NCBI RefSeq assembly: GCF_001194135.2
Contig: NC_068981.1
Coordinates: forward strand, 54,605,747-54,669,746
Length of the DNA stretch: 64,000 nucleotides
DNA from: Octopus bimaculoides
Lineage: Eukaryota
Reading direction: 5' to 3'
The notes under the pieces were generated by a model. The model did no database searches, was not told where the DNA came from, and saw only the letters and a program-made list of their open reading frames with translations. A program made the translations under genes and the position numbers. Of this stretch, positions 1 to 64,000 are shown piece after piece. The number at the start of each line of letters is the position of its first letter. Position 1 is the stretch's first letter.

Positions 1-629
1 ATTTTATCTGATCAAATTCATCCTATGGTTGCGGAACGCTTTCCAGAGGGAAACACAATCTTTCAGGATGATAATGCACCAATTCACACAGCTAAAGCTG
101 TTACTGAATGACACGAGGAACATTCTAGTGAAGTTGAACATCTTATCTTGCCTAAAACTCAAAATTCTTTTCTACTCTAGGCATAAGGCCTGAAATTTTT
201 GGGGAGGGGGCCAGTCGATTAGATCGACCTCAGTACGCAACTGGTACTTAATTTTTTGACCCCGAAAGGATGAAAGGCAAAGTCGACCTCGGCGGAATTT
301 GAACTCAGAACGTAAAAACAGACGAAATACCGCTAAGCATCTCGCCCGGCGTGCTAACGTTTCTGCCAGCTCACCGCCTTATTGAACATTTATGGTGCAT
401 TTTAGAAAAAACAGGTAAGGAGTCGATATCCTCCACCATCATCACTACGTGAATTGGAGGCTGTTTTAGCTGAAGAGACAAAAATTCCTTTGGAAACAAT
501 TCAAACTTTGTACGAGTTCATACATCGTAGAATTCAAGCTGTAATTACTGCCAAAGGCGGTCCTACTCCTTATTAAAATAAATTTATTTGAAATTTTGAG
601 GTGTTTCCATTATTTTGTCCAATCCCTGT
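1..629 (+). mobile_element. Tc1-like transposon 3' end (decayed, interrupted by a SINE)
   Basis: ILSDQIHPMVAERFPEGNTIFQDDNAPIHTAK...IEHLWCILE...RRIQAVITAKGGPTPY-stop (574-576); internal stop and frameshift; TIR-like end ...gtccaatccctgtg then TA. Confidence 0.85.
166..380 (-). mobile_element. tRNA-derived SINE (family A)
   Basis: Minus strand reads AAGGCGGTGAGCTGGCAGAAACGTTAG (A box) ... GAGTTCAAATTCC (B box); near-identical copy at 37917-38130. Confidence 0.85.
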
Positions 630-2790
630 GTATATATGTAATACACGTGTATGCGTTCACGTCTGCATGCACAGTGTGCATTAACTTTTATGTGAATATG
701 TGTTTATCTAATTAGCATGTTCACCTGTGTGTGAGTGTGTGTGTGTGTGTGTGTGGTTGTGTGTGTGTGCGTGCGCATACAAGTGTGATTTAGTGCTAGC
801 GCAATGGTGTATTAATTTGCATGTGTACGCGATGTGTAGTATAAGTATTTCACTGATTACGAAAATTTGTTTTAGTGTCCTGGTGTGGTCATGTGGTTAA
901 GTGTGTAAGCGGAAGCGTTGCAGTGCGAGTGAATGTTAATGGCTAGTGTGTGAGTGTATGTTAGTGCAAGCATGCTACTCGGTGCTTGTTAGTAGATTGT
1001 GTATATGTGTGAGCCAGCATTTCGTGTATATTTATTTAATTGTATAAGTGGTATGGTGTGGTGTATATATATATATGTATTATAGTGTTTGGGTTACAAT
1101 GTTTTTCCACGTCAATATGTGTTTTTGTCAGATGGTAAATTAATGTTTTAGTATATGGACTGTTGAATTAGTGCCGTATTTCCTAAGATGGGCATTAGTT
1201 GGGGTATATGCAGGTTGTTCTCTGTGTGTGTGTGTGTGTGAAAAAGAGAGAGAGGAGAGAGGGAAATAAAAGAACGAGAAAGTGAGAGAGAAGAGAAAGA
1301 AAGAAAGAGAGAGAGAGAAAGGGTGGGGGAGAGCGCATGTATATGAATGAATCTGTGTATATGTGGCGACAGAGACAGTTGAAGTCATAGTCTACTTCAT
1401 TATTTACCAAAGTAGGCAGGAGAAACGGGATCCATGAAAGTGGTCGTCCGTTTACCTTCGCTGACAGTTGTTAGTAGCACCTGGCGACAACATTGCCCAC
1501 CCCCTCACCCATTATCGCCTACGCTCTTCTCCGTCCACCTCTCGTTACCTTCCTTACATACTTCAATTTATCGCTATCTATCCTTCCACTAAAAGTAGTA
1601 CAACCAACACTAAAGTGAGTTTTCAAAGACAGTTAACAAATAAACCATAAGAAGAGCCAATATTTGTTGTTTACGTTAGTGGCTAAGGAGTAGGAAAGGT
1701 GTTTCGCTTTCTTTCTCTTTCAAATCCTTTCATGTCTGTATACTATTCCCAACTGCTGGTTTAATCAGACTCTCTTAAGCTCCACAGGTGCTCAAGTTGT
1801 CCAAAGGTAAAAAAAGAAAATGGAAGTAGCTGTAAATAGCTGTTAGGAGGTATTGGTTCCCTGCAATGGGACGTATTCACGTGTTTCGAATTCATTGGAT
1901 GCAAAGTGCTAATAAAGTTAATTTAATGAAGCACAAAGTTAAATGTACATTATGCATATATGCACAAGGGAATACCATAATCCAGTACTATCATTTTTCT
2001 TGTCCTGACGGCATGACACTCAAAATAGAGTGTGCAACTGTTCAAATACATATACATATATGCACACGTGCCTTGTAAAAACACACCCGGCGCATTTCTT
2101 AACTATTAAACTGGTTTGGAATTGAAGTACGTTGGAACATTGAACACGTCAGATGCATACTTGAGATAATAGCTAACGTTTCTTAAGAAACAAAGTGAGG
2201 AAAAGAAAGAACAAAAAAACACAAGTTTAAAATAACTGGCTGTTCATTAAAAAATGTGACATACGTGAGAATATAATACTCTTTGGTGGAAGAATTTCGG
2301 AAAATTTCTACTATATTTTGCAATGTTTGCTAAAGAAAAAAAAGACCATTCTAAAACTCTGATTAGATAATCTAAATTTACAGAACTCTGTACAGTTCTT
2401 TGAGTGACACATTGGATCTTGAAATATATACAATACAGTGCTTACAGAAGTTGACAATTTTTTTCTTTTATATTTCGAAGGCTTCAAGTCTCATGTTGTT
2501 TTTATAAGCATATCTTTCGATATGGATAAAACTAAAGGAATAACAAAATAAATATAAACAAATTTAAAGAAGGAGGCAATATAGTGAAAGAAAAACAATT
2601 TTGACAGCTCTTTTGATATTATCAGGAATCAGTAAATAGTGGGCAATGTACTCAAATGATATTCCAGGTAAGTCTTCATTTATTTATTTAGACCCTCTTC
2701 TTAACAAAATTTATCTAAACACATGGTAATATCATATCATCTAATTACTCGGAATTTTAATTGTTTTCTTGTTTTGGACAACCTGGAAGG

Positions 2791-2964
2791 CAGGGCCTGC
2801 CCAAGCGTTGCTGGTGCCTAGGGCAAGCTGAACTTCGGCGTATACAAGCCGATGGTCGTAGAAATTTCCTTGTCTTTGTCACGTCCTCCTTGGCGCTCCC
2901 TAGCACATGGCGCCCCGGGCGACTGCCCGAGTTGCCGGTTTGCCGGTACCTTGAGCCGGCCCAG
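2791..2964. mobile_element. hAT-type MITE, 174 bp
   Basis: Imperfect 15-bp TIRs CAGGGCCTGCCCAAG / CTTGAGCCGGCCCAG; 8-bp TSD CTGGAAGG / CTGGCAGG; GC-rich island in AT-rich DNA. Confidence 0.7.
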
Positions 2965-4929
2965 CTGGCAGGATGCTTGAAATAATGTGTGATTGTTAAC
3001 GCGATCATTTTATTTTTACCTCCACACTAACACGGCAGTAAATGACATTTTCTACTTCTTTTTAAAAACTTATAAAAAAGAATATTTGTTTGTAAAAAAA
3101 TATAAGATAAAACAGAAAAAAATTTCTGACTACAGAAAACATGATATTGTGAGAAGAATTTTGATGTTGTGATGTAAATGAAACAAAATCATTACACCTG
3201 GAATGTAAACATGGCCAGGATCTACAGTCGTTAGGAACATACCACTGTTGTTAAGTAGTCTTTTGTTTACTGATATCGTGTTTTCTAAAACTATTAATTG
3301 TATGTGTATTGCCTTTACATTTAGAATCATATTACATGAGATCAATAATCGTTATATTCTCAATGTCATTAACACTGCATTTGATCAGTCGCATCTAGGA
3401 CCGTTACATGTTTATTTTTGAATATAAGTTCCTAATCAAGAGAATTTAATTTCTTTTAAAATAGTATTTCTGGTTGCCCTTCCCTATTTGAGTGTATTGA
3501 ATTTGTCCATTGACTCTGTGATATTCATGTCTTATTCAAAGATAATTATGTAGTAAATTTGAAGTAAAATTGCTTCAAATGGAATTCAAAACCACTTTAC
3601 GGAATCGGATTGGATGAACCTATTCATTTTTATAACGTGTAAATAACCAGCATTAAATTTGACTCTAGAATGCTTTTCAAGTCCTAACAACATATTTGAG
3701 ATTAATTGGTCCCAGTTAATTTAATTGCTACTACTCCTGTTCATAACAAGTCATCTTGATCGATAGTGATAAGCAATTGTTCCTTAAGATGACTGAATAT
3801 CACTTGGTCGGTTGGGCGACTTGCCCAGACCAATGTATCACTTCCACGCCAATGTAGCACCTCCATGTGTGATGAGGCGGGATCTATGGTCTAGGTTTTA
3901 GTCACTCTAGTTGGTCTTTTGCAAGCTGAAATATCTTCTCTGCACTCGCCATGACTACAGATGATAGTAGTAGTTAACTGAACTGATTGATTGCGGCCGT
4001 TGACAGTTTGTTGTTTATTCATACGTTCAGCATGAAATGATATTCGCCATTGATTCAATAAGTCCATCTGCCGACATAGTTCACATCCACCATGCTACAT
4101 CCCATGATTTTAACGTACCCTGTCTCGGATAGTTACATGCTATCTAAAACATATCTTGGACCTTGACAAGTGCTACTGCTCCGAGTCAGAGTAGACCTGG
4201 CAACAATAGTGTCTAAGAGGTGGTTCCACACTCCTCAAAACCCTAAAAACTCCCGAATCAAGGTTCCACTACCGGATGCTATTAAAAATCATATTCAGGA
4301 CAAAGTAATTTGGCAGTCATGATTAATTGCTATAATTCATGTTAAGTAACCAGTTTCATTCAAGAACAATATCATTTCAAATTATAAAAACCAACATTCA
4401 TTGGATGGATAACAAGCAAATCTTCAATTTAAGTTATTTATTAGCTGATGAAAATTTCTGAACGTGAGTTGTAATTAAATTAGACAATTTTGTAGATTAA
4501 TTACTGCTAGAACATGGCAAAGTGAAACTAGAATTCGGTGAATGTGATGACCTGTGTCGGATAATGGTAAAAGTTATTAAAGGTGAATAAATTATTTTAC
4601 AGTGTGGAAGAAGAGAGATCTCTCTGATGAAGGGTTTTACCCGAAACGGGATACTTCTCTGCTTTCTTACAGCAGAGTAAAGTATAACACACCTTGGGAC
4701 TTGCATGAAATAGTTGTTTTTATTAATTTTTGTGTTTTATGTTATTTACATACTTTATGTTTTATATTATTCTGTGACATAATTATATATTTCTTTTCAC
4801 TAGAAACAAGGGTAAGTATTTTGTGGCTATATATATATATATATATATACAAGCGTCCGAATCAATGTCGTTAGTGTTAAATCTATCAATCCTTTATGAG
4901 ACAGAGAAAGAGCGAGAGCGAGAGAGAGG

Positions 4930-4996
<67 letters not shown>

Positions 4997-5449
4997 TTCT
5001 GTAGGAATTGTAATCAGTATGTAGAGGGATGAAACTAAAGATTACAATATTTATTGCAACGTCTCTATCATTTTGGGAAATCAGTCGTATCCCGAATATA
5101 GTTTTGTACATTAGCACACAACACATGTTAAAAAATGGAATACAGCCGATTAAATCGACACCAGTACATGAAATTTTTTAGTACATTAGTTTATTCCTAT
5201 ATTTCTGCCGACTGATTTTAGTCATCTGAATGAACTACAAGCAGTCAGCACCTGTGGGAATTGAATTCAGAACATAACGACGAACTAAGAATTAAGATAA
5301 ATTTTGTCAGGCGCTCGACTATTTTGACATTCCATTAATTCCTATAAAAGAGAGGTGAGCTGGTAAAAACTTTTTTTTTCTTTTGTACCCTTTTTAAAGC
5401 CCAGCCAGGCTCATGGGCCCAGTTTCTATGGCGTATGTGTCCCCCCCCC

Positions 5450-6216
5450 NNNNNNNNNNNNNNNNNNNNNNNNNNNNNNNNNNNNNNNNNNNNNNNNNNN
5501 NNNNNNNNNNNNNNNNNNNNNNNNNNNNNNNNNNNNNNNNNNNNNNNNNNNNNNNNNNNNNNNNNNNNNNNNNNNNNNNNNNNNNNNNNNNNNNNNNNNN
5601 NNNNNNNNNNNNNNNNNNNNNNNNNNNNNNNNNNNNNNNNNNNNNNNNNNNNNNNNNNNNNNNNNNNNNNNNNNNNNNNNNNNNNNNNNNNNNNNNNNNN
5701 NNNNNNNNNNNNNNNNNNNNNNNNNNNNNNNNNNNNNNNNNNNNNNNNNNNNNNNNNNNNNNNNNNNNNNNNNNNNNNNNNNNNNNNNNNNNNNNNNNNN
5801 NNNNNNNNNNNNNNNNNNNNNNNNNNNNNNNNNNNNNNNNNNNNNNNNNNNNNNNNNNNNNNNNNNNNNNNNNNNNNNNNNNNNNNNNNNNNNNNNNNNN
5901 NNNNNNNNNNNNNNNNNNNNNNNNNNNNNNNNNNNNNNNNNNNNNNNNNNNNNNNNNNNNNNNNNNNNNNNNNNNNNNNNNNNNNNNNNNNNNNNNNNNN
6001 NNNNNNNNNNNNNNNNNNNNNNNNNNNNNNNNNNNNNNNNNNNNNNNNNNNNNNNNNNNNNNNNNNNNNNNNNNNNNNNNNNNNNNNNNNNNNNNNNNNN
6101 NNNNNNNNNNNNNNNNNNNNNNNNNNNNNNNNNNNNNNNNNNNNNNNNNNNNNNNNNNNNNNNNNNNNNNNNNNNNNNNNNNNNNNNNNNNNNNNNNNNN
6201 NNNNNNNNNNNNNNNN
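5450..6216. other. Assembly gap (N)
   Basis: Other gaps: 22263-22881, 28580-29207, 30477-31092, 32465-32577, 35866-36281, 42813-43223, 54709-54743 and 58729-59303; most abut microsatellites. Confidence 1.
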
Positions 6217-6261
<45 letters not shown>

Positions 6262-6739
6262 CAATTTCGTAGGCAAGACATTTTGGAAAATAGTTGGCAA
6301 ACTATCTCACCTCTCAACTTGAATTTGAGCCTTCTTGTGCTTTGCCAAGAGATAATTTACTGACTTTACAGAATCCCTAATTAAGAAGGTTCAACCAGCG
6401 GCTGAAAATTCCATATTTACTGTTTGCTTCGGTTTCAAGTCTACCCAGGATCCGCTCAACAAAATTCTTCTACAACTCTCCTTTTTCACGCCCCAGTTTC
6501 ATCACCACGTTTACATAATCGCCGATAGCGAAAACTCCTCGGCCCAACAAGGAAGTATCTATGCAATCTTTCAACCTACAGGAAATAGAGGTTAAATTTC
6601 CCTTTAGTCGAATTTCACCATCTTAAAAATGAGAGGCACATAAGATAATGTAGTCTTAGATATACCATCTCTGAAAATGTCCAAACTGTGAACTCCAGAT
6701 CTAGCTGTTACTGTCACGAAATTCTTTAATCACCATTCT

Positions 6740-7030
6740 TTAATCACCATTCTCTCAAAAAACATTCTTTCTGACCCTACAAACTACCAACATATTGTAA
6801 CCACTGGCAACATCATGATTACGGTAACAATTGTTAACAATCACCTTCATTATTACCTTGAAATCACCATTCCTCCACAGTGACTAACTTTACAGATTTC
6901 ATGAATCCAGATCTATTGGAAACTTGCTTTCTTGTGTTACTCAATAGAGGTCATTCGTTCTTGAGAACTTCGGCGAAAGTAATGTCATTGTAATTGACAT
7001 CACCAAAGCTTTTGACAATGTCTTCTTAGC
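6740..7030 (+). mobile_element. LINE (CR1/Jockey-like) reverse transcriptase remnant
   Basis: VLENFGESNVIVIDITKAFDNV at 6957-7022 matches the RT motif DxxKAFDxV; upstream is degenerate PTNY-like sequence. Confidence 0.65.
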
Positions 7031-8835
7031 ACCACAAACATTCAATCATTACACGTAACAAGAAAACAGTTTTGTATCTTACACTTTCTAGTTATAAGTA
7101 AAGCGCTACAAAATCCCTCTTTGTTGGTATAATGTTAGACATCAGTTTCTAATCATCTGTCATGGAGATCCCAAACAACGTAATTCACAACTTCATTACA
7201 AAGATTCTGACTCCTGTTTAGAGCTAACATATTTCAGCCTTCTACAAAGATTAAGCTCTACCCACACTGGAATACTGCTTACATATATAGGACAGTATTG
7301 TGTTAAGTTCATATAGTAAAATTAATTCATTGCTAAATAAATGTTCTTCAGTAATTCTAGAAGTATATATATATCTTCTGTTCGTTTGGGAAACTCAGTT
7401 TTGAAATGGACAGATGGATTATAGTGCCAAGTGAAACTAATTAAAAAGAATTAATATAACTTTTTAAAAATATTCTTTTATCTTATATTACTCGAACACG
7501 GTAAATGAATAGCTTATCATTTTAAATTCCCGTGTTATGCAGAGCAAGTAAACGGAAACCTTAGTTTTTTTTTAATTATTATTTATATACAGAATGCTTT
7601 ATAGGAACATTTAATTGGCCGAAGACTTCACTAGTACTTATTTTATCTAATTTCGAGAGGGTTTTAACGTAAATGGTCTTAACTCAGATACTTTACCGAT
7701 TTTGTTCGACGGTCTAACGACTGTACCAATCTAACGCTTAAGGTATTCTGAATGATTATAAAACCGAAAAAATGTTTCTTCCATATTTCAATAAGTAATA
7801 CAGTATATTTGAGAGTTTCGATGTTACTCAATTTGACAATGATGGACAGCTCGGATATAGTGCTGCAAACATTGAAAATTAGACGGTTTGATTTCATTAG
7901 ATAGCACTGAATGTTATCATTAAAAAAAGACAGGTTTCAAATACTTGCCATATATTTTGAAGTGCTAGCTTAAATCAATCCAGTAGAGAATAGTTCCATA
8001 TTAAGACGACAAATTTAATTTGAATTCATGTGATCTTGAAAAAGATAGTTTTTCTAATTTGTAAGCAATGATGTTTTCATATTCTAGTTTGACGTGTGAG
8101 AAAGAAAACAATCCCTTGAAATATACAGCTTGCTTACATTGAGAATTTTATATTTGAAATTTACTTTTTTTACGAAATATGAAACAGTTCAGAAAATGCT
8201 ATGAAGGAGATGAAGTAATTGACTGCTTTGATCGGAATGCATTTATTTGGATTTAACGCAGTCTTAGGTTCATTAATTATAAACTATCTCTTTTTTTCAA
8301 GTATTCATCGTAAAACTCATGTAAGAGTATTTTTTGTTATTTCATATTAAAAATGAATGAAAAATGCTTTGGATTAAATCCTTTTGCAGAATCTATTTCG
8401 AGTTGCTAAGTTAGGCCTTTCAAAGGTTTTACCAAATTTATCATACATCAAAGTTCGTGAAATTTCTTCCTTCAATTTATTTTACTCGATATTTTCACCA
8501 AGGAGAAACTACTTCACCCAGCACAGTTTAAAATTAATCCAAACTCTCCTTTTGCATCTACAGAATGGATGCACTGGTTGTGCAACATCAATAAGGTCAT
8601 TATTTAATGTAGATCCATAAATTATCAGATAAAAGCAGTCTGTTAGCGGAAATCTAAGTTTAAACTCAATTTATACCTTTAATAATTTGAAAAAGGAACA
8701 GCAATGAAATGCAATAATTCATTACCGAATGCGACGCATTAAATGTTGCAGTTTCAGCTACTTATCGTGAATGAACTTTAGTCGTCTGTTGTTATTGTGA
8801 CGGTAGAGACGACGGCAAGCAAGGTCAATAGATAG

Positions 8836-8889
<54 letters not shown>

Positions 8890-9399
8890 ATAGAAATACA
8901 GTAGAGAAAGTAGTGACAACTGCTAATTGAGGTGGTAACAGTGAAAGATAGGAGGAAAAGGAACAAAAGAGAAACGCCAATGAATCGACATACACGCGCA
9001 TACATACATACTTTCTTTTTGTCTCTCACATATACATAAAAATACACATGCATACATATTGAGAACTGTATTAGTTTGTTGTATTAATGATGTTAGTAGG
9101 ATGCTCGTTAGAGATGATAGTGGTAGCGGGTTTTATAGGTAAAAAGTTGACACCATATGTTTTAATGCGTGCACTTTAGGGTAAGTAATTGCCATAGAAC
9201 AACGTCGCCGCCACTTCCACCATTAATATGACTACCAACAACAAACTAACAGAAAACAAACATTATCACTAACGCCATCACCACCATTTACCACCACCAT
9301 CTCTTATTTTCTCTGGTTTTCTCTTTCTCTGCCTTTCACTCAGTCCTTGGAGTTACTTCTCTGTAGGTGCCGCAAAAGGTGGAAACGTACCATTAATAT

Positions 9400-10160
9400 A
9401 CAAATAAACCTATCTGGTAGAAAAAGACGCAAATCAACCATAGAAGAAGAAACGAGTGCAGTTATTGAATCTGTTCGGAAATGGATTCATGTTCTTGTTG
9501 GATGCAATTTCACTATCATCGCTGATCAACGGCCAATTATCTTTATCTTGGATAGCAGAAAACGCACTTCAATAAATAACAAGATACAGGCGTCTTTTTC
9601 TTACGCCATTAAATATTATTCCATAAAAAACAATATTGTGTCATATGCATTAATGCATGCTTTCTCTGCATCTGTTTTGGCATACAAATTATATGAAATA
9701 CACGAATGGCTGTGCCCACTAGAAATTATGAGAATGGTTCATTTTGTGCAATCTAAAAGTCTTTTCTTTAGTGATAACGTTAAAAGATCTTTTTGTCGAC
9801 TGTATACTGATCTTATACCTCAATTGTTTCGTCTCTTCAAAATCATTTTGGTCAAATTTTCTTAACCTATCAAATGTCTTAGTATTTGAATTTCTCTTCT
9901 CATCAATTGTATGCAGAACTTATACCTCAATTCCTTTGTCCACTAGAAGGTACTTTAGTCAACATTACTCAACCTATCTTAGAATTTCATTTCAAAGGGC
10001 CATTGGTATCTTCATTAATTCGCAAGTATCTCATTGTGGTCATTAATAAATTCTCACTGTTTCATTTCGGAAAATCTAATCCAAGTATGAGTTTTGAAAA
10101 GTTTTCTAAAGAGTCGGTATCAAATATTCGCGTTGAGTGGTACTATATGATATAACCGTT
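9400..10160 (+). mobile_element. Gypsy LTR retrotransposon pol remnant (RNase H / integrase)
   Basis: STIEEETSAVIESVRKWIHVLVGCNFTIIADQRPI (RNase H YSxxEKE..TDQ-like), LYEIHEWLC..RMVHF (integrase HHCC region), FKGPL; frameshifted. Confidence 0.8.
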
Positions 10161-10249
10161 TCAATCGCGAAATACTGTTACTTGTAAAGAATGTAAAAGA
10201 TAATTTAAATAAACGGAAAGTTGCTACATAGAAAACTACACTCATATGG

Positions 10250-10900
10250 CAATGATTGATTTTAAGGACACGATAAGATTATCTGGAAACCTGTTAAATT
10301 ACTCTTTAAAGCATAACCTCATTGATTCTCATCAAGAAGTACTGTTTCCTAAGGCGGTACTTCCTGATGCACTATCCACAATAAGGTTCCTATTCCGTCT
10401 AGCTACAAGGTGTACAGTCTTTGAAAGTTTTACCTTTTCATTGTAATGGCACCCTCCCATTAGCAACACATTAGCGGCTTGGTTTTCATCTGATAAAATT
10501 CTATTACGCCTATTTGTTCGAGAGAACAATAATGATACATATGTTTATGAAACAGAATTAACTGAAGCAAATCCATAATATATATATGGTTTCCCAATGG
10601 TAGAAAAACAGCAGTGTCATTCTCCTATCTTGTATAATGGCCACTAACAAGTAATACTGAAATCTTTATAGAATCGTGCATTAACAGTAGAAGATATTTG
10701 AACTGCTGCATTGTAATACAACCAAAGCAAGAAGAGTTGCCTTCTTCTAGTGGTGTTACATGGGTTTTGGCCGCCCCTTTTAAACGTAACATGCATTTTA
10801 TACACAATCTACACATCCTGCACACTTTACGCTACACCACTGCCTTCTTTGCAACGAGCAAAGTCGATCGAACAAAAGAAAGTAATGAAATTTGGAAGCC
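10250..10900 (+). mobile_element. Highly degenerate LINE RT remnant
   Basis: LKHNLIDSHQ (LxxxQxGF-like), SGVTWVLAAP (SGVPQGSVLxP-like), TLYATP (YADD-like) occur in the correct order. Confidence 0.45.
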
Positions 10901-13900
10901 AATTCGAATATCTAAGGCAGATTTGGGTGGTGATGGTCTTTTTTTTTTAGCTACAAATGAATAACTAAATTTAAGCATATTCATTTCATGTTTATAATTG
11001 TCTTTACGTACATTGCTCTTGCGTGATTAAAATTAAATCTTTTCAGTTGGTATTCTTTATTTTACCTTCTACCAGAAATTTGTTTCATGGTTCGACTATT
11101 CCAATGCAGACATTAAAATAAGCACGAAATTAAAATAAATACTTTATTTTCGAGAGAGACTTCTATAAAACAACAATTACAAAAACAACGGGGAGTAATC
11201 AGAAAAATCCTAGAAGGATTTACCTTCAAAAGACTGTAAATGTAAACTAGCTTATGTTTAAGTTTTCCTGCTATAACCACTATTCTTTTTTCTCAGACGA
11301 TGTAAGACCTACTTTTGTTGTTATAGCTCTTACAGATTAGTAACACGTCGGGAGGATTTTCATATAGCCTTTATTTCTTTAGCTTACCCGAGAAATACCT
11401 TTGAAATATTGCGGTAATATTTGACTATTTATTTACCCAAGAGTGAGATCTCTCTCTCATACAATAGGTGACAGTTTAACTTAATCGTCAACTGTTTAAC
11501 TTATACATAGACAGTTATTTAAAATCCCACAGCAACAAAAAGTTTTGAGGGAAATGTTTAAATAAGATGCCCTCTATGGAAGACAATTGATACTAAAAGG
11601 TAAAATAGGAAAAATAAAAAGTTCTTATGATTAAAGAAGTGTTATATAGTTATAAACGTGAGGTGTAACAGATAGTATAATCTTTGTCTAGAAATAAATT
11701 ATCGTTAAATCATACCAAGGTATTTTCTGACCTGAAGTTTTACAGAAAACCGTCTGGACCGCTATCGTTGATCTTGGATGATAATGTATTTAGACTGCAC
11801 AGCTACTGCCTCTGTTTACCATCAATTTATGTTGTTTCAATCTTACCAGTCTGGGAGGTCTTAAAAGATTATGCGAACTGAACCTCCTTCCCAAAGTAAC
11901 GTATAAAAAATGGAAATGATAAGAGAATATTTTCTTATATGTAGTAAACGTTCAGAAACCACGAAAAAAAAAAATCAAGTGTAATAAATTTTCAGGCAGC
12001 ATGTGACATACGATTTCTGTTCAGGACCATAATAATGTTCTGTTTCATGTGATTATAACTAATTGGTTTAGAATAAATTCTGAAGCAGTTCTTGAGAGAC
12101 TGGAACAGATCAGTCAAGTAAGAAAGATACCTGAAATTAATAAATCTGAAAATCAGGTCAAGAGTTTTGAAGGATACATTATTTATTGGTAAGCAAAATT
12201 GATTGATCAATATGGGAGATCAGAGACGTTAGTGGATGTAATCATTCCGAAATATGTGTCACTGTGTTGTTTGTATAATACAGAAAGAAGGCAACTATGT
12301 ATATCAATATTTGAAACAATATACTTTTAGTTATATAGAACAGAGTAAGAGCAATAGATTAGTTGTTTGTATGTGTGTGTATGTAAGCAAACGCGCGCGC
12401 ACACACACACACAATATAGGAGGCAAACCTATATTAGTGGCCACAAGACAATTAGTTTCGATAATAAACTTGCCTTATTTGGGAAGACAGAAACATTATA
12501 ATTCCTAAGTTCATGGGGTTTAGTTTGAGATTATTATTCATCTATTGACATTGTATTTCTCTCAACATTTAATGTAAATATGACTATTTTCGTTCTCAAA
12601 CCATGCCAGCATAACATTTTTGTTTCTACTAAAATTCTCTAACCGACGTAGACCACCTCAGATTCTAGGGATTACATCTGATTACTCTCAATAATATTCT
12701 TTGTTAACCGTTAATATTAGCGCTACTTTTTCCTTTCTAGTTGAAGCTTGTCAAAATATTTGTTTTCGATTTAGAGTTTTTATCACTATTTTATAATTTT
12801 ATGTTCAGAACACACCTAACAGGTTGAATCTCGCATAAAAAAAATATTCTCAATTTGAGCTTGATCTTTTATTGACCTTAGAAATAAAGCAAACATTACG
12901 GAAGCGAAAGGTTATAATATTTGCACTGTTGAGTAATTTTACTTGTAATTGAACCAAAATCAACATGTCTTACATGTTTAATCGTTAAGAAGGGGTTTGA
13001 ATATTTTGAATAACCTTTTCAAATAAAATCTCTATTTTTTTTTTGTAAAAGAAGTTACATAATATAATTACCTATTTCTTCGTTATCAGAACCCTGATCA
13101 AAATATGAAATGACAAGACAGGAAATTAATTGTCATATAAACAATTTAGACAAATAAAGAGTTCTCAGAACGTTTAACATGCTTATTCCTACTGCCGATT
13201 TCGTTTCCGCGTAACTTTCTGAAAAATTAGAAGCATAGCGGATGGAAGGTGATGGTGGTCCGTCCTGGGCGACACTTTTGGATCTGCTGTATAAGCCAGG
13301 AGGCCTAGAGGGTGCAGTGACACTTCACGGGCTGCTCCGAGCGGCACACGCTCTCGTTGCCCCACTGAAAAATGTTACTTTTTTAATGAAATTTTACAGA
13401 TATACGTTTTTGTGGGTGTATATTCCAGTTATTCTTTTATTCTTTTACTTGTTTCAGTCATTTGACTGTGGCCATGCTGTAGCACTGCTTTGATAAGATT
13501 TTGACAAACATCCATTTTGGGAGTTTCAGATCATTTGCCACCCCGTCCCGTCTTTGTTTCTCATAACTTTTTAAAATGTATATTTTTAAATGGCTTTTTG
13601 TAGATATATGTTTTCAACATTACGTAATGTTGATATTCCAGATATATAAATCTGAAAAAATGCAAAAACTGAAAAATGCTAATGTTACGGCAAATGGCAG
13701 TCGGGTCGAGCAGAAGAATCCAAAACACCCCACCCCCTCCAATTTTATCTTTTCTAAATTTTATCAATATAATTGTAATATATAAACTCTCGAAACGTAT
13801 TTCTGCAAAATTTAATTTTAAAAAAATGCATTTTTCAGAAAATGATCAAAGGAACAAACTAGTGGAGCGGGGTTACCAAACTAGTTATGTCTACTCTGTA

Positions 13901-13929
13901 TGGTATTGAGACATATCATGTCATAAGAA

Positions 13930-14292
13930 TAGTTGTTGGCACGACGTCGAAGGTTCCAGTTGATCCGATCAACGGAACAGCCTGTTCGTGAAATTAACTT
14001 GCAAGTGGCTGAGCACTCCACAGACACGTGTATCCTTAACGTAGTTCTCGGGGATATTCAGCGTGACAAGGCTGACCCTTTGAATTACAAGCACAACAGA
14101 AACAGGAAGTAAGAGTGAGAGAAATTTGTGGTGAAAGAGTACAGCAGGGTTCGCTACCATCCCCTGCCGGAGCCTCGTGGAGCTTTAGGAGTTTTTTCGC
14201 TCAATAAACACTCACAACGCCCGGTCTGGGAATCGAAACCACGATCCTATGACCGCGAGTCCGCTGCCCTAACCACTGGGCCATTGCGCCTT
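13930..14292 (-). mobile_element. tRNA-derived SINE (family B), near full length
   Basis: Minus strand AGGCGCAATGGCCCAGTGGTTAGGGCAGCGG...GGTTTCGATTCC; the 5' part recurs on the plus strand at 32145-32288 and the 3' part near 45280-45400. Confidence 0.85.
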
Positions 14293-14962
14293 CACCATAA
14301 AAATAGTACGAATCTAGTAAAAACCATGTGATCGGAATCTTCAGAATAGGGCAAGTGCTCAACATAATAATTATGGTATCGGTGTTATGATGCTAAGAGT
14401 AGTAAATGTAGTAATGCTGCTATTTTCTTGATCGAATTTCACTACATTTCATAATATTTTCCTGTACTTTTCTGCCAGTTTTCTCCATAGAAGCTAAAAT
14501 TAGGTAGTTCATATACTCTTGACTATTTTATGAACGGCGCTAAAATTTCTCCAGTCATTCTTTTAATACACTACTCAGTGTATTAATTGCTGTAATTTTT
14601 TCTGACCTGCCGGTCTAATGGCACAACTTGGTCAATATTGTTAATTTATATTAATATTATCAATATTGTCAATTTAGTTAAAGCTAAGCCTTTAATTAAG
14701 TCTGTCCAGAGTTGCCTCTCTTCGCTATTTCCCATTGATAACAGCTAATGAGCTAGAAACGCGTCTGGGAATCCGATAGGGGGCCACATCGGACAGGAAT
14801 GGTGTTTTTACACCTTTTTATCATAAGAGAAAATTTTTTCTCCATGGTAACTGCAGTGAATTTGTCTTTAGAAGCTGAAATATGTCACAAACACATTTCA
14901 ACTAACCTAAGTTCGCTTATGCTTAAACACTGCTTGGTGTTGACACTGTTGTAATATATATA

Positions 14963-15519
14963 CTAGTGGGACCCATGGAAATTCTATTCAACAGAACGAT
15001 AAAGATAAGAGAAGCTATTTAAGAAAGAAAGATGATTTGCATTTTTATTTTTATTTAGCCAAGTATTTCACTTTCAGTCACAATGATATATTATATTTTG
15101 AAATTTACCGCCCTTTCTCTCGATCTCTTCAACAAACTTTTCAACTATGTAATTTCCGTCTTCATGTCTTTAACATTTCTCTCTTTCTCTTCACTTCTCA
15201 CTGCCACTAACTCTCTCTATCTCTTTCTTAATGTAACTGCCTCTCCTGCCCATCTTTCTTTATCTGCCTTTCTTTAACCTCACCACCAGAACATTACCCC
15301 CTGCTAAATATTGTATCCTAAACATATCTCTTTCTCTTTATCTTTCCCTCCTCACCCTACAGCACGTCGTTAACGCTTCTCTCTCCCTCTTTTCTCTCGC
15401 TGTCTTTTTCTCTCGCTCTTCGCCTCCCCCTTCAACTAACCACGAGACGTATTTGGCTTTATCATAGCCCTTTCTCTACTTCTTCCTCACTTCTTTCTTC
15501 TCTACTCACACTCCTTACC

Positions 15520-15561
<42 letters not shown>

Positions 15562-15654
15562 TTTTATCCCACCTCTCAGTCACTCCACTTCCACCCCTCT
15601 AACTAACTAAAGTATAACGGGCAAACGAACAAGCAGATTATTATATTGATAAGA
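14963..15654 (-). mobile_element. Non-autonomous Helitron-like element
   Basis: Minus strand starts A|TC.. and ends ..CCATGGGTCCCACTAG|T (insertion between A and T, 3' CTAG); AG-rich and microsatellite-containing interior. Confidence 0.55.
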
Positions 15655-15670
15655 TCTGGCAGTAATACAT

Positions 15671-15722
<52 letters not shown>

Positions 15723-15756
15723 CAAATGTAATATAATATGATATAATATATTTAAT

Positions 15757-15798
15757 CCAGACCTAGCTCGCTCGGATTATTACTTGTTTCGAAACATT
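15757..15798 (+). mobile_element. Tiny mariner transposase fragment
   Basis: PDLARSDYYLFR matches the mariner YSPDLAPSDYxLF motif. Confidence 0.5.
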
Positions 15799-16779
15799 GT
15801 ACCAACAATGTTATATAGGACCTCGCAACATCACTACGGAGCTTTAAAACTTAAACTGGTTGTGGCTAGTATTTATATTTAACAGAAATATAGAAGATTC
15901 TCTTTACATATGCACATGCATAAATTGTTCGTGTAGGTAAATTATGGATGAAGGTTCGTATCTATGAATGCCTAGTATCGTTTATTTCTGTGTGTTGTGG
16001 CTGGCAAATACTTGGTGTGCATCATTTCAGTACCAGACAACATAAAACAAAGTGACAAATCTCAAACCGTGAACTTTCAACATAACAATACGCGCGCGCG
16101 CGTGTATGTATGTATGTATGTATGTATGTATGTATGAACGAATGTATCTGTGTGTGTATGTACACGTGCAAATTTGCATGTTTTGTTTAATGTATGTCTT
16201 CTCATGCATGTACTTGCATATATAGACTTGCTCATATATACTTAAATGATAAACTTCTAGAAAGTTTTACAGATTTGTAAAACTTTCGGATCTTTTCGTG
16301 ATATGTATATATGTATGTATGTATTTATTGAAAAATAGGATTCCATGTATATCCAAGCTTACAAACTTACATCTTTGATCTATAAGAACAGAAAAAGCAA
16401 CGCATCGAAAGAGTGCATAGGAGTATTGCTAACCGAGTTCTCAAAGAAATATTTCGGAAATGATATTCAGCTATGACATCTACCGGAAATAGTCATCTAC
16501 AGTCTTATTTATTAGTGCAGGTAGAAACTGAAGCGGAAAACATTCCTGCAAATGTGCAAATAATATTCATATGCTGGTAAGAAGCCTGATAGTGAACATT
16601 CCAGGGCATATAACTAACAAACTTGCAATAAAACTGCCACCCTAATTCCAGATGCTACTGAACAAGGAGTGCATAATTCACACAGAATGATTATAACATA
16701 GTTTAGAGCAGCAAATAAGCAAGAAAATTTGCAAACTTTCAGTGACTGTTATAGATCTTATGATTCAGTGACGTGCCCT

Positions 16780-17400
16780 TGTTTTTTCTCTTCCGATTTG
16801 GATGATTGGAACCTTGATTTATCAAATGAAATGGGCAACCGGCAAATATTCCTTGCACAGTTTTATCGCTGTCGTCTCATGAAAACCTCTGCATAAAATA
16901 ATATATTACATCACGATCAACGTTTGTTTCAGGCCCAGATCTATTTGCTAAGTTACAGTCATTTCATTTAAAATACATTCGCAACAGTCAGATTACATTG
17001 GGTACAGAATTATATAATAGTTTGGCAGGTGCTGTTTATAGAAGTGATGCTGATCGTACAGATTGCAGGTACATACTACCAAATTCATTTGTAGGTAGCC
17101 CTAGATCTATGACCAAACACTACTAAGATGCTATGGATATAATAGAAAAAAATCGGTAAATCTATATAATTTGTGACTTTCGCTTATTATCCAAAGTTAC
17201 CAGAAATAGAAAATGAACTAACTATTGAGCAAACAGTTGTAAATAGCTTAGATATTACTGCAAGGGTTTTCAAGTTGAAGCAACAAAAATTATTGAAAGA
17301 TATTAAAACAGGTATCCTTAGAAAAGTTATTACATATGTGGCCACAGTTCTATTTCAAAAAAGGGTTTTAATTTCAATCACCAGCAGCATTTCCTACTAC
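16780..17400 (+). mobile_element. Helitron Rep/helicase remnant
   Basis: FYRCRLM, ILPNSFVGSPRSM..DAM, PEI..DITARVFKLK..FQKR correspond to Helitron_like_N motifs (LPxSFxGSPR, ARVFxLK, EFQKRG); stops and frameshifts present. Confidence 0.88.
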
Positions 17401-18582
17401 AAGAAACGCCGAACGATTTTAGAAGTTTTGCTGATTTATCTTCACAAGGTATGCGCTTCTAGAAAGGCCTAGTTTCATTAACACTGTACACTTGTTCTCC
17501 TTCGGCAATAACTTTCTTCATCTCCCCAGGATAATTAATAGTTGTCTACATATCAGCGATAGCAATTTTATTGTTGTGAACATTCAAGCATTTCTTAAAC
17601 CGTTCAACTAAGCCTCAAGTCTCACCTTACATTTTCTACAGATCGTCACATAAACTTTCAGTTTTCTCTTGAATGACCATCATTCAGCTTGATCGTTGAT
17701 CCATACAACCAGGAGCCGTTGCATATTAAGCATCATAGGAAATCTCCCCCTTTTCAACGTCAGATGATATCAAAGGGTGGGATATGTATGATTAAAGAAG
17801 TACTGTAATTGAAGTTAGTAGCAAGACCCATGCCAATTGAATTGATGCACAAAGTGAAGAAGAGGGGAAGTGAGCCGTAAGTATCAGCAAGTTAGTTGAA
17901 AGCAATGAAAAGCAATATCAGTTGAATTGGTTATCCTACAAACAAAGAAAAGGACAGCGAAAGGAACGGGTAGGTATTGGCAAAAATGCTGATAGCGATG
18001 GAAAACAAGGTTAGTTGAATGCACTAAGAAGTTTGAGAGGCGGAGAAGGGAGAAGTCAGGTGTTGGTAAGAATGTTTAAAGCAATGAACAAGATATAGGA
18101 GGGGAGTTAGTGAAAAGGGTATGTAGCAGTTGACAAAAATGTTGGGAGCAGTGAAAATAAAAATGTTTGTCAGAGAAAAACAAATAAATATAAAAAATTG
18201 TATTGGTAGGGCGAAGCAAGAAAAATGTACAAAGAATGGAGACGGAAAATAACATTATTTCTAAAAAATAAATAAATATTTTTTAAAAGTACATACGTAA
18301 GTATCATGATATTAATTTTTAAGATTGCTAAATTTTACCCGAGTTTTCGTAAAGAAAGAGTAACAAGCCATATTTCAAAATTAGTGGTCATTATTTACAA
18401 TTTCTGTAATTGTGGAATTCGGAAACCAGAGTTTTCGTGACGAGGGAAAGGCTTGAACTTATTTTTTCAGTTCTACAATTATGTAAAGTGGAAAACTCAC
18501 CCTGATAACATTTAGACTCAGAAAAGAAGTGGGTGTAAATAATTGTGACGACTCTATTATTTTACCGGTACTTATCTAACAG

Positions 18583-18870
18583 GTGCAGGTGTAGTTGTGC
18601 GGTAAGAAGCTTGCTTTCTAACCACGTGGTTCCGGGTTCAGTCCCGCTGCATGGTACCTTGGGCAAATGACTTCGTCGGTGGAAACTGAAAGAAGCTTGT
18701 CGTATATATACCTGTGTGTGTATGTGTCTTTGTGTCCGTGTTTGTGCCCAGCCGCAGCTCGACAACCATTGTTGGTGTGTTTACATCCCCAGTAAAAGAG
18801 ACTGATAGAATAAGTACCAGGCTTTACAAAAAATAGTATCACGGTCGATTCATTCGACTAAAAATTCTTC
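18583..18870 (+). mobile_element. tRNA-derived SINE (family C)
   Basis: GGTAAGAAGCTTGCTTTCTAACCACGTGGTTCCGGGTTCAGTCCC head; related copies at ~47212-47590 (+), 54325-54490 (+), 55180-55330 (-), 59305-59550 (+, 3' part) and 62660-62820 (-). Confidence 0.85.
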
Positions 18871-19431
18871 ATGGAAGCAAGTTAAAGATAATCTGAAGGA
18901 ATCGAAAAGAAATGTCTACTTAGACAAGATTTGAACTTAGAAATTGATATGTTTTAATCACCTTCACTACTTTCAAATTAGTTCGAATATCGATAACGTT
19001 CTATTTAAACAACGAGTTTCAAAACATTTCATGCCATTGGAGCTAAGAAATAACATATGCAAAAGAATGACGCGTTTTCATAATGGCATTGTGTGTTTTC
19101 TATATATACCTCTGGGTGGTTGCAATACCATCTGCAGACTTTGTTTTTATAGAAAATCCAATTTGGTAAAGTTCCCCCCTCTTCAAGTGAAACTTATAAT
19201 GAAACCAGCACTGCAAGCTAATGAAACATCTGTCAAATGGATTAGTTGACTATAGACATCGTGTAGTGCTATATTTGACCTAGAGAATCTCTAGTCAGTA
19301 TTCTGACAACCTCATTGACTCAACATTGGCGCATTAACGCATTAAATTATTCAGATTAGTAAGCAATAAATATGAAGAAATATATATTTTCTCACAATTA
19401 TTTCAAAATATCTACATTTCATTAAAAAATT

Positions 19432-19740
19432 TCCTTTACTATCTCATACGTAAAGAACGCGTAAACGAACACACTCACAGGCACCATACACACTCATACA
19501 CAAATTGTGTCGTCATCGTCGTCGTGGTATAAAATGTTCTTTACTATCTCGTACGTATCGAACGCACAGACACTCATATGCAAAATATGTCGTGGTGGTG
19601 ATGGTGGTGGTGGTGGTATAAGATGTCCTTTACTATGTCATATGTAACGAACGCGCAAACACACACTCACAGACACATACACACTCATATACAAAATGTG
19701 TCGTCGTCGTCGTCGTAGTATAAGATGTCCTTTACTATAG
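19432..19740. repeat. ~90-105-bp minisatellite, 3 units plus a partial
   Basis: Unit TCCTTTACTATCTCGTACGTAACGAACGC...CACTCATATACAAAATGTGTCGTCGTCG...TATAAGATG starts near 19433, 19538, 19626 and 19728. Confidence 0.8.
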
Positions 19741-19918
19741 AAAGATTATTTTAGTTAAAATATTATGTTGTTTTAATCGAAATGAAAATAAAAATTACTT
19801 GTTGACACTCGCGGGGTCTAATATTATTATTACCTTGTAAAATTTGATTTGATTTGGTGGAGCCGTTTGAGAATGCATAGGGAACAGACGGACAGACAAA
19901 GAATTTTATATATATAGA
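19741..19918 (-). mobile_element. Helitron-like non-autonomous element 5' end
   Basis: Minus strand TCTATATATATAAAATTCTTTGTCTGTCCGTCTG..., the same style as the plus-strand 29814 TCTATATATATAAATGG...CTGTCTGTCTG. Confidence 0.45.
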
Positions 19919-19919
19919 A

Positions 19920-19951
<32 letters not shown>

Positions 19952-21744
19952 AGTAATTTCAGTATTAGGAATTCTATGCTTGGGATTTGTCACTTTGTTT
20001 TCAAAAACTAATTAAAAACTAATTACACATCATTTAATGCAATGTGTTAATATGAGCTTATGATGGTTTAATTAAATGTATTCTATCATCTCTCCCTTGG
20101 CGGTAATAGTCTGTATTAGTCAGAAGATGGTTTAAGAAGTTAGCTGCTTGAGTTAATTATGTGATAAAATGTTGTCTGGTACTGAAGTGACAATACACCA
20201 AGCATTCTCCAGCCCATAAAGCACACAGAAATAAAAGCAAATATTCATTCATAGATACGAGCATACATCCACGAGCATACATCCATAATTTACTTATACA
20301 AACAATTTATACATGTGTATATGCATACAGAATTTTCTATATTTCTGTTAAATATAAATACTAGCTACAAACCGGTCTTGGTTTAAAAGCATCGTGGTGA
20401 TGCTACGTGGTCCTATGTAACATTCTTGGCAAAATGTTTGTTGTTAACGGCAAGCTTTATTTCTACATGTCTAGACATAACACCGGCTAATTAAACGAAA
20501 CATTCTGGAGATTCGTGGGGCATTTTTATAAAAGGAAGAGAGAAATAGAAAAAAGTCCCCAGTAATAAAATGAAAAAAGAAAAAAGGCAAATTTTCAGTT
20601 ACCAACTTGTTACAACCACTAGTCTACGTACATGCTGTTCCTTTATGTTTATTCTACATTTTTTTTCTTTTTATTTAAGGAATAGAAGAATGGAGCACAA
20701 AGCTTCACTGGTAAAACGAAAGAAAAAAGTGCAAAGTCCATTTCATGTGAAAAAAGACGTTTTGAAAGATATTTAGCCCGTTCAATTTTATTTACTAAAT
20801 GTTATTTAAATCCAGTTTGTCGGTCTGGGATGAATATTTGTGGATTATTGTATAAATATAATCGTATAATTTGAAAAAAAAAAAAATAAGCAGAACATTA
20901 ACATTTATGTAAAAAATCGAAGGTCTAAATCGTGGATCGACAAACTTCCTATATCATTGATTCCCTTCATGAAATCGTTGTTAATTCATTAACCCACCCT
21001 TCATCATGTAAATTTCTAAAATAAAATTTAGAAGTATAATTAATAAAAGAAATCTTGATTTAAAAATAATTCCATCATTTTTTTTATGTGTCCTTACTAC
21101 TTTTTTTTTTAAATAAGAAAAGAAATGGAATTTAATTAAAACACTTAACCAAAATATACAAAGAACAATAAAAATTCGGTCGTATTGATATAGTTGAAAT
21201 ATTTAAAGTGAAATATGCGTTTAGCGAATACAAGTTTGGTTGGAAATTAGAGTTTTAACCTTAAATTAACGTGTTCTTCGAGATTCAATTCAGTACCCTT
21301 AATATTCAAAATAGTTTCAGGTGTTTATCGAGCTCTTGAATAAATAGCCACATAAACCTTTATGGGGAAATATTTACCATTTTACTGGTCTAAATAATTA
21401 CGAGCTGCATATTAAGAAGAAACTAATCAAAACTGATTAAAAAAAGAAAAACCCATCCACCGCCACAAAAAAAAAAAAGAAGGATCAAAATATATAGTGT
21501 AAATAGTTTTAGTGTTATTATAGAGAAAAAATTCATGATAAAAATGTGATTGTCTCACGTATTATCACATTATTTCATTCCGTATTTGACAATTAAATGA
21601 AATATATGAGAAGTGTTAGGTTGCTATCCTTTTATTAAAGATCCCCTGTATCGTGTTACAATGAAGGGGTCGGTTGAAAGGAAAGAATACATAAATAATA
21701 GGCAAGGGTTACATTTCTCCACTTTACATTTCTTGATATTCGAG

Positions 21745-21781
<37 letters not shown>

Positions 21782-22890
21782 ACACACAAATTCGTAGTAT
21801 AAGAAAGATATGGATTCAGAGAATCGTGCGGCTATCACAGAAAGCTCCTCTTACGGACTCGGTTAACAGACCACATAGTAATTCACTACAGAGGAGTGTA
21901 ATGCAGAGTATCCATGCAGCTGAATCCAAATGATGTGATCGATGAAATTATTTCATGAGGAGTATATAAACCATAAAAAATCAAGAGTTATGAGAGATGA
22001 ATACATTAATTTAACCAATTGACATCCTTAGGGTTACGGCTGTTTCGATGTAGTAATAATTTCAGTGTGGAATAAATTTTGGTTACATGCTTGCATGTAA
22101 GCAAAATTTGTCGACTAGGAGGTGTAACTGTGATGTTCTGGTGATCTGATGAACTAGACTTCTTTCTCTGCATTGATTTGTGTGTGTGTGTGTGTGTTTG
22201 TGTGTACACGTGTATGTGTGAGAGAGAGAAATAGAGAATATATATATATATATATATATATANNNNNNNNNNNNNNNNNNNNNNNNNNNNNNNNNNNNNN
22301 NNNNNNNNNNNNNNNNNNNNNNNNNNNNNNNNNNNNNNNNNNNNNNNNNNNNNNNNNNNNNNNNNNNNNNNNNNNNNNNNNNNNNNNNNNNNNNNNNNNN
22401 NNNNNNNNNNNNNNNNNNNNNNNNNNNNNNNNNNNNNNNNNNNNNNNNNNNNNNNNNNNNNNNNNNNNNNNNNNNNNNNNNNNNNNNNNNNNNNNNNNNN
22501 NNNNNNNNNNNNNNNNNNNNNNNNNNNNNNNNNNNNNNNNNNNNNNNNNNNNNNNNNNNNNNNNNNNNNNNNNNNNNNNNNNNNNNNNNNNNNNNNNNNN
22601 NNNNNNNNNNNNNNNNNNNNNNNNNNNNNNNNNNNNNNNNNNNNNNNNNNNNNNNNNNNNNNNNNNNNNNNNNNNNNNNNNNNNNNNNNNNNNNNNNNNN
22701 NNNNNNNNNNNNNNNNNNNNNNNNNNNNNNNNNNNNNNNNNNNNNNNNNNNNNNNNNNNNNNNNNNNNNNNNNNNNNNNNNNNNNNNNNNNNNNNNNNNN
22801 NNNNNNNNNNNNNNNNNNNNNNNNNNNNNNNNNNNNNNNNNNNNNNNNNNNNNNNNNNNNNNNNNNNNNNNNNNNNNNNNNTGTGTGTGT

Positions 22891-22948
<58 letters not shown>

Positions 22949-23880
22949 ATTTCTCAATGCTTACAAATAATGCGGAAAAAATAAATAAATTGTTACCAGG
23001 ATAGTAAAAATTCACATAAATACCAAGGATATAACAGCCTACTTATAAAAGTAGAAATTCCAGGTTTTGGTGAAAAGTTTTTTGTATAACATAGATAAAT
23101 AAATAAATGGAGTTAAACGCAAGTGTTATTCAAATCTTTATACTTCCGACATATCTTTCGAAGAAAATATTGGTATTCCAGAAGGAATAAAATGATGTTA
23201 AACAATGCAATCTTCTCATCAGGGCAAACAAAAAAAAAAAGAGAAACAAAACGCATCAATAAGACATTTTAACGGAATGTGATTACTGCGTATATGATGA
23301 AGGAAACGCTGGTACGTTATTTAAACCGTTAATAGATATAATGTCAAAGGCAATTTATAGAAAGAGAAGGAGGAGGAAGAAAGAAATTAGCAGAAAACTA
23401 CAAGAGGAGAAATATAGTGCGATGGGTGAATGGAATAAAGATTAAAAGTGTGGAAATAAATATATTTAGTGGAAGTGAAATGTAAGAAAACAGTTAAAGG
23501 TCGAATTTTATAGACTGGTAGAAATCACTTATAGGAACTAAAGGTATGTTTTTGCCAATGTTTTCGACGATAAACGTGTTTACAAGAGAATTCTCTGAGA
23601 ACAGGATGTAATACAGCTCATCGTTACAGAGCGAGCAAAAAGATTTACCTTTATCATACGGAAAGGGTCTAGATAGAATATTCCATTCCAAATCAAATTC
23701 TATAACTATAATTATCACTGGAAAATACTCATACGGATTCTATACATGGATATTTACCTTTGGAATGAAACTATACTCCAAGTACTTTTTCTTCCTTGTT
23801 TTTTCTTCTCCGCATCGCTCTCATTTCTTACTGCAAATCTCCTCATACAGATTTAATAATCCTTAACTTCTACTATTACC

Positions 23881-23929
23881 GTCTCCGATGAAGGGATACA
23901 TTGAAATTTCCTTGAAACAGCTGTAAGAC
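23881..23929 (+). ncRNA. Minimal type-I hammerhead ribozyme motif
   Basis: GTCT-CCGATGA-[AGGGA..TCCTT]-GAA-AC-AGCT-GT-A-AGAC: stem I GTCT/AGAC, core with U4C variant, stem II 5 bp, palindromic stem III, GUA cleavage triplet. Confidence 0.72.
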
Positions 23930-24535
23930 ATTTTACATAAAATATAAATTTGTTTATACCATTGATCTCTTTATCTCATTCTTTTTATATATACACACGC
24001 TAATACACGACCCATGTTAAATTCCCCATTCATGTTGCAACCACATCTGGGGCAAAACTAGTCGGTATACAGCACTTACTCGGTATTACCTGTAACATTC
24101 GGGTCTGGTTGACTCCATTACCCACCATAACCCTTATATATATATATATATATTCAACCTACACCCACACACATTGTATAAAATTTGGGCAAAAACCTTG
24201 TGGTATGCAATAGTTAACTTCATGTTTTTCATGTCTGTTTCTTTGCTTCTTTCTTTTTTATTTTCATTATACTTGTGTTTTGTCTGTCACTATTTAGGTT
24301 TAGTCTTGTCTGTAGATTGCTGAAATAGTACACTGCTTTGGATATTCATGCTTGTACAGAATAAAATTAGAGTATGATCTCAAGAATCTCTCCAAAATTA
24401 TTATCTGATGGATAATATTGATTATGCAATATGTTAATTATATCATTTCACCAATGCACTAGGACTGTAACGATGTGTGGAAACAATTATACTAATTTAA
24501 AATGAAGAATATCGTTCAATCCATCCTCTCTTATT

Positions 24536-24537
24536 CA

Positions 24538-24595
<58 letters not shown>

Positions 24596-24790
24596 CCTAC
24601 TTCCCTACCTACCTACCTACCTACCTACCTACCTACCTACCTACCTACCTACCTACCTACTTACCTACCTACCTACCTACATACATACCTACCTACCTAC
24701 CTACCTACCTACCTACATAATACATACATACATATATATGTGTGTGTGTGTATACACACACACATATGCGCGCGCGTGTGTATGTGTGCG
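24536..24790. repeat. Compound microsatellite (CTAT)n-(CTAC)n-(CATA)n-(TG)n
   Basis: Directly visible consecutive tracts. Confidence 0.95.
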
Positions 24791-24809
24791 TGTAGAACGC
24801 TGCTGCCTA

Positions 24810-25035
24810 TAATAATTTGTCTCTGAGATCTTGCCTAAGATTTTCTGTTAAAAACACACCACTCATTGCGAATGACGTCTTGGGATCTTCAGACACTGGT
24901 GTTTCAGCCTGATTTTGTCTCTTCAATGACGAACACCCAAAGGTATTCTGAGCTGAGTGAGCTTCCTACTGAACGAACCCTGTGTTTTTAATACAGAAAG
25001 GCTCTTAAGAGAAGTTTCTCAGAGACAAAATATTA
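24810..25035. mobile_element. MITE with ~50-bp imperfect TIRs
   Basis: Left TAATAATTTGTCTCTGAGATCTTGCCTAAGATTTTCTGTTAAAAACAC versus right GTGTTTTTAATACAGAAAGGCTCTTAAGAGAAGTTTCTCAGAGACAAAATATTA. Confidence 0.7.
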
Positions 25036-25822
25036 CAGCTAGCTCCATTCTAATTCATGATATGCGTATTTTCGCAGATAATTTCTCTAAAACGAGTCAT
25101 TATTTTCTAATGAAATTTCTGTCTTTAAAATAGCTAAGAGTATTGTCATCGAAAGCTATTGTTGTTGTGGTTTAACTGAACGTCAACTCTGATTAGGTAG
25201 ACCTATGATAAAAGGCATTCAAGTCGTAACCAATCTGTCATTTTTTCAGGTAGAGTGCATCTAAATCAATGTGATTTCATGTATCCGTTTTCTTTAGGGT
25301 GGTGTTTGGTGGTAATTTGGCTGTTATTTTTAGCATGTCGACCGCCTTCGTAGAGACTCTCTTGTTGGCTCGTTATGTAATGTTTACTAGAAGAAAAGAA
25401 GTAACACAATTATCAGTTCTATAGAGTTTTTAAAGATTCTGTGTTATCAGTTTTATTTCACGAGAATTGATGGAGTAAACGTTTGATAACAATATTTAGT
25501 TGCTTATACATGGAACGCATATGAGATCTATATTTGGTTGAATTGGTGAGAGTGAAAATGTACAAAGAATTTAGAGAGAAAAAACACTTGTCAGGAATCT
25601 AACAGAAAAATGGGCTGAAGGATTTTCATCTGTACGGTCAGTATAATTAGAACAATACACAGTTATTTGGGTTATATAACAAATTTGCCATTTCAACCAG
25701 GTTTTGTTTTATCCATATTTCGTTTTGATTTGATATCGGGATAAGTTGGGGATAAAGCCTTTCGCCAGAAAGCAGTAGTTTTGCTTTGACTTATTAGATA
25801 TGGTTGCACCTCAGCTGTGATG

Positions 25823-26760
25823 TATTGGGTTTTCTGATAAATTCTTTCGTTTTTTTTTCTATTTATTTTAATCTTTATTTTTCATCAACAGTTTCAGCAA
25901 ATCAATTAGTAATATATTCTCCGTCATTGCTTACGACTTCTTGCTAACGTTCCACTAGCTTGTCAGTGACGGTAGAAATTATCGGATATGGACTCGAAGA
26001 TTTCATCGAACCACGCTTTTAGCTCCACGTCGTTGTTGCACAAAACATCTCGCAGTCTATTTGAGAGAGCGACCGAAAAAGGTAATAATTCGAAGGTACT
26101 ATACCAGGAGACAACGTGGTTTGCAGTAGAACTTTCCAACCGACCTCTTGAATGATATTTTTGGTTGAATTAACGATGTAGAGGCGTGCGTTGTCGTGTT
26201 GAAGAAATACGCCATGTCGCCGGTCGGGTCGTTTTAACTGGATCGAGCTAGCAAACTGGAGGCGATGGAGGAACACTAGAGTTTGTTTCTTTTCGTTCAG
26301 AGCGTGTGGCACCCATGCACCGAGTTTTGAACCTTACCCATCGAGTGAAGGTCACGGGAACGGCATCATGAAAGCATCCTATCCGATGGGCCAATTTCCT
26401 AATCGATTGGTGCAGATCTTCGTGGCTGAGCTCGTTCAATCAATCCTCATCGAACTGAATAAGTCGGCTAGAACGCAGAGAGTCTGCAAGGTCGAATTTT
26501 ACCTCCTTGAGGCGTGAAAACCATTTCAGTAATAGCGCCTTCTCCGTACACAGCATGTCCCGAGCGACTTCGGCAGCTTTGGAACCTTGGTTGAAACTGA
26601 AGAGAAGCAAGTATCGAAAATGTTCATTTTGTTCTACTTGACACTTAATTGTTTTATGTTTCAAAAGAAGTAAAACAAAAAAGTTGTAGAGGAAATATAA
26701 AGCTAAAATAAAACCATCAATCACTGCATTAAAATATTTTTCGCATTAATGGAAATAACA
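25823..26760 (-). mobile_element. mariner transposon, internally deleted
   Basis: CQVEQNEHFRYLLLFSFNQGSKAAE.. (N-terminal HTH), GAWVPHAL (WVPH motif), VFLQHDNAR, SPGIVPSNYYLFRSL; TIR-like TATTGGGTTTTCTGATAA at 25823. Confidence 0.9.
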
Positions 26761-27978
26761 TGGAAAAGAAACAAATGAATTTATTTAACAATCCAACATT
26801 TACAATGAAATTGTTTGAAAGTATGAGCATATTTTCATAATTTCCTTTTGGTGGTGGTTACACGAGATTGGAAAGGAGAATGCACTAATGAGAATTTCCA
26901 TTGTCTTCTCTAGCCTTGCAGAAATATTTGGTGTCAGTTCTGAAAAGTGAGGAAATACTTGATGCATTAAAGGAATGGTATGTCCAAAGCCTGTGTGTCT
27001 TTGCGGCGTGTGTGGGTAGATGAGTGTTGGACGTTGGAATGTACTAAAAACTTTGTCTTTATGCAGTTAATTTAGAGCAAAGTGAAATCCATCCTTCTCG
27101 AAGCTATACTCAGCGGAGGTCTTGAACTGAATACAGTGAGCTAGCAAAATTCTCGTTGATCTTACATTATTGCGGCTGCTTACAATGTTGAACTACATCA
27201 CCCTACAGCATTAATTTAGAGCGAGCTGAACCTGATATTATAATTAAAAGTAGTTTAGTTCAGTTAGGGAAAATATATTTTATACATTAAACACTATTTA
27301 GAAATAATTATACTGAGAGGGAAAACAATCTTTGTGAATGACGCAAATACTGGAGACAACCCCAGTATATTTAAACTTCATTATGACCTCATCAACGAAA
27401 AGTTGACTTCACCGCACTTAAAGTAGTGATGGAGAAGTAAGTAAATGCAGAAGATTGTACACTAGTTGGATTAGAAAAATAGAATTGCTTAAATAAGTGG
27501 TTTGACCGCGGACATAATAGTGGGCTTATCAAAATATTGTCGGGTGACTTCTCACGTGGAATCTATGTTCTGACAATTCAACTATCTACTATTTCTGGAA
27601 ATGTCTGAATATTAAATTTAATAAAAACATATAGGTATTAAGACTTTTTCCTTGAATACCATCCAGAATTATCACTCAATCCGGCAATAAAAGTTCTTTG
27701 CATACTCACGTGCGGATGCACATATACATACACACTTGTATATGCATACTTATGCAGGTAATTATACACCTACGTATAATGTTAGCTCTTTTTCTTACTC
27801 AAAGCCATAAACTTAAATCTCGTTATTTTTCCTATTGTTGTGAATCCGTGTTTGTCAACCTACCTCTTGATTACATTTACAAACATATCACAGCTTATGC
27901 ATTCAGCCAGTCCTTAAAAGATCAACCAACATACTTACCTTTCACTCGACAAACAGCCAATATAACAATTTCCAGCAC

Positions 27979-28036
27979 ATGCTGATGAAACATATATGCG
28001 CTGGGTCAACTCTCTATTGCTTGGCGGTCACATTTG
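27979..28036 (+). CDS. Candidate first coding (signal peptide) exon of the chitin-binding membrane protein
   Basis: ATG...MLMKHICAGSTLYCLAVTF+G then donor GTACGT; phase 1 matches the acceptor at 33045 (G|AT = Asp). The pairing is inferred; three assembly gaps lie in between. Confidence 0.45.
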
Positions 28037-28472
28037 GTACGTGCAAATGACGAAACATGCCACCTCCATTCCAGAATAAATCTGACTATACATCACTCTT
28101 TCATTTTGTATTGCTGCACTGTTGTTCTACCACTCTTGCTTTTGATTCAACTAACTCTTATCTTCACCAAATCTTCACCTAATTTTCTTTCTTTTTCTTA
28201 TCTTTTCTTTCTTTTCTTTCTTTTCTTCTTCTTTTTTTTTTTTTGAATGGCTGCGCTGAGAAACATTCCAAGCAGATATGTAAGATTCATTTGTAGGGCT
28301 TAATGTATGCGTTGGAACGAAAGATATGGGAGTGAAGAAGAAACGATTAATATAGATAAACGTCAAATGTGATAGTAAACGCCTGTCAAAGTTAAAGAGA
28401 TCGAGTGACTCATTCATGATCTTTCCTTTTTGCATTGGAATGATTCTATATAGTTTATATGATGAATCAATA

Positions 28473-28478
28473 ACCACC

Positions 28479-28560
<82 letters not shown>
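28473..28560. repeat. (CCA)n/(CTA)n trinucleotide microsatellite
   Basis: Directly visible. Confidence 0.95.
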
Positions 28561-29207
28561 TTTGTTTGTTCTTGCTTTANNNNNNNNNNNNNNNNNNNNN
28601 NNNNNNNNNNNNNNNNNNNNNNNNNNNNNNNNNNNNNNNNNNNNNNNNNNNNNNNNNNNNNNNNNNNNNNNNNNNNNNNNNNNNNNNNNNNNNNNNNNNN
28701 NNNNNNNNNNNNNNNNNNNNNNNNNNNNNNNNNNNNNNNNNNNNNNNNNNNNNNNNNNNNNNNNNNNNNNNNNNNNNNNNNNNNNNNNNNNNNNNNNNNN
28801 NNNNNNNNNNNNNNNNNNNNNNNNNNNNNNNNNNNNNNNNNNNNNNNNNNNNNNNNNNNNNNNNNNNNNNNNNNNNNNNNNNNNNNNNNNNNNNNNNNNN
28901 NNNNNNNNNNNNNNNNNNNNNNNNNNNNNNNNNNNNNNNNNNNNNNNNNNNNNNNNNNNNNNNNNNNNNNNNNNNNNNNNNNNNNNNNNNNNNNNNNNNN
29001 NNNNNNNNNNNNNNNNNNNNNNNNNNNNNNNNNNNNNNNNNNNNNNNNNNNNNNNNNNNNNNNNNNNNNNNNNNNNNNNNNNNNNNNNNNNNNNNNNNNN
29101 NNNNNNNNNNNNNNNNNNNNNNNNNNNNNNNNNNNNNNNNNNNNNNNNNNNNNNNNNNNNNNNNNNNNNNNNNNNNNNNNNNNNNNNNNNNNNNNNNNNN
29201 NNNNNNN

Positions 29208-29811
29208 GTTTGTGTCTAACAAAGAGAACAAGACGTCCCTGAACCTCAGATGATACGATTGAACAAGTTCGGCAAGCCTTCCAGCGCAGCCCCCAGAAAT
29301 CAGTCAGAATAGCCAGTCGAGAACTTCAGTTCCCATCAACAACTGTTTGGTGCGTCATAAGGAGACCGCTGCAGTTCACACCACACAAACTGCAATTGGT
29401 TCAACAGCTGAAGGACACTGATAAACCAGTTTACCATGAATTTTGCACAGGCGCGTCCTGCTCTCTTTGTCGGGCACAAACACCCCTCCTCCTGAATTTT
29501 GCATGCCAATTCAAAATAGAACGTCTGTCTGGTGCCTGCTTGGTAAACGTTGTACGAAATTTGCGCTGAACACGTGTCCATGATTCAGTTTTAGCGTATT
29601 CTAGGATGCGAAATGACTTCTCTTGTTATGTGAATGACATTACTGGATCTGAAAAGAGACAGAAAACAAAATTGAATTAAATTAAAATTAAATTAACACA
29701 AGAAAACTTGATACTTTTAGATTTTAAATGGTACCAGTTCAATTATGCTACCATTTTTAGTTCATGATATAAGAGTTCTTAGAATGTGACATAGACTTTT
29801 GAAACACTCTG
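29208..29811. mobile_element. Tc1/mariner-superfamily derivative with an inverted duplication of the transposase 5' end
   Basis: Plus: CLTKRTRRP..SDDTIEQVRQAFQRSPQKSVRIASRELQ..PHKLQLVQQLK. Minus from 29640: QEKSFRILEYAKTESWTRVQRKFRTTFTKQAPDRRSILNWHAKF (DUF4817-like HTH). Terminus TA|CAGAGTGTTTCAAAA on the minus strand. Confidence 0.75.
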
Positions 29812-29813
29812 TA

Positions 29814-30420
29814 TCTATATATATAAATGGCAATTTCTATCTGTCTGTCTGTCTGTCTGTATGTATGTATGTTACCATCTTTGCATACATGTTACACCAA
29901 CATCCAGTTCAATAATAGGCTAATTGGATTTCAATAAAAATCTATAATATGCTCTCCAGGAGTGTTGGACGAATTATGATAAAATGAGAAGGTTGCAAAA
30001 AGTATTAGTCTGAGGAAAATGTAGTAACAGAGAGAGGGTGACTTATATCAGTGAAGGTGAGAACAGCGGTGGCAATGGGATGACATGGAAGATCGTTAGA
30101 TCAGAACGAAAGGAAAACGCTGGGAGAAATGTTTTCTTTGAAAAGAGAAAAGATAGCAGAGAGAGACAGAAGACGTCCAGTCCTAGAACGTCGTGCAGGA
30201 AAAAAAGATGGTCACGTGAGGAAAAGAAAGATGGACGATGGTCACGTGTGAGCAACGAGAGAGAGAGAGAGAAAAAGAGAAAGAGAGAGAGAGAGAGAGA
30301 GAGATAGAAAACGGTGAAGGTGAGAAAAGGGAATTAGAGAAGGATGGGGGAGAAAACAGTGTAGAGTAGAGTCGCGTCAAAAAGGTTAAGATAAACCTAT
30401 TTGGAAATGGATGCGTGGCG
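29814..30420 (+). mobile_element. Non-autonomous Helitron-like element (5' end plus AG-rich body)
   Basis: A|TCTATATATATAAA..(CTGT)n start with a purine-rich interior like the reverse complement of 14963-15654. Confidence 0.45.
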
Positions 30421-31138
30421 TTCAATTAAATAATAATATAATATAATATAATATAATATAATATAATACATACACANNNNNNNNNNNNNNNNNNNNNNNN
30501 NNNNNNNNNNNNNNNNNNNNNNNNNNNNNNNNNNNNNNNNNNNNNNNNNNNNNNNNNNNNNNNNNNNNNNNNNNNNNNNNNNNNNNNNNNNNNNNNNNNN
30601 NNNNNNNNNNNNNNNNNNNNNNNNNNNNNNNNNNNNNNNNNNNNNNNNNNNNNNNNNNNNNNNNNNNNNNNNNNNNNNNNNNNNNNNNNNNNNNNNNNNN
30701 NNNNNNNNNNNNNNNNNNNNNNNNNNNNNNNNNNNNNNNNNNNNNNNNNNNNNNNNNNNNNNNNNNNNNNNNNNNNNNNNNNNNNNNNNNNNNNNNNNNN
30801 NNNNNNNNNNNNNNNNNNNNNNNNNNNNNNNNNNNNNNNNNNNNNNNNNNNNNNNNNNNNNNNNNNNNNNNNNNNNNNNNNNNNNNNNNNNNNNNNNNNN
30901 NNNNNNNNNNNNNNNNNNNNNNNNNNNNNNNNNNNNNNNNNNNNNNNNNNNNNNNNNNNNNNNNNNNNNNNNNNNNNNNNNNNNNNNNNNNNNNNNNNNN
31001 NNNNNNNNNNNNNNNNNNNNNNNNNNNNNNNNNNNNNNNNNNNNNNNNNNNNNNNNNNNNNNNNNNNNNNNNNNNNNNNNNNNNNNNNNNNNGAATAGAA
31101 TGGAGGAAGTGGAGCAAGAACACACACGAAAACGAAAA

Positions 31139-31183
31139 GTGCCGCTGAAGAGGTCACAGATAAGTGACGAAAGATTTCCGGAC
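31139..31183 (+). ncRNA. Minimal type-I hammerhead ribozyme motif in a 196-nt repeat unit
   Basis: GT(G)CCG-CTGAAGA-G-GTCAC-AGATAA-GTGAC-GAAA-GATTT-C-CGGAC; core, 5-bp stem II, stem I and UUC triplet present; the 5' half recurs at 31335-31354. Confidence 0.68.
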
Positions 31184-32144
31184 AATGGACATGAGTTAGA
31201 ATAAAATAAGAACAGTGATAAACGAGTGAAGGAAAAATATATAGTGCGTATTTATTTGGCAAAGATTAAAAAAAAAAAAAAAAATAATGACTGTCCCGAA
31301 ATACAATATCCGTTTCAACACACGAAAACGAAAAGTGTCGCTGAAGAGGTCACATATGTGTATATATAATAAAGAAGAAGAAATTGAAGTTAATTCTTTA
31401 TATAATAACATACGCTCACACACATGCTTATGTTATGTTCATATATACACATAGAAAGATCATTTGCTGAGAGATATTTAGAAAACAGTTATGTGCATAT
31501 CTATCTATCGGTCGGTCTGTCTGTCTGTCTGTCTATACACAGACATGCTCGCACACACGTATTGAACCCTCGTCAGACCGTACAGCATGTCTGGTTTAGC
31601 GGATTGTCTGTGTTAACCGATGATAGGAGGCTAATATTGTATAAGTGTACGATGCAGGAAATATATACACTTAACGCTGAACTTGATAATCAATAAAATA
31701 TTTCAGGAAATACCGTAACTTTATAAAAAAGATAAATAACTTTATAAAAGATATAAATATATATTTTATGAAATTCTTTTTTTTTTATTACGGTATGTAA
31801 AAATTAAAAATTAATACTGCAAATTGTTAATTCTATCTACGTGTAGGAAATAACACTTGATGTGGTAGTAGAGGTCGTGTTGACATTTTTCATTATGACT
31901 CAGTAGAGATGCGATGATACTCCACTGATCCCTGTTTCCTACTTGTAGAAGTCTGAGATGTGGCGGAATGTGAAAAAAAAATATCTGTCAATACTTTTGA
32001 AAACTACGTCAATGTTATAGTGTCCAGTTACTCGCTTTTCTATATAGCCCATACCTCGTATTTCGTAAAGAAAACTGTATATACATACACGGCATATTAA
32101 TTTGTTTAAATAATTTGCTTTATCCTAATCATATAAGGAAATCG

Positions 32145-32288
32145 GAGGCGCAATGGCCCAGTGGTTAGGGCAGCGGACTCGCGGTCATAGGATCGCGGTT
32201 TCGATTCCCAGGCGCTGTGAGTGTTTATTGAGCGAAAACACCTAAAGCTCCACGAGGTTCCGGCAGGGGATGGTGGTGAACCCTGCTG
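32145..32288 (+). mobile_element. SINE family B, 3'-truncated at the foldback element
   Basis: GGAGGCGCAATGGCCCAGTGGTTAGGGCAGCGGACTCGCGG... matches 14140-14292; the match stops where the inverted repeat starts. Confidence 0.85.
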
Positions 32289-32577
32289 GGCGATCATTCG
32301 ATAGTAGTGCGCTACTTGTCAACCAGTACCTGCTGATTGTCAACCAGCTGGTCAACATGTCTTTGTTTACATCAATTCGGCAATTTCCGTAAAGAAAGAG
32401 GGAAAGGGCGTTAGTCAGCAGGTAGCAGACAGCAGGTAGCAGACAGCAGGTAGCAGACAGCAGGNNNNNNNNNNNNNNNNNNNNNNNNNNNNNNNNNNNN
32501 NNNNNNNNNNNNNNNNNNNNNNNNNNNNNNNNNNNNNNNNNNNNNNNNNNNNNNNNNNNNNNNNNNNNNNNNNNNNN

Positions 32578-32614
<37 letters not shown>

Positions 32615-32831
32615 TAAAAACACATATCACTTAGAGAGAGAGAGAGAGAGAGAAAGCGAGTGCCTGCTGTCTGCTACCTGCTGACTAAGCCCTTTCCCTC
32701 TTTCTTTACGGAAATTGCCGAATTGATGTAAACAAAGACATGTTGACCAGCTGGTTGACCAGCTGACTACTGGTTGACAATCAGCAGGTACTGGTTGACA
32801 AATAGCGCACTACTATCGAATGATCGCCCAG
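32286..32831. mobile_element. Long near-perfect foldback (MITE/FB-like) element
   Basis: CTGGGCGATCATTCGATAGTAGTGCGCTA...GGTAGCAGACAGCAGG is mirrored by CCTGCTGTCTGCTACC...TAGCGCACTACTATCGAATGATCGCCCAG; inner (TC)n/(AG)n arms; contains a gap. Confidence 0.85.
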
Positions 32832-33044
32832 AAAATATCTTATACTTTAAGATTGTGTACTGAGAGATCCACAATTTTGCTCATTTGAAACATTCAGTAT
32901 CGCACTGCACAGTCAGTAGCTTCATAAAAAGTAACGGATTATAAAAAGAAATTCCAATAAGTTCGAATAATTTGTTTTCTATTAAAATCTTTTGGCAACG
33001 TAGTTTAAAATTTACACATGTGTCCTACAATCGTATTTTGACAG

Positions 33045-33280
33045 ATCTCTGTAGAAAGGTCTCACTACCGTGTCCTGCAGGTGAAAGATTCAGAGATGCA
33101 GTCACATGTCGGGAATACTATGAATGTGGATATGACGGTCAGTTTTTAATCAAGCGACTTTGTCCCGGAAGAAAAGAGTTTGACTCTAAACGTGGTTTCT
33201 GTGTTGTCAGTTCATCATTTAAATGTGAAACTCCAGTAAGATGTCCAAATCTATCTTGGTCAAATAATCTAATCCCAGCG
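33045..33280 (+). CDS. Exon encoding a chitin-binding type-2 (peritrophin-A/CBM14) domain
   Basis: ttttgacag|(D)LCRKVSLPCPAGERFRDAVTCREYYECGYDGQFLIKRLCPGRKEFDSKRGFCVVSSSFKCETPVRCPNLSWSNNLIPA|gtaagg; six Cys spaced CX11CX5CX11CX12CX7C with YYEC and FD motifs typical of CBM14. Confidence 0.85.
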
Positions 33281-33499
33281 GTAAGGTATATATTTATATA
33301 TAAATTTACAATATTAAAATGATTTTCATTGCTTAGTGGAAGCCTTTTTGAATGCTGTACGGAAATATGAAATTTGATAGAATATAATATTTCACATGAT
33401 TTTCCTTGGCTGCTAGATGAAAATATTTAAACAAAATATTAATTTCGTCTAACTCGGCACCAGACCGAATTTTAGCTATGTATTACTTATAACTTGTGA

Positions 33500-33835
33500 A
33501 AGCGCATGGTTCGGTGGTTAGGGCGTCGGACTCACAATCATGAGATAGTGAGTTCGATCCCTGGACCGGGTTGTGCGTGTTGTGTTTTTGAGCAAGATAC
33601 TTTCTTTCATGTTGCTCGAGTTCACTCAGCTGTAGAAATGAGTTGCAACGTCACTGGTGCCAAGCTGTATTGGCCTTTGCCTTTCCATTGGATAACATCC
33701 ATGACGTAGAGAGGGAAGGCTGGTATGCATGGGCGACTGCTGGTCTTCCATAAACAACCTTGCCCAGACTTGTGCCTCGGAGGGTAACTTTCTAGGTGCA
33801 ATCCCATGGTCATTCATGAACGAAGGGGGTCTTTG
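33500..33835 (+). mobile_element. tRNA-derived SINE (family D) in the intron between the CBM14 and TM exons
   Basis: TGGTTCGGTGGTTAGG (A box), GAGTTCGATCCC (B box), TTGAGCAAGATAC..CACTCAGCTGTAGAAATGAGT core; a minus copy lies at ~63300-63520. Confidence 0.82.
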
Positions 33836-33911
33836 ATTTTTTTCAACCGTATCTCTACATCATGAAACTTTAAATCCATTCATGTACTTTTGATATCGTT
33901 GTAATTTCTAG

Positions 33912-34027
33912 GAGAATTCCTTCCCGACTGACTACGTAGTGGGTGGTGTACTTGGATCTCTTGCACTTGTTACCCTGTCAATTCTGATAGTTGCATGTAT
34001 AAGAAAATGGCAGATAAGAAAAAAAAG
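33912..34027 (+). CDS. Transmembrane exon of the chitin-binding protein
   Basis: atttctag|ENSFPTDYVVGGVLGSLALVTLSILIVACIRKWQIRKK+AG|gtaaga; phase 0 matches the previous exon; ~22-residue hydrophobic helix followed by a basic stop-transfer. Confidence 0.85.
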
Positions 34028-34910
34028 GTAAGAATGGAATCTAAAAAAATGTCTTGTACCTAAAACTTTTTTCTGTGTATTTCACCCTTATAACATTCAC
34101 TCTCGATTTTCGCCCACATATAACAGAAAAGGAGTGTAGTATGTTGCAATTTATTGCAAAACATTAACAACATTGTATTAATTTGTCATTATTATAAAGA
34201 AACTTTCGACCTAAAAAATAATATGATACATGGGTATCAATCTAAACCATTTTCTAACTGGTTTTGATAAGCAATGAAATCGTATTTCGATAGCTGTGTG
34301 AATAGTTTTGCTCATAGATATTGTCCTTTTTTTCAATTGCTTCATAATCGGCAACGAGAAACTGGGACTAATAATTCCGGAAGGTCCAGCTCCTAATGAA
34401 ATGTAGAAATATATGTGGAAATCAATCAAGTGATAGAGCGGAAGTGGTTAAGAAAAATGCATTTCAAGTTACTAATCCTTGAAAATTCGTTCTTTATGCG
34501 TTTGACTGAACCCTTTTGGTAAGAGTGGGTGTATACGTGAATGAACGTTAGGATATGTGTGTGTGCACTTCGTGTTGGTAGCAATATACAGTGTTACAGA
34601 TTGATAATGTGATGGTGGGTGCAACAGCTGGTGCGTCACTTCAATTGTCGACCGCACAAGTGGGCGGTAATTTGGAAGTTATTGTACCACGGTAGCCCAT
34701 TACATGTTGGCACAGATCTTCGATCGATCCCAGAACTTGACTGATAAAACCCAAAGTTAACCTCAATGTGATTTGAATTCGTTATATAATGAACTAGAAA
34801 AAACACCGCAAGGTGCTTTAACGGTTCTGCCAACACACCACCCCTTCTAAAAAAATTTTTAATAATAAAAATTTATACAAAATATTTAACTCATTAATTA
34901 TTTATTTCAG

Positions 34911-35031
34911 CCGTCGACGAATTCAACTACGGAAAAATCTTCGTAGCAGGCGTATGGTACCAGTTTTTGATAGTTCCGATTATTTTCACGACAAGATGGC
35001 TCAAATGTACGAAAGAATAAGTAGTAGCCAC
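34911..35031 (+). CDS. Juxtamembrane cytoplasmic exon, 121 nt
   Basis: tttatttcag|C+RRRIQLRKNLRSRRMVPVFDSSDYFHDKMAQMYERISSSH|gtaagt; phase 2 to phase 0 links the TM exon to the last exon. Confidence 0.8.
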
Positions 35032-36487
35032 GTAAGTTTCGAGTGACCAATTGATTTATTTTAACAGTTTTATAGTCATTACAATATGTAAAGCAGGGAT
35101 CATAATGATAACCCACGTCATAAAGTAGATAACACTAGATGATAACATTATTACACATAAAAAGGTCTCAAAATTACCACAAAAGCTCGACTTTGCAATC
35201 CCTAGTGATCTTTTATGGTGAATTTTATGTATAACATTATGGAAACTGCGTACCACGCTTCATTTTCAGAGCCTGGAAATACTTCAGCTTTTACCAGCAG
35301 TTTACAAAGTTCAGTCCAACCTACATTGGAGCACAGATCCATGGCGGTGCTTTTGCTACATACATACAAGCGTGGATGTATATAAATGAAGGCACCTGAG
35401 GTTCTTAGGAAAGATTTGCTCACCAACGTGTCTCACTGATACGCTGTTTCATTTCTTTCTCTTCTTGAATGGTTTCTGCGCTTTTGAACAATCCAGATAC
35501 ATACCTCTTCCTCCGACAGGCTCGCTTGACATACTCATCCCTCTTCTAGTCTTCATTATATGCCTAGCTCCCAGATCTCTCACCAAAACCTTATATGTAT
35601 ATATGTAACACAAATTATCCTCATGCGCACGTAAAACAACGAGAATCAAAAGGATGATGTACATTTTCATCCCTAACACTGTCCTACAGATTTGAACGTG
35701 AATTTGTTAAACGTTTTTGTATTTCACCTTCAGAGAACAGTTTTGAAAGAAGTTTTTTGAAGGCGAAATACGAGAGCATTTACGTAATATATTCACTTTG
35801 AAATCTGCTGGAACGTATTGAAAATGTATATGAACATAACATGCGAATATATATATATATATATANNNNNNNNNNNNNNNNNNNNNNNNNNNNNNNNNNN
35901 NNNNNNNNNNNNNNNNNNNNNNNNNNNNNNNNNNNNNNNNNNNNNNNNNNNNNNNNNNNNNNNNNNNNNNNNNNNNNNNNNNNNNNNNNNNNNNNNNNNN
36001 NNNNNNNNNNNNNNNNNNNNNNNNNNNNNNNNNNNNNNNNNNNNNNNNNNNNNNNNNNNNNNNNNNNNNNNNNNNNNNNNNNNNNNNNNNNNNNNNNNNN
36101 NNNNNNNNNNNNNNNNNNNNNNNNNNNNNNNNNNNNNNNNNNNNNNNNNNNNNNNNNNNNNNNNNNNNNNNNNNNNNNNNNNNNNNNNNNNNNNNNNNNN
36201 NNNNNNNNNNNNNNNNNNNNNNNNNNNNNNNNNNNNNNNNNNNNNNNNNNNNNNNNNNNNNNNNNNNNNNNNNNNNNNNNNNGTGTGTGTGTGTGTGTAT
36301 GCACATACATACATACATACATGCACGCATACATACGTACATACATACATATATACATGCATACATACGTACATACATATACACATACATACACACACAT
36401 GCATATATATATGCATACATACGTACATACATACACGCATACATACGTACATACATACACACATACATACATACATACATACATACA

Positions 36488-36518
<31 letters not shown>

Positions 36519-36579
36519 CCTATGCTTCTTTGTTGCTTGTAAATAATATTTAAATATGGTTGATCTTTTCTTTCTGCAG

Positions 36580-36930
36580 AATATTTCACGTCCATATTAT
36601 CCACCAATGTTTAGACCGATGGCGATGCGACCGCAATACGTCCAACCGTATAGATACCCACATCCTTTTGGAAATTTCGATAGTTTCGGTTCCAGCGATC
36701 CTGCTCTGTACATACCAAATGTTCATAGTGAACAGAGTGATGAACCATCAATTATTACTGGAAGTTTTATCTACCATAGCCCGAACAATCTACCACCGCA
36801 TTTTATCTCTAACCCTAACTACAATGATCCGGATTTATCTTACGACAGTTTCAAGAACGATCACTTTTTCGCAAGCAGCTCTCTTGGAGTCATAAACAAT
36901 ACACTGACAACTCGCCAGCTGCATCTCTGA
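36580..36930 (+). CDS. Terminal exon, Tyr/Pro-rich cytoplasmic tail
   Basis: cttttctttctgcag|NISRPYYPPMFRPMAMRPQYVQPYRYPHPFGNF...SNPNYNDPDLSYDSF...TTRQLHL-TGA; strong acceptor, phase 0; AATAAA occurs downstream (e.g. ~37168). Confidence 0.78.
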   Translation, partial: NISRPYYPPMFRPMAMRPQYVQPYRYPHPFGNFDSFGSSDPALYIPNVHSEQSDEPSIITGSFIYHSPNNLPPHFISNPNYNDPDLSYDSFKNDHFFASSSLGVINNTLTTRQLHL

Positions 36931-37916
36931 TTTCTTTTGTTGTTGTTGATGTCCTTTTTATTAATGAAAATATTATTTTTGTATAAAATGCATTCTTTAT
37001 GTTCATACATAATACATCTGCACTCAGAACATTGCAATCTGCACTTTGTTCCAATTCTTTAAACATATTCAATCTGCATGCGATGTAAGTTACTAAACAG
37101 AACACTGAGCTGCTGTTTTCTCTTTAGAAATTAAGCGATGTAAGAAAAGAAGCGTGACTGTCCAGACAATAAATTTATCCTTTTCATTAATGGCATGTTA
37201 GTTTTGGAGAATTTTTGATTCTTGAGATTATCTCCCCTTCGCGTATGGAAGTTTGTCTTAATTGCCATTTTGATAATTATGATACATCCTACAGAGACAG
37301 AGATAATTTGAATAAATCAAGGATTTATATTGTATGGTATTTATATACCAATATTTATCTATGTTGTTCGAGTACATGCACTGGCCGCTCGAGTTATTTC
37401 TCTGAGCTCATTTTTGTTTAAATTATGCAAATATATTTTCACATTGAATAAATTTAATGCGTACATATGTGCAACTCCGCACTCTGTCTTTCTTTAATTC
37501 AATGTAATGTTGGTTACTATTGGGTAGATTTTTAAATACTTTGCCTAAGCAATCTATTAAAATCGAAAGCTCAAAATAGGTAAATATATTTCAAAGAAAA
37601 GCTTTGAAAATTTAAATTTGCTGATATACATTTACTCTAAAGCTAAATTATTCAACGGCCAATGAAATATATATATTACACAACCACAAGAAAGCCAATC
37701 CAACAATCAATACGATTGTTAGAAGTTATAGCGTATTACTAGTTATTAAGCTTGCGCTAGCCCCAAACTACCTAATAATAGGAACAACTACGGTGCAAAA
37801 TTATTCAGTTCTTTTATTTTTCTAATTATGAAGGCTGAAACAATAAATTACCATTTCCCAAGATGATTTTTCATTGATATGCACCATTACTGGAAATCGT
37901 CTGTATAAAGATAATT

Positions 37917-38130
37917 ATTTCTACTCTCAGCAGAAAGCCTTGAAAATTTTGGGGGGAAGGGGATAGTCAATTACATCGATCCCAGTGCGTAACTGGGACT
38001 TATTTCATCGACCTCAAAAGGATGAAAAGCACAGTTGACCTCGGCGGAATTTGAACTCAGAAGGTAGCGGCAGACAAAATACCGCTAAGCATTTCGCCCG
38101 GCGTACTAACGATTCTGCCAGCTCGCCGCC
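37917..38130 (-). mobile_element. SINE family A copy
   Basis: Matches 166-380; flanked by the direct repeat GTCTG(T/C)ATAAAGATAAT at ~37899 and ~38136 (probable TSD). Confidence 0.85.
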
Positions 38131-39159
38131 CTAATGTCTGCATAAAGATAATGATTGCTAAGGGGTATAAGTCAATTAAATCGACTTCAGTTTTTGACAG
38201 GCACATAGATATTAGCTCTTCTTTTTTCTGCATTAGCTTTTAGATAACTTGTGAGCATACTATTAGATGTGCATATAACCATACGATAATGTATTTCTAG
38301 AATATCTATTTTGCTTTATATTAATTCTTCCAAATGTCTTGAAACGTAAGTTTCTTTCGTTCGGAATCTGCAGTATGATCTTAAGTTGCAAATAATAACT
38401 TGATTAAAAAATGTTTTCATAAATCATAAATCAATAAATAAGTGAATAAATAAATAAAACGGGAAAATATTTCAATTAACTATAAAATGTATATTGGCAA
38501 GGTGAGAAACCATATAAAGACATTTTGAACTTTTGATCTTTTATGATATTGTTTCTTTTCATATATACTTTAACCAAACACACGCGCGCGCGGTTTGTTG
38601 TTTCTTTATAATAGGCTTCAGGTGTCATTTTTACAGAAACATTCCCCGAAGAAATGCGAGTTGAAACATCTGGTGTCCATAACACTTTGTTAGGCAAGCG
38701 GATAACAATTAGGAAAACAAATTTAGATTCAAAACTTACAAATCTGGAAATACCTGGGTTAGTGTCCAGGTGCGTAGTTGGTTCACTGGGAGCGGGAGGT
38801 CCCTCTGTTGTTGTCACATCTCTTTAGGAGAGGGAAACTTTGAGAGAAAACCTGCGACACTGACAATATTCAATGATGTAGACTAGTTCTTCTTTTCGAG
38901 TTTATGTCGTCCATGTTCGGAGAGTGGGATTGGATTTGTGCAAATCCTTTCCCCCACTATAAAAAAAAATCATGTACAGGCATCGCTTGAAAAAAAAAAG
39001 ACCTATCACAGAAATGGCTGGTCGTAGCCTTCGAATGTGAGGGACTTTCGGTCATGCGATGGCAATACTCGAACACAAGTTTGCAGTCATCATGTATGTA
39101 TGTATGTATGTATGTATGTATGTATGTATGTATGTATGCATACGGATGATCTGGGGTAT

Positions 39160-39370
39160 TTATAGTAGAGACTTAGTGGAAGGACTGCATAGAGGCAAAA
39201 TGGTAAATATTGGAAAGCCGAAGGTGATGAGAAGTGGTAAAGTATATGGTAAGGCGAAAAGAACAGAGTTGTCACGTGTCACGTGCAGTGAAGGTGTTGG
39301 AGTGAGCTCTATTAAATATACAATGTATGTTGGTGGGTTCGTCAAAATTGCAGTATTGTGAAAGGGTTAC
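39160..39370 (+). mobile_element. Old RTE LINE fragment
   Basis: KMVNIGKPKVMRSGK..CSEGVGVSSIKYT resembles the RTE segment VNLAKTKV..CRRGVGRNSIRCT at 49100-49260. Confidence 0.6.
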
Positions 39371-39395
39371 ATATTAATGTAGCAGCTATAAAGTT

Positions 39396-39461
39396 ATCTG
39401 CGTCTCCTTTCGTACACACTTCATACTGATGTATAAACTGTGTACGAAAGGAGACGCAGAT
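39396..39461. repeat. Perfect 23-bp inverted repeat with a 20-nt loop
   Basis: ATCTGCGTCTCCTTTCGTACACA / TGTGTACGAAAGGAGACGCAGAT. Confidence 0.95.
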
Positions 39462-39720
39462 GGCGGGAATGTTGAGTCGGATCTTGGAAATGAAGATGGA
39501 AAGTGTAAAACCGCTATAGTATTTTCGTTACGATGTCACTGTACTTTTCAGCTTTATTGGCACCGTCGTCCTTCGCTTACATCTGACAGTCACTCAGAGG
39601 AATTGTATACTCTTTCGTGGTGTTCATGGTTAATTGAACATTTTTTCCTGTTTTACGACAGTCTTTGAACTTACGAAGTCTTTCTTGTACCTCATATCTT
39701 CCGTCCTTTAAATTAACATA

Positions 39721-41350
39721 CACTGGCCAAAATAAGCTTAAGACCGATGATGGCAGTTCTATTCCTTCATTAATGTATTTTAAATAAAACTGTATGAAAT
39801 TATTTTACTTATACAGTTTATGTAAAAAAATTTTCTCTTTCGAATGATATAGGCGTTCTATATCTTTCTACAATTTGAATAATTTTAATGCGCAATTAAT
39901 TCAAATGATTAGAAATTGTCGCTAAAATAAGTTTAAGACCATACCAAGATTATACAAAGTAATAAACCAAATGGGTGGTCATATGGCTAGTCGTACTGCC
40001 CTTTTTTTTTTGTTTAATAATCGAGCATTGTTACACATTAATTCGATATAGGAAAGCATCGTAATCTCAGCCCAGTTACTAGATCAAAGATCGTAATGCA
40101 TCATCAGCATAATGTGTCCTTCATGAACATTAGCAAGCAATTAGGATGCAGCAAAGTGGTTTGTGTTCAAGCATGGAAGCTTTACCAAGCTACTGGCCAA
40201 TACAAAGATCGGTAAAGAACGGGCGCTCCGAGTAAAACAACAGTACATATGGATCGGCGAATTCATAAACTCTCTGAAGATAACCGAATGCTAACAGCAG
40301 TGGACATTTGCAAGCAATGAGCTGATGAAACTGACATCAGCTTTACACCACAAACTGTCAGAAACCGCCTAAAAGAATTTGGACAGTTCAGTTGGATCGC
40401 TGGAAACAAGCCAATAATTTCTGAGATGAACCGGTGGAATCGGATCAAGCTTGCTAAACTCCATATTGAATGGACAGCCGAAGACTGGTCAAAAGTTCTT
40501 TGGAGTGACGAATCCCGCTTCTGCATCTTTGGATCAGACGGAAAGACTTATGTTAGACCCCATCCAACTGAAGAATTCCATCCTAAGTGTGTCAAGAGGA
40601 CGGCGCAAGCGGGAGGTGTGTGTGGGTGGGCTGCGTTCAGCAGCTTAAGTGTTGGTCCGATTGTTAAGGCTGATGGCAGACTGAACAGTGTAGGCTATCT
40701 GCAATTAGCAAATGAAAATGTGCTGCCATATTTAAATAATCATATGCCACAGGGATCTATTTTCCAGTAGGACAATTGCTCCGTTCATAAGACTAGGAAA
40801 GTTTTGCAATATTTTGAGTTCAATAATATGGTGAATATTGAGGGGCCTCTGTAAAGCCCGGATTTGAATCCGATAGAAAATTTATGGAATTATGTTTCTA
40901 AAAGAGTTCATGCTAAAAAACCTATAAATTTGTCCAATTATGTAATTGTATTGAAGAAATATGGCAGAACATTCCAAGTGATTTTTGTGCTCATTTGTCG
41001 AACTTCATATCTGGCCGTTATGAGGCTATAATTGAAAATAATGGCTTTGGAATTAGATTCTAATAATAAATTTTTGTTCGTTGATCATTTGTGCCGTAAA
41101 TTTTCAATTTAAACAAAATAATGTTGGTACAGTCTTAAACTTATTTTACCGACGATTTTTAATCATTTGAATTAATTGCGCATTAAAATTATTCAAATTG
41201 TAGAAAGATCTATAACGCCTATATCATCCGAAAGAGAAAAAGTCCTACATAAACTGTAAAAAGTAAAATTATTTTATACAGTTTTATTAAAAATATATTA
41301 ATGAAGGAATAGAATTGTCATCATCGGTCTTAAACTTATTTTGGCCAGTG
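39721..41350 (+). mobile_element. Full-length Tc1 (DD34E) transposon, IR/DR type, inactivated
   Basis: TA TSDs at 39719-20 and 41351-52; 220-bp TIRs (39721-39940, 41131-41350), each with two 17-bp DRs AAAATAAGYTTAAGACC; transposase WSDESRF..FQ*DN-(34 aa)-NPIENLW with stops and frameshifts. Confidence 0.95.
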
Positions 41351-42777
41351 TACCTCAACATAAATGTTTTCGGTTCAGCATGGGAATAATCTAGGGTTGC
41401 TTGCACGATAACTGAAATATTTTCAAGACCACCTTTTCAGAAAAATTTGTTGCTTCCCATTCTGAAATAAAACCATTCTTTTGTTCAAAGGGCAGTTAGA
41501 GGACTTGAAAATGTTCACCCTCTCATACTCTGTTAAATCTAAGAAGTTCCATTGTTGGATCAATTCAATGTGGTGATCCACTGATCACTAACCCCGTTCC
41601 CCACAAAAAGAACTACAACTTCCATACATTTTAAAATGTTGCTTCATTTCACTGTTTCAGTTCAAAATCTTGCCTTTGAAGAAGAAAGATATCTGTAAAG
41701 CTTTCTCTAAGCTATATAGCTTGGATCTTTTCTTTAACAGAAATCTCTACACACATTTTTGTGAAGATTTTTAGAAGTACCAGTCTAAATTTATGTGGGC
41801 CCTTAAGAAGGACAAGATTCAGACAATATTCACGATTCTTCTTTAGCTCTTTGGACTTCGCATCAGTCTATCGACTGAATCCTTCTATTATAGGCCCTGC
41901 CCGTAAGGTCATCCAGATTAAGTGGGTGAACTGGAACACTGTTCACAAAAGTCTTTATTTTCTTTTATTTTCAAGTTTATTCTGATGACCATACTTACAA
42001 ACCTCTTACTCATAGAAAACACTTTATCACCAACAATTGGAGACTTCATTTCTACTCAAGCTGGTTTTCAACAAATACTACGTCAAAACATAGCATCTAC
42101 CGACAAAATATTTTTCTGTTTACCGTATTATTACATTTTGTTTGCTATACAAAAGTTGTTTCTGGCACTGAAGTGAAGGGCAGTCTAACTAAATTGTCAC
42201 ATTTTACTTTACAGGAAAAAATTTTCAGCTTCAAGACACGAAATTCCAAACAAAGTTCGTTTTAATTTTTCTTTCTCCTTTTCTCTAAGCTTGTGCAAAC
42301 ATCTCTAAACGTATTATTTAGATTGTCACGAAATAGAGTTTGCTGGCCAGTTCTGATAGATAACTGAAATGTGTTTACAGGTGTGGCAAAATACAAGAAG
42401 GGATTAAACTCCTTTCGTCATCAATAAACGCGCTGACCTGTAAAAATCATGGAGTGTCGTCTTTGAAAATACTGAGAAATTAGTTCAAAGCAACTATGAA
42501 AGTATGGTCGAAGAAGCGAATCTGAACAAAAAGAGGTTGACTGTTATTTCGAATAATGTATTTAAAACAATTTTGTTTTGTTAGCATTTCATACCTGATA
42601 GAATGGTCCCATGAATTCAGATATTTCCAACACAAGGCCAACAGTTTGAGAGGAGGGATCCTTCCAGCTTTTATATATTTTTATTCTTTGTGAATTTCTT
42701 AAATGTTTTGCTCTCTAGGGATTTCTGCTAGATTTTTACATTTCACAACTGATAAATTTAAAATTTCACATATAATC

Positions 42778-42812
<35 letters not shown>

Positions 42813-43527
42813 NNNNNNNNNNNNNNNNNNNNNNNNNNNNNNNNNNNNNNNNNNNNNNNNNNNNNNNNNNNNNNNNNNNNNNNNNNNNNNNNNNNNNNNN
42901 NNNNNNNNNNNNNNNNNNNNNNNNNNNNNNNNNNNNNNNNNNNNNNNNNNNNNNNNNNNNNNNNNNNNNNNNNNNNNNNNNNNNNNNNNNNNNNNNNNNN
43001 NNNNNNNNNNNNNNNNNNNNNNNNNNNNNNNNNNNNNNNNNNNNNNNNNNNNNNNNNNNNNNNNNNNNNNNNNNNNNNNNNNNNNNNNNNNNNNNNNNNN
43101 NNNNNNNNNNNNNNNNNNNNNNNNNNNNNNNNNNNNNNNNNNNNNNNNNNNNNNNNNNNNNNNNNNNNNNNNNNNNNNNNNNNNNNNNNNNNNNNNNNNN
43201 NNNNNNNNNNNNNNNNNNNNNNNATATATATATATATATATATAATAAAAAAATATCAATTGCTGTAAAAAGAATTGACTTGTCATCAGAAGCATGAGTG
43301 CTTATATCTTCTCACTGCAATTCAAACAATGGCAGTAGACATAGGTACGTAACACCTGGCAACAGAATTGTGAGAAAGGGTGGAGCCTCAAGTAAACTAA
43401 ATTTACATATAATTTGATGAAATAAAATGTGATTGTATCAGGTTTTGAAGCTCATCATCACCATAGCATATTTCATTCCAAGGAAGTACATCCATATATT
43501 ATCACAACTTGTGTGTCATGTTTTTAA

Positions 43528-43809
43528 CCCTTTAGCATTCACATTACTCTGTCAGATGTAATGTTTATTCATTCATTTTGTTTTAAATTAATCATACATT
43601 ATCTTGTAGCTTCAAGATTTCGATCATGAGATTAATCTTTTACTTGTTTCAGTCATTTGACTGTAGCCATGCTGGAGCACCACCTTGAAACATATTGCAT
43701 ATTTTTGGAATGACATATAGGGTAGGAGTGAGAGACATGATCTAGCTGGTTTGGACAGGAAACAAGTAGAATATTTAGGCCAGATATGGCCATCTTAAAT
43801 GCTAAAGGA
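43528..43809. mobile_element. piggyBac-type MITE containing a SINE-tail insertion
   Basis: TTAA|CCCTTTAGCATT...AATGCTAAAGGA|TTAA; a reversed related copy lies at 61523-61743. Confidence 0.75.
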
Positions 43810-43952
43810 TTAAATTCTAGGATAAATTTTGACTTCTACACTGCTTTCCCCTTTTTCTTTAACATAGCCGCTTTTAGATGTAGCTTATGATTGAGTGAAG
43901 TTACAGTGAGCAATTTCTCAAGGCTCCCCCCACCTATAGAGAGGCTGTTTAA

Positions 43953-44420
43953 CCCTTCAGAGGTGGAGCCTCATTTAGAATTTTTCAATGCTAAGAAGAC
44001 AGAGTCCTTTTCACAAGCCCTACTGAGGGCATGGACTTATTTTTGAAAGAGATTCCATGTGAAAAACAGCATAAAGTGTTCCACTGGGGTGCTTATGCCT
44101 TGTGACATATTTCTAGGCTCTATATTTTCTAAGAATTCATAGGGGTCATTTCTACCTAAATTCAGAATCCCTAATCCTAAACCAAGGGTTCACAACATTA
44201 TTATCACCATTGTCATTTTGATCTTCTCATTATTTTCCTGGTTGTTTTCATCAGTTTCAGTGTCAGATTCACTACTAAGCTGGGAGAAATCAAACTCACT
44301 AAGGAAATTTTCATCAGTGTCACTGTTGGACATGGCAAAATTTCACGATGCTCACTTGGAACACATATAAAAAAAAAAAAAAAAATTGATGTAAAAATCA
44401 CAGAACACAGCAAACTATCA
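43953..44420 (-). mobile_element. piggyBac transposase N-terminal remnant
   Basis: Minus strand acidic leader MSNSDTDENFLSEFDFSQLSSESDTETDE and STPVEHFMLFFTWNLF (SPxExFxLFF-like); TTAA|CCCT end at 43949-43956. Confidence 0.5.
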
Positions 44421-44594
44421 TGGAAGCCATCATTGAAAGGCCCAGATATGCAAGGAATGCGAGAAACAAACTGATTGGCAGGTACAAAGACCAGCCAGCT
44501 AACCTAGAAGCTTGTATTATCAGGCCAACAGATTGGCCCAGTCGTGCAACATTTTTTTAATAAATGATCAGTGTGTCGTATTCTCCACTCCATT

Positions 44595-44800
44595 CTATTT
44601 GAGCCTCCAGATGAGGTTCAATAGTGATGTGGATTTCCTTTTATTTATATTGGAAAATGATGCGAGATGGTTACGACGATGATTTTTCATGGTGTCTTTG
44701 GTGCTGCCAATGTACATGTATTTCTGCATACATACTACCTTGACCTCACATTTGTAAAGTACATTCTTTAGTTGAAACACATTTGTGACATATTTCAACT
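44595..44800 (-). mobile_element. Penelope-like element GIY-YIG endonuclease remnant
   Basis: NVLYKCEV..YMYIGSTKDTMKNHRRNHLASF..KSTSLLNLIWRLK matches the PLE GIY-YIG pattern. Confidence 0.78.
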
Positions 44801-45199
44801 TCTAAAAGCAAATTCTCTCATGGTAAAATGTGTAAAAACAATGTATCTGCTCAGTACTGCCCCCTACTGGGTTACCAGATGCAGTGTTTCTTGCTCTTTA
44901 GCCTACCTCAATGGGAAATACTGAAAAAAGGTAACTCTGGGTAGATTTAAAACCTTAGCTTTTGCTAAAAAACAGTCAAGAACATTGAATTGCACTATCA
45001 GATCACCCAGTCAGGTTAAAATCAGAAAACAAGTTGTTTTCACTCCTTTTACTATAAAAGGAGAACTTTTTCTCCATGCTAGCTACAGTGAATTTGTCTA
45101 ACTGCAGTGAATTTGCTAGCTGCAGTGAGTTGAAATATGTCAGAAACATTAACTAACCTAAAGTTCGCTTATGCCTAATCACTGCTCTGCCTGATGCTG

Positions 45200-45244
<45 letters not shown>

Positions 45245-48200
45245 GGATCTCAGGTGATTCAAAGATGAGGATTCAGCTATTTACTTATTGAATTTGTGTG
45301 CAAGTAGCTGAGCATTCCACAGACATGCATACTCTAAATGTAATTCCCAGTTAGAACCAGCATGACATTGTGTGACAAGGCTTTTGAATTACAGGTACAA
45401 TCCTAATGACCTTCAACAGAGTCTCTGATGGGTTGACTGAAAGCTATAGAAAATGGCATTTGCTCCAGATGTGAAGTAGGATCCAGCCTGGGATCTTATG
45501 GTTTTCAAGTGAACTTCCCAACCATTTGGTTACGGACACATCATAAGCTTCTGCAAATTCTACTCATAAGGTATTTGTTACACATGTTGAAGACATGCCT
45601 AGAAGCTTCGTAGCAGAATCAAACCATTGAACTAATGCTCTTTGTAGATGGTGGCTTGTAATTTAATTTCCATACAGAGGCTATTTCAATTACTTTTTGA
45701 TTGCTGTACGAACAAAACAAATGACCGTTTTTTAATATTTTTTCAGCACTTTACATGAATTATCTCATGCTTCTATATATCTTTTAGAATATTTTGAATC
45801 ATGTTGGAGGTGTGGACCAAAGCCTATAGGATGGAAAATCAAATGCTACTATGTTAATGATAGTAATAATTATTATGAATTGTACATTCCCTGTCTCCCG
45901 TACAAAATAAACATTTATTGGAAGCAAACAAGTATTCAAAATCAATTTATCAAAGAGTGGATCTAAAATAAAAATATAAAATTCTTTAACCCTGCAACAA
46001 TTTCAGAGAAATTATAGAGATTACAAATAATTTATGTAGATGACAAACCAGTGTGGGTAAAGTCAATTTATCAACGAATGAAATAAAATAAAACAATAAA
46101 TTTAATCAAGTGCTAAAATTATTAGTTGATGAGGTATTTTTAGATCAGTGCTCTTCAGAGGTAGATTTAAAGTTGCACACACACAATAAAATATCCTCTC
46201 ATGTATACAATATTTTTATTTATTTTTCTACTAATACATATATCAAAGTAATTTTCTGTTAACATAGTGTTTGCCAAAGGGGGGGAAAAAAAGAAGAAAA
46301 AAATGGAAATCATAACTAATACTCAGAAGGAATCTTATAAGCATAAGTACTTAAGATCTTGCAGTAAAGTCCAATGAGCAGTATTGATATATTTTTGGTT
46401 TTTTAAATTCTAAAATCAAGCAAAAAAAAGTTTTCAATGCAAATTCAGTATGTATCAGTTTCTGGGTGCAACTTGCTATGAATGTGACAATAAGAAAAAG
46501 TTCATTGAATAGTTTCCCACTCTGTCTTCAAGTAGACATGTGGACCAAGAATTTTTGAAGAAGATAAATGAGAATATTGTAAGGTGTTCTTAAAGATAAT
46601 TAGTAAAAAAAGAGAAATTAAAGATGGATCACAGACTCAGCTCATAGAAAGTTTCCATCCAATCCTATAGTAATTTACCAACAAGTGGAAAGGACAAAAT
46701 AAACATTAATATTTAGAAAGTTTGTTTTACAATGTTCCTTTACCTTTTTGGTGAAATACTTGATAGAATAAATAAATAAAAGGAAAAAATTCATATGAAA
46801 AAAAAATTTTATTTTGTAAAATAAATCAAACCCATCACAATATGGAAACAGAAATTAAACTTTGTCAAAAAAAAAAAAAAAAATGAATACATTTATTTTG
46901 CAGAGAAAGCAAATTTTTCCTTCCCATTCTTTTAAATTTTTTCTCTCAAACTGACAATATAATTTGCTTAAAGAATACGTTATTGACAATTTCATATTTT
47001 TCTTAAGTTCCAGTAAATTTTATATGAAAAAGGTTATTTTTTTAACATTATGTTAAAATAAATCATATGCAACCAAATTATTGCAACAAAAATTCAATCT
47101 CTAGACATTACTATAACAGTACTGATCTTATGACACAGGACTCTTTTGTGTCATATTTTACACACATACAAATGTGGACACACACACACCTAATAATAAT
47201 GTCGAAGTATAGGTGGAGGCATGCCTGTGTGGTTAAGAAGTTCATTTCCCAACAACATGGTTTTGAGTTCAGTCCCCATTGCATGGCACATTAGGAAAGT
47301 GCTTTCTACTATAGCTCTGAGATGATCAAAGCTTTGCAAGTGACTGATAGAAATTGAAGGAAGCTCATAAACTGTGTGGAAGCTTGACATGTGTGTCTGA
47401 GAGTGTGTGAATGCATGTGTTTATTCCTTCCACCACTTGACAACTGTTGTTGGTTTGTTTATATTCTTGTAACTTACTAGTCTAGTAAAAGAGACTGATA
47501 AAGAATGTACCAGAGGTGATTTGTTTGACTAAACCCTTAAAGTGTTCACCCATCATAATTGCAGTCTGATGACTGAAACAAGTAAAAGATAAAGATGTGT
47601 GTGTGTGTGTGTATACATATTTGGATGTGTTTTTGTGTACTTGTTTTGACATCATGTGATAAATGTGAACAAGTGATACTGTCATATGAGTCATGACCTT
47701 TGTTTCCAGTATTTTCCATGGGAAAATATTACTTTGTCTGGAAACATGTAAAGGTTGGTAACAAGAAGAAAATCCATTTGTAGAAAATCTGCCTCATCAA
47801 ATTCCATCTGGCGTATGCAAGTATGAAAAAGTGGGCTTTAAAACAAAGATGGTCCAGTAAAAAATTAGCTGGAAAATATAAGTTAGATAAGGCACAGTAA
47901 TGTGTTTGCCCCAACAACTACACTGTTAAATGTACTATAAATGTATAAAAACAACACCAACTGTTGACTAACATGCATTCATAAAGTAAGTATATGTTGA
48001 TCAACTGTAATTGTTCTTGTGAGAATATAATTTAAGATTTTAAATATTATAGCTTTGAAAAGAATACAAAATTTATATAATATAAACAAGTTTTTTTTTA
48101 TACATACTGAAAGATTACTCAGGATAAATTTAGAAAGCTTAATTTAAGAAAAATAAACAACTTTAGATATGCCTTGTTTTGATATAAAACTTTTATAAGA

Positions 48201-48428
48201 AAATATTAGCTGTTTCAAGAAACATTTGTTTTTATGAAAATATATTTTTATAGCTTTGTTTTCTTTACTTGACACTATAATTCATTGAAAGAATCACAAA
48301 TTAAGATACAATTCTATTCAATGCTTCACCAAGTAACATTTGGTTGTTAATTGTTGTTTGTTTTTTTTCAATGATGTTCTTCATGTTAACAGTATATGTG
48401 GGTAATTGCTTAGAGACATCAGTATGTT

Positions 48429-48596
48429 TCAAAGTTCAGTTTTGGAGGGAGGTTTATATAGTTCTTGATGTTTCTCCCAAAATAACTTATGACTAAGAAC
48501 ATAATCAGCAGCCCCAATAATTAACCTCATGAATTCTTTAACATCAAAAGAATAATTTGTAAACTTGGGATGTGGTCCTAATGTTGGATGATGGCC
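48429..48596 (-). CDS. EOGT: EOGT terminal coding exon
   Basis: gttttttag|[58 protein letters not shown]; matches [26 protein letters not shown]; ends in a KDEL-like motif. Confidence 0.97.
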
Positions 48597-48733
48597 CTAA
48601 AAAACAAAAAAAAAAAAGTTTAGAAAAATGTATATACAGAATACAAATGCACACACATACATATATATATATAGAATGGGAGAGAGCAATTTCAAATGAA
48701 ATATTAAGTTATCCTATGAGAACTTATTTCAAT

Positions 48734-50285
48734 AGCTGGCTTTCATTGACATGGAGAAAGCCTTTGACAGTGTCCCCCAATCCCTTATCTGGTGGTCAAT
48801 GGGGAAACTAGGGATAGATGAGTGGTTAGTGAGAACTGTACAAGCCATGTACAGGGATGTGGTCAGTAAGGTGAGGGTTGGCAATGAGTATAGTGAAGAA
48901 TTCCAGGTAGGGGTAGGGGTTCACCTAGGATCAGTCCTCAGCTCCCTCTTATCATAGTCCTCCAGGCAATAACAGAGGAATTCAAGACAGGGTGTCCTAG
49001 GGAGCTTCTCTATGCTGATGACCTTGCACTAATAGCTGAGTCACTATCAGAACTAGAGAAGTTTCAGGTGTGGAAGCAAGGTCTAGAATCAAAGGGCCTT
49101 AGAGTCAATCTAGCAAAAACCAAAGTCATAATAAGTAGGAAGGCAGACAAATCACAAATCCCTTCAGGTAGATGGCTCTGCTCGATCTGCAGAAGAGGTG
49201 TAGGTAGAAACTCCATAAGATGTACCCAGTGTAAGCTATGGACACATAAGAGGTGCAGCGATATCAAAGGAAGGCTAACTGGGAAGATAGTTTTTGTGTG
49301 TGGCAAATGCTCAGGGGCAATAAATACTGAAAATGTGCAGAAAACAGCTTCTGTCACATGCCAGGGAGAAACACCAGAAGTAGTTGATAGCTTCCATTAC
49401 CTAGGTGACCAAGTCAGTAGTGAGGGTGGATGCTCTGAGAGTGTAGCTGCAAGAATAAGAATAGCCTGGGTAAAGTTCAGAGAGGTCCAACCTCCGTTGG
49501 TAACAAAGGGCTTCTCACTCAGAGTAAAAGGTAGACTGTATAACACGTGTGAGAACTGCCATGCTACATGGCAGTGACACATGTGCCATGACTGCTGAGG
49601 ACATGTGCAAGCTTTCAAGGAATGAAGCTAGTATGCTCAGCTGGATGTGCAACGTCAGTGTGCATACATGACAGAGTTTAAGCACCCTGAGAGAAAAGTT
49701 GGACATAAGAAGCATCAGATGTGGTGTGCAAGAGAGACAACTGTGCTGGTATGATCATGTGTCGCATATAGATGAGGACAGCTGTGTGAAAATATGTCAC
49801 ACCCTAGAAGTAGAGGGAACCTGTGGAAGAGGTTGACCCAGGAAGACCTGGAATGAAGTGGTGAAGCACGATCTTCAAACGTTGGGCCTTATGGAGGCGA
49901 TGACAAGGGACTGAGACCTTTGGAGATATGCTGTGCTTGAGAAGACCCAGCAAGCCAAGTGAGACCATAACCATGACCTATGCTAGTGCAGCATACCTTT
50001 CAATCAATGAGCAATAAACTGCACTTGCGAAAACCTGTTGAGTCAAGTGAAGTCATTGCTGTGGCTGATGACAGTACTGCCTGATTGGCACCCATGTCAG
50101 TGGTACATTAAAAGTACCATTTGAGAGTGGTTGATGCCAGTGTCGGCTGATTGGTCCTGTGCTGGTGGCACATAAAAGGCGCCATTCAAACATGGTTATT
50201 GCCAGTGCTGCCTGACTGACTTCCATGCCGGCGGCACATAAAAAGCACCATTCAAGTGTGGTCGATGCCAGTACCGCATGAAGCA
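48734..50285 (+). mobile_element. RTE-clade LINE, 5'-truncated, in the last EOGT intron (antisense)
   Basis: FIDMEKAFDSV, GVHLGSVLS, LLYADDL (49011), Cys-rich insert, C-terminal GRPRKTW-like segment; ORF end at 49962 followed by a 3' UTR with ~60-bp GTGCCGGTGGCACGTAAAAAGCACC-type repeats. Confidence 0.93.
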
Positions 50286-51036
50286 CAAAATGAGCTAGAA
50301 TAATGAAATAGATGTGTCAGCTTTCTAACAAAAAATAAAGATTGTCAAAATATTATAATGGTGGAAAATGAGTAGCTATCAAAGTTTACCATATACCTTA
50401 CTACAAATTTCATACTTGAGAACCTAATACTTTTAGCCTCAATAAAAATTCTAACAGCTGTGTTTTTTAAGGGTTTAACCAAAGGAAGAAATGCAGCACT
50501 GTTTCCAAAACTCAAAGTAGGAAATTATCCCCAAGTCTGGCTCAAATGCTTGCAACACCCAAATATCAAGGGTGATGTTAAACTAGCCAAAGGATAATTA
50601 ACAGCTGAAAAGGATATTTAGGAAGACTATATCACAGTAAAGTTATAGTTAAAGTAAATTTTCTGCAATCACAGAGATTTTAAAAAATTCTATTTAAACA
50701 AATATCTTTCTTTTACTTGTTTCAGCACTAGACTGTGGCCATGTTGGGGTACTATCTTGTTGGACAAATCAACATTTTCTTATATTTTCTTTTCAAGTCA
50801 GGTACTTATCTACATGTCACTGGCACAGGTGCTTTTTGCATATCCCTGGCATGGGTGCCTTTTACATGTCACTGGCACAGGTGAACTCAACAATACATCC
50901 TTTTATTAGTACCAGCCTGAGGGATATGTGGCAATGCTAGAACACTACCTATACATATTCAAATAAGAAACAAAATATGCAATTATAAATCACAATACAT
51001 TTGTTAAAAAATGATACATATTAAATGGTAAGTTAC

Positions 51037-51139
51037 CTCATCTTCAGGAGTAAGTTTATCTCTTTTTTCCCAGGTGATGTATTTAACTCCCCGGAGATGA
51101 GAGAGGTCTTTGTAACAAAATTCATCCTCACAATTATAC
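51037..51139 (-). CDS. EOGT: EOGT exon, 103 nt
   Basis: ttctttcag|G+[34 protein letters not shown]|gtaact; matches EOGT [23 protein letters not shown]. Confidence 0.97.
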
Positions 51140-51372
51140 CTGAAAGAAAGAAAAAAGTATTATTAAAAAAATGTAAACTGAATTAAGTGCAAAAATACAT
51201 AAAGTCCAGTTCATTGCAATTTCTCTGAAAGAACAGAAATAAACAGCATCAAATTTTAAGCTAGGTTTGAATTTCTAATGCAATGAAGATACAATGATGA
51301 TATGCTAAATACTGGTTTCAAATTTTGGCACAAAGCCAATATGTTAAATATTAATGCAGAAATAGAATCAGA

Positions 51373-51640
51373 TATCATCATCTTCATTTAACGTCCGTTG
51401 TCCATGCTGGCATGGGTTGGACAGTTTGACCAGGGCTGGCAAGCTGGAAGATTGCACCAGGCTCCAGCTTGATTTGGCACAGTTTCTATGACTGGATGCC
51501 CTTCCTAACACTAACCACACCATAACGGGTGCTTTTACGTGCCACCAGCAAGGGTACCATTTGCATGACACCAGTATCTGCCACAACTGTGATTTTATTT
51601 GACTTTATGGGTCTTCTCAAGCACGACATGATGCCAAATG
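51373..51640 (-). mobile_element. RTE LINE 3' end with (GAT)n tail
   Basis: ATCATCATCTTCATTTAACGTCCG..GGATGCCCTTCCTAAC..; a longer copy is at 54497-54920 and decayed copies are at ~47700-47920 and 62420-62640. Confidence 0.75.
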
Positions 51641-51646
51641 TTTCAT

Positions 51647-52895
51647 TATATTGGCCAAGACGTCTATGTGGTTTTTAAGTGTAAATAAGGCAAGTTTTAA
51701 ATGCAATCAATAATATAATAAACGTTTTGTTGCAGTATCTTCAGCCATCTTGCATGCAGATCCATTATTCCTTGCTAAAAGAATGTCCAACCTTTACTAG
51801 CTAAAAAATCTTTTTCAGGTGAATTTTTACATCTTTTACAAAGTTAAAAGTCTGTTCATTTAATGAATTTTTAAGAGAGAGAAATAGGTGGAAATCTGAA
51901 GGTACAAGGTCAAGCAAATATGGAAAGTGTGGCAAAACTTTCCACCTAAGCCCCAGAAACTTCTGACACAAAGAAGAGTGCAATCTGGAATTGTTGTGAT
52001 GAAAGATAATGCCCTTATTATTAGTAAGTGTTATACCCTACTGGTGGATTGCTACATTCAATTTGTCCAACTGGTCACAAGACACATTCAAATTGATGGT
52101 CCTGACTGTGAAAAGAAGCTCATAGAAGACAACATCCTTCCAATCCCACCAAATTGAAAGCATATTCTTCTGCAGGTGAAGTCCTGCTTTGGAGGTTGGT
52201 TGTGGTTTGTCATACTTCCCCCAGGATTGCTTGTGCTTCACATTGTTATACATGATTCATTTAATCATCCTTGGTCACATTTCTCTTCATAAAAGGATTA
52301 CTTTCATCACATTTTTGCAATGAATCACAGATGGAAATTCATTGGTTGAGGTTAACCTATTTCAATTGATGTGGGAGCCAAACATTGAGCCTGCTAACAC
52401 AACCAAGTTAATGCTGATGGTTTTCAATATTTGATTTGGATATTTTGAGAGTATATCTGATCATTCTGGTTATATAGCAGGGTTGATGTTGACTAACTCC
52501 TTCATTTAGTTGCTGTTAATCTCAGCTGGCCAGCCAGAGCCAGCTACATTTTGAACTGGAAAATTTCCTGATTGAAATCTTGAAAACTGCTTCTTGCACA
52601 CACATTTCATAACAGCTTCCCTTCCATACACAAGGTATATCTTCCTGCAGAAGTCAAATGCTTTCTTGCTTTTTTAAAAATAAAAAAAAGCACGAGGTGC
52701 CAATAATGCTCATTTTGGTTCTTCAAATACAAAATACAACCTGTCTCATTGCAAGTTCACATGAAACTACATCAAAGTGTGTCATGTATCTAATGAGTGT
52801 GTATGTGCAAAGGACTGAATGAAGTTCACTACATTTTGGAGTGCTTCAAGTTTAGTGTCAACAAAAACTGAACGGACCTTTTGGCCAACCTGATA
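51647..52895 (-). mobile_element. Near full-length mariner (~1.25 kb), decayed, in an EOGT intron
   Basis: TIRs TATATTGGCCAAGACGTCTATGTGGTTTTT / AAAAACTGAACGGACCTTTTGGCCAACCTGATA; KNMLSIWWDWKDVVFYELL and KVLPHFPYLLDLVPSDFHLF motifs. Confidence 0.9.
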
Positions 52896-53886
52896 TTTGT
52901 GTTTATATTTTAGGCTGTGGACTGGCAGAGTTGCTATAGAAAGAGCAACTATTCAGACTAATTGCTTTCTGGGACAGAATACTTTGAGATATTTGTTATG
53001 GACTTCAGTGCTTTCATTTCAAACCTTGCCAAGGTAAACTTTTATTTTTATCTTTTCAGGATTGATAAAATAAAGTACTAGCATAAGGTGAAGGACTGAT
53101 CAAATTGTTATGGCACTTGTGCTTGATTCTTTGTGATCCTAGGTAATAAATCTAATCTCTCATGAAGTTTGCTTGCCTTAGTTAAACTTTTTAGTTGCAA
53201 GTATTCAGGCTTTAGGTAAGTATTTGGTTAAAGGTAACTTTTTCTTGTTCTCCCATCAATCTCAAGTGTAGCAAAAATAAAGGATCATGGGAACTGCTCT
53301 TCCTAAGGGGGTGAAAATTTTTTTTTTTTTTAACTGAAGCATAAGGCCATAAATTTTGGGGGAGAGGACAGTCAGCTATACCAATCTCATCAGACGACTG
53401 GAGCTTATTTTTATAGCCTCTGAAAGGGAAAAAGATAAGGTTGACCATGGCAAGATTTGATCTCTCAATGCAAGGAGATGCAATTAAATATACACAAAGA
53501 ATTTTTTATCTGATATCTTACTCATTCTGTCAATGCTCTGCCATTGATGTGATTATATGATGTTAATAGATTCCAAGTTTTAAGCATTTGATACAGTTTT
53601 TATCAGCTCTCCTCTTGTTATCTTTTGTAAATGACTGAATAATGAGAACAGTAGCAGATAAATGGCATCAATTATACAGCCCTGACAAACAGTAATGTTA
53701 TCAAAACCAGCAATTTGAATATAAAAGAAAAAAGAAAATATGCCCTCTTTGACCCAGAAAACAATTAGTCAAAATAAGTGCTTCTATAGCAAGATTTGTA
53801 ATACTATACTACCATATCAATGAACTTTAATAGTATTAAACAAAGCAACTTGAATAAATGAATGAATGGATAAGAATTAGACTTAC

Positions 53887-53978
53887 AATTCAAACAAAAC
53901 AGCCCAGTCAGGTAAGAATAGGGCATGTGTCAGACCAGCTCCATGCATACCAATGAAAATATCACTGTTGTGAGAAAT
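53887..53978 (-). CDS. EOGT: EOGT exon, 92 nt (GT61 catalytic-region motif)
   Basis: tttttatag|[30 protein letters not shown]+TT|gtaagt; GMHGAGLTH is the glycosyltransferase family 61 signature. Confidence 0.97.
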
Positions 53979-54496
53979 CTATAAAAACAAAATTAAAATT
54001 TGTTTTTTTAATGCATATTTAATTTAGTGTTAAATGCAGTGAACATTAAAAAGCTAATTAGAAACAATTATTCTGTGAGGAAAGGATGATATCAGTCAAA
54101 GACAAATATCCTCCTTCATATTAATTTCATTATTCTGGCAAGTGCAGTAGACAACTCTGGACATGTTTAGGTCTTATTAGACCTCCTCGGTAAAGCATAA
54201 ACTTCCTTGTACATGCTGAAGTAGCGAGGAGAGAAACCATACCAAAGCTGACATTGGAGCTCAATACAGCTCTGTAGTATGCTGGATCTTGTTAAATGAC
54301 AATGATGATGGTGGTTGTGTGCATGTGTGTGTGCATGTGGTAAGAGGCTTGTTTTCCAACCACATGGATCTGGGTTCAGTCCCACTGCATGGCACCTTCA
54401 GCAAGTGTCTTCCAGAATAGCCTTCAGCTGATCAAAGCCTTGTGAGTGGATTTGGTGGATGGAGATTGAAAGAAGCCTGTTGTGTGTGTATATATC

Positions 54497-54920
54497 ATCA
54501 TCATCATCATCATCGTTTAACGTCCGCTTTCCATGCTAGCATGGGTTGGACGATTTGACTGAGGACTGGTGAAACCGGATGGCAACACCAGGCTCCAGTC
54601 TGATTTGGCAGAGTTTCTACAGCTGGATGCCCTTCCTAACGCCAACCACTCAGAGAGTGTAGTGGGTGCTTTTACGTGTCACCCGCACGAAAACGGCCAC
54701 GCTCGAAANNNNNNNNNNNNNNNNNNNNNNNNNNNNNNNNNNNAAATGGTGTCTTTTATGTGCCACCCGCACAAGCCAGTCCAGGGGCACTGGCAACGAT
54801 CTCGCTCGAAAATCCTACAGGAGCCAGTCAGGCGGTACTGGCAACGGCCAAGCTCAAAATGGTGCATCTCATGTGCCACCCGCACAAGAACCAGTCCAGG
54901 GGCACTGGCAACGATCTTAC
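54497..54920 (-). mobile_element. RTE LINE 3' UTR/tail with tandem ~60-bp repeats
   Basis: (ATC)n tail then TTTAACGTCCGCTTTCCATGC..; repeats GTGCCACCCGCACAAG..CCAGTCCAGGGGCACTGGCAACG are complementary to 58400-58728. Confidence 0.8.
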
Positions 54921-54924
54921 TTGG

Positions 54925-54966
<42 letters not shown>

Positions 54967-55346
54967 TGTGTGTGTGTGTGTCTTTATGTCTGTCCCCTCA
55001 TCATTGCTTGACAACCAGTGTCAGCGTGTTTAGCGGAAATAGCATGAGACTGGATTGTCATTGCCGAGTCTGATATCTTGGAGGTGCTCCGCAAACCAGT
55101 CAGCCAAGCAGCATCCCATTTGACTGACGTACAGAGAAGGGCAGAAAGAGCACGAGATGCAGAAAATATATATATGGTGAGATTCTTTCAGATTTCATCT
55201 ATCAGATCCACTCACATGGTTTTGGTCAGCTCAAGGCTATAGTAGAAGACACTTGACCAAAGCACCAAGCAGTAGAACTGAACCTGAAACCATGAGGTTG
55301 AGAACCAAACTTCTTATCCACATAGCCATGTAATCAAAAAACTGAA

Positions 55347-55977
55347 CAGCTCTGTCGCATGACTTTTAGAGGCAACCTTTTGCTTCGAGGCCCAATCCTT
55401 TCAATCAAAATTCATAATCCGCACATCTTTTTATTCATAGCTATATTTTACTTTATTCTATCTGAAGTTCACCAGTTCACAATATCCTAACGAACATCTT
55501 TAAAAGTACAAGTTAAATTTATTTAGGTCTATTACAAATTTCAGTAATAAAACTTCCATGTATGAATACAAAAGCACTTTTATAATCCAGGCAACTTTCA
55601 ACGACAAACATGGCGCACTTTTTGCTTTGCGAAATCATTGATCAGTTCAGAATAATCAAGCTGAGATTTCGGATTGGTTAGCATGTAAGGTAACAGATCA
55701 TATAAGTTCATGTTCAATAGATATCATAGACAATCCACAAAGTGTGGTATATGTTCGTGGTACAATGTACTATTTTTACAAAAACTTTTACTGGTACAAT
55801 GTATTATCACTTTATTTCCTGAAATTTTCAGTTAACAAAGCTAGTTTAACTCTTGTTCAACACCTTAACCGAAGTAAATAGATGACCCATCTATGTATTT
55901 TTATCTTATCATGGGGCCCCTCAACTGTGGAGGCCCCCTGCCACGGCAGGGGTTGCAGGGGATTAGCGACGGCCCTG
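55347..55977 (-). mobile_element. Internally deleted hAT transposon
   Basis: Minus strand LCGLSMISIEHEL..LDYSELINDFAKQKVR (hAT C-terminal dimerisation motif); ends CAGGGCCGTCGC (55977) and CAGCTCTGTCGC (55347). Confidence 0.6.
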
Positions 55978-56119
55978 GTTATGAAATAGATTTTAGAATT
56001 TACTTTTCAGTCAATGTTGCTACCAACTGTGCCTTGCTCAAAGTAAGTCTATGTATGCACATATATATTTCATTGTTCAACTGAATAAAAAATTTTATAA
56101 GAACTTTTCAGAAGCTTAC

Positions 56120-56147
56120 TTTTAGTTGGTCATAAAATGACATTTGT
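56120..56147 (-). CDS. EOGT: EOGT 28-nt microexon
   Basis: tttttcatttcag|A CAA ATG TCA TTT TAT GAC CAA CTA AAA|gtaagc = (R)QMSFYDQLK; phase 2 to phase 0 exactly bridges the neighbouring exons; aligns to EOGT RELGFLDQLR. Confidence 0.92.
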
Positions 56148-56275
56148 CTGAAATGAAAAAGAAAAACTACTGTTAAGAAAAAAAAACAAAAAACAAAAAA
56201 CAAAAACAAAACTTCACATAAAATTTTCCACATATTAATCTAAGTTTAAACTAATTTTTAACTTTCATATATTTA

Positions 56276-56308
<33 letters not shown>

Positions 56309-56636
56309 TACATAAAAATATTTCAGCCAGATTTCTTGAACAGACACAGAGTATCTCTAATTGACAGAAAAGGATGTTTATAAATCCTACTATTTATCAA
56401 AGTTCTTCAGTGATTCCTCACACAATTTCATTAATGACCATTATAGTATCCATTACTTTGGAATTTATCACTTGAAAGGGATACAAGCAATTCTTTTTGG
56501 GCTAAAGTGAATGGTTCAAAATGTAGACTAAGAGAATGAATTTTTTCATACTTCTTTATCACATGTGCTTAATAAGCATAAGCTTATTCTTTTCCAGAAA
56601 ATTAAAAATATTTTCACAAAGCAGTCTGTTACTTGT

Positions 56637-57000
56637 ATTGTTATTTTTCAGGATGGTCATTTTTTCTTTTTTTTCTTGTCAAATAAACACACATACTATA
56701 TATTCATTCTTCACTTGTTTATTGTTGTTCTTGTTTTATGCCCATTGCCTGGAAATCTGTCGTCACACATCCCGTGACCTCTTCAATGTCTCTCCTGTTC
56801 TGTCTAGTCCAGAACAAGAGGAGACACGTAGGAAGGAGGGCAGCTGAAGAGGCCGCAAGATGTGAAGCAAAAGATCTCCAGACAATGGACATAAAACAAG
56901 AACAATAATAAACAAGTGAAGAACAAATATGTAGCACATGTGTTTATTTGGCAAGCAAAAAAAAAAAAAAAAAAAAAATGACCATCCTGAATATAACAAT
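56637..57000. repeat. Palindromic foldback of the hammerhead-bearing repeat family seen at 31093-31354
   Basis: Arms ATTGTTATTTTTCAGGATGGTCATTTTT.. / ..AAAAATGACCATCCTGAATATAACAAT with a ~7-nt centre at 56803-56809; each arm carries a decayed (C/T)TGAAGAGG..G..AGAT(C/T)TC core. Confidence 0.85.
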
Positions 57001-57629
57001 ATCTATTTCAACATACAATTTCACATCAGGAATCTTGCAAAACAAATAGATAAACATAAATATCTAACACTTAGTATAACTAAAAAAAAAATCTTATCAG
57101 ATTATATATTTTTCTAGAATAAGTTTACTTAATCAGCTAACAAGAAAATTGATCATTAGCCTGACTATGTGGAATCTCAGATTTTAACTCTATTATTCTA
57201 TTGATTATCTTTAGATTTGTTTTGTGGTTTGGTAGCATCAGAAATTTTTGCTATCTATTAACTATTTCCAAATTTCCAAACTAAAAAGACAGTTGATTTA
57301 TAGAGAGTGAAATAGATTTTAATTTGCAAGATGTATGTTTCAGCAAAACTGTAATCCAAAATTCACTGGTATTTCATTTCACTGGATAATTTCAAATCTA
57401 ACATGAAATTCCTCAATCAGCTAGTTAAAACAGGTATGTATATGAGAATATCTATTAAACTCAGTATGCTATTCAGGGCAAAATATAGCTCCCACTAATC
57501 AAACGATATACAAACTGGAACCTAAGAATATCTAGCTTTTAATTTAACTTCCTAATTTCATTATATTGAGCTTCATAGAATTCAGGATTATATGATATGT
57601 TAGAAGCAAAAAGGAAAAAAAAAACATAC

Positions 57630-57691
57630 CTAAAATTGAAATCCACAGCCTCAACTTCAAATTCACTGATTGTCTTCAAAGCATTTACAAG
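57630..57691 (-). CDS. EOGT: EOGT exon, 62 nt
   Basis: cttattag|LVNALKTISEFEVEAVDFNF+AG|gtatgt; matches EOGT LVNALKTVSTFEVQIVDY; ends in phase 2. Confidence 0.95.
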
Positions 57692-57802
57692 CTAATAAGG
57701 AAAATAAAACATTTTATAGTCTGGAAGGTTTTAATAAAAAAAAACAAAAAAAACTCCTGGTAAGTAGCTTGCTTACCAACCACATGGTTTCGAGTTCATT
57801 CC

Positions 57803-58728
57803 CACATAGAGTAAAAGGCAGACTGTATGACGCATGCGTACGAACAGCCATGCTTATAGCAGTGAAGCATGGGCTGTGACTGCTGAGGACATGCGTAAGC
57901 TCGCAAGGAATGAAGCCAGTATGCTCCGATGGATGAGTAATGTCAGTGTGCATACCTGACAGAGTGTAAGTATCTTGAGAGAAAAGTTGAACATAAGAAG
58001 CATCAATTGTGGTGTGCAAGAGAGACGATTGCACTGGTACGGACATGTGGTGAGAATGGATGAGGATAGCTGCATGAAAAAGTGCCACACCCTAGCGGTT
58101 GAGGGAACCCGTGGAAGAGGCAGGCCTAGGAAGATCTGGAATGAGGTGGTGAAGCACGACCTCTGAACATTAGGCCTCACCGAGGCAATGACTTGTGACC
58201 GTGACCTTTGGAAATATGCTGTGCGTGAGAAGACCCGGCAAGTCAAATGAGACCAAAATCCAAGGCCACTGCCAGGGATGTAGCCAGCCCACTTACACGT
58301 AACATTCCTTCATTGGACACTAAACTTCGCTTGCGAAGACATGGTGAGGCAAGTGAAATCGAAATCGAACTATATTTGTAGGAACACTAAACTCGGCTTG
58401 CAAAGACCTGTTGAGGCAAGCGAAAGTGAAATCATGATGGCACTTGTACCAGTGGAGCACTAAGAGCACCGTCTGTGAGCGCGATCGTTGCCAGAGCAGC
58501 AGCTATCTGGCTTCCGTGCCAGTAGCAGTAAATAGCACCAGTGTGATCGTTACCAACGTCACCTTCCTGGCACTTGTGCCAGTGGCACGTGAAAAGACAT
58601 TCGAGCGCGATTGTTGCCAGTGCCGATGTACTGGCCCCTGTGCAGGTGACACGTAAAATACACTATTTTGAGCGTGGCCATTGATCGCTACCAATGTCTC
58701 CTCCCTGGCACTTGTGCCAGTGGCACGT
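57803..58728 (+). mobile_element. RTE LINE 3' portion fused to a SINE-C head
   Basis: RVKGRLYDACVRTAML..REKLNIRSI..RRLHWYGHVVRM..GRGRPRKIW matches 49520-49960; preceded at 57758-57802 by a SINE-C tRNA head. Confidence 0.9.
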
Positions 58729-59562
58729 NNNNNNNNNNNNNNNNNNNNNNNNNNNNNNNNNNNNNNNNNNNNNNNNNNNNNNNNNNNNNNNNNNNNNNNN
58801 NNNNNNNNNNNNNNNNNNNNNNNNNNNNNNNNNNNNNNNNNNNNNNNNNNNNNNNNNNNNNNNNNNNNNNNNNNNNNNNNNNNNNNNNNNNNNNNNNNNN
58901 NNNNNNNNNNNNNNNNNNNNNNNNNNNNNNNNNNNNNNNNNNNNNNNNNNNNNNNNNNNNNNNNNNNNNNNNNNNNNNNNNNNNNNNNNNNNNNNNNNNN
59001 NNNNNNNNNNNNNNNNNNNNNNNNNNNNNNNNNNNNNNNNNNNNNNNNNNNNNNNNNNNNNNNNNNNNNNNNNNNNNNNNNNNNNNNNNNNNNNNNNNNN
59101 NNNNNNNNNNNNNNNNNNNNNNNNNNNNNNNNNNNNNNNNNNNNNNNNNNNNNNNNNNNNNNNNNNNNNNNNNNNNNNNNNNNNNNNNNNNNNNNNNNNN
59201 NNNNNNNNNNNNNNNNNNNNNNNNNNNNNNNNNNNNNNNNNNNNNNNNNNNNNNNNNNNNNNNNNNNNNNNNNNNNNNNNNNNNNNNNNNNNNNNNNNNN
59301 NNNGAAGCCCGTCGTATATATGTATATATATATATATATATGTATGTGTTTGTGTGTCTGTGTTTGTCCCTCCACCATCGCTTGACAACCGATGCTGGTG
59401 TGTTTACGCCCCCGTAACTTAGCGGTTCGGCAAAAAGAGACCGATAGAATAAGTACTAGGCTTGCAAAGAATAAGTCCTGGGGTCGATTAGCTTGACTAT
59501 AGGTGGTGCTCCAGCATGGCCACAGTCAAAATGACTGAAACAAGTAAAAGAAAAAAAAAGAG

Positions 59563-59599
<37 letters not shown>

Positions 59600-59851
59600 T
59601 ACTAATATATATATATATATACTGTAGTTGCTCTTTACTAATTTCCCTCACATTGTGTTGGTTGGCCCTGGGTTATAGTGAATGACTTACTCAAAATGTC
59701 ATTCAGTGCAACTGAATCCAAAAGCATGAGACTGCAGAGAGAGAGAGAGCAAATACTTTGACCACACAGTCAGACATGGCTGTGCCTATATGTATTCAAA
59801 AAAATTGGAAAGACTAAGTTTTTTTGTTTGAAAAACCATTATCATACTTAC

Positions 59852-59920
59852 TTCCTCTTCATTTAAAATTCTACGATATGTTGTACTTCGAGTAAGCACT
59901 GTAACTCTTATCTTATGTAG
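59852..59920 (-). CDS. EOGT: EOGT exon, 69 nt
   Basis: ttttacag|LHKIRVTVLTRSTTYRRILNEEE|gtaagt; matches EOGT [21 protein letters not shown]; follows a 101-nt intron. Confidence 0.95.
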
Positions 59921-60021
59921 CTGTAAAATAAAAGAAATAGATAATTTGAGTTTCGTATAGTTTCGACATGTCAAAGTGTCAGCTCTACAATTTAGTGATA
60001 TGTCAAATTAAAAATGCTTAC

Positions 60022-60108
60022 AAGTGGTCCTTCTTGAGATATGTTGAGACGGTGAAGGATATGTTGAGAGAAAGCCCGGAAATAACCACTCTTTTCACAT
60101 CCAGGTAC
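60022..60108 (-). CDS. EOGT: EOGT exon, 87 nt
   Basis: ttttaag|[29 protein letters not shown]|gtaagc; matches EOGT FRAFAQHVLHRLNITQEGP. Confidence 0.95.
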
Positions 60109-60755
60109 CTTAAAATATTAGAATAATCCATGATAATAATAGATAAAGTAACATTTTTAGTGTAAAAGCACTTGAAAAAAAGATTTACACTCAGTAACTC
60201 CATAAAAGTATTTCCTTAAAAACTTTTGTGGGTGTATTTCTAACAAACTAACAAAAATGCCCTACCAGTGTCTTTCAATAAACTTAGAAAATAATCAAAA
60301 ATTTGGAGGGATTTAAAAAAATAACTATTTTTATTATTAATCTGACATTTGGAACTTAAACAATTCTTATATAAAATGATGAGACATTTTAATTTAAATA
60401 TGAACACTTTAAGATAGTTAGCTGTGGTAGTCTCAAGCAGGTTTGTATTAAAAGAGTTGACGTAAATACTATATTTTAAGTCATTCTCTGATGTGATATA
60501 GTCAACTGATCGATTCTTTATGATTAGCTGTATCCATTAATGGATAATCAGTTCTGTCATGTGACTGTGATATAAATTTTCTGACAACATAGTGTATCTT
60601 CAAATTTTCTATAAAAATCATAATTTATCAAGTTTTCTGATGCCTGCAACTTCAGAAACTTCACAGGTAGTCAGAAATGATTTTAAAAATCACAATATGG
60701 ATGGGAGGGAGGGACCCAGCACAAAGACACGTGCACACATACATATATATAAATC

Positions 60756-61045
60756 GTATTGGGTTGAGGAATAATTCATGAATGTTTTTTCAAATTTAGA
60801 AATGCATGGAGAAATAAAATGCATCGGCAAAATGTTTTATGTTATTTGAAAGAGAATTTTTTGCTCTACAAGATAGTGATTTATTGATTTTTGTGTATTT
60901 TCAGATCATTAAAATGGAATGTCAAGTGGACAAGACTGAGCATTTTTGACACCATTTGCTTTTTGCATTTAATGGAGGTGTTAAGGCTACTGAAGCTGCT
61001 CGTGAGACTTGTGCTGTATAAGGAGAAAGAGCAATGTCTAGCCTA
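60756..61045 (+). mobile_element. mariner 5' fragment
   Basis: TATTGGGTTGAGGAATAATT TIR then MECQVDKTEHF*HHLLFAFNGGVKATEAARETCAV; related to 25823-26760. Confidence 0.82.
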
Positions 61046-61352
61046 CCGTTTTTAATTCTAACAGTTAAGTAATTATTGTTATACAAAAGACATTCAGACA
61101 TTCAGTATTGAAAAATTTATTCTTAACAATCCATGTATGCATTAGAAAAGAGAAAAATTAACCCTTATAAATAGCATCCAAGAAAATTCCCAAAGGATAC
61201 CATGAAATACAGTGCATGTGATGAAACAAGAACAATTTAAAGTCTAGAAGTTCAGAAAGTGACTTCCTAACCAACCCATGCTAGCAATAACAACAGATAT
61301 AAAAAGATCATTAAAATTCTAATATTTTAAACAATAGAAAATAATACCTTAC

Positions 61353-61424
61353 CAATGGCATGTTATAATACATCCCACTTCTCATACGAGGCAGAAATGA
61401 AAACACTGCATCTTTAAAACACAC
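61353..61424 (-). CDS. EOGT: EOGT exon, 72 nt
   Basis: tttgaag|[24 protein letters not shown]|gtaagg; matches the EOGT motif [24 protein letters not shown]. Confidence 0.95.
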
Positions 61425-61522
61425 CTTCAAATTAAAATAAACAAAAAATATGTCATTGATTAATATTTTTTCCATCACTGTATTATTATTTCCAATTAGC
61501 TTGTTAGTGTTCTCAGCATCAG

Positions 61523-61743
61523 CCCTTTATTATTTAAACCAACCATATCTGGTCAAAATACTTTCTCTGGTTTATGTTCAAACTGGCTAAATCCAACCTT
61601 TCACACCTACACTACAATGTCATTCCAAAAATAAATAATCACATCATCAAAATCTTGAAGGTACAAGATAATGCGTAAATTAGTTCAAAACAATGTGAAT
61701 AAATAAGCATTTCATGTGACAGAGTAATCTGAATGTTAAAGGG
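61523..61743. mobile_element. piggyBac-type MITE (second copy, reverse orientation)
   Basis: Ends ..GACAGAGTAATCTGAATGTTAAAGGG|TTAA, the reverse complement of the start of 43528-43809. Confidence 0.7.
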
Positions 61744-63617
61744 TTAAGTTTATTAACACTAACTTAACTAACAAACTGTTAAGCTGGTATCTTCAGTGTT
61801 TCAGATTACTATATACATTGAAGATTAGAATTAACAAAAACAGCTGTTACAAATATAATCAGTTAGTCAAATATATTTTGACTTTCCCCATCAACCTATT
61901 TGTCTTTCTTTTCAGGAAAAGTCCTTTGTGAGAGGCACACAGGACAATAATTAATACATTTACTGTAGTAAACATAAAAGAGTCTACTTAGAAATACTTA
62001 TGCAATGAAGAAAAGACAACATTAGCTCAATGACTAACAGTATTTTTAGTAATTTTGGTATGAGGTTACAACTGACAATTCTGCTTGCATTTCATATTTA
62101 TTAGAGCTCCTCAGTGGATAATAAATGTAGTGATGAGAGAAGCACTAAGCAGATGTACAATATTGAACAGGAGCAGCTGTGAAAATATAACTTATTTTAT
62201 GAAATATATTACTAAAGTTAACTATAGAGAGATGCCATTGTAGGTTGAAGTATTTAGGAATCAGTCCCAGACTTGCCATAATCTCTGCTTTGGCAGGATA
62301 TCACTTGTTTAGGTAGAACAATTGAAGGTTTTTCTATTGAAAAAAAAACAGACACACGAAGCAGCACACTTTATGGTGTTGCTGCTATGAATTTAAAAAA
62401 GAAGCTCAAATCACAAAAGTATCATAATCATTATTTTGACATTCACCTTTCTATGCTCACTTGGGTTGAAGAGAATTCATTGAAACAGATTTTCTACAGC
62501 TGGATGTCCTTTCTGTCACCAACCCTCACCTGTTTTCAAGTAAGGCAATATTCCTCCATGACAAAACATGTTTTATGAAAGATTAGAAATGAAGCTTGAT
62601 TGATGGTGACATTTGTTTATGCCTATCATGCATGGAAATAGTAATACACACAAACATATATGATAGGCTTCTTTCAGTTTCTGTTTACCAAATCCACTCA
62701 CAAACCTTTGGTTGATCCAGGGCTACACTAGAAAACACTAGCCTAAGTGCCACATAATGGCTGAACCTGAAACCTTGTGGTTGGAAAGCAAACTTCTTAC
62801 CACACAGCCATGCCTGCACCTAGTATCTATTTATAAAGTGTGAGTATCCAAAAATCTTAATTCAAGATGTTTTTCAGTACTCAAGAAGTTAAACTGTACA
62901 ATATGATATATTAAATACTTAAATCAATTGAAAGTGCAAATTTTGTTATTATTTATTCCATTGTTTTCCTATCCAAATATACAGGATACTCACTTTGACA
63001 TTAGTTTCTATCAAGGCAATGTTGTTGCCAAGATATGTAAAGTTTTAAAAGGATATAAAATTATCACTTCTCCTCACATTAACATCTATTTTATAAAAAT
63101 AATACTTTTTTGTGTTGACACAAGCTACAGGATCTGTTGAATGATATAAAAAATTGAGCACAAGTGAACTGAAAAAATAGCTGTTAATTAAAGGTATCAA
63201 AGATGATAGCAGAGAGATAACTCTGCTGATCTGCCTGTCAAGTAACTGGACAATGAGTAAGTATAAGCACTGTCTCAAGTTCTAGGACTCACAGGGCAGT
63301 TACCTGGTTTCCATGGTGTATAAATGGACAAGATCACAACATTCCTCTTGAACAGGATGCCAGTCTATTGTATGATTACTCATTTATAGCTGAGTGAACT
63401 GAAACAACATGAAATGAAGTGCTTTGTTCAAGAAAACAATGCATTGCTTCGTCCAGGAATCAAAATTAGAACTTTGCAATTGTGAATGCAACACCTTAAC
63501 CATTGTGCCTTCACTCAACAATGAGTGCTGGGTGAAAAAATCACAAGCTCTCAATGGGAGACAAGGTGAAGTCATGTCTCAGGATGCAATGCTTCTTAGA
63601 TAATATGCAATGCTTCT

Positions 63618-63778
<161 letters not shown>

Positions 63779-63945
63779 AATTAACTATGTATTGTACAAT
63801 AGATCTATTCAATCTATGTTATGAAAAAGCAGATGTTAAGCTAGTTAAACTACAATGATGGTAATGATGCTGTTGATGAAGCTGATGTGCTCAAAATAAC
63901 TTCCTGTAAACTGTAAATTGCATGCTTTGTCACATAACCACTTAC

Positions 63946-64000
63946 CCGTTTACCATTATAGTCACCTAGCCGGATAATTGGATGCTTAGTAAATGCTTTC
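63946..64000 (-). CDS. EOGT: EOGT exon (truncated by window edge)
   Basis: Translates KAFTKHPIIRLGDYNGKR followed by donor GTAAGT; resembles the EOGT segment NAFTDYDVIHLKTYDSKR as I recall it from human; phase 0 matches the next exon. Confidence 0.9.

Follow-up and report, generated by a model that had tools for sequence, protein, structure and literature searches.

Most characterised CBM14 (peritrophin-A) domains bind chitin, molluscs build many chitin structures, and a Trp commonly follows the fifth Cys of such domains. Membrane chitin receptors are known with other folds, namely plant CEBiP/CERK1, human LYSMD3 (LysM) and human FIBCD1 (fibrinogen-like, endocytic). Shisa-like (STMC6) adaptors combine a small Cys-rich ectodomain, one transmembrane (TM) segment and a disordered Pro/Tyr-rich tail, in some cases with a C-terminal PDZ ligand. 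We describe here a gene of Octopus bimaculoides, found in a 64,000-nt stretch of contig NC_068981.1 (the window, positions 54,605,747 to 54,669,746; all coordinates below are counted from its first letter), whose predicted product can be set beside each of these systems. It resembles tachycitin, the insect peritrophins/obstructors, the CHIT1 C-terminal domain, fungal Avr4, Der p 23 and EHEP in the spacing of six Cys, in an aromatic C-x-x-Y-Y-x-C hairpin and in its predicted fold. Secreted CBM14 proteins, however, have signal peptides and often tandem domains, whereas the octopus protein has neither; it differs further in joining its single domain to an extra Cys pair, a TM helix and a conserved cytoplasmic tail. 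The likeness to CEBiP/CERK1, LYSMD3 and FIBCD1 is conceptual, in that the octopus protein may likewise recognise chitin through a small extracellular module, mounted on a single-pass protein whose cytoplasmic part drives signalling or endocytosis; their binding folds are unrelated to CBM14, and the octopus protein has no kinase domain. The Shisa-like layout of Cys-rich ectodomain, one TM segment and motif-bearing disordered tail is also similar, but the ectodomain there is of the Shisa type rather than the CBM14 fold. Pfam Shisa gave no match to the octopus protein at E-values up to 10, and no conserved PPxY/LPxY ([PL]PxY) was found in the tails of the octopus protein family, the only match being LPYY in Lottia.

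The locus is a real, expressed five-exon protein-coding gene with a main mRNA of ∼2.5 kb (Table 1), and both gene and splicing are backed by RNA contigs and loose ends from five runs of organism A and one run of a second species. The initial annotation had proposed four downstream exons, at 33045-33280, 33912-34027, 34911-35031 and 36580-36930, and these stand, with GT..AG introns and in-frame splicing: the joints 33280^33912 and 34027^34911 are each crossed by one spliced RNA contig per run in X1, X2 and X3, while 35031^36580 is seen in the loose end CAAATGTACGAAAGAATAAGTAGTAGCCAC preceding 36580 in the same three runs, and also within the single 2566-nt contig of X1. Positions 18-1177 of that contig correspond to 1507-2667 and lead into exon 2, and its positions 1651-2545 correspond to 36580-37474, after which comes a poly(A) loose end; this places the poly(A) site at ∼37474, with an AATAAA at 37447. 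Contig depth is low, about 5-9x. The assembly gaps, among them 28580-29207, 30477-31092 and 32465-32577 in intron 1 and 35866-36282 in intron 4, are intronic. Because every junction is spanned by one contig, they hide no exon of the main isoform, which had been a stated concern.

The joint 2667^33045 between exons 1 and 2 was read directly in X1 and X16 (organism A) and in X4 (second species), and is deduced in X2 from a 235-nt contig that stops at 2667 with 43 nt remaining; a loose end finishing in GGGCAATGTACTCAAATGATATTC precedes 33042 in X16 and X4. Exon 1 has the donor CAG^gtaagt, an in-frame stop two codons 5′ of its ATG, and a leader of at least 1139 nt that holds 15 upstream ATGs, including one uORF of 70 codons; its true 5′ end may lie further upstream than 1507. 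Identity with Octopus sinensis over 1400-2200 is 92-98%, as compared to 67-90% in the flanks. Besides transposable-element fragments, intron 1 contains an antisense transcript, the rejected 27979 exon discussed below and an alternative 5′ exon, for which the locus alignment gave no O. sinensis counterpart. The alternative exon occupies positions 1-76 of a 934-nt contig in X3 that continues from 33045 at position 77; since it has an in-frame TAA at 31219-31221 with no later ATG, this isoform is unable to encode the ectodomain.

Table 1. Coordinates of the gene, its exons and the encoded features within the window
Feature	Position	Strand	Remarks
Exon 1	1507..2667	+	5′ leader, then ATG at 2646 and 22 nt of CDS (MYSNDIP + G)
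Intron 1	2668..33044	+	30.4 kb; five assembly gaps
Alternative non-coding 5′ exon	31168..31243	+	spliced to 33045; 5′ end undefined; X3
Exon 2	33045..33280	+	entire predicted ectodomain, aa 8-86; RNA contigs
CBM14 core, 6 Cys (predicted)	33071-33226 (aa 17-68)	+	within exon 2
NLS sequon	33248-33256	+	exon 2
Exon 3	33912..34027	+	stalk end (FPTD), TM helix, start of basic juxtamembrane run
TM helix (predicted)	33933-34001 (aa 94-116)	+	exon 3
Exon 4	34911..35031	+	remainder of basic run, R-[LM]-V-P-V-F motif, short helix with YERI
R-[LM]-V-P-V-F motif	34954-34980	+	exon 4; family alignment
Exon 5	36580..37474	+	tail CDS, stop codon 36928-36930, then 3′ UTR
Motif 1, EPSIITGSFIYHSPNNLPPH	36742-36801	+	exon 5
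NPNY, octopus-only	36811-36822	+	exon 5
Motif 2, LSYDSFKNDH	36835-36864	+	exon 5
C-terminal LHL	36919-36927	+	exon 5

The protein collection lists no entry encoded by the window itself, and the sole near relative there is ‘uncharacterized protein LOC118762384 [Octopus sinensis]’, in keeping with the initial description of the gene as uncharacterised; under the orthologue locus names the literature yielded no paper, name or function. This orthologue is likewise 281 aa long; it shares 99% identity with the window protein, also begins MYSNDIP and is divided over five exons in the same way. Between the two Octopus species, in both of which the ORF is intact, identity reaches 98.1% in the CDS, as compared to 87-93% for introns, and its 12 synonymous and 4 non-synonymous differences (dN/dS 0.088, Fisher p 6e-6) point to clear coding constraint. 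A phmmer search over 1.84 billion representatives returned 20 matches, and those with TM segment and tail were, where named, all molluscs (Liolophura, Patella, four species of Haliotis, Pomacea and Batillaria); a profile search added Lottia and Littorina. On these comparisons we report a previously undescribed family of cephalopods, chitons and several gastropod lineages. Its full-length members, at 260-322 aa, have the layout of the octopus protein, that is, a short N-terminus, an 8-Cys domain, a stalk ending FPT[DE], the TM segment, a basic stretch and the tail, and they are not fragments of a larger known protein, an outcome that had been raised against the gene model. The octopus domain order and invariant tail motifs recur in Patella SNE40_014816, Lottia LOTGIDRAFT_236482, Haliotis LOC124146514, Pomacea LOC112572819 and Liolophura LOC135481708. 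Several gastropod models have most or all of the ectodomain missing; these may be truncated predictions or real isoforms, and the core function may therefore not require the ectodomain.

Pfam, Cys spacing, phmmer and the AF2 fold together indicate that the ectodomain is a divergent 8-Cys peritrophin-A/CBM14 domain. The initial reading of a CBM14-like domain with two extra Cys, an NLS sequon, a TM segment and a basic stretch holds as described. The core residues Cys17, 29, 35, 47, 60 and 68 give C-x11-C-x5-C-x11-C-x12-C-x7-C, within the CBM14 spacing C-x11-24-C-x5-6-C-x9-19-C-x10-16-C-x4-14-C, and are flanked by the additional Cys10 and Cys74. Cys29, 35, 47 and 60 (numbered as core Cys 3-6) are invariant across the family and the outgroup CBM14 repeats, and core Cys1 is gapped or substituted in two outgroup rows. 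With Pfam CBM_14 (PF01607), the proposed check of the domain, the octopus ectodomain scores 21.0 bits (E=3.6e-4), just short of the gathering threshold of 22.1, which is passed by the chiton orthologue (23.8 bits) and by a second cephalopod-like sequence (25.7); the Patella, Lottia and Haliotis orthologues gave no match to this model. Moreover, phmmer matched multi-CBM14 proteins at E-values of 1e-15 to 1e-10. In the AF2 model of exon 2 the mean pLDDT is 67, with 75-83 in the core, and 9 of the 10 best Foldseek matches in the PDB are CBM14 structures, at probabilities of 0.87-1.00 and E-values of only 0.02-0.3. The best matches are Der p 23, EHEP, the CHIT1 CBM14 domain (rmsd 1.3 A over 46 columns), Blo t 12, Avr4 and tachycitin. 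Confidence in the fold is moderate because the alignment is shallow.

The best-conserved portions of the protein are predicted to be cytoplasmic: conservation between octopus and gastropods rises from ∼30% in the ectodomain to 67-71% in motif 1 and 82-91% in motif 2. In the AF2 model the tail of ∼140 aa is mostly disordered, and it carries the conserved blocks R[LM]VPVF, PSIIxGSFxYHxPxNLPPH, SYDSFKNxH, STL and a terminal hydrophobic-x-hydrophobic, with 20 invariant residues in the family alignment; little or no variation is seen at Y230, H231, P233, Y253, D254, S255 and F256. These motifs matched no described family in Pfam or the PDB. The octopus protein does have NPNY, YERI, YDSF and the terminal LHL as initially listed, and conservation of the Tyr motifs, which had been proposed as a check, is borne out in part. 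By pattern match, YDSF occurs in 14/14 family members (the window protein and 13 relatives) and YHxP in 13/14, but YERI, which falls in a short predicted helix (151-161), is loosely conserved, and NPNY is confined to the two Octopus sequences, where it aligns to a variable linker, with NPxY in 0/12 family members outside Octopus. The hydrophobic C-terminus fares better, being LHL in Octopus, MYL in Patella, FGL in Lottia and FYL in Haliotis, Pomacea, Littorina, Batillaria and others, and the hydrophobic-x-hydrophobic end is kept in every complete-tail member except the fragment P0011 (...QHPQF). As a pattern it matches the class II PDZ ligand of the initial annotation, but it would suit a di-hydrophobic ER-export signal just as well.

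Hydropathy reaches a Kyte-Doolittle 19-mer maximum of 2.53 at aa 98-116, and the AF2 model has a helix over residues 92-137, where pLDDT reaches 98. As read from the sequence, the 15-aa flanks of the TM segment carry charges of -2 on the N side and +8 on the C side, and the basic juxtamembrane run (in octopus RKWQIRKKSRRRIQLRKNLRSRR, ending at 34953) is conserved in all orthologues. These features fit a single-pass membrane protein, which by the positive-inside rule would be oriented N-out/C-in (type I or type III), and the initial architecture of CBM14-type ectodomain, single TM pass and Tyr/Pro-rich tail with conserved short motifs is retained. The octopus protein lacks the cleavable N-terminal signal peptide of a classical type I protein: its RNA-supported N-terminus shows none, nor did visual inspection reveal one in any of the orthologue models.

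We consider it reasonably probable that this five-exon gene encodes a 281-aa membrane-tethered adaptor or receptor with an N-out signal anchor, a CBM14-fold ectodomain and a conserved tail. The TM segment would serve as a reverse (N-out, C-in) signal anchor that translocates the disulfide-dependent domain to the lumen or the cell surface; before this step the domain could remain unfolded in the reducing cytosol. On the outer side the ectodomain would bind an extracellular ligand, the fold making chitin or chito-oligomers the first guess, and inside the conserved tail peptides would recruit cytosolic partners. Judging by pattern, YHxP and YDSF could be used in tyrosine-based sorting or SH2-type recognition, and the C-terminus could act as a PDZ-type or export signal. 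The protein would in this way link trafficking or signalling to an extracellular matrix or ligand, rather than being a secreted structural peritrophin.

It is uncommon for an N-terminal domain of 93 aa to be translocated with no signal peptide, and the initial annotation had instead proposed a classical type I receptor of ∼293 aa that takes its signal peptide from an exon at 27979-28036. That reading, which we now regard as extremely improbable, was right about the four downstream exons and their junctions but not about the first exon; the RNA-supported ORF is 281 aa and starts MYSNDIPDLC.... The 27979-28036 exon does offer an ATG, a mildly hydrophobic 19 aa and a GT donor in the correct phase. 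Yet no plus-strand RNA carries the join 28036^33045 in any of the four runs showing the sequence that precedes exon 2 (three runs from organism A and one from organism B), all of which favour the exon ending at 2667; in O. sinensis a 4-nt insertion within the counterpart shifts the frame into a stop; and the segment is covered by an exon, 27939-28177, of a spliced minus-strand contig in X3, which also explains its conservation. A scan 5′ of exon 2 moreover found 35 other ATG...GT, phase-1 candidate exons that are more hydrophobic, so that this one is not beyond chance. The exon was rejected as lying outside the gene's mRNA, and the model built on it is refuted for the sampled tissues, although a signal-peptide exon employed in an unsampled tissue may have been overlooked. 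The missing signal peptide also enters into a different reading, in which the locus is transcribed as a decaying or regulatory RNA and makes little or no functional protein. The 1.1-kb leader, whose upstream ATGs argue for weak or regulated translation, fits here, as do the 70-codon uORF, the low contig depth and the X3 isoform. We nonetheless hold this to be very unlikely: the low dN/dS and the ORF kept intact in two Octopus species speak against it, and tail residues that stay invariant from chitons to gastropods and cephalopods would be unexpected without translation.

The label ‘chitin-binding’ in the initial annotation goes further than the fold that suggests it, and the ectodomain is a putative chitin binder. 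Der p 23 and Aplysia EHEP, the two CBM14-fold proteins that it matches best in structure, are reported as non-chitin-binding, and chitin-binding residues are unconserved even between CBM14 domains that do bind chitin (PMC10619976). It is possible, if somewhat doubtful, that the ligand is a polyphenol or tannin (cf. Aplysia EHEP), a protein or another glycan, or that the ectodomain is a mere folded cap, with TM segment and tail as the functional unit in the manner of a transmembrane adaptor. Either view would fit the absence here of the Trp after Cys5, an ectodomain that is the least conserved region (tail motifs 70-90%), gastropod ectodomains that fall short of Pfam CBM_14, and the Haliotis, Pomacea and Littorina models without most of the ectodomain. 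In favour of chitin are the binding habit of most characterised CBM14 domains, the many chitin structures of molluscs, and the aromatic signature C-x-x-Y-Y-x-C...CP-x-G-x-x-F, which is kept in cephalopod and chiton members.

The gene is transcribed as five exons with a 30-kb first intron. The initial annotation had spliced five segments, with canonical GT..AG junctions, into a frame that stays open for 293 codons; four of its exons are borne out by RNA joints, whereas the first, a putative signal-peptide exon at 27979-28036, is wrong. The nearest protein, "uncharacterized protein LOC118762384 [Octopus sinensis]" (P0001, 281 aa), is 99% identical over 94% of the query, and its N-terminus reads MYSNDIP, as compared to MLMKHICAGSTLYCLAVTF in the initial model. 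MYSNDIP is encoded at 2646-2667, 30 kb upstream of the region first annotated, and is followed by a gtaagt donor. A single contig from run X1 of the source organism carries all five exons of the table and terminates in a poly(A) loose end, with AATAAA 27 nt before it. Two of the joints (33280^33912 and 34027^34911) are carried by X1 and by two further runs, X2 and X3; for 35031^36580, all three runs show exon-4 sequence hanging before 36580, and 2667^33045 is supported in X1, X2, and X16 as well as in X4, a run from a second species. X15 continues straight across exon borders, behaving like genomic DNA, and in X20, a 2026 raw-read run of which 6% was read, the exons had no coverage.

Features in the window, with strand and supporting evidence
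Feature	Position	Strand	Evidence or remark
Gene, exons 1 to 5	1507-2667, 33045-33280, 33912-34027, 34911-35031, 36580-37474	+	single 2566-nt X1 contig (public RNA assembly)
Alternative non-coding 5' exon	31168-31243	+	spliced to exon 2, X3 only
Antisense spliced transcript within intron 1	26798-26939, 27939-28177	-	one 381-nt X3 contig joining 27939 to 26939
SINE-like repeat, tRNA-like head (...GGTTCGATCCCTGGACC...)	33492-33861		intron 2
Transposon fragment, LTR-type RT-RNase H	9227-9862	+	E=3e-8
Transposon fragment, Tc1/mariner transposase HTH	40321-40767	+	E=1e-6
Transposon fragment, reverse transcriptase with PHD finger	48897-49574	+	
Mariner-like ORF remnant	26022-26333	-	no Pfam match
Mariner-like ORF remnant	29243-29566	+	no Pfam match

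The window is eukaryotic, AT-rich (GC 35%), and has nine N gaps. The initial annotation had allowed for exons hidden in gaps, but the four flagged gaps are intronic (three in intron 1, one in intron 4) and hold no exon of the X1 isoform, since RNA contigs and loose ends show the joints. Microsatellites flank gaps in the window: (CCA/TAC)n at 28468-28579 before the gap at 28580, (TA)n at 35850-35865 before that at 35866, and (GT)n plus (CATA)n at 36283-36520 after the gap end at 36282. The assembly gaps at 28580 and 35866 are probably due to these flanking repeats.

The rejected first exon is unsupported by spliced RNA, and its frame is lost in O. sinensis. No contig in the RNA assemblies joins 28036 to 33045; the X3 contig over this stretch is spliced across a CT..AC gap, i.e. 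a GT..AG intron of the minus strand. A 4-nt insertion (AACT) in the O. sinensis counterpart changes the phase, and a stop is reached. In a sequence scan upstream of exon 2, 35 other ATG-to-GT segments have the right phase and a more hydrophobic core, and chance alone yields "signal-peptide exons" of this kind at a rate of roughly one per kilobase. The antisense exon that covers the surrounding stretch explains why it is so well conserved (27900-28200 is ∼96% identical to O. sinensis, exceeding the intron background). No obvious ORF is present in the antisense transcript, possibly a lncRNA. There is a practical warning here: the first intron is 30 kb long, the N-termini of most orthologue models are doubtful, and what looked like a plausible signal-peptide exon was an ORF that arose by chance within an antisense transcript.

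The window is colinear with the O. sinensis locus, with all splice sites identical; its intron identity of 87-93% places it in another Octopus species. Identity over the 846-nt CDS is 98.1%, the differences being 12 synonymous and 4 non-synonymous; the resulting dN/dS of 0.088 (Fisher p 6e-6) indicates purifying selection on the gene at the protein level. Two features nonetheless raise doubt about a real protein, the N-terminus without a signal peptide and a 5' leader of at least 1139 nt that is rich in upstream ATGs (15); conservation of the leader with O. sinensis exceeds that of its flanks.

A word-indexed homologue search recovered the O. sinensis orthologue alone. With that orthologue as query, phmmer returned 20 matches among 1.84 billion cluster representatives; a profile search with the transmembrane (TM) segment and tail added further members, and a profile of the ectodomain retrieved nothing at E<=0.001. 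All named proteins that share the TM segment and tail are molluscan and "uncharacterized", from the chiton Liolophura sinensis, the limpets Patella caerulea and Lottia gigantea, four Haliotis species (abalone), and the caenogastropods Pomacea, Littorina, and Batillaria; within these searches, no bivalve, heterobranch, or non-mollusc protein with this TM segment and tail was among the named matches. The remaining phmmer matches are generic multi-CBM14 proteins aligned through the ectodomain alone. Neither the window nor the O. sinensis locus contains a paralogous exon. The label "uncharacterised" given initially is thus borne out for the O. sinensis gene model and every named relative, and literature searches returned no paper mentioning any family member by locus name; those directed at membrane-anchored CBM14 proteins gave no account of a CBM14-TM-tail layout. 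What was already known is an unnamed O. sinensis gene model; what is new is a peritrophin-A protein turned single-pass membrane protein, with a conserved cytoplasmic cassette of its own.

In the family alignment, the common plan runs from C-x6-C through a six-Cys core, C-(P)PP-x-CP, and a stalk ending FPT[DE] to the TM helix and a basic run; it continues with R[LM]VPVF-x-[DE]P, a short helix, a variable Tyr/Pro/His-rich linker, a first tail block (PSIIxGSFxYHxPxNLPPH), and a second variable linker, and closes with a second tail block ([LV]SYDSFKN[DE]H), then STL and a hydrophobic-x-hydrophobic C-terminus. Between octopus and gastropod sequences, identity is ∼30% for the ectodomain, as compared to 67-71% over the first tail block and 82-91% over the second. 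It is therefore the cytoplasmic motifs, far better conserved than the ectodomain, that form the family signature. The tail motifs singled out initially fared unequally. YDSF is invariant across the family, and the hydrophobic C-terminus is present as LHL, MYL, FGL, or FYL in all complete tails except the unnamed fragment P0011 (...QHPQF). YERI is kept loosely, as Y/F-x-x-hydrophobic within the predicted helix. NPNY occurs only in octopus, and we accordingly rejected membership among NPxY receptors; Shisa-like membership was rejected on Pfam and tail-motif checks. AF2 predicts the tail to be disordered except for one short helix. The tail has no Pfam or PDB match, and PDB sequence searches with the protein and the tail profile gave nothing meaningful.

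Several abalone NCBI models (P0005, P0022, P0023, and P0025) include isoforms with alternative first exons in which the CBM14 domain is wholly absent and the TM segment and tail are kept, and the Pomacea and Littorina models begin within the end of the CBM14 domain. Either these ectodomain-less gastropod models are real isoforms, or 5' exons have been systematically missed.

The proposed CBM14 domain falls just short of the Pfam cutoff in octopus (CBM_14, 21.0 bits versus 22.1), exceeds it in the chiton (23.8) and in a second cephalopod-like sequence (25.7), and has no score in limpets or abalone. The Cys spacing matches the peritrophin-A pattern, with an extra pair (Cys10, Cys74) that is also found in P0018, an unrelated two-domain protein. 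An AF2 model of exon 2 (core pLDDT 75-83) has as best PDB matches Der p 23, Aplysia EHEP, the CHIT1 chitin-binding domain (rmsd 1.3 A), Blo t 12, Avr4, and tachycitin, all of them CBM14 folds, with E-values that are modest, as expected for 50 residues. Membership in the CBM14 fold is thus well supported by Pfam scores, Cys spacing, and the model's matches. Chitin binding by the ectodomain is putative and not well supported. According to the EHEP structure paper (PMC10619976), the fold does not conserve the residues critical for chitin binding, and neither EHEP nor Der p 23 binds chitin.

The single-pass architecture proposed initially, with CBM14 ectodomain, TM segment, and tail, holds. One strong hydrophobic helix spans aa 94-116, with a charge of -2 in its N-terminal flank and +8 in its C-terminal flank; in a full-length AF2 model from a 12-sequence alignment (mean pLDDT 55), only this helix was usable, and the model was left out of the fold search. 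No signal peptide is evident in the octopus N-terminus or, by inspection, in any orthologue model, and a classical type I receptor was rejected for this reason. By the positive-inside rule, the flank charges predict that the TM segment serves as a signal anchor with the N-terminus outside ("type III" arrangement). An ectodomain that needs four disulfides to fold would not do so in the cytosol and would therefore still be open to translocation, and an N-terminal domain unfolded until translocated is consistent with what is established for signal-anchor proteins.

To our knowledge, CBM14/peritrophin-A domains occur almost only in secreted matrix, gut-lining, shell, and allergen proteins and in chitinases, whereas the octopus domain is fused to a TM helix and a cytoplasmic tail. 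Judged by their sequences, the invariant tail blocks look like docking peptides, and on that basis we interpret the protein as a membrane-tethered adaptor or receptor with putative ligand and partners. A more far-reaching reading, which we consider rather unlikely, would make this the first receptor-type use of CBM14: the family would be mollusc-wide and would insert N-out with no signal peptide, the ectodomain would detect or grip chitin, either nascent or ingested, at the surface of the cell, and the invariant tail cassette (both blocks plus the terminal Phi-x-L) would be a new docking module through which chitin structures, such as those of the radula, beak, gut lining, or shell field, are tied to endocytosis or to signalling by tyrosine kinases. 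Presence in chitons, gastropods, and cephalopods, with no named bivalve in these searches, would fit a link to the buccal/radular apparatus; the lack of heterobranch gastropods among the matches weakens it. The interest of the adaptor or receptor reading lies in a CBM14 protein whose tail has been conserved better than its ectodomain over the whole age of the chiton, gastropod, and cephalopod lineages. Should the ectodomain bind chitin, the family would be a candidate for the means by which epithelia of molluscs detect or hold on to chitin that they secrete or eat, for which we know of no mollusc membrane receptor; if it does not, the invariant tail cassette would still be an undescribed docking module.

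The alternative 5' exon has an in-frame TAA and cannot supply the start codon; at most, the X3 isoform could yield a product that lacks the ectodomain and begins at Met140. This exon adjoins repeats, and its stretch is without counterpart in the alignment to the O. sinensis locus. The relative P0003 (Logan contig ERR3431203; L002 194-260), 68% identical in the ectodomain, has its start codon (MNSDSIFKFT-DLC) and its CBM14 domain in one exon. In octopus, the final 24 nt of intron 1 (33020-33044) read in frame V-S-Y-N-R-I-L-T before DLC; on this weak similarity, they may be the remnant of an earlier start within exon 2 whose role the distant exon 1 took over. Among the repeats, the tRNA-like SINE contains no tRNA gene called by ARAGORN. 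Its RNA word depth reaches ∼18 000x, with many variant copies, indicating that the family is highly expressed or abundant.
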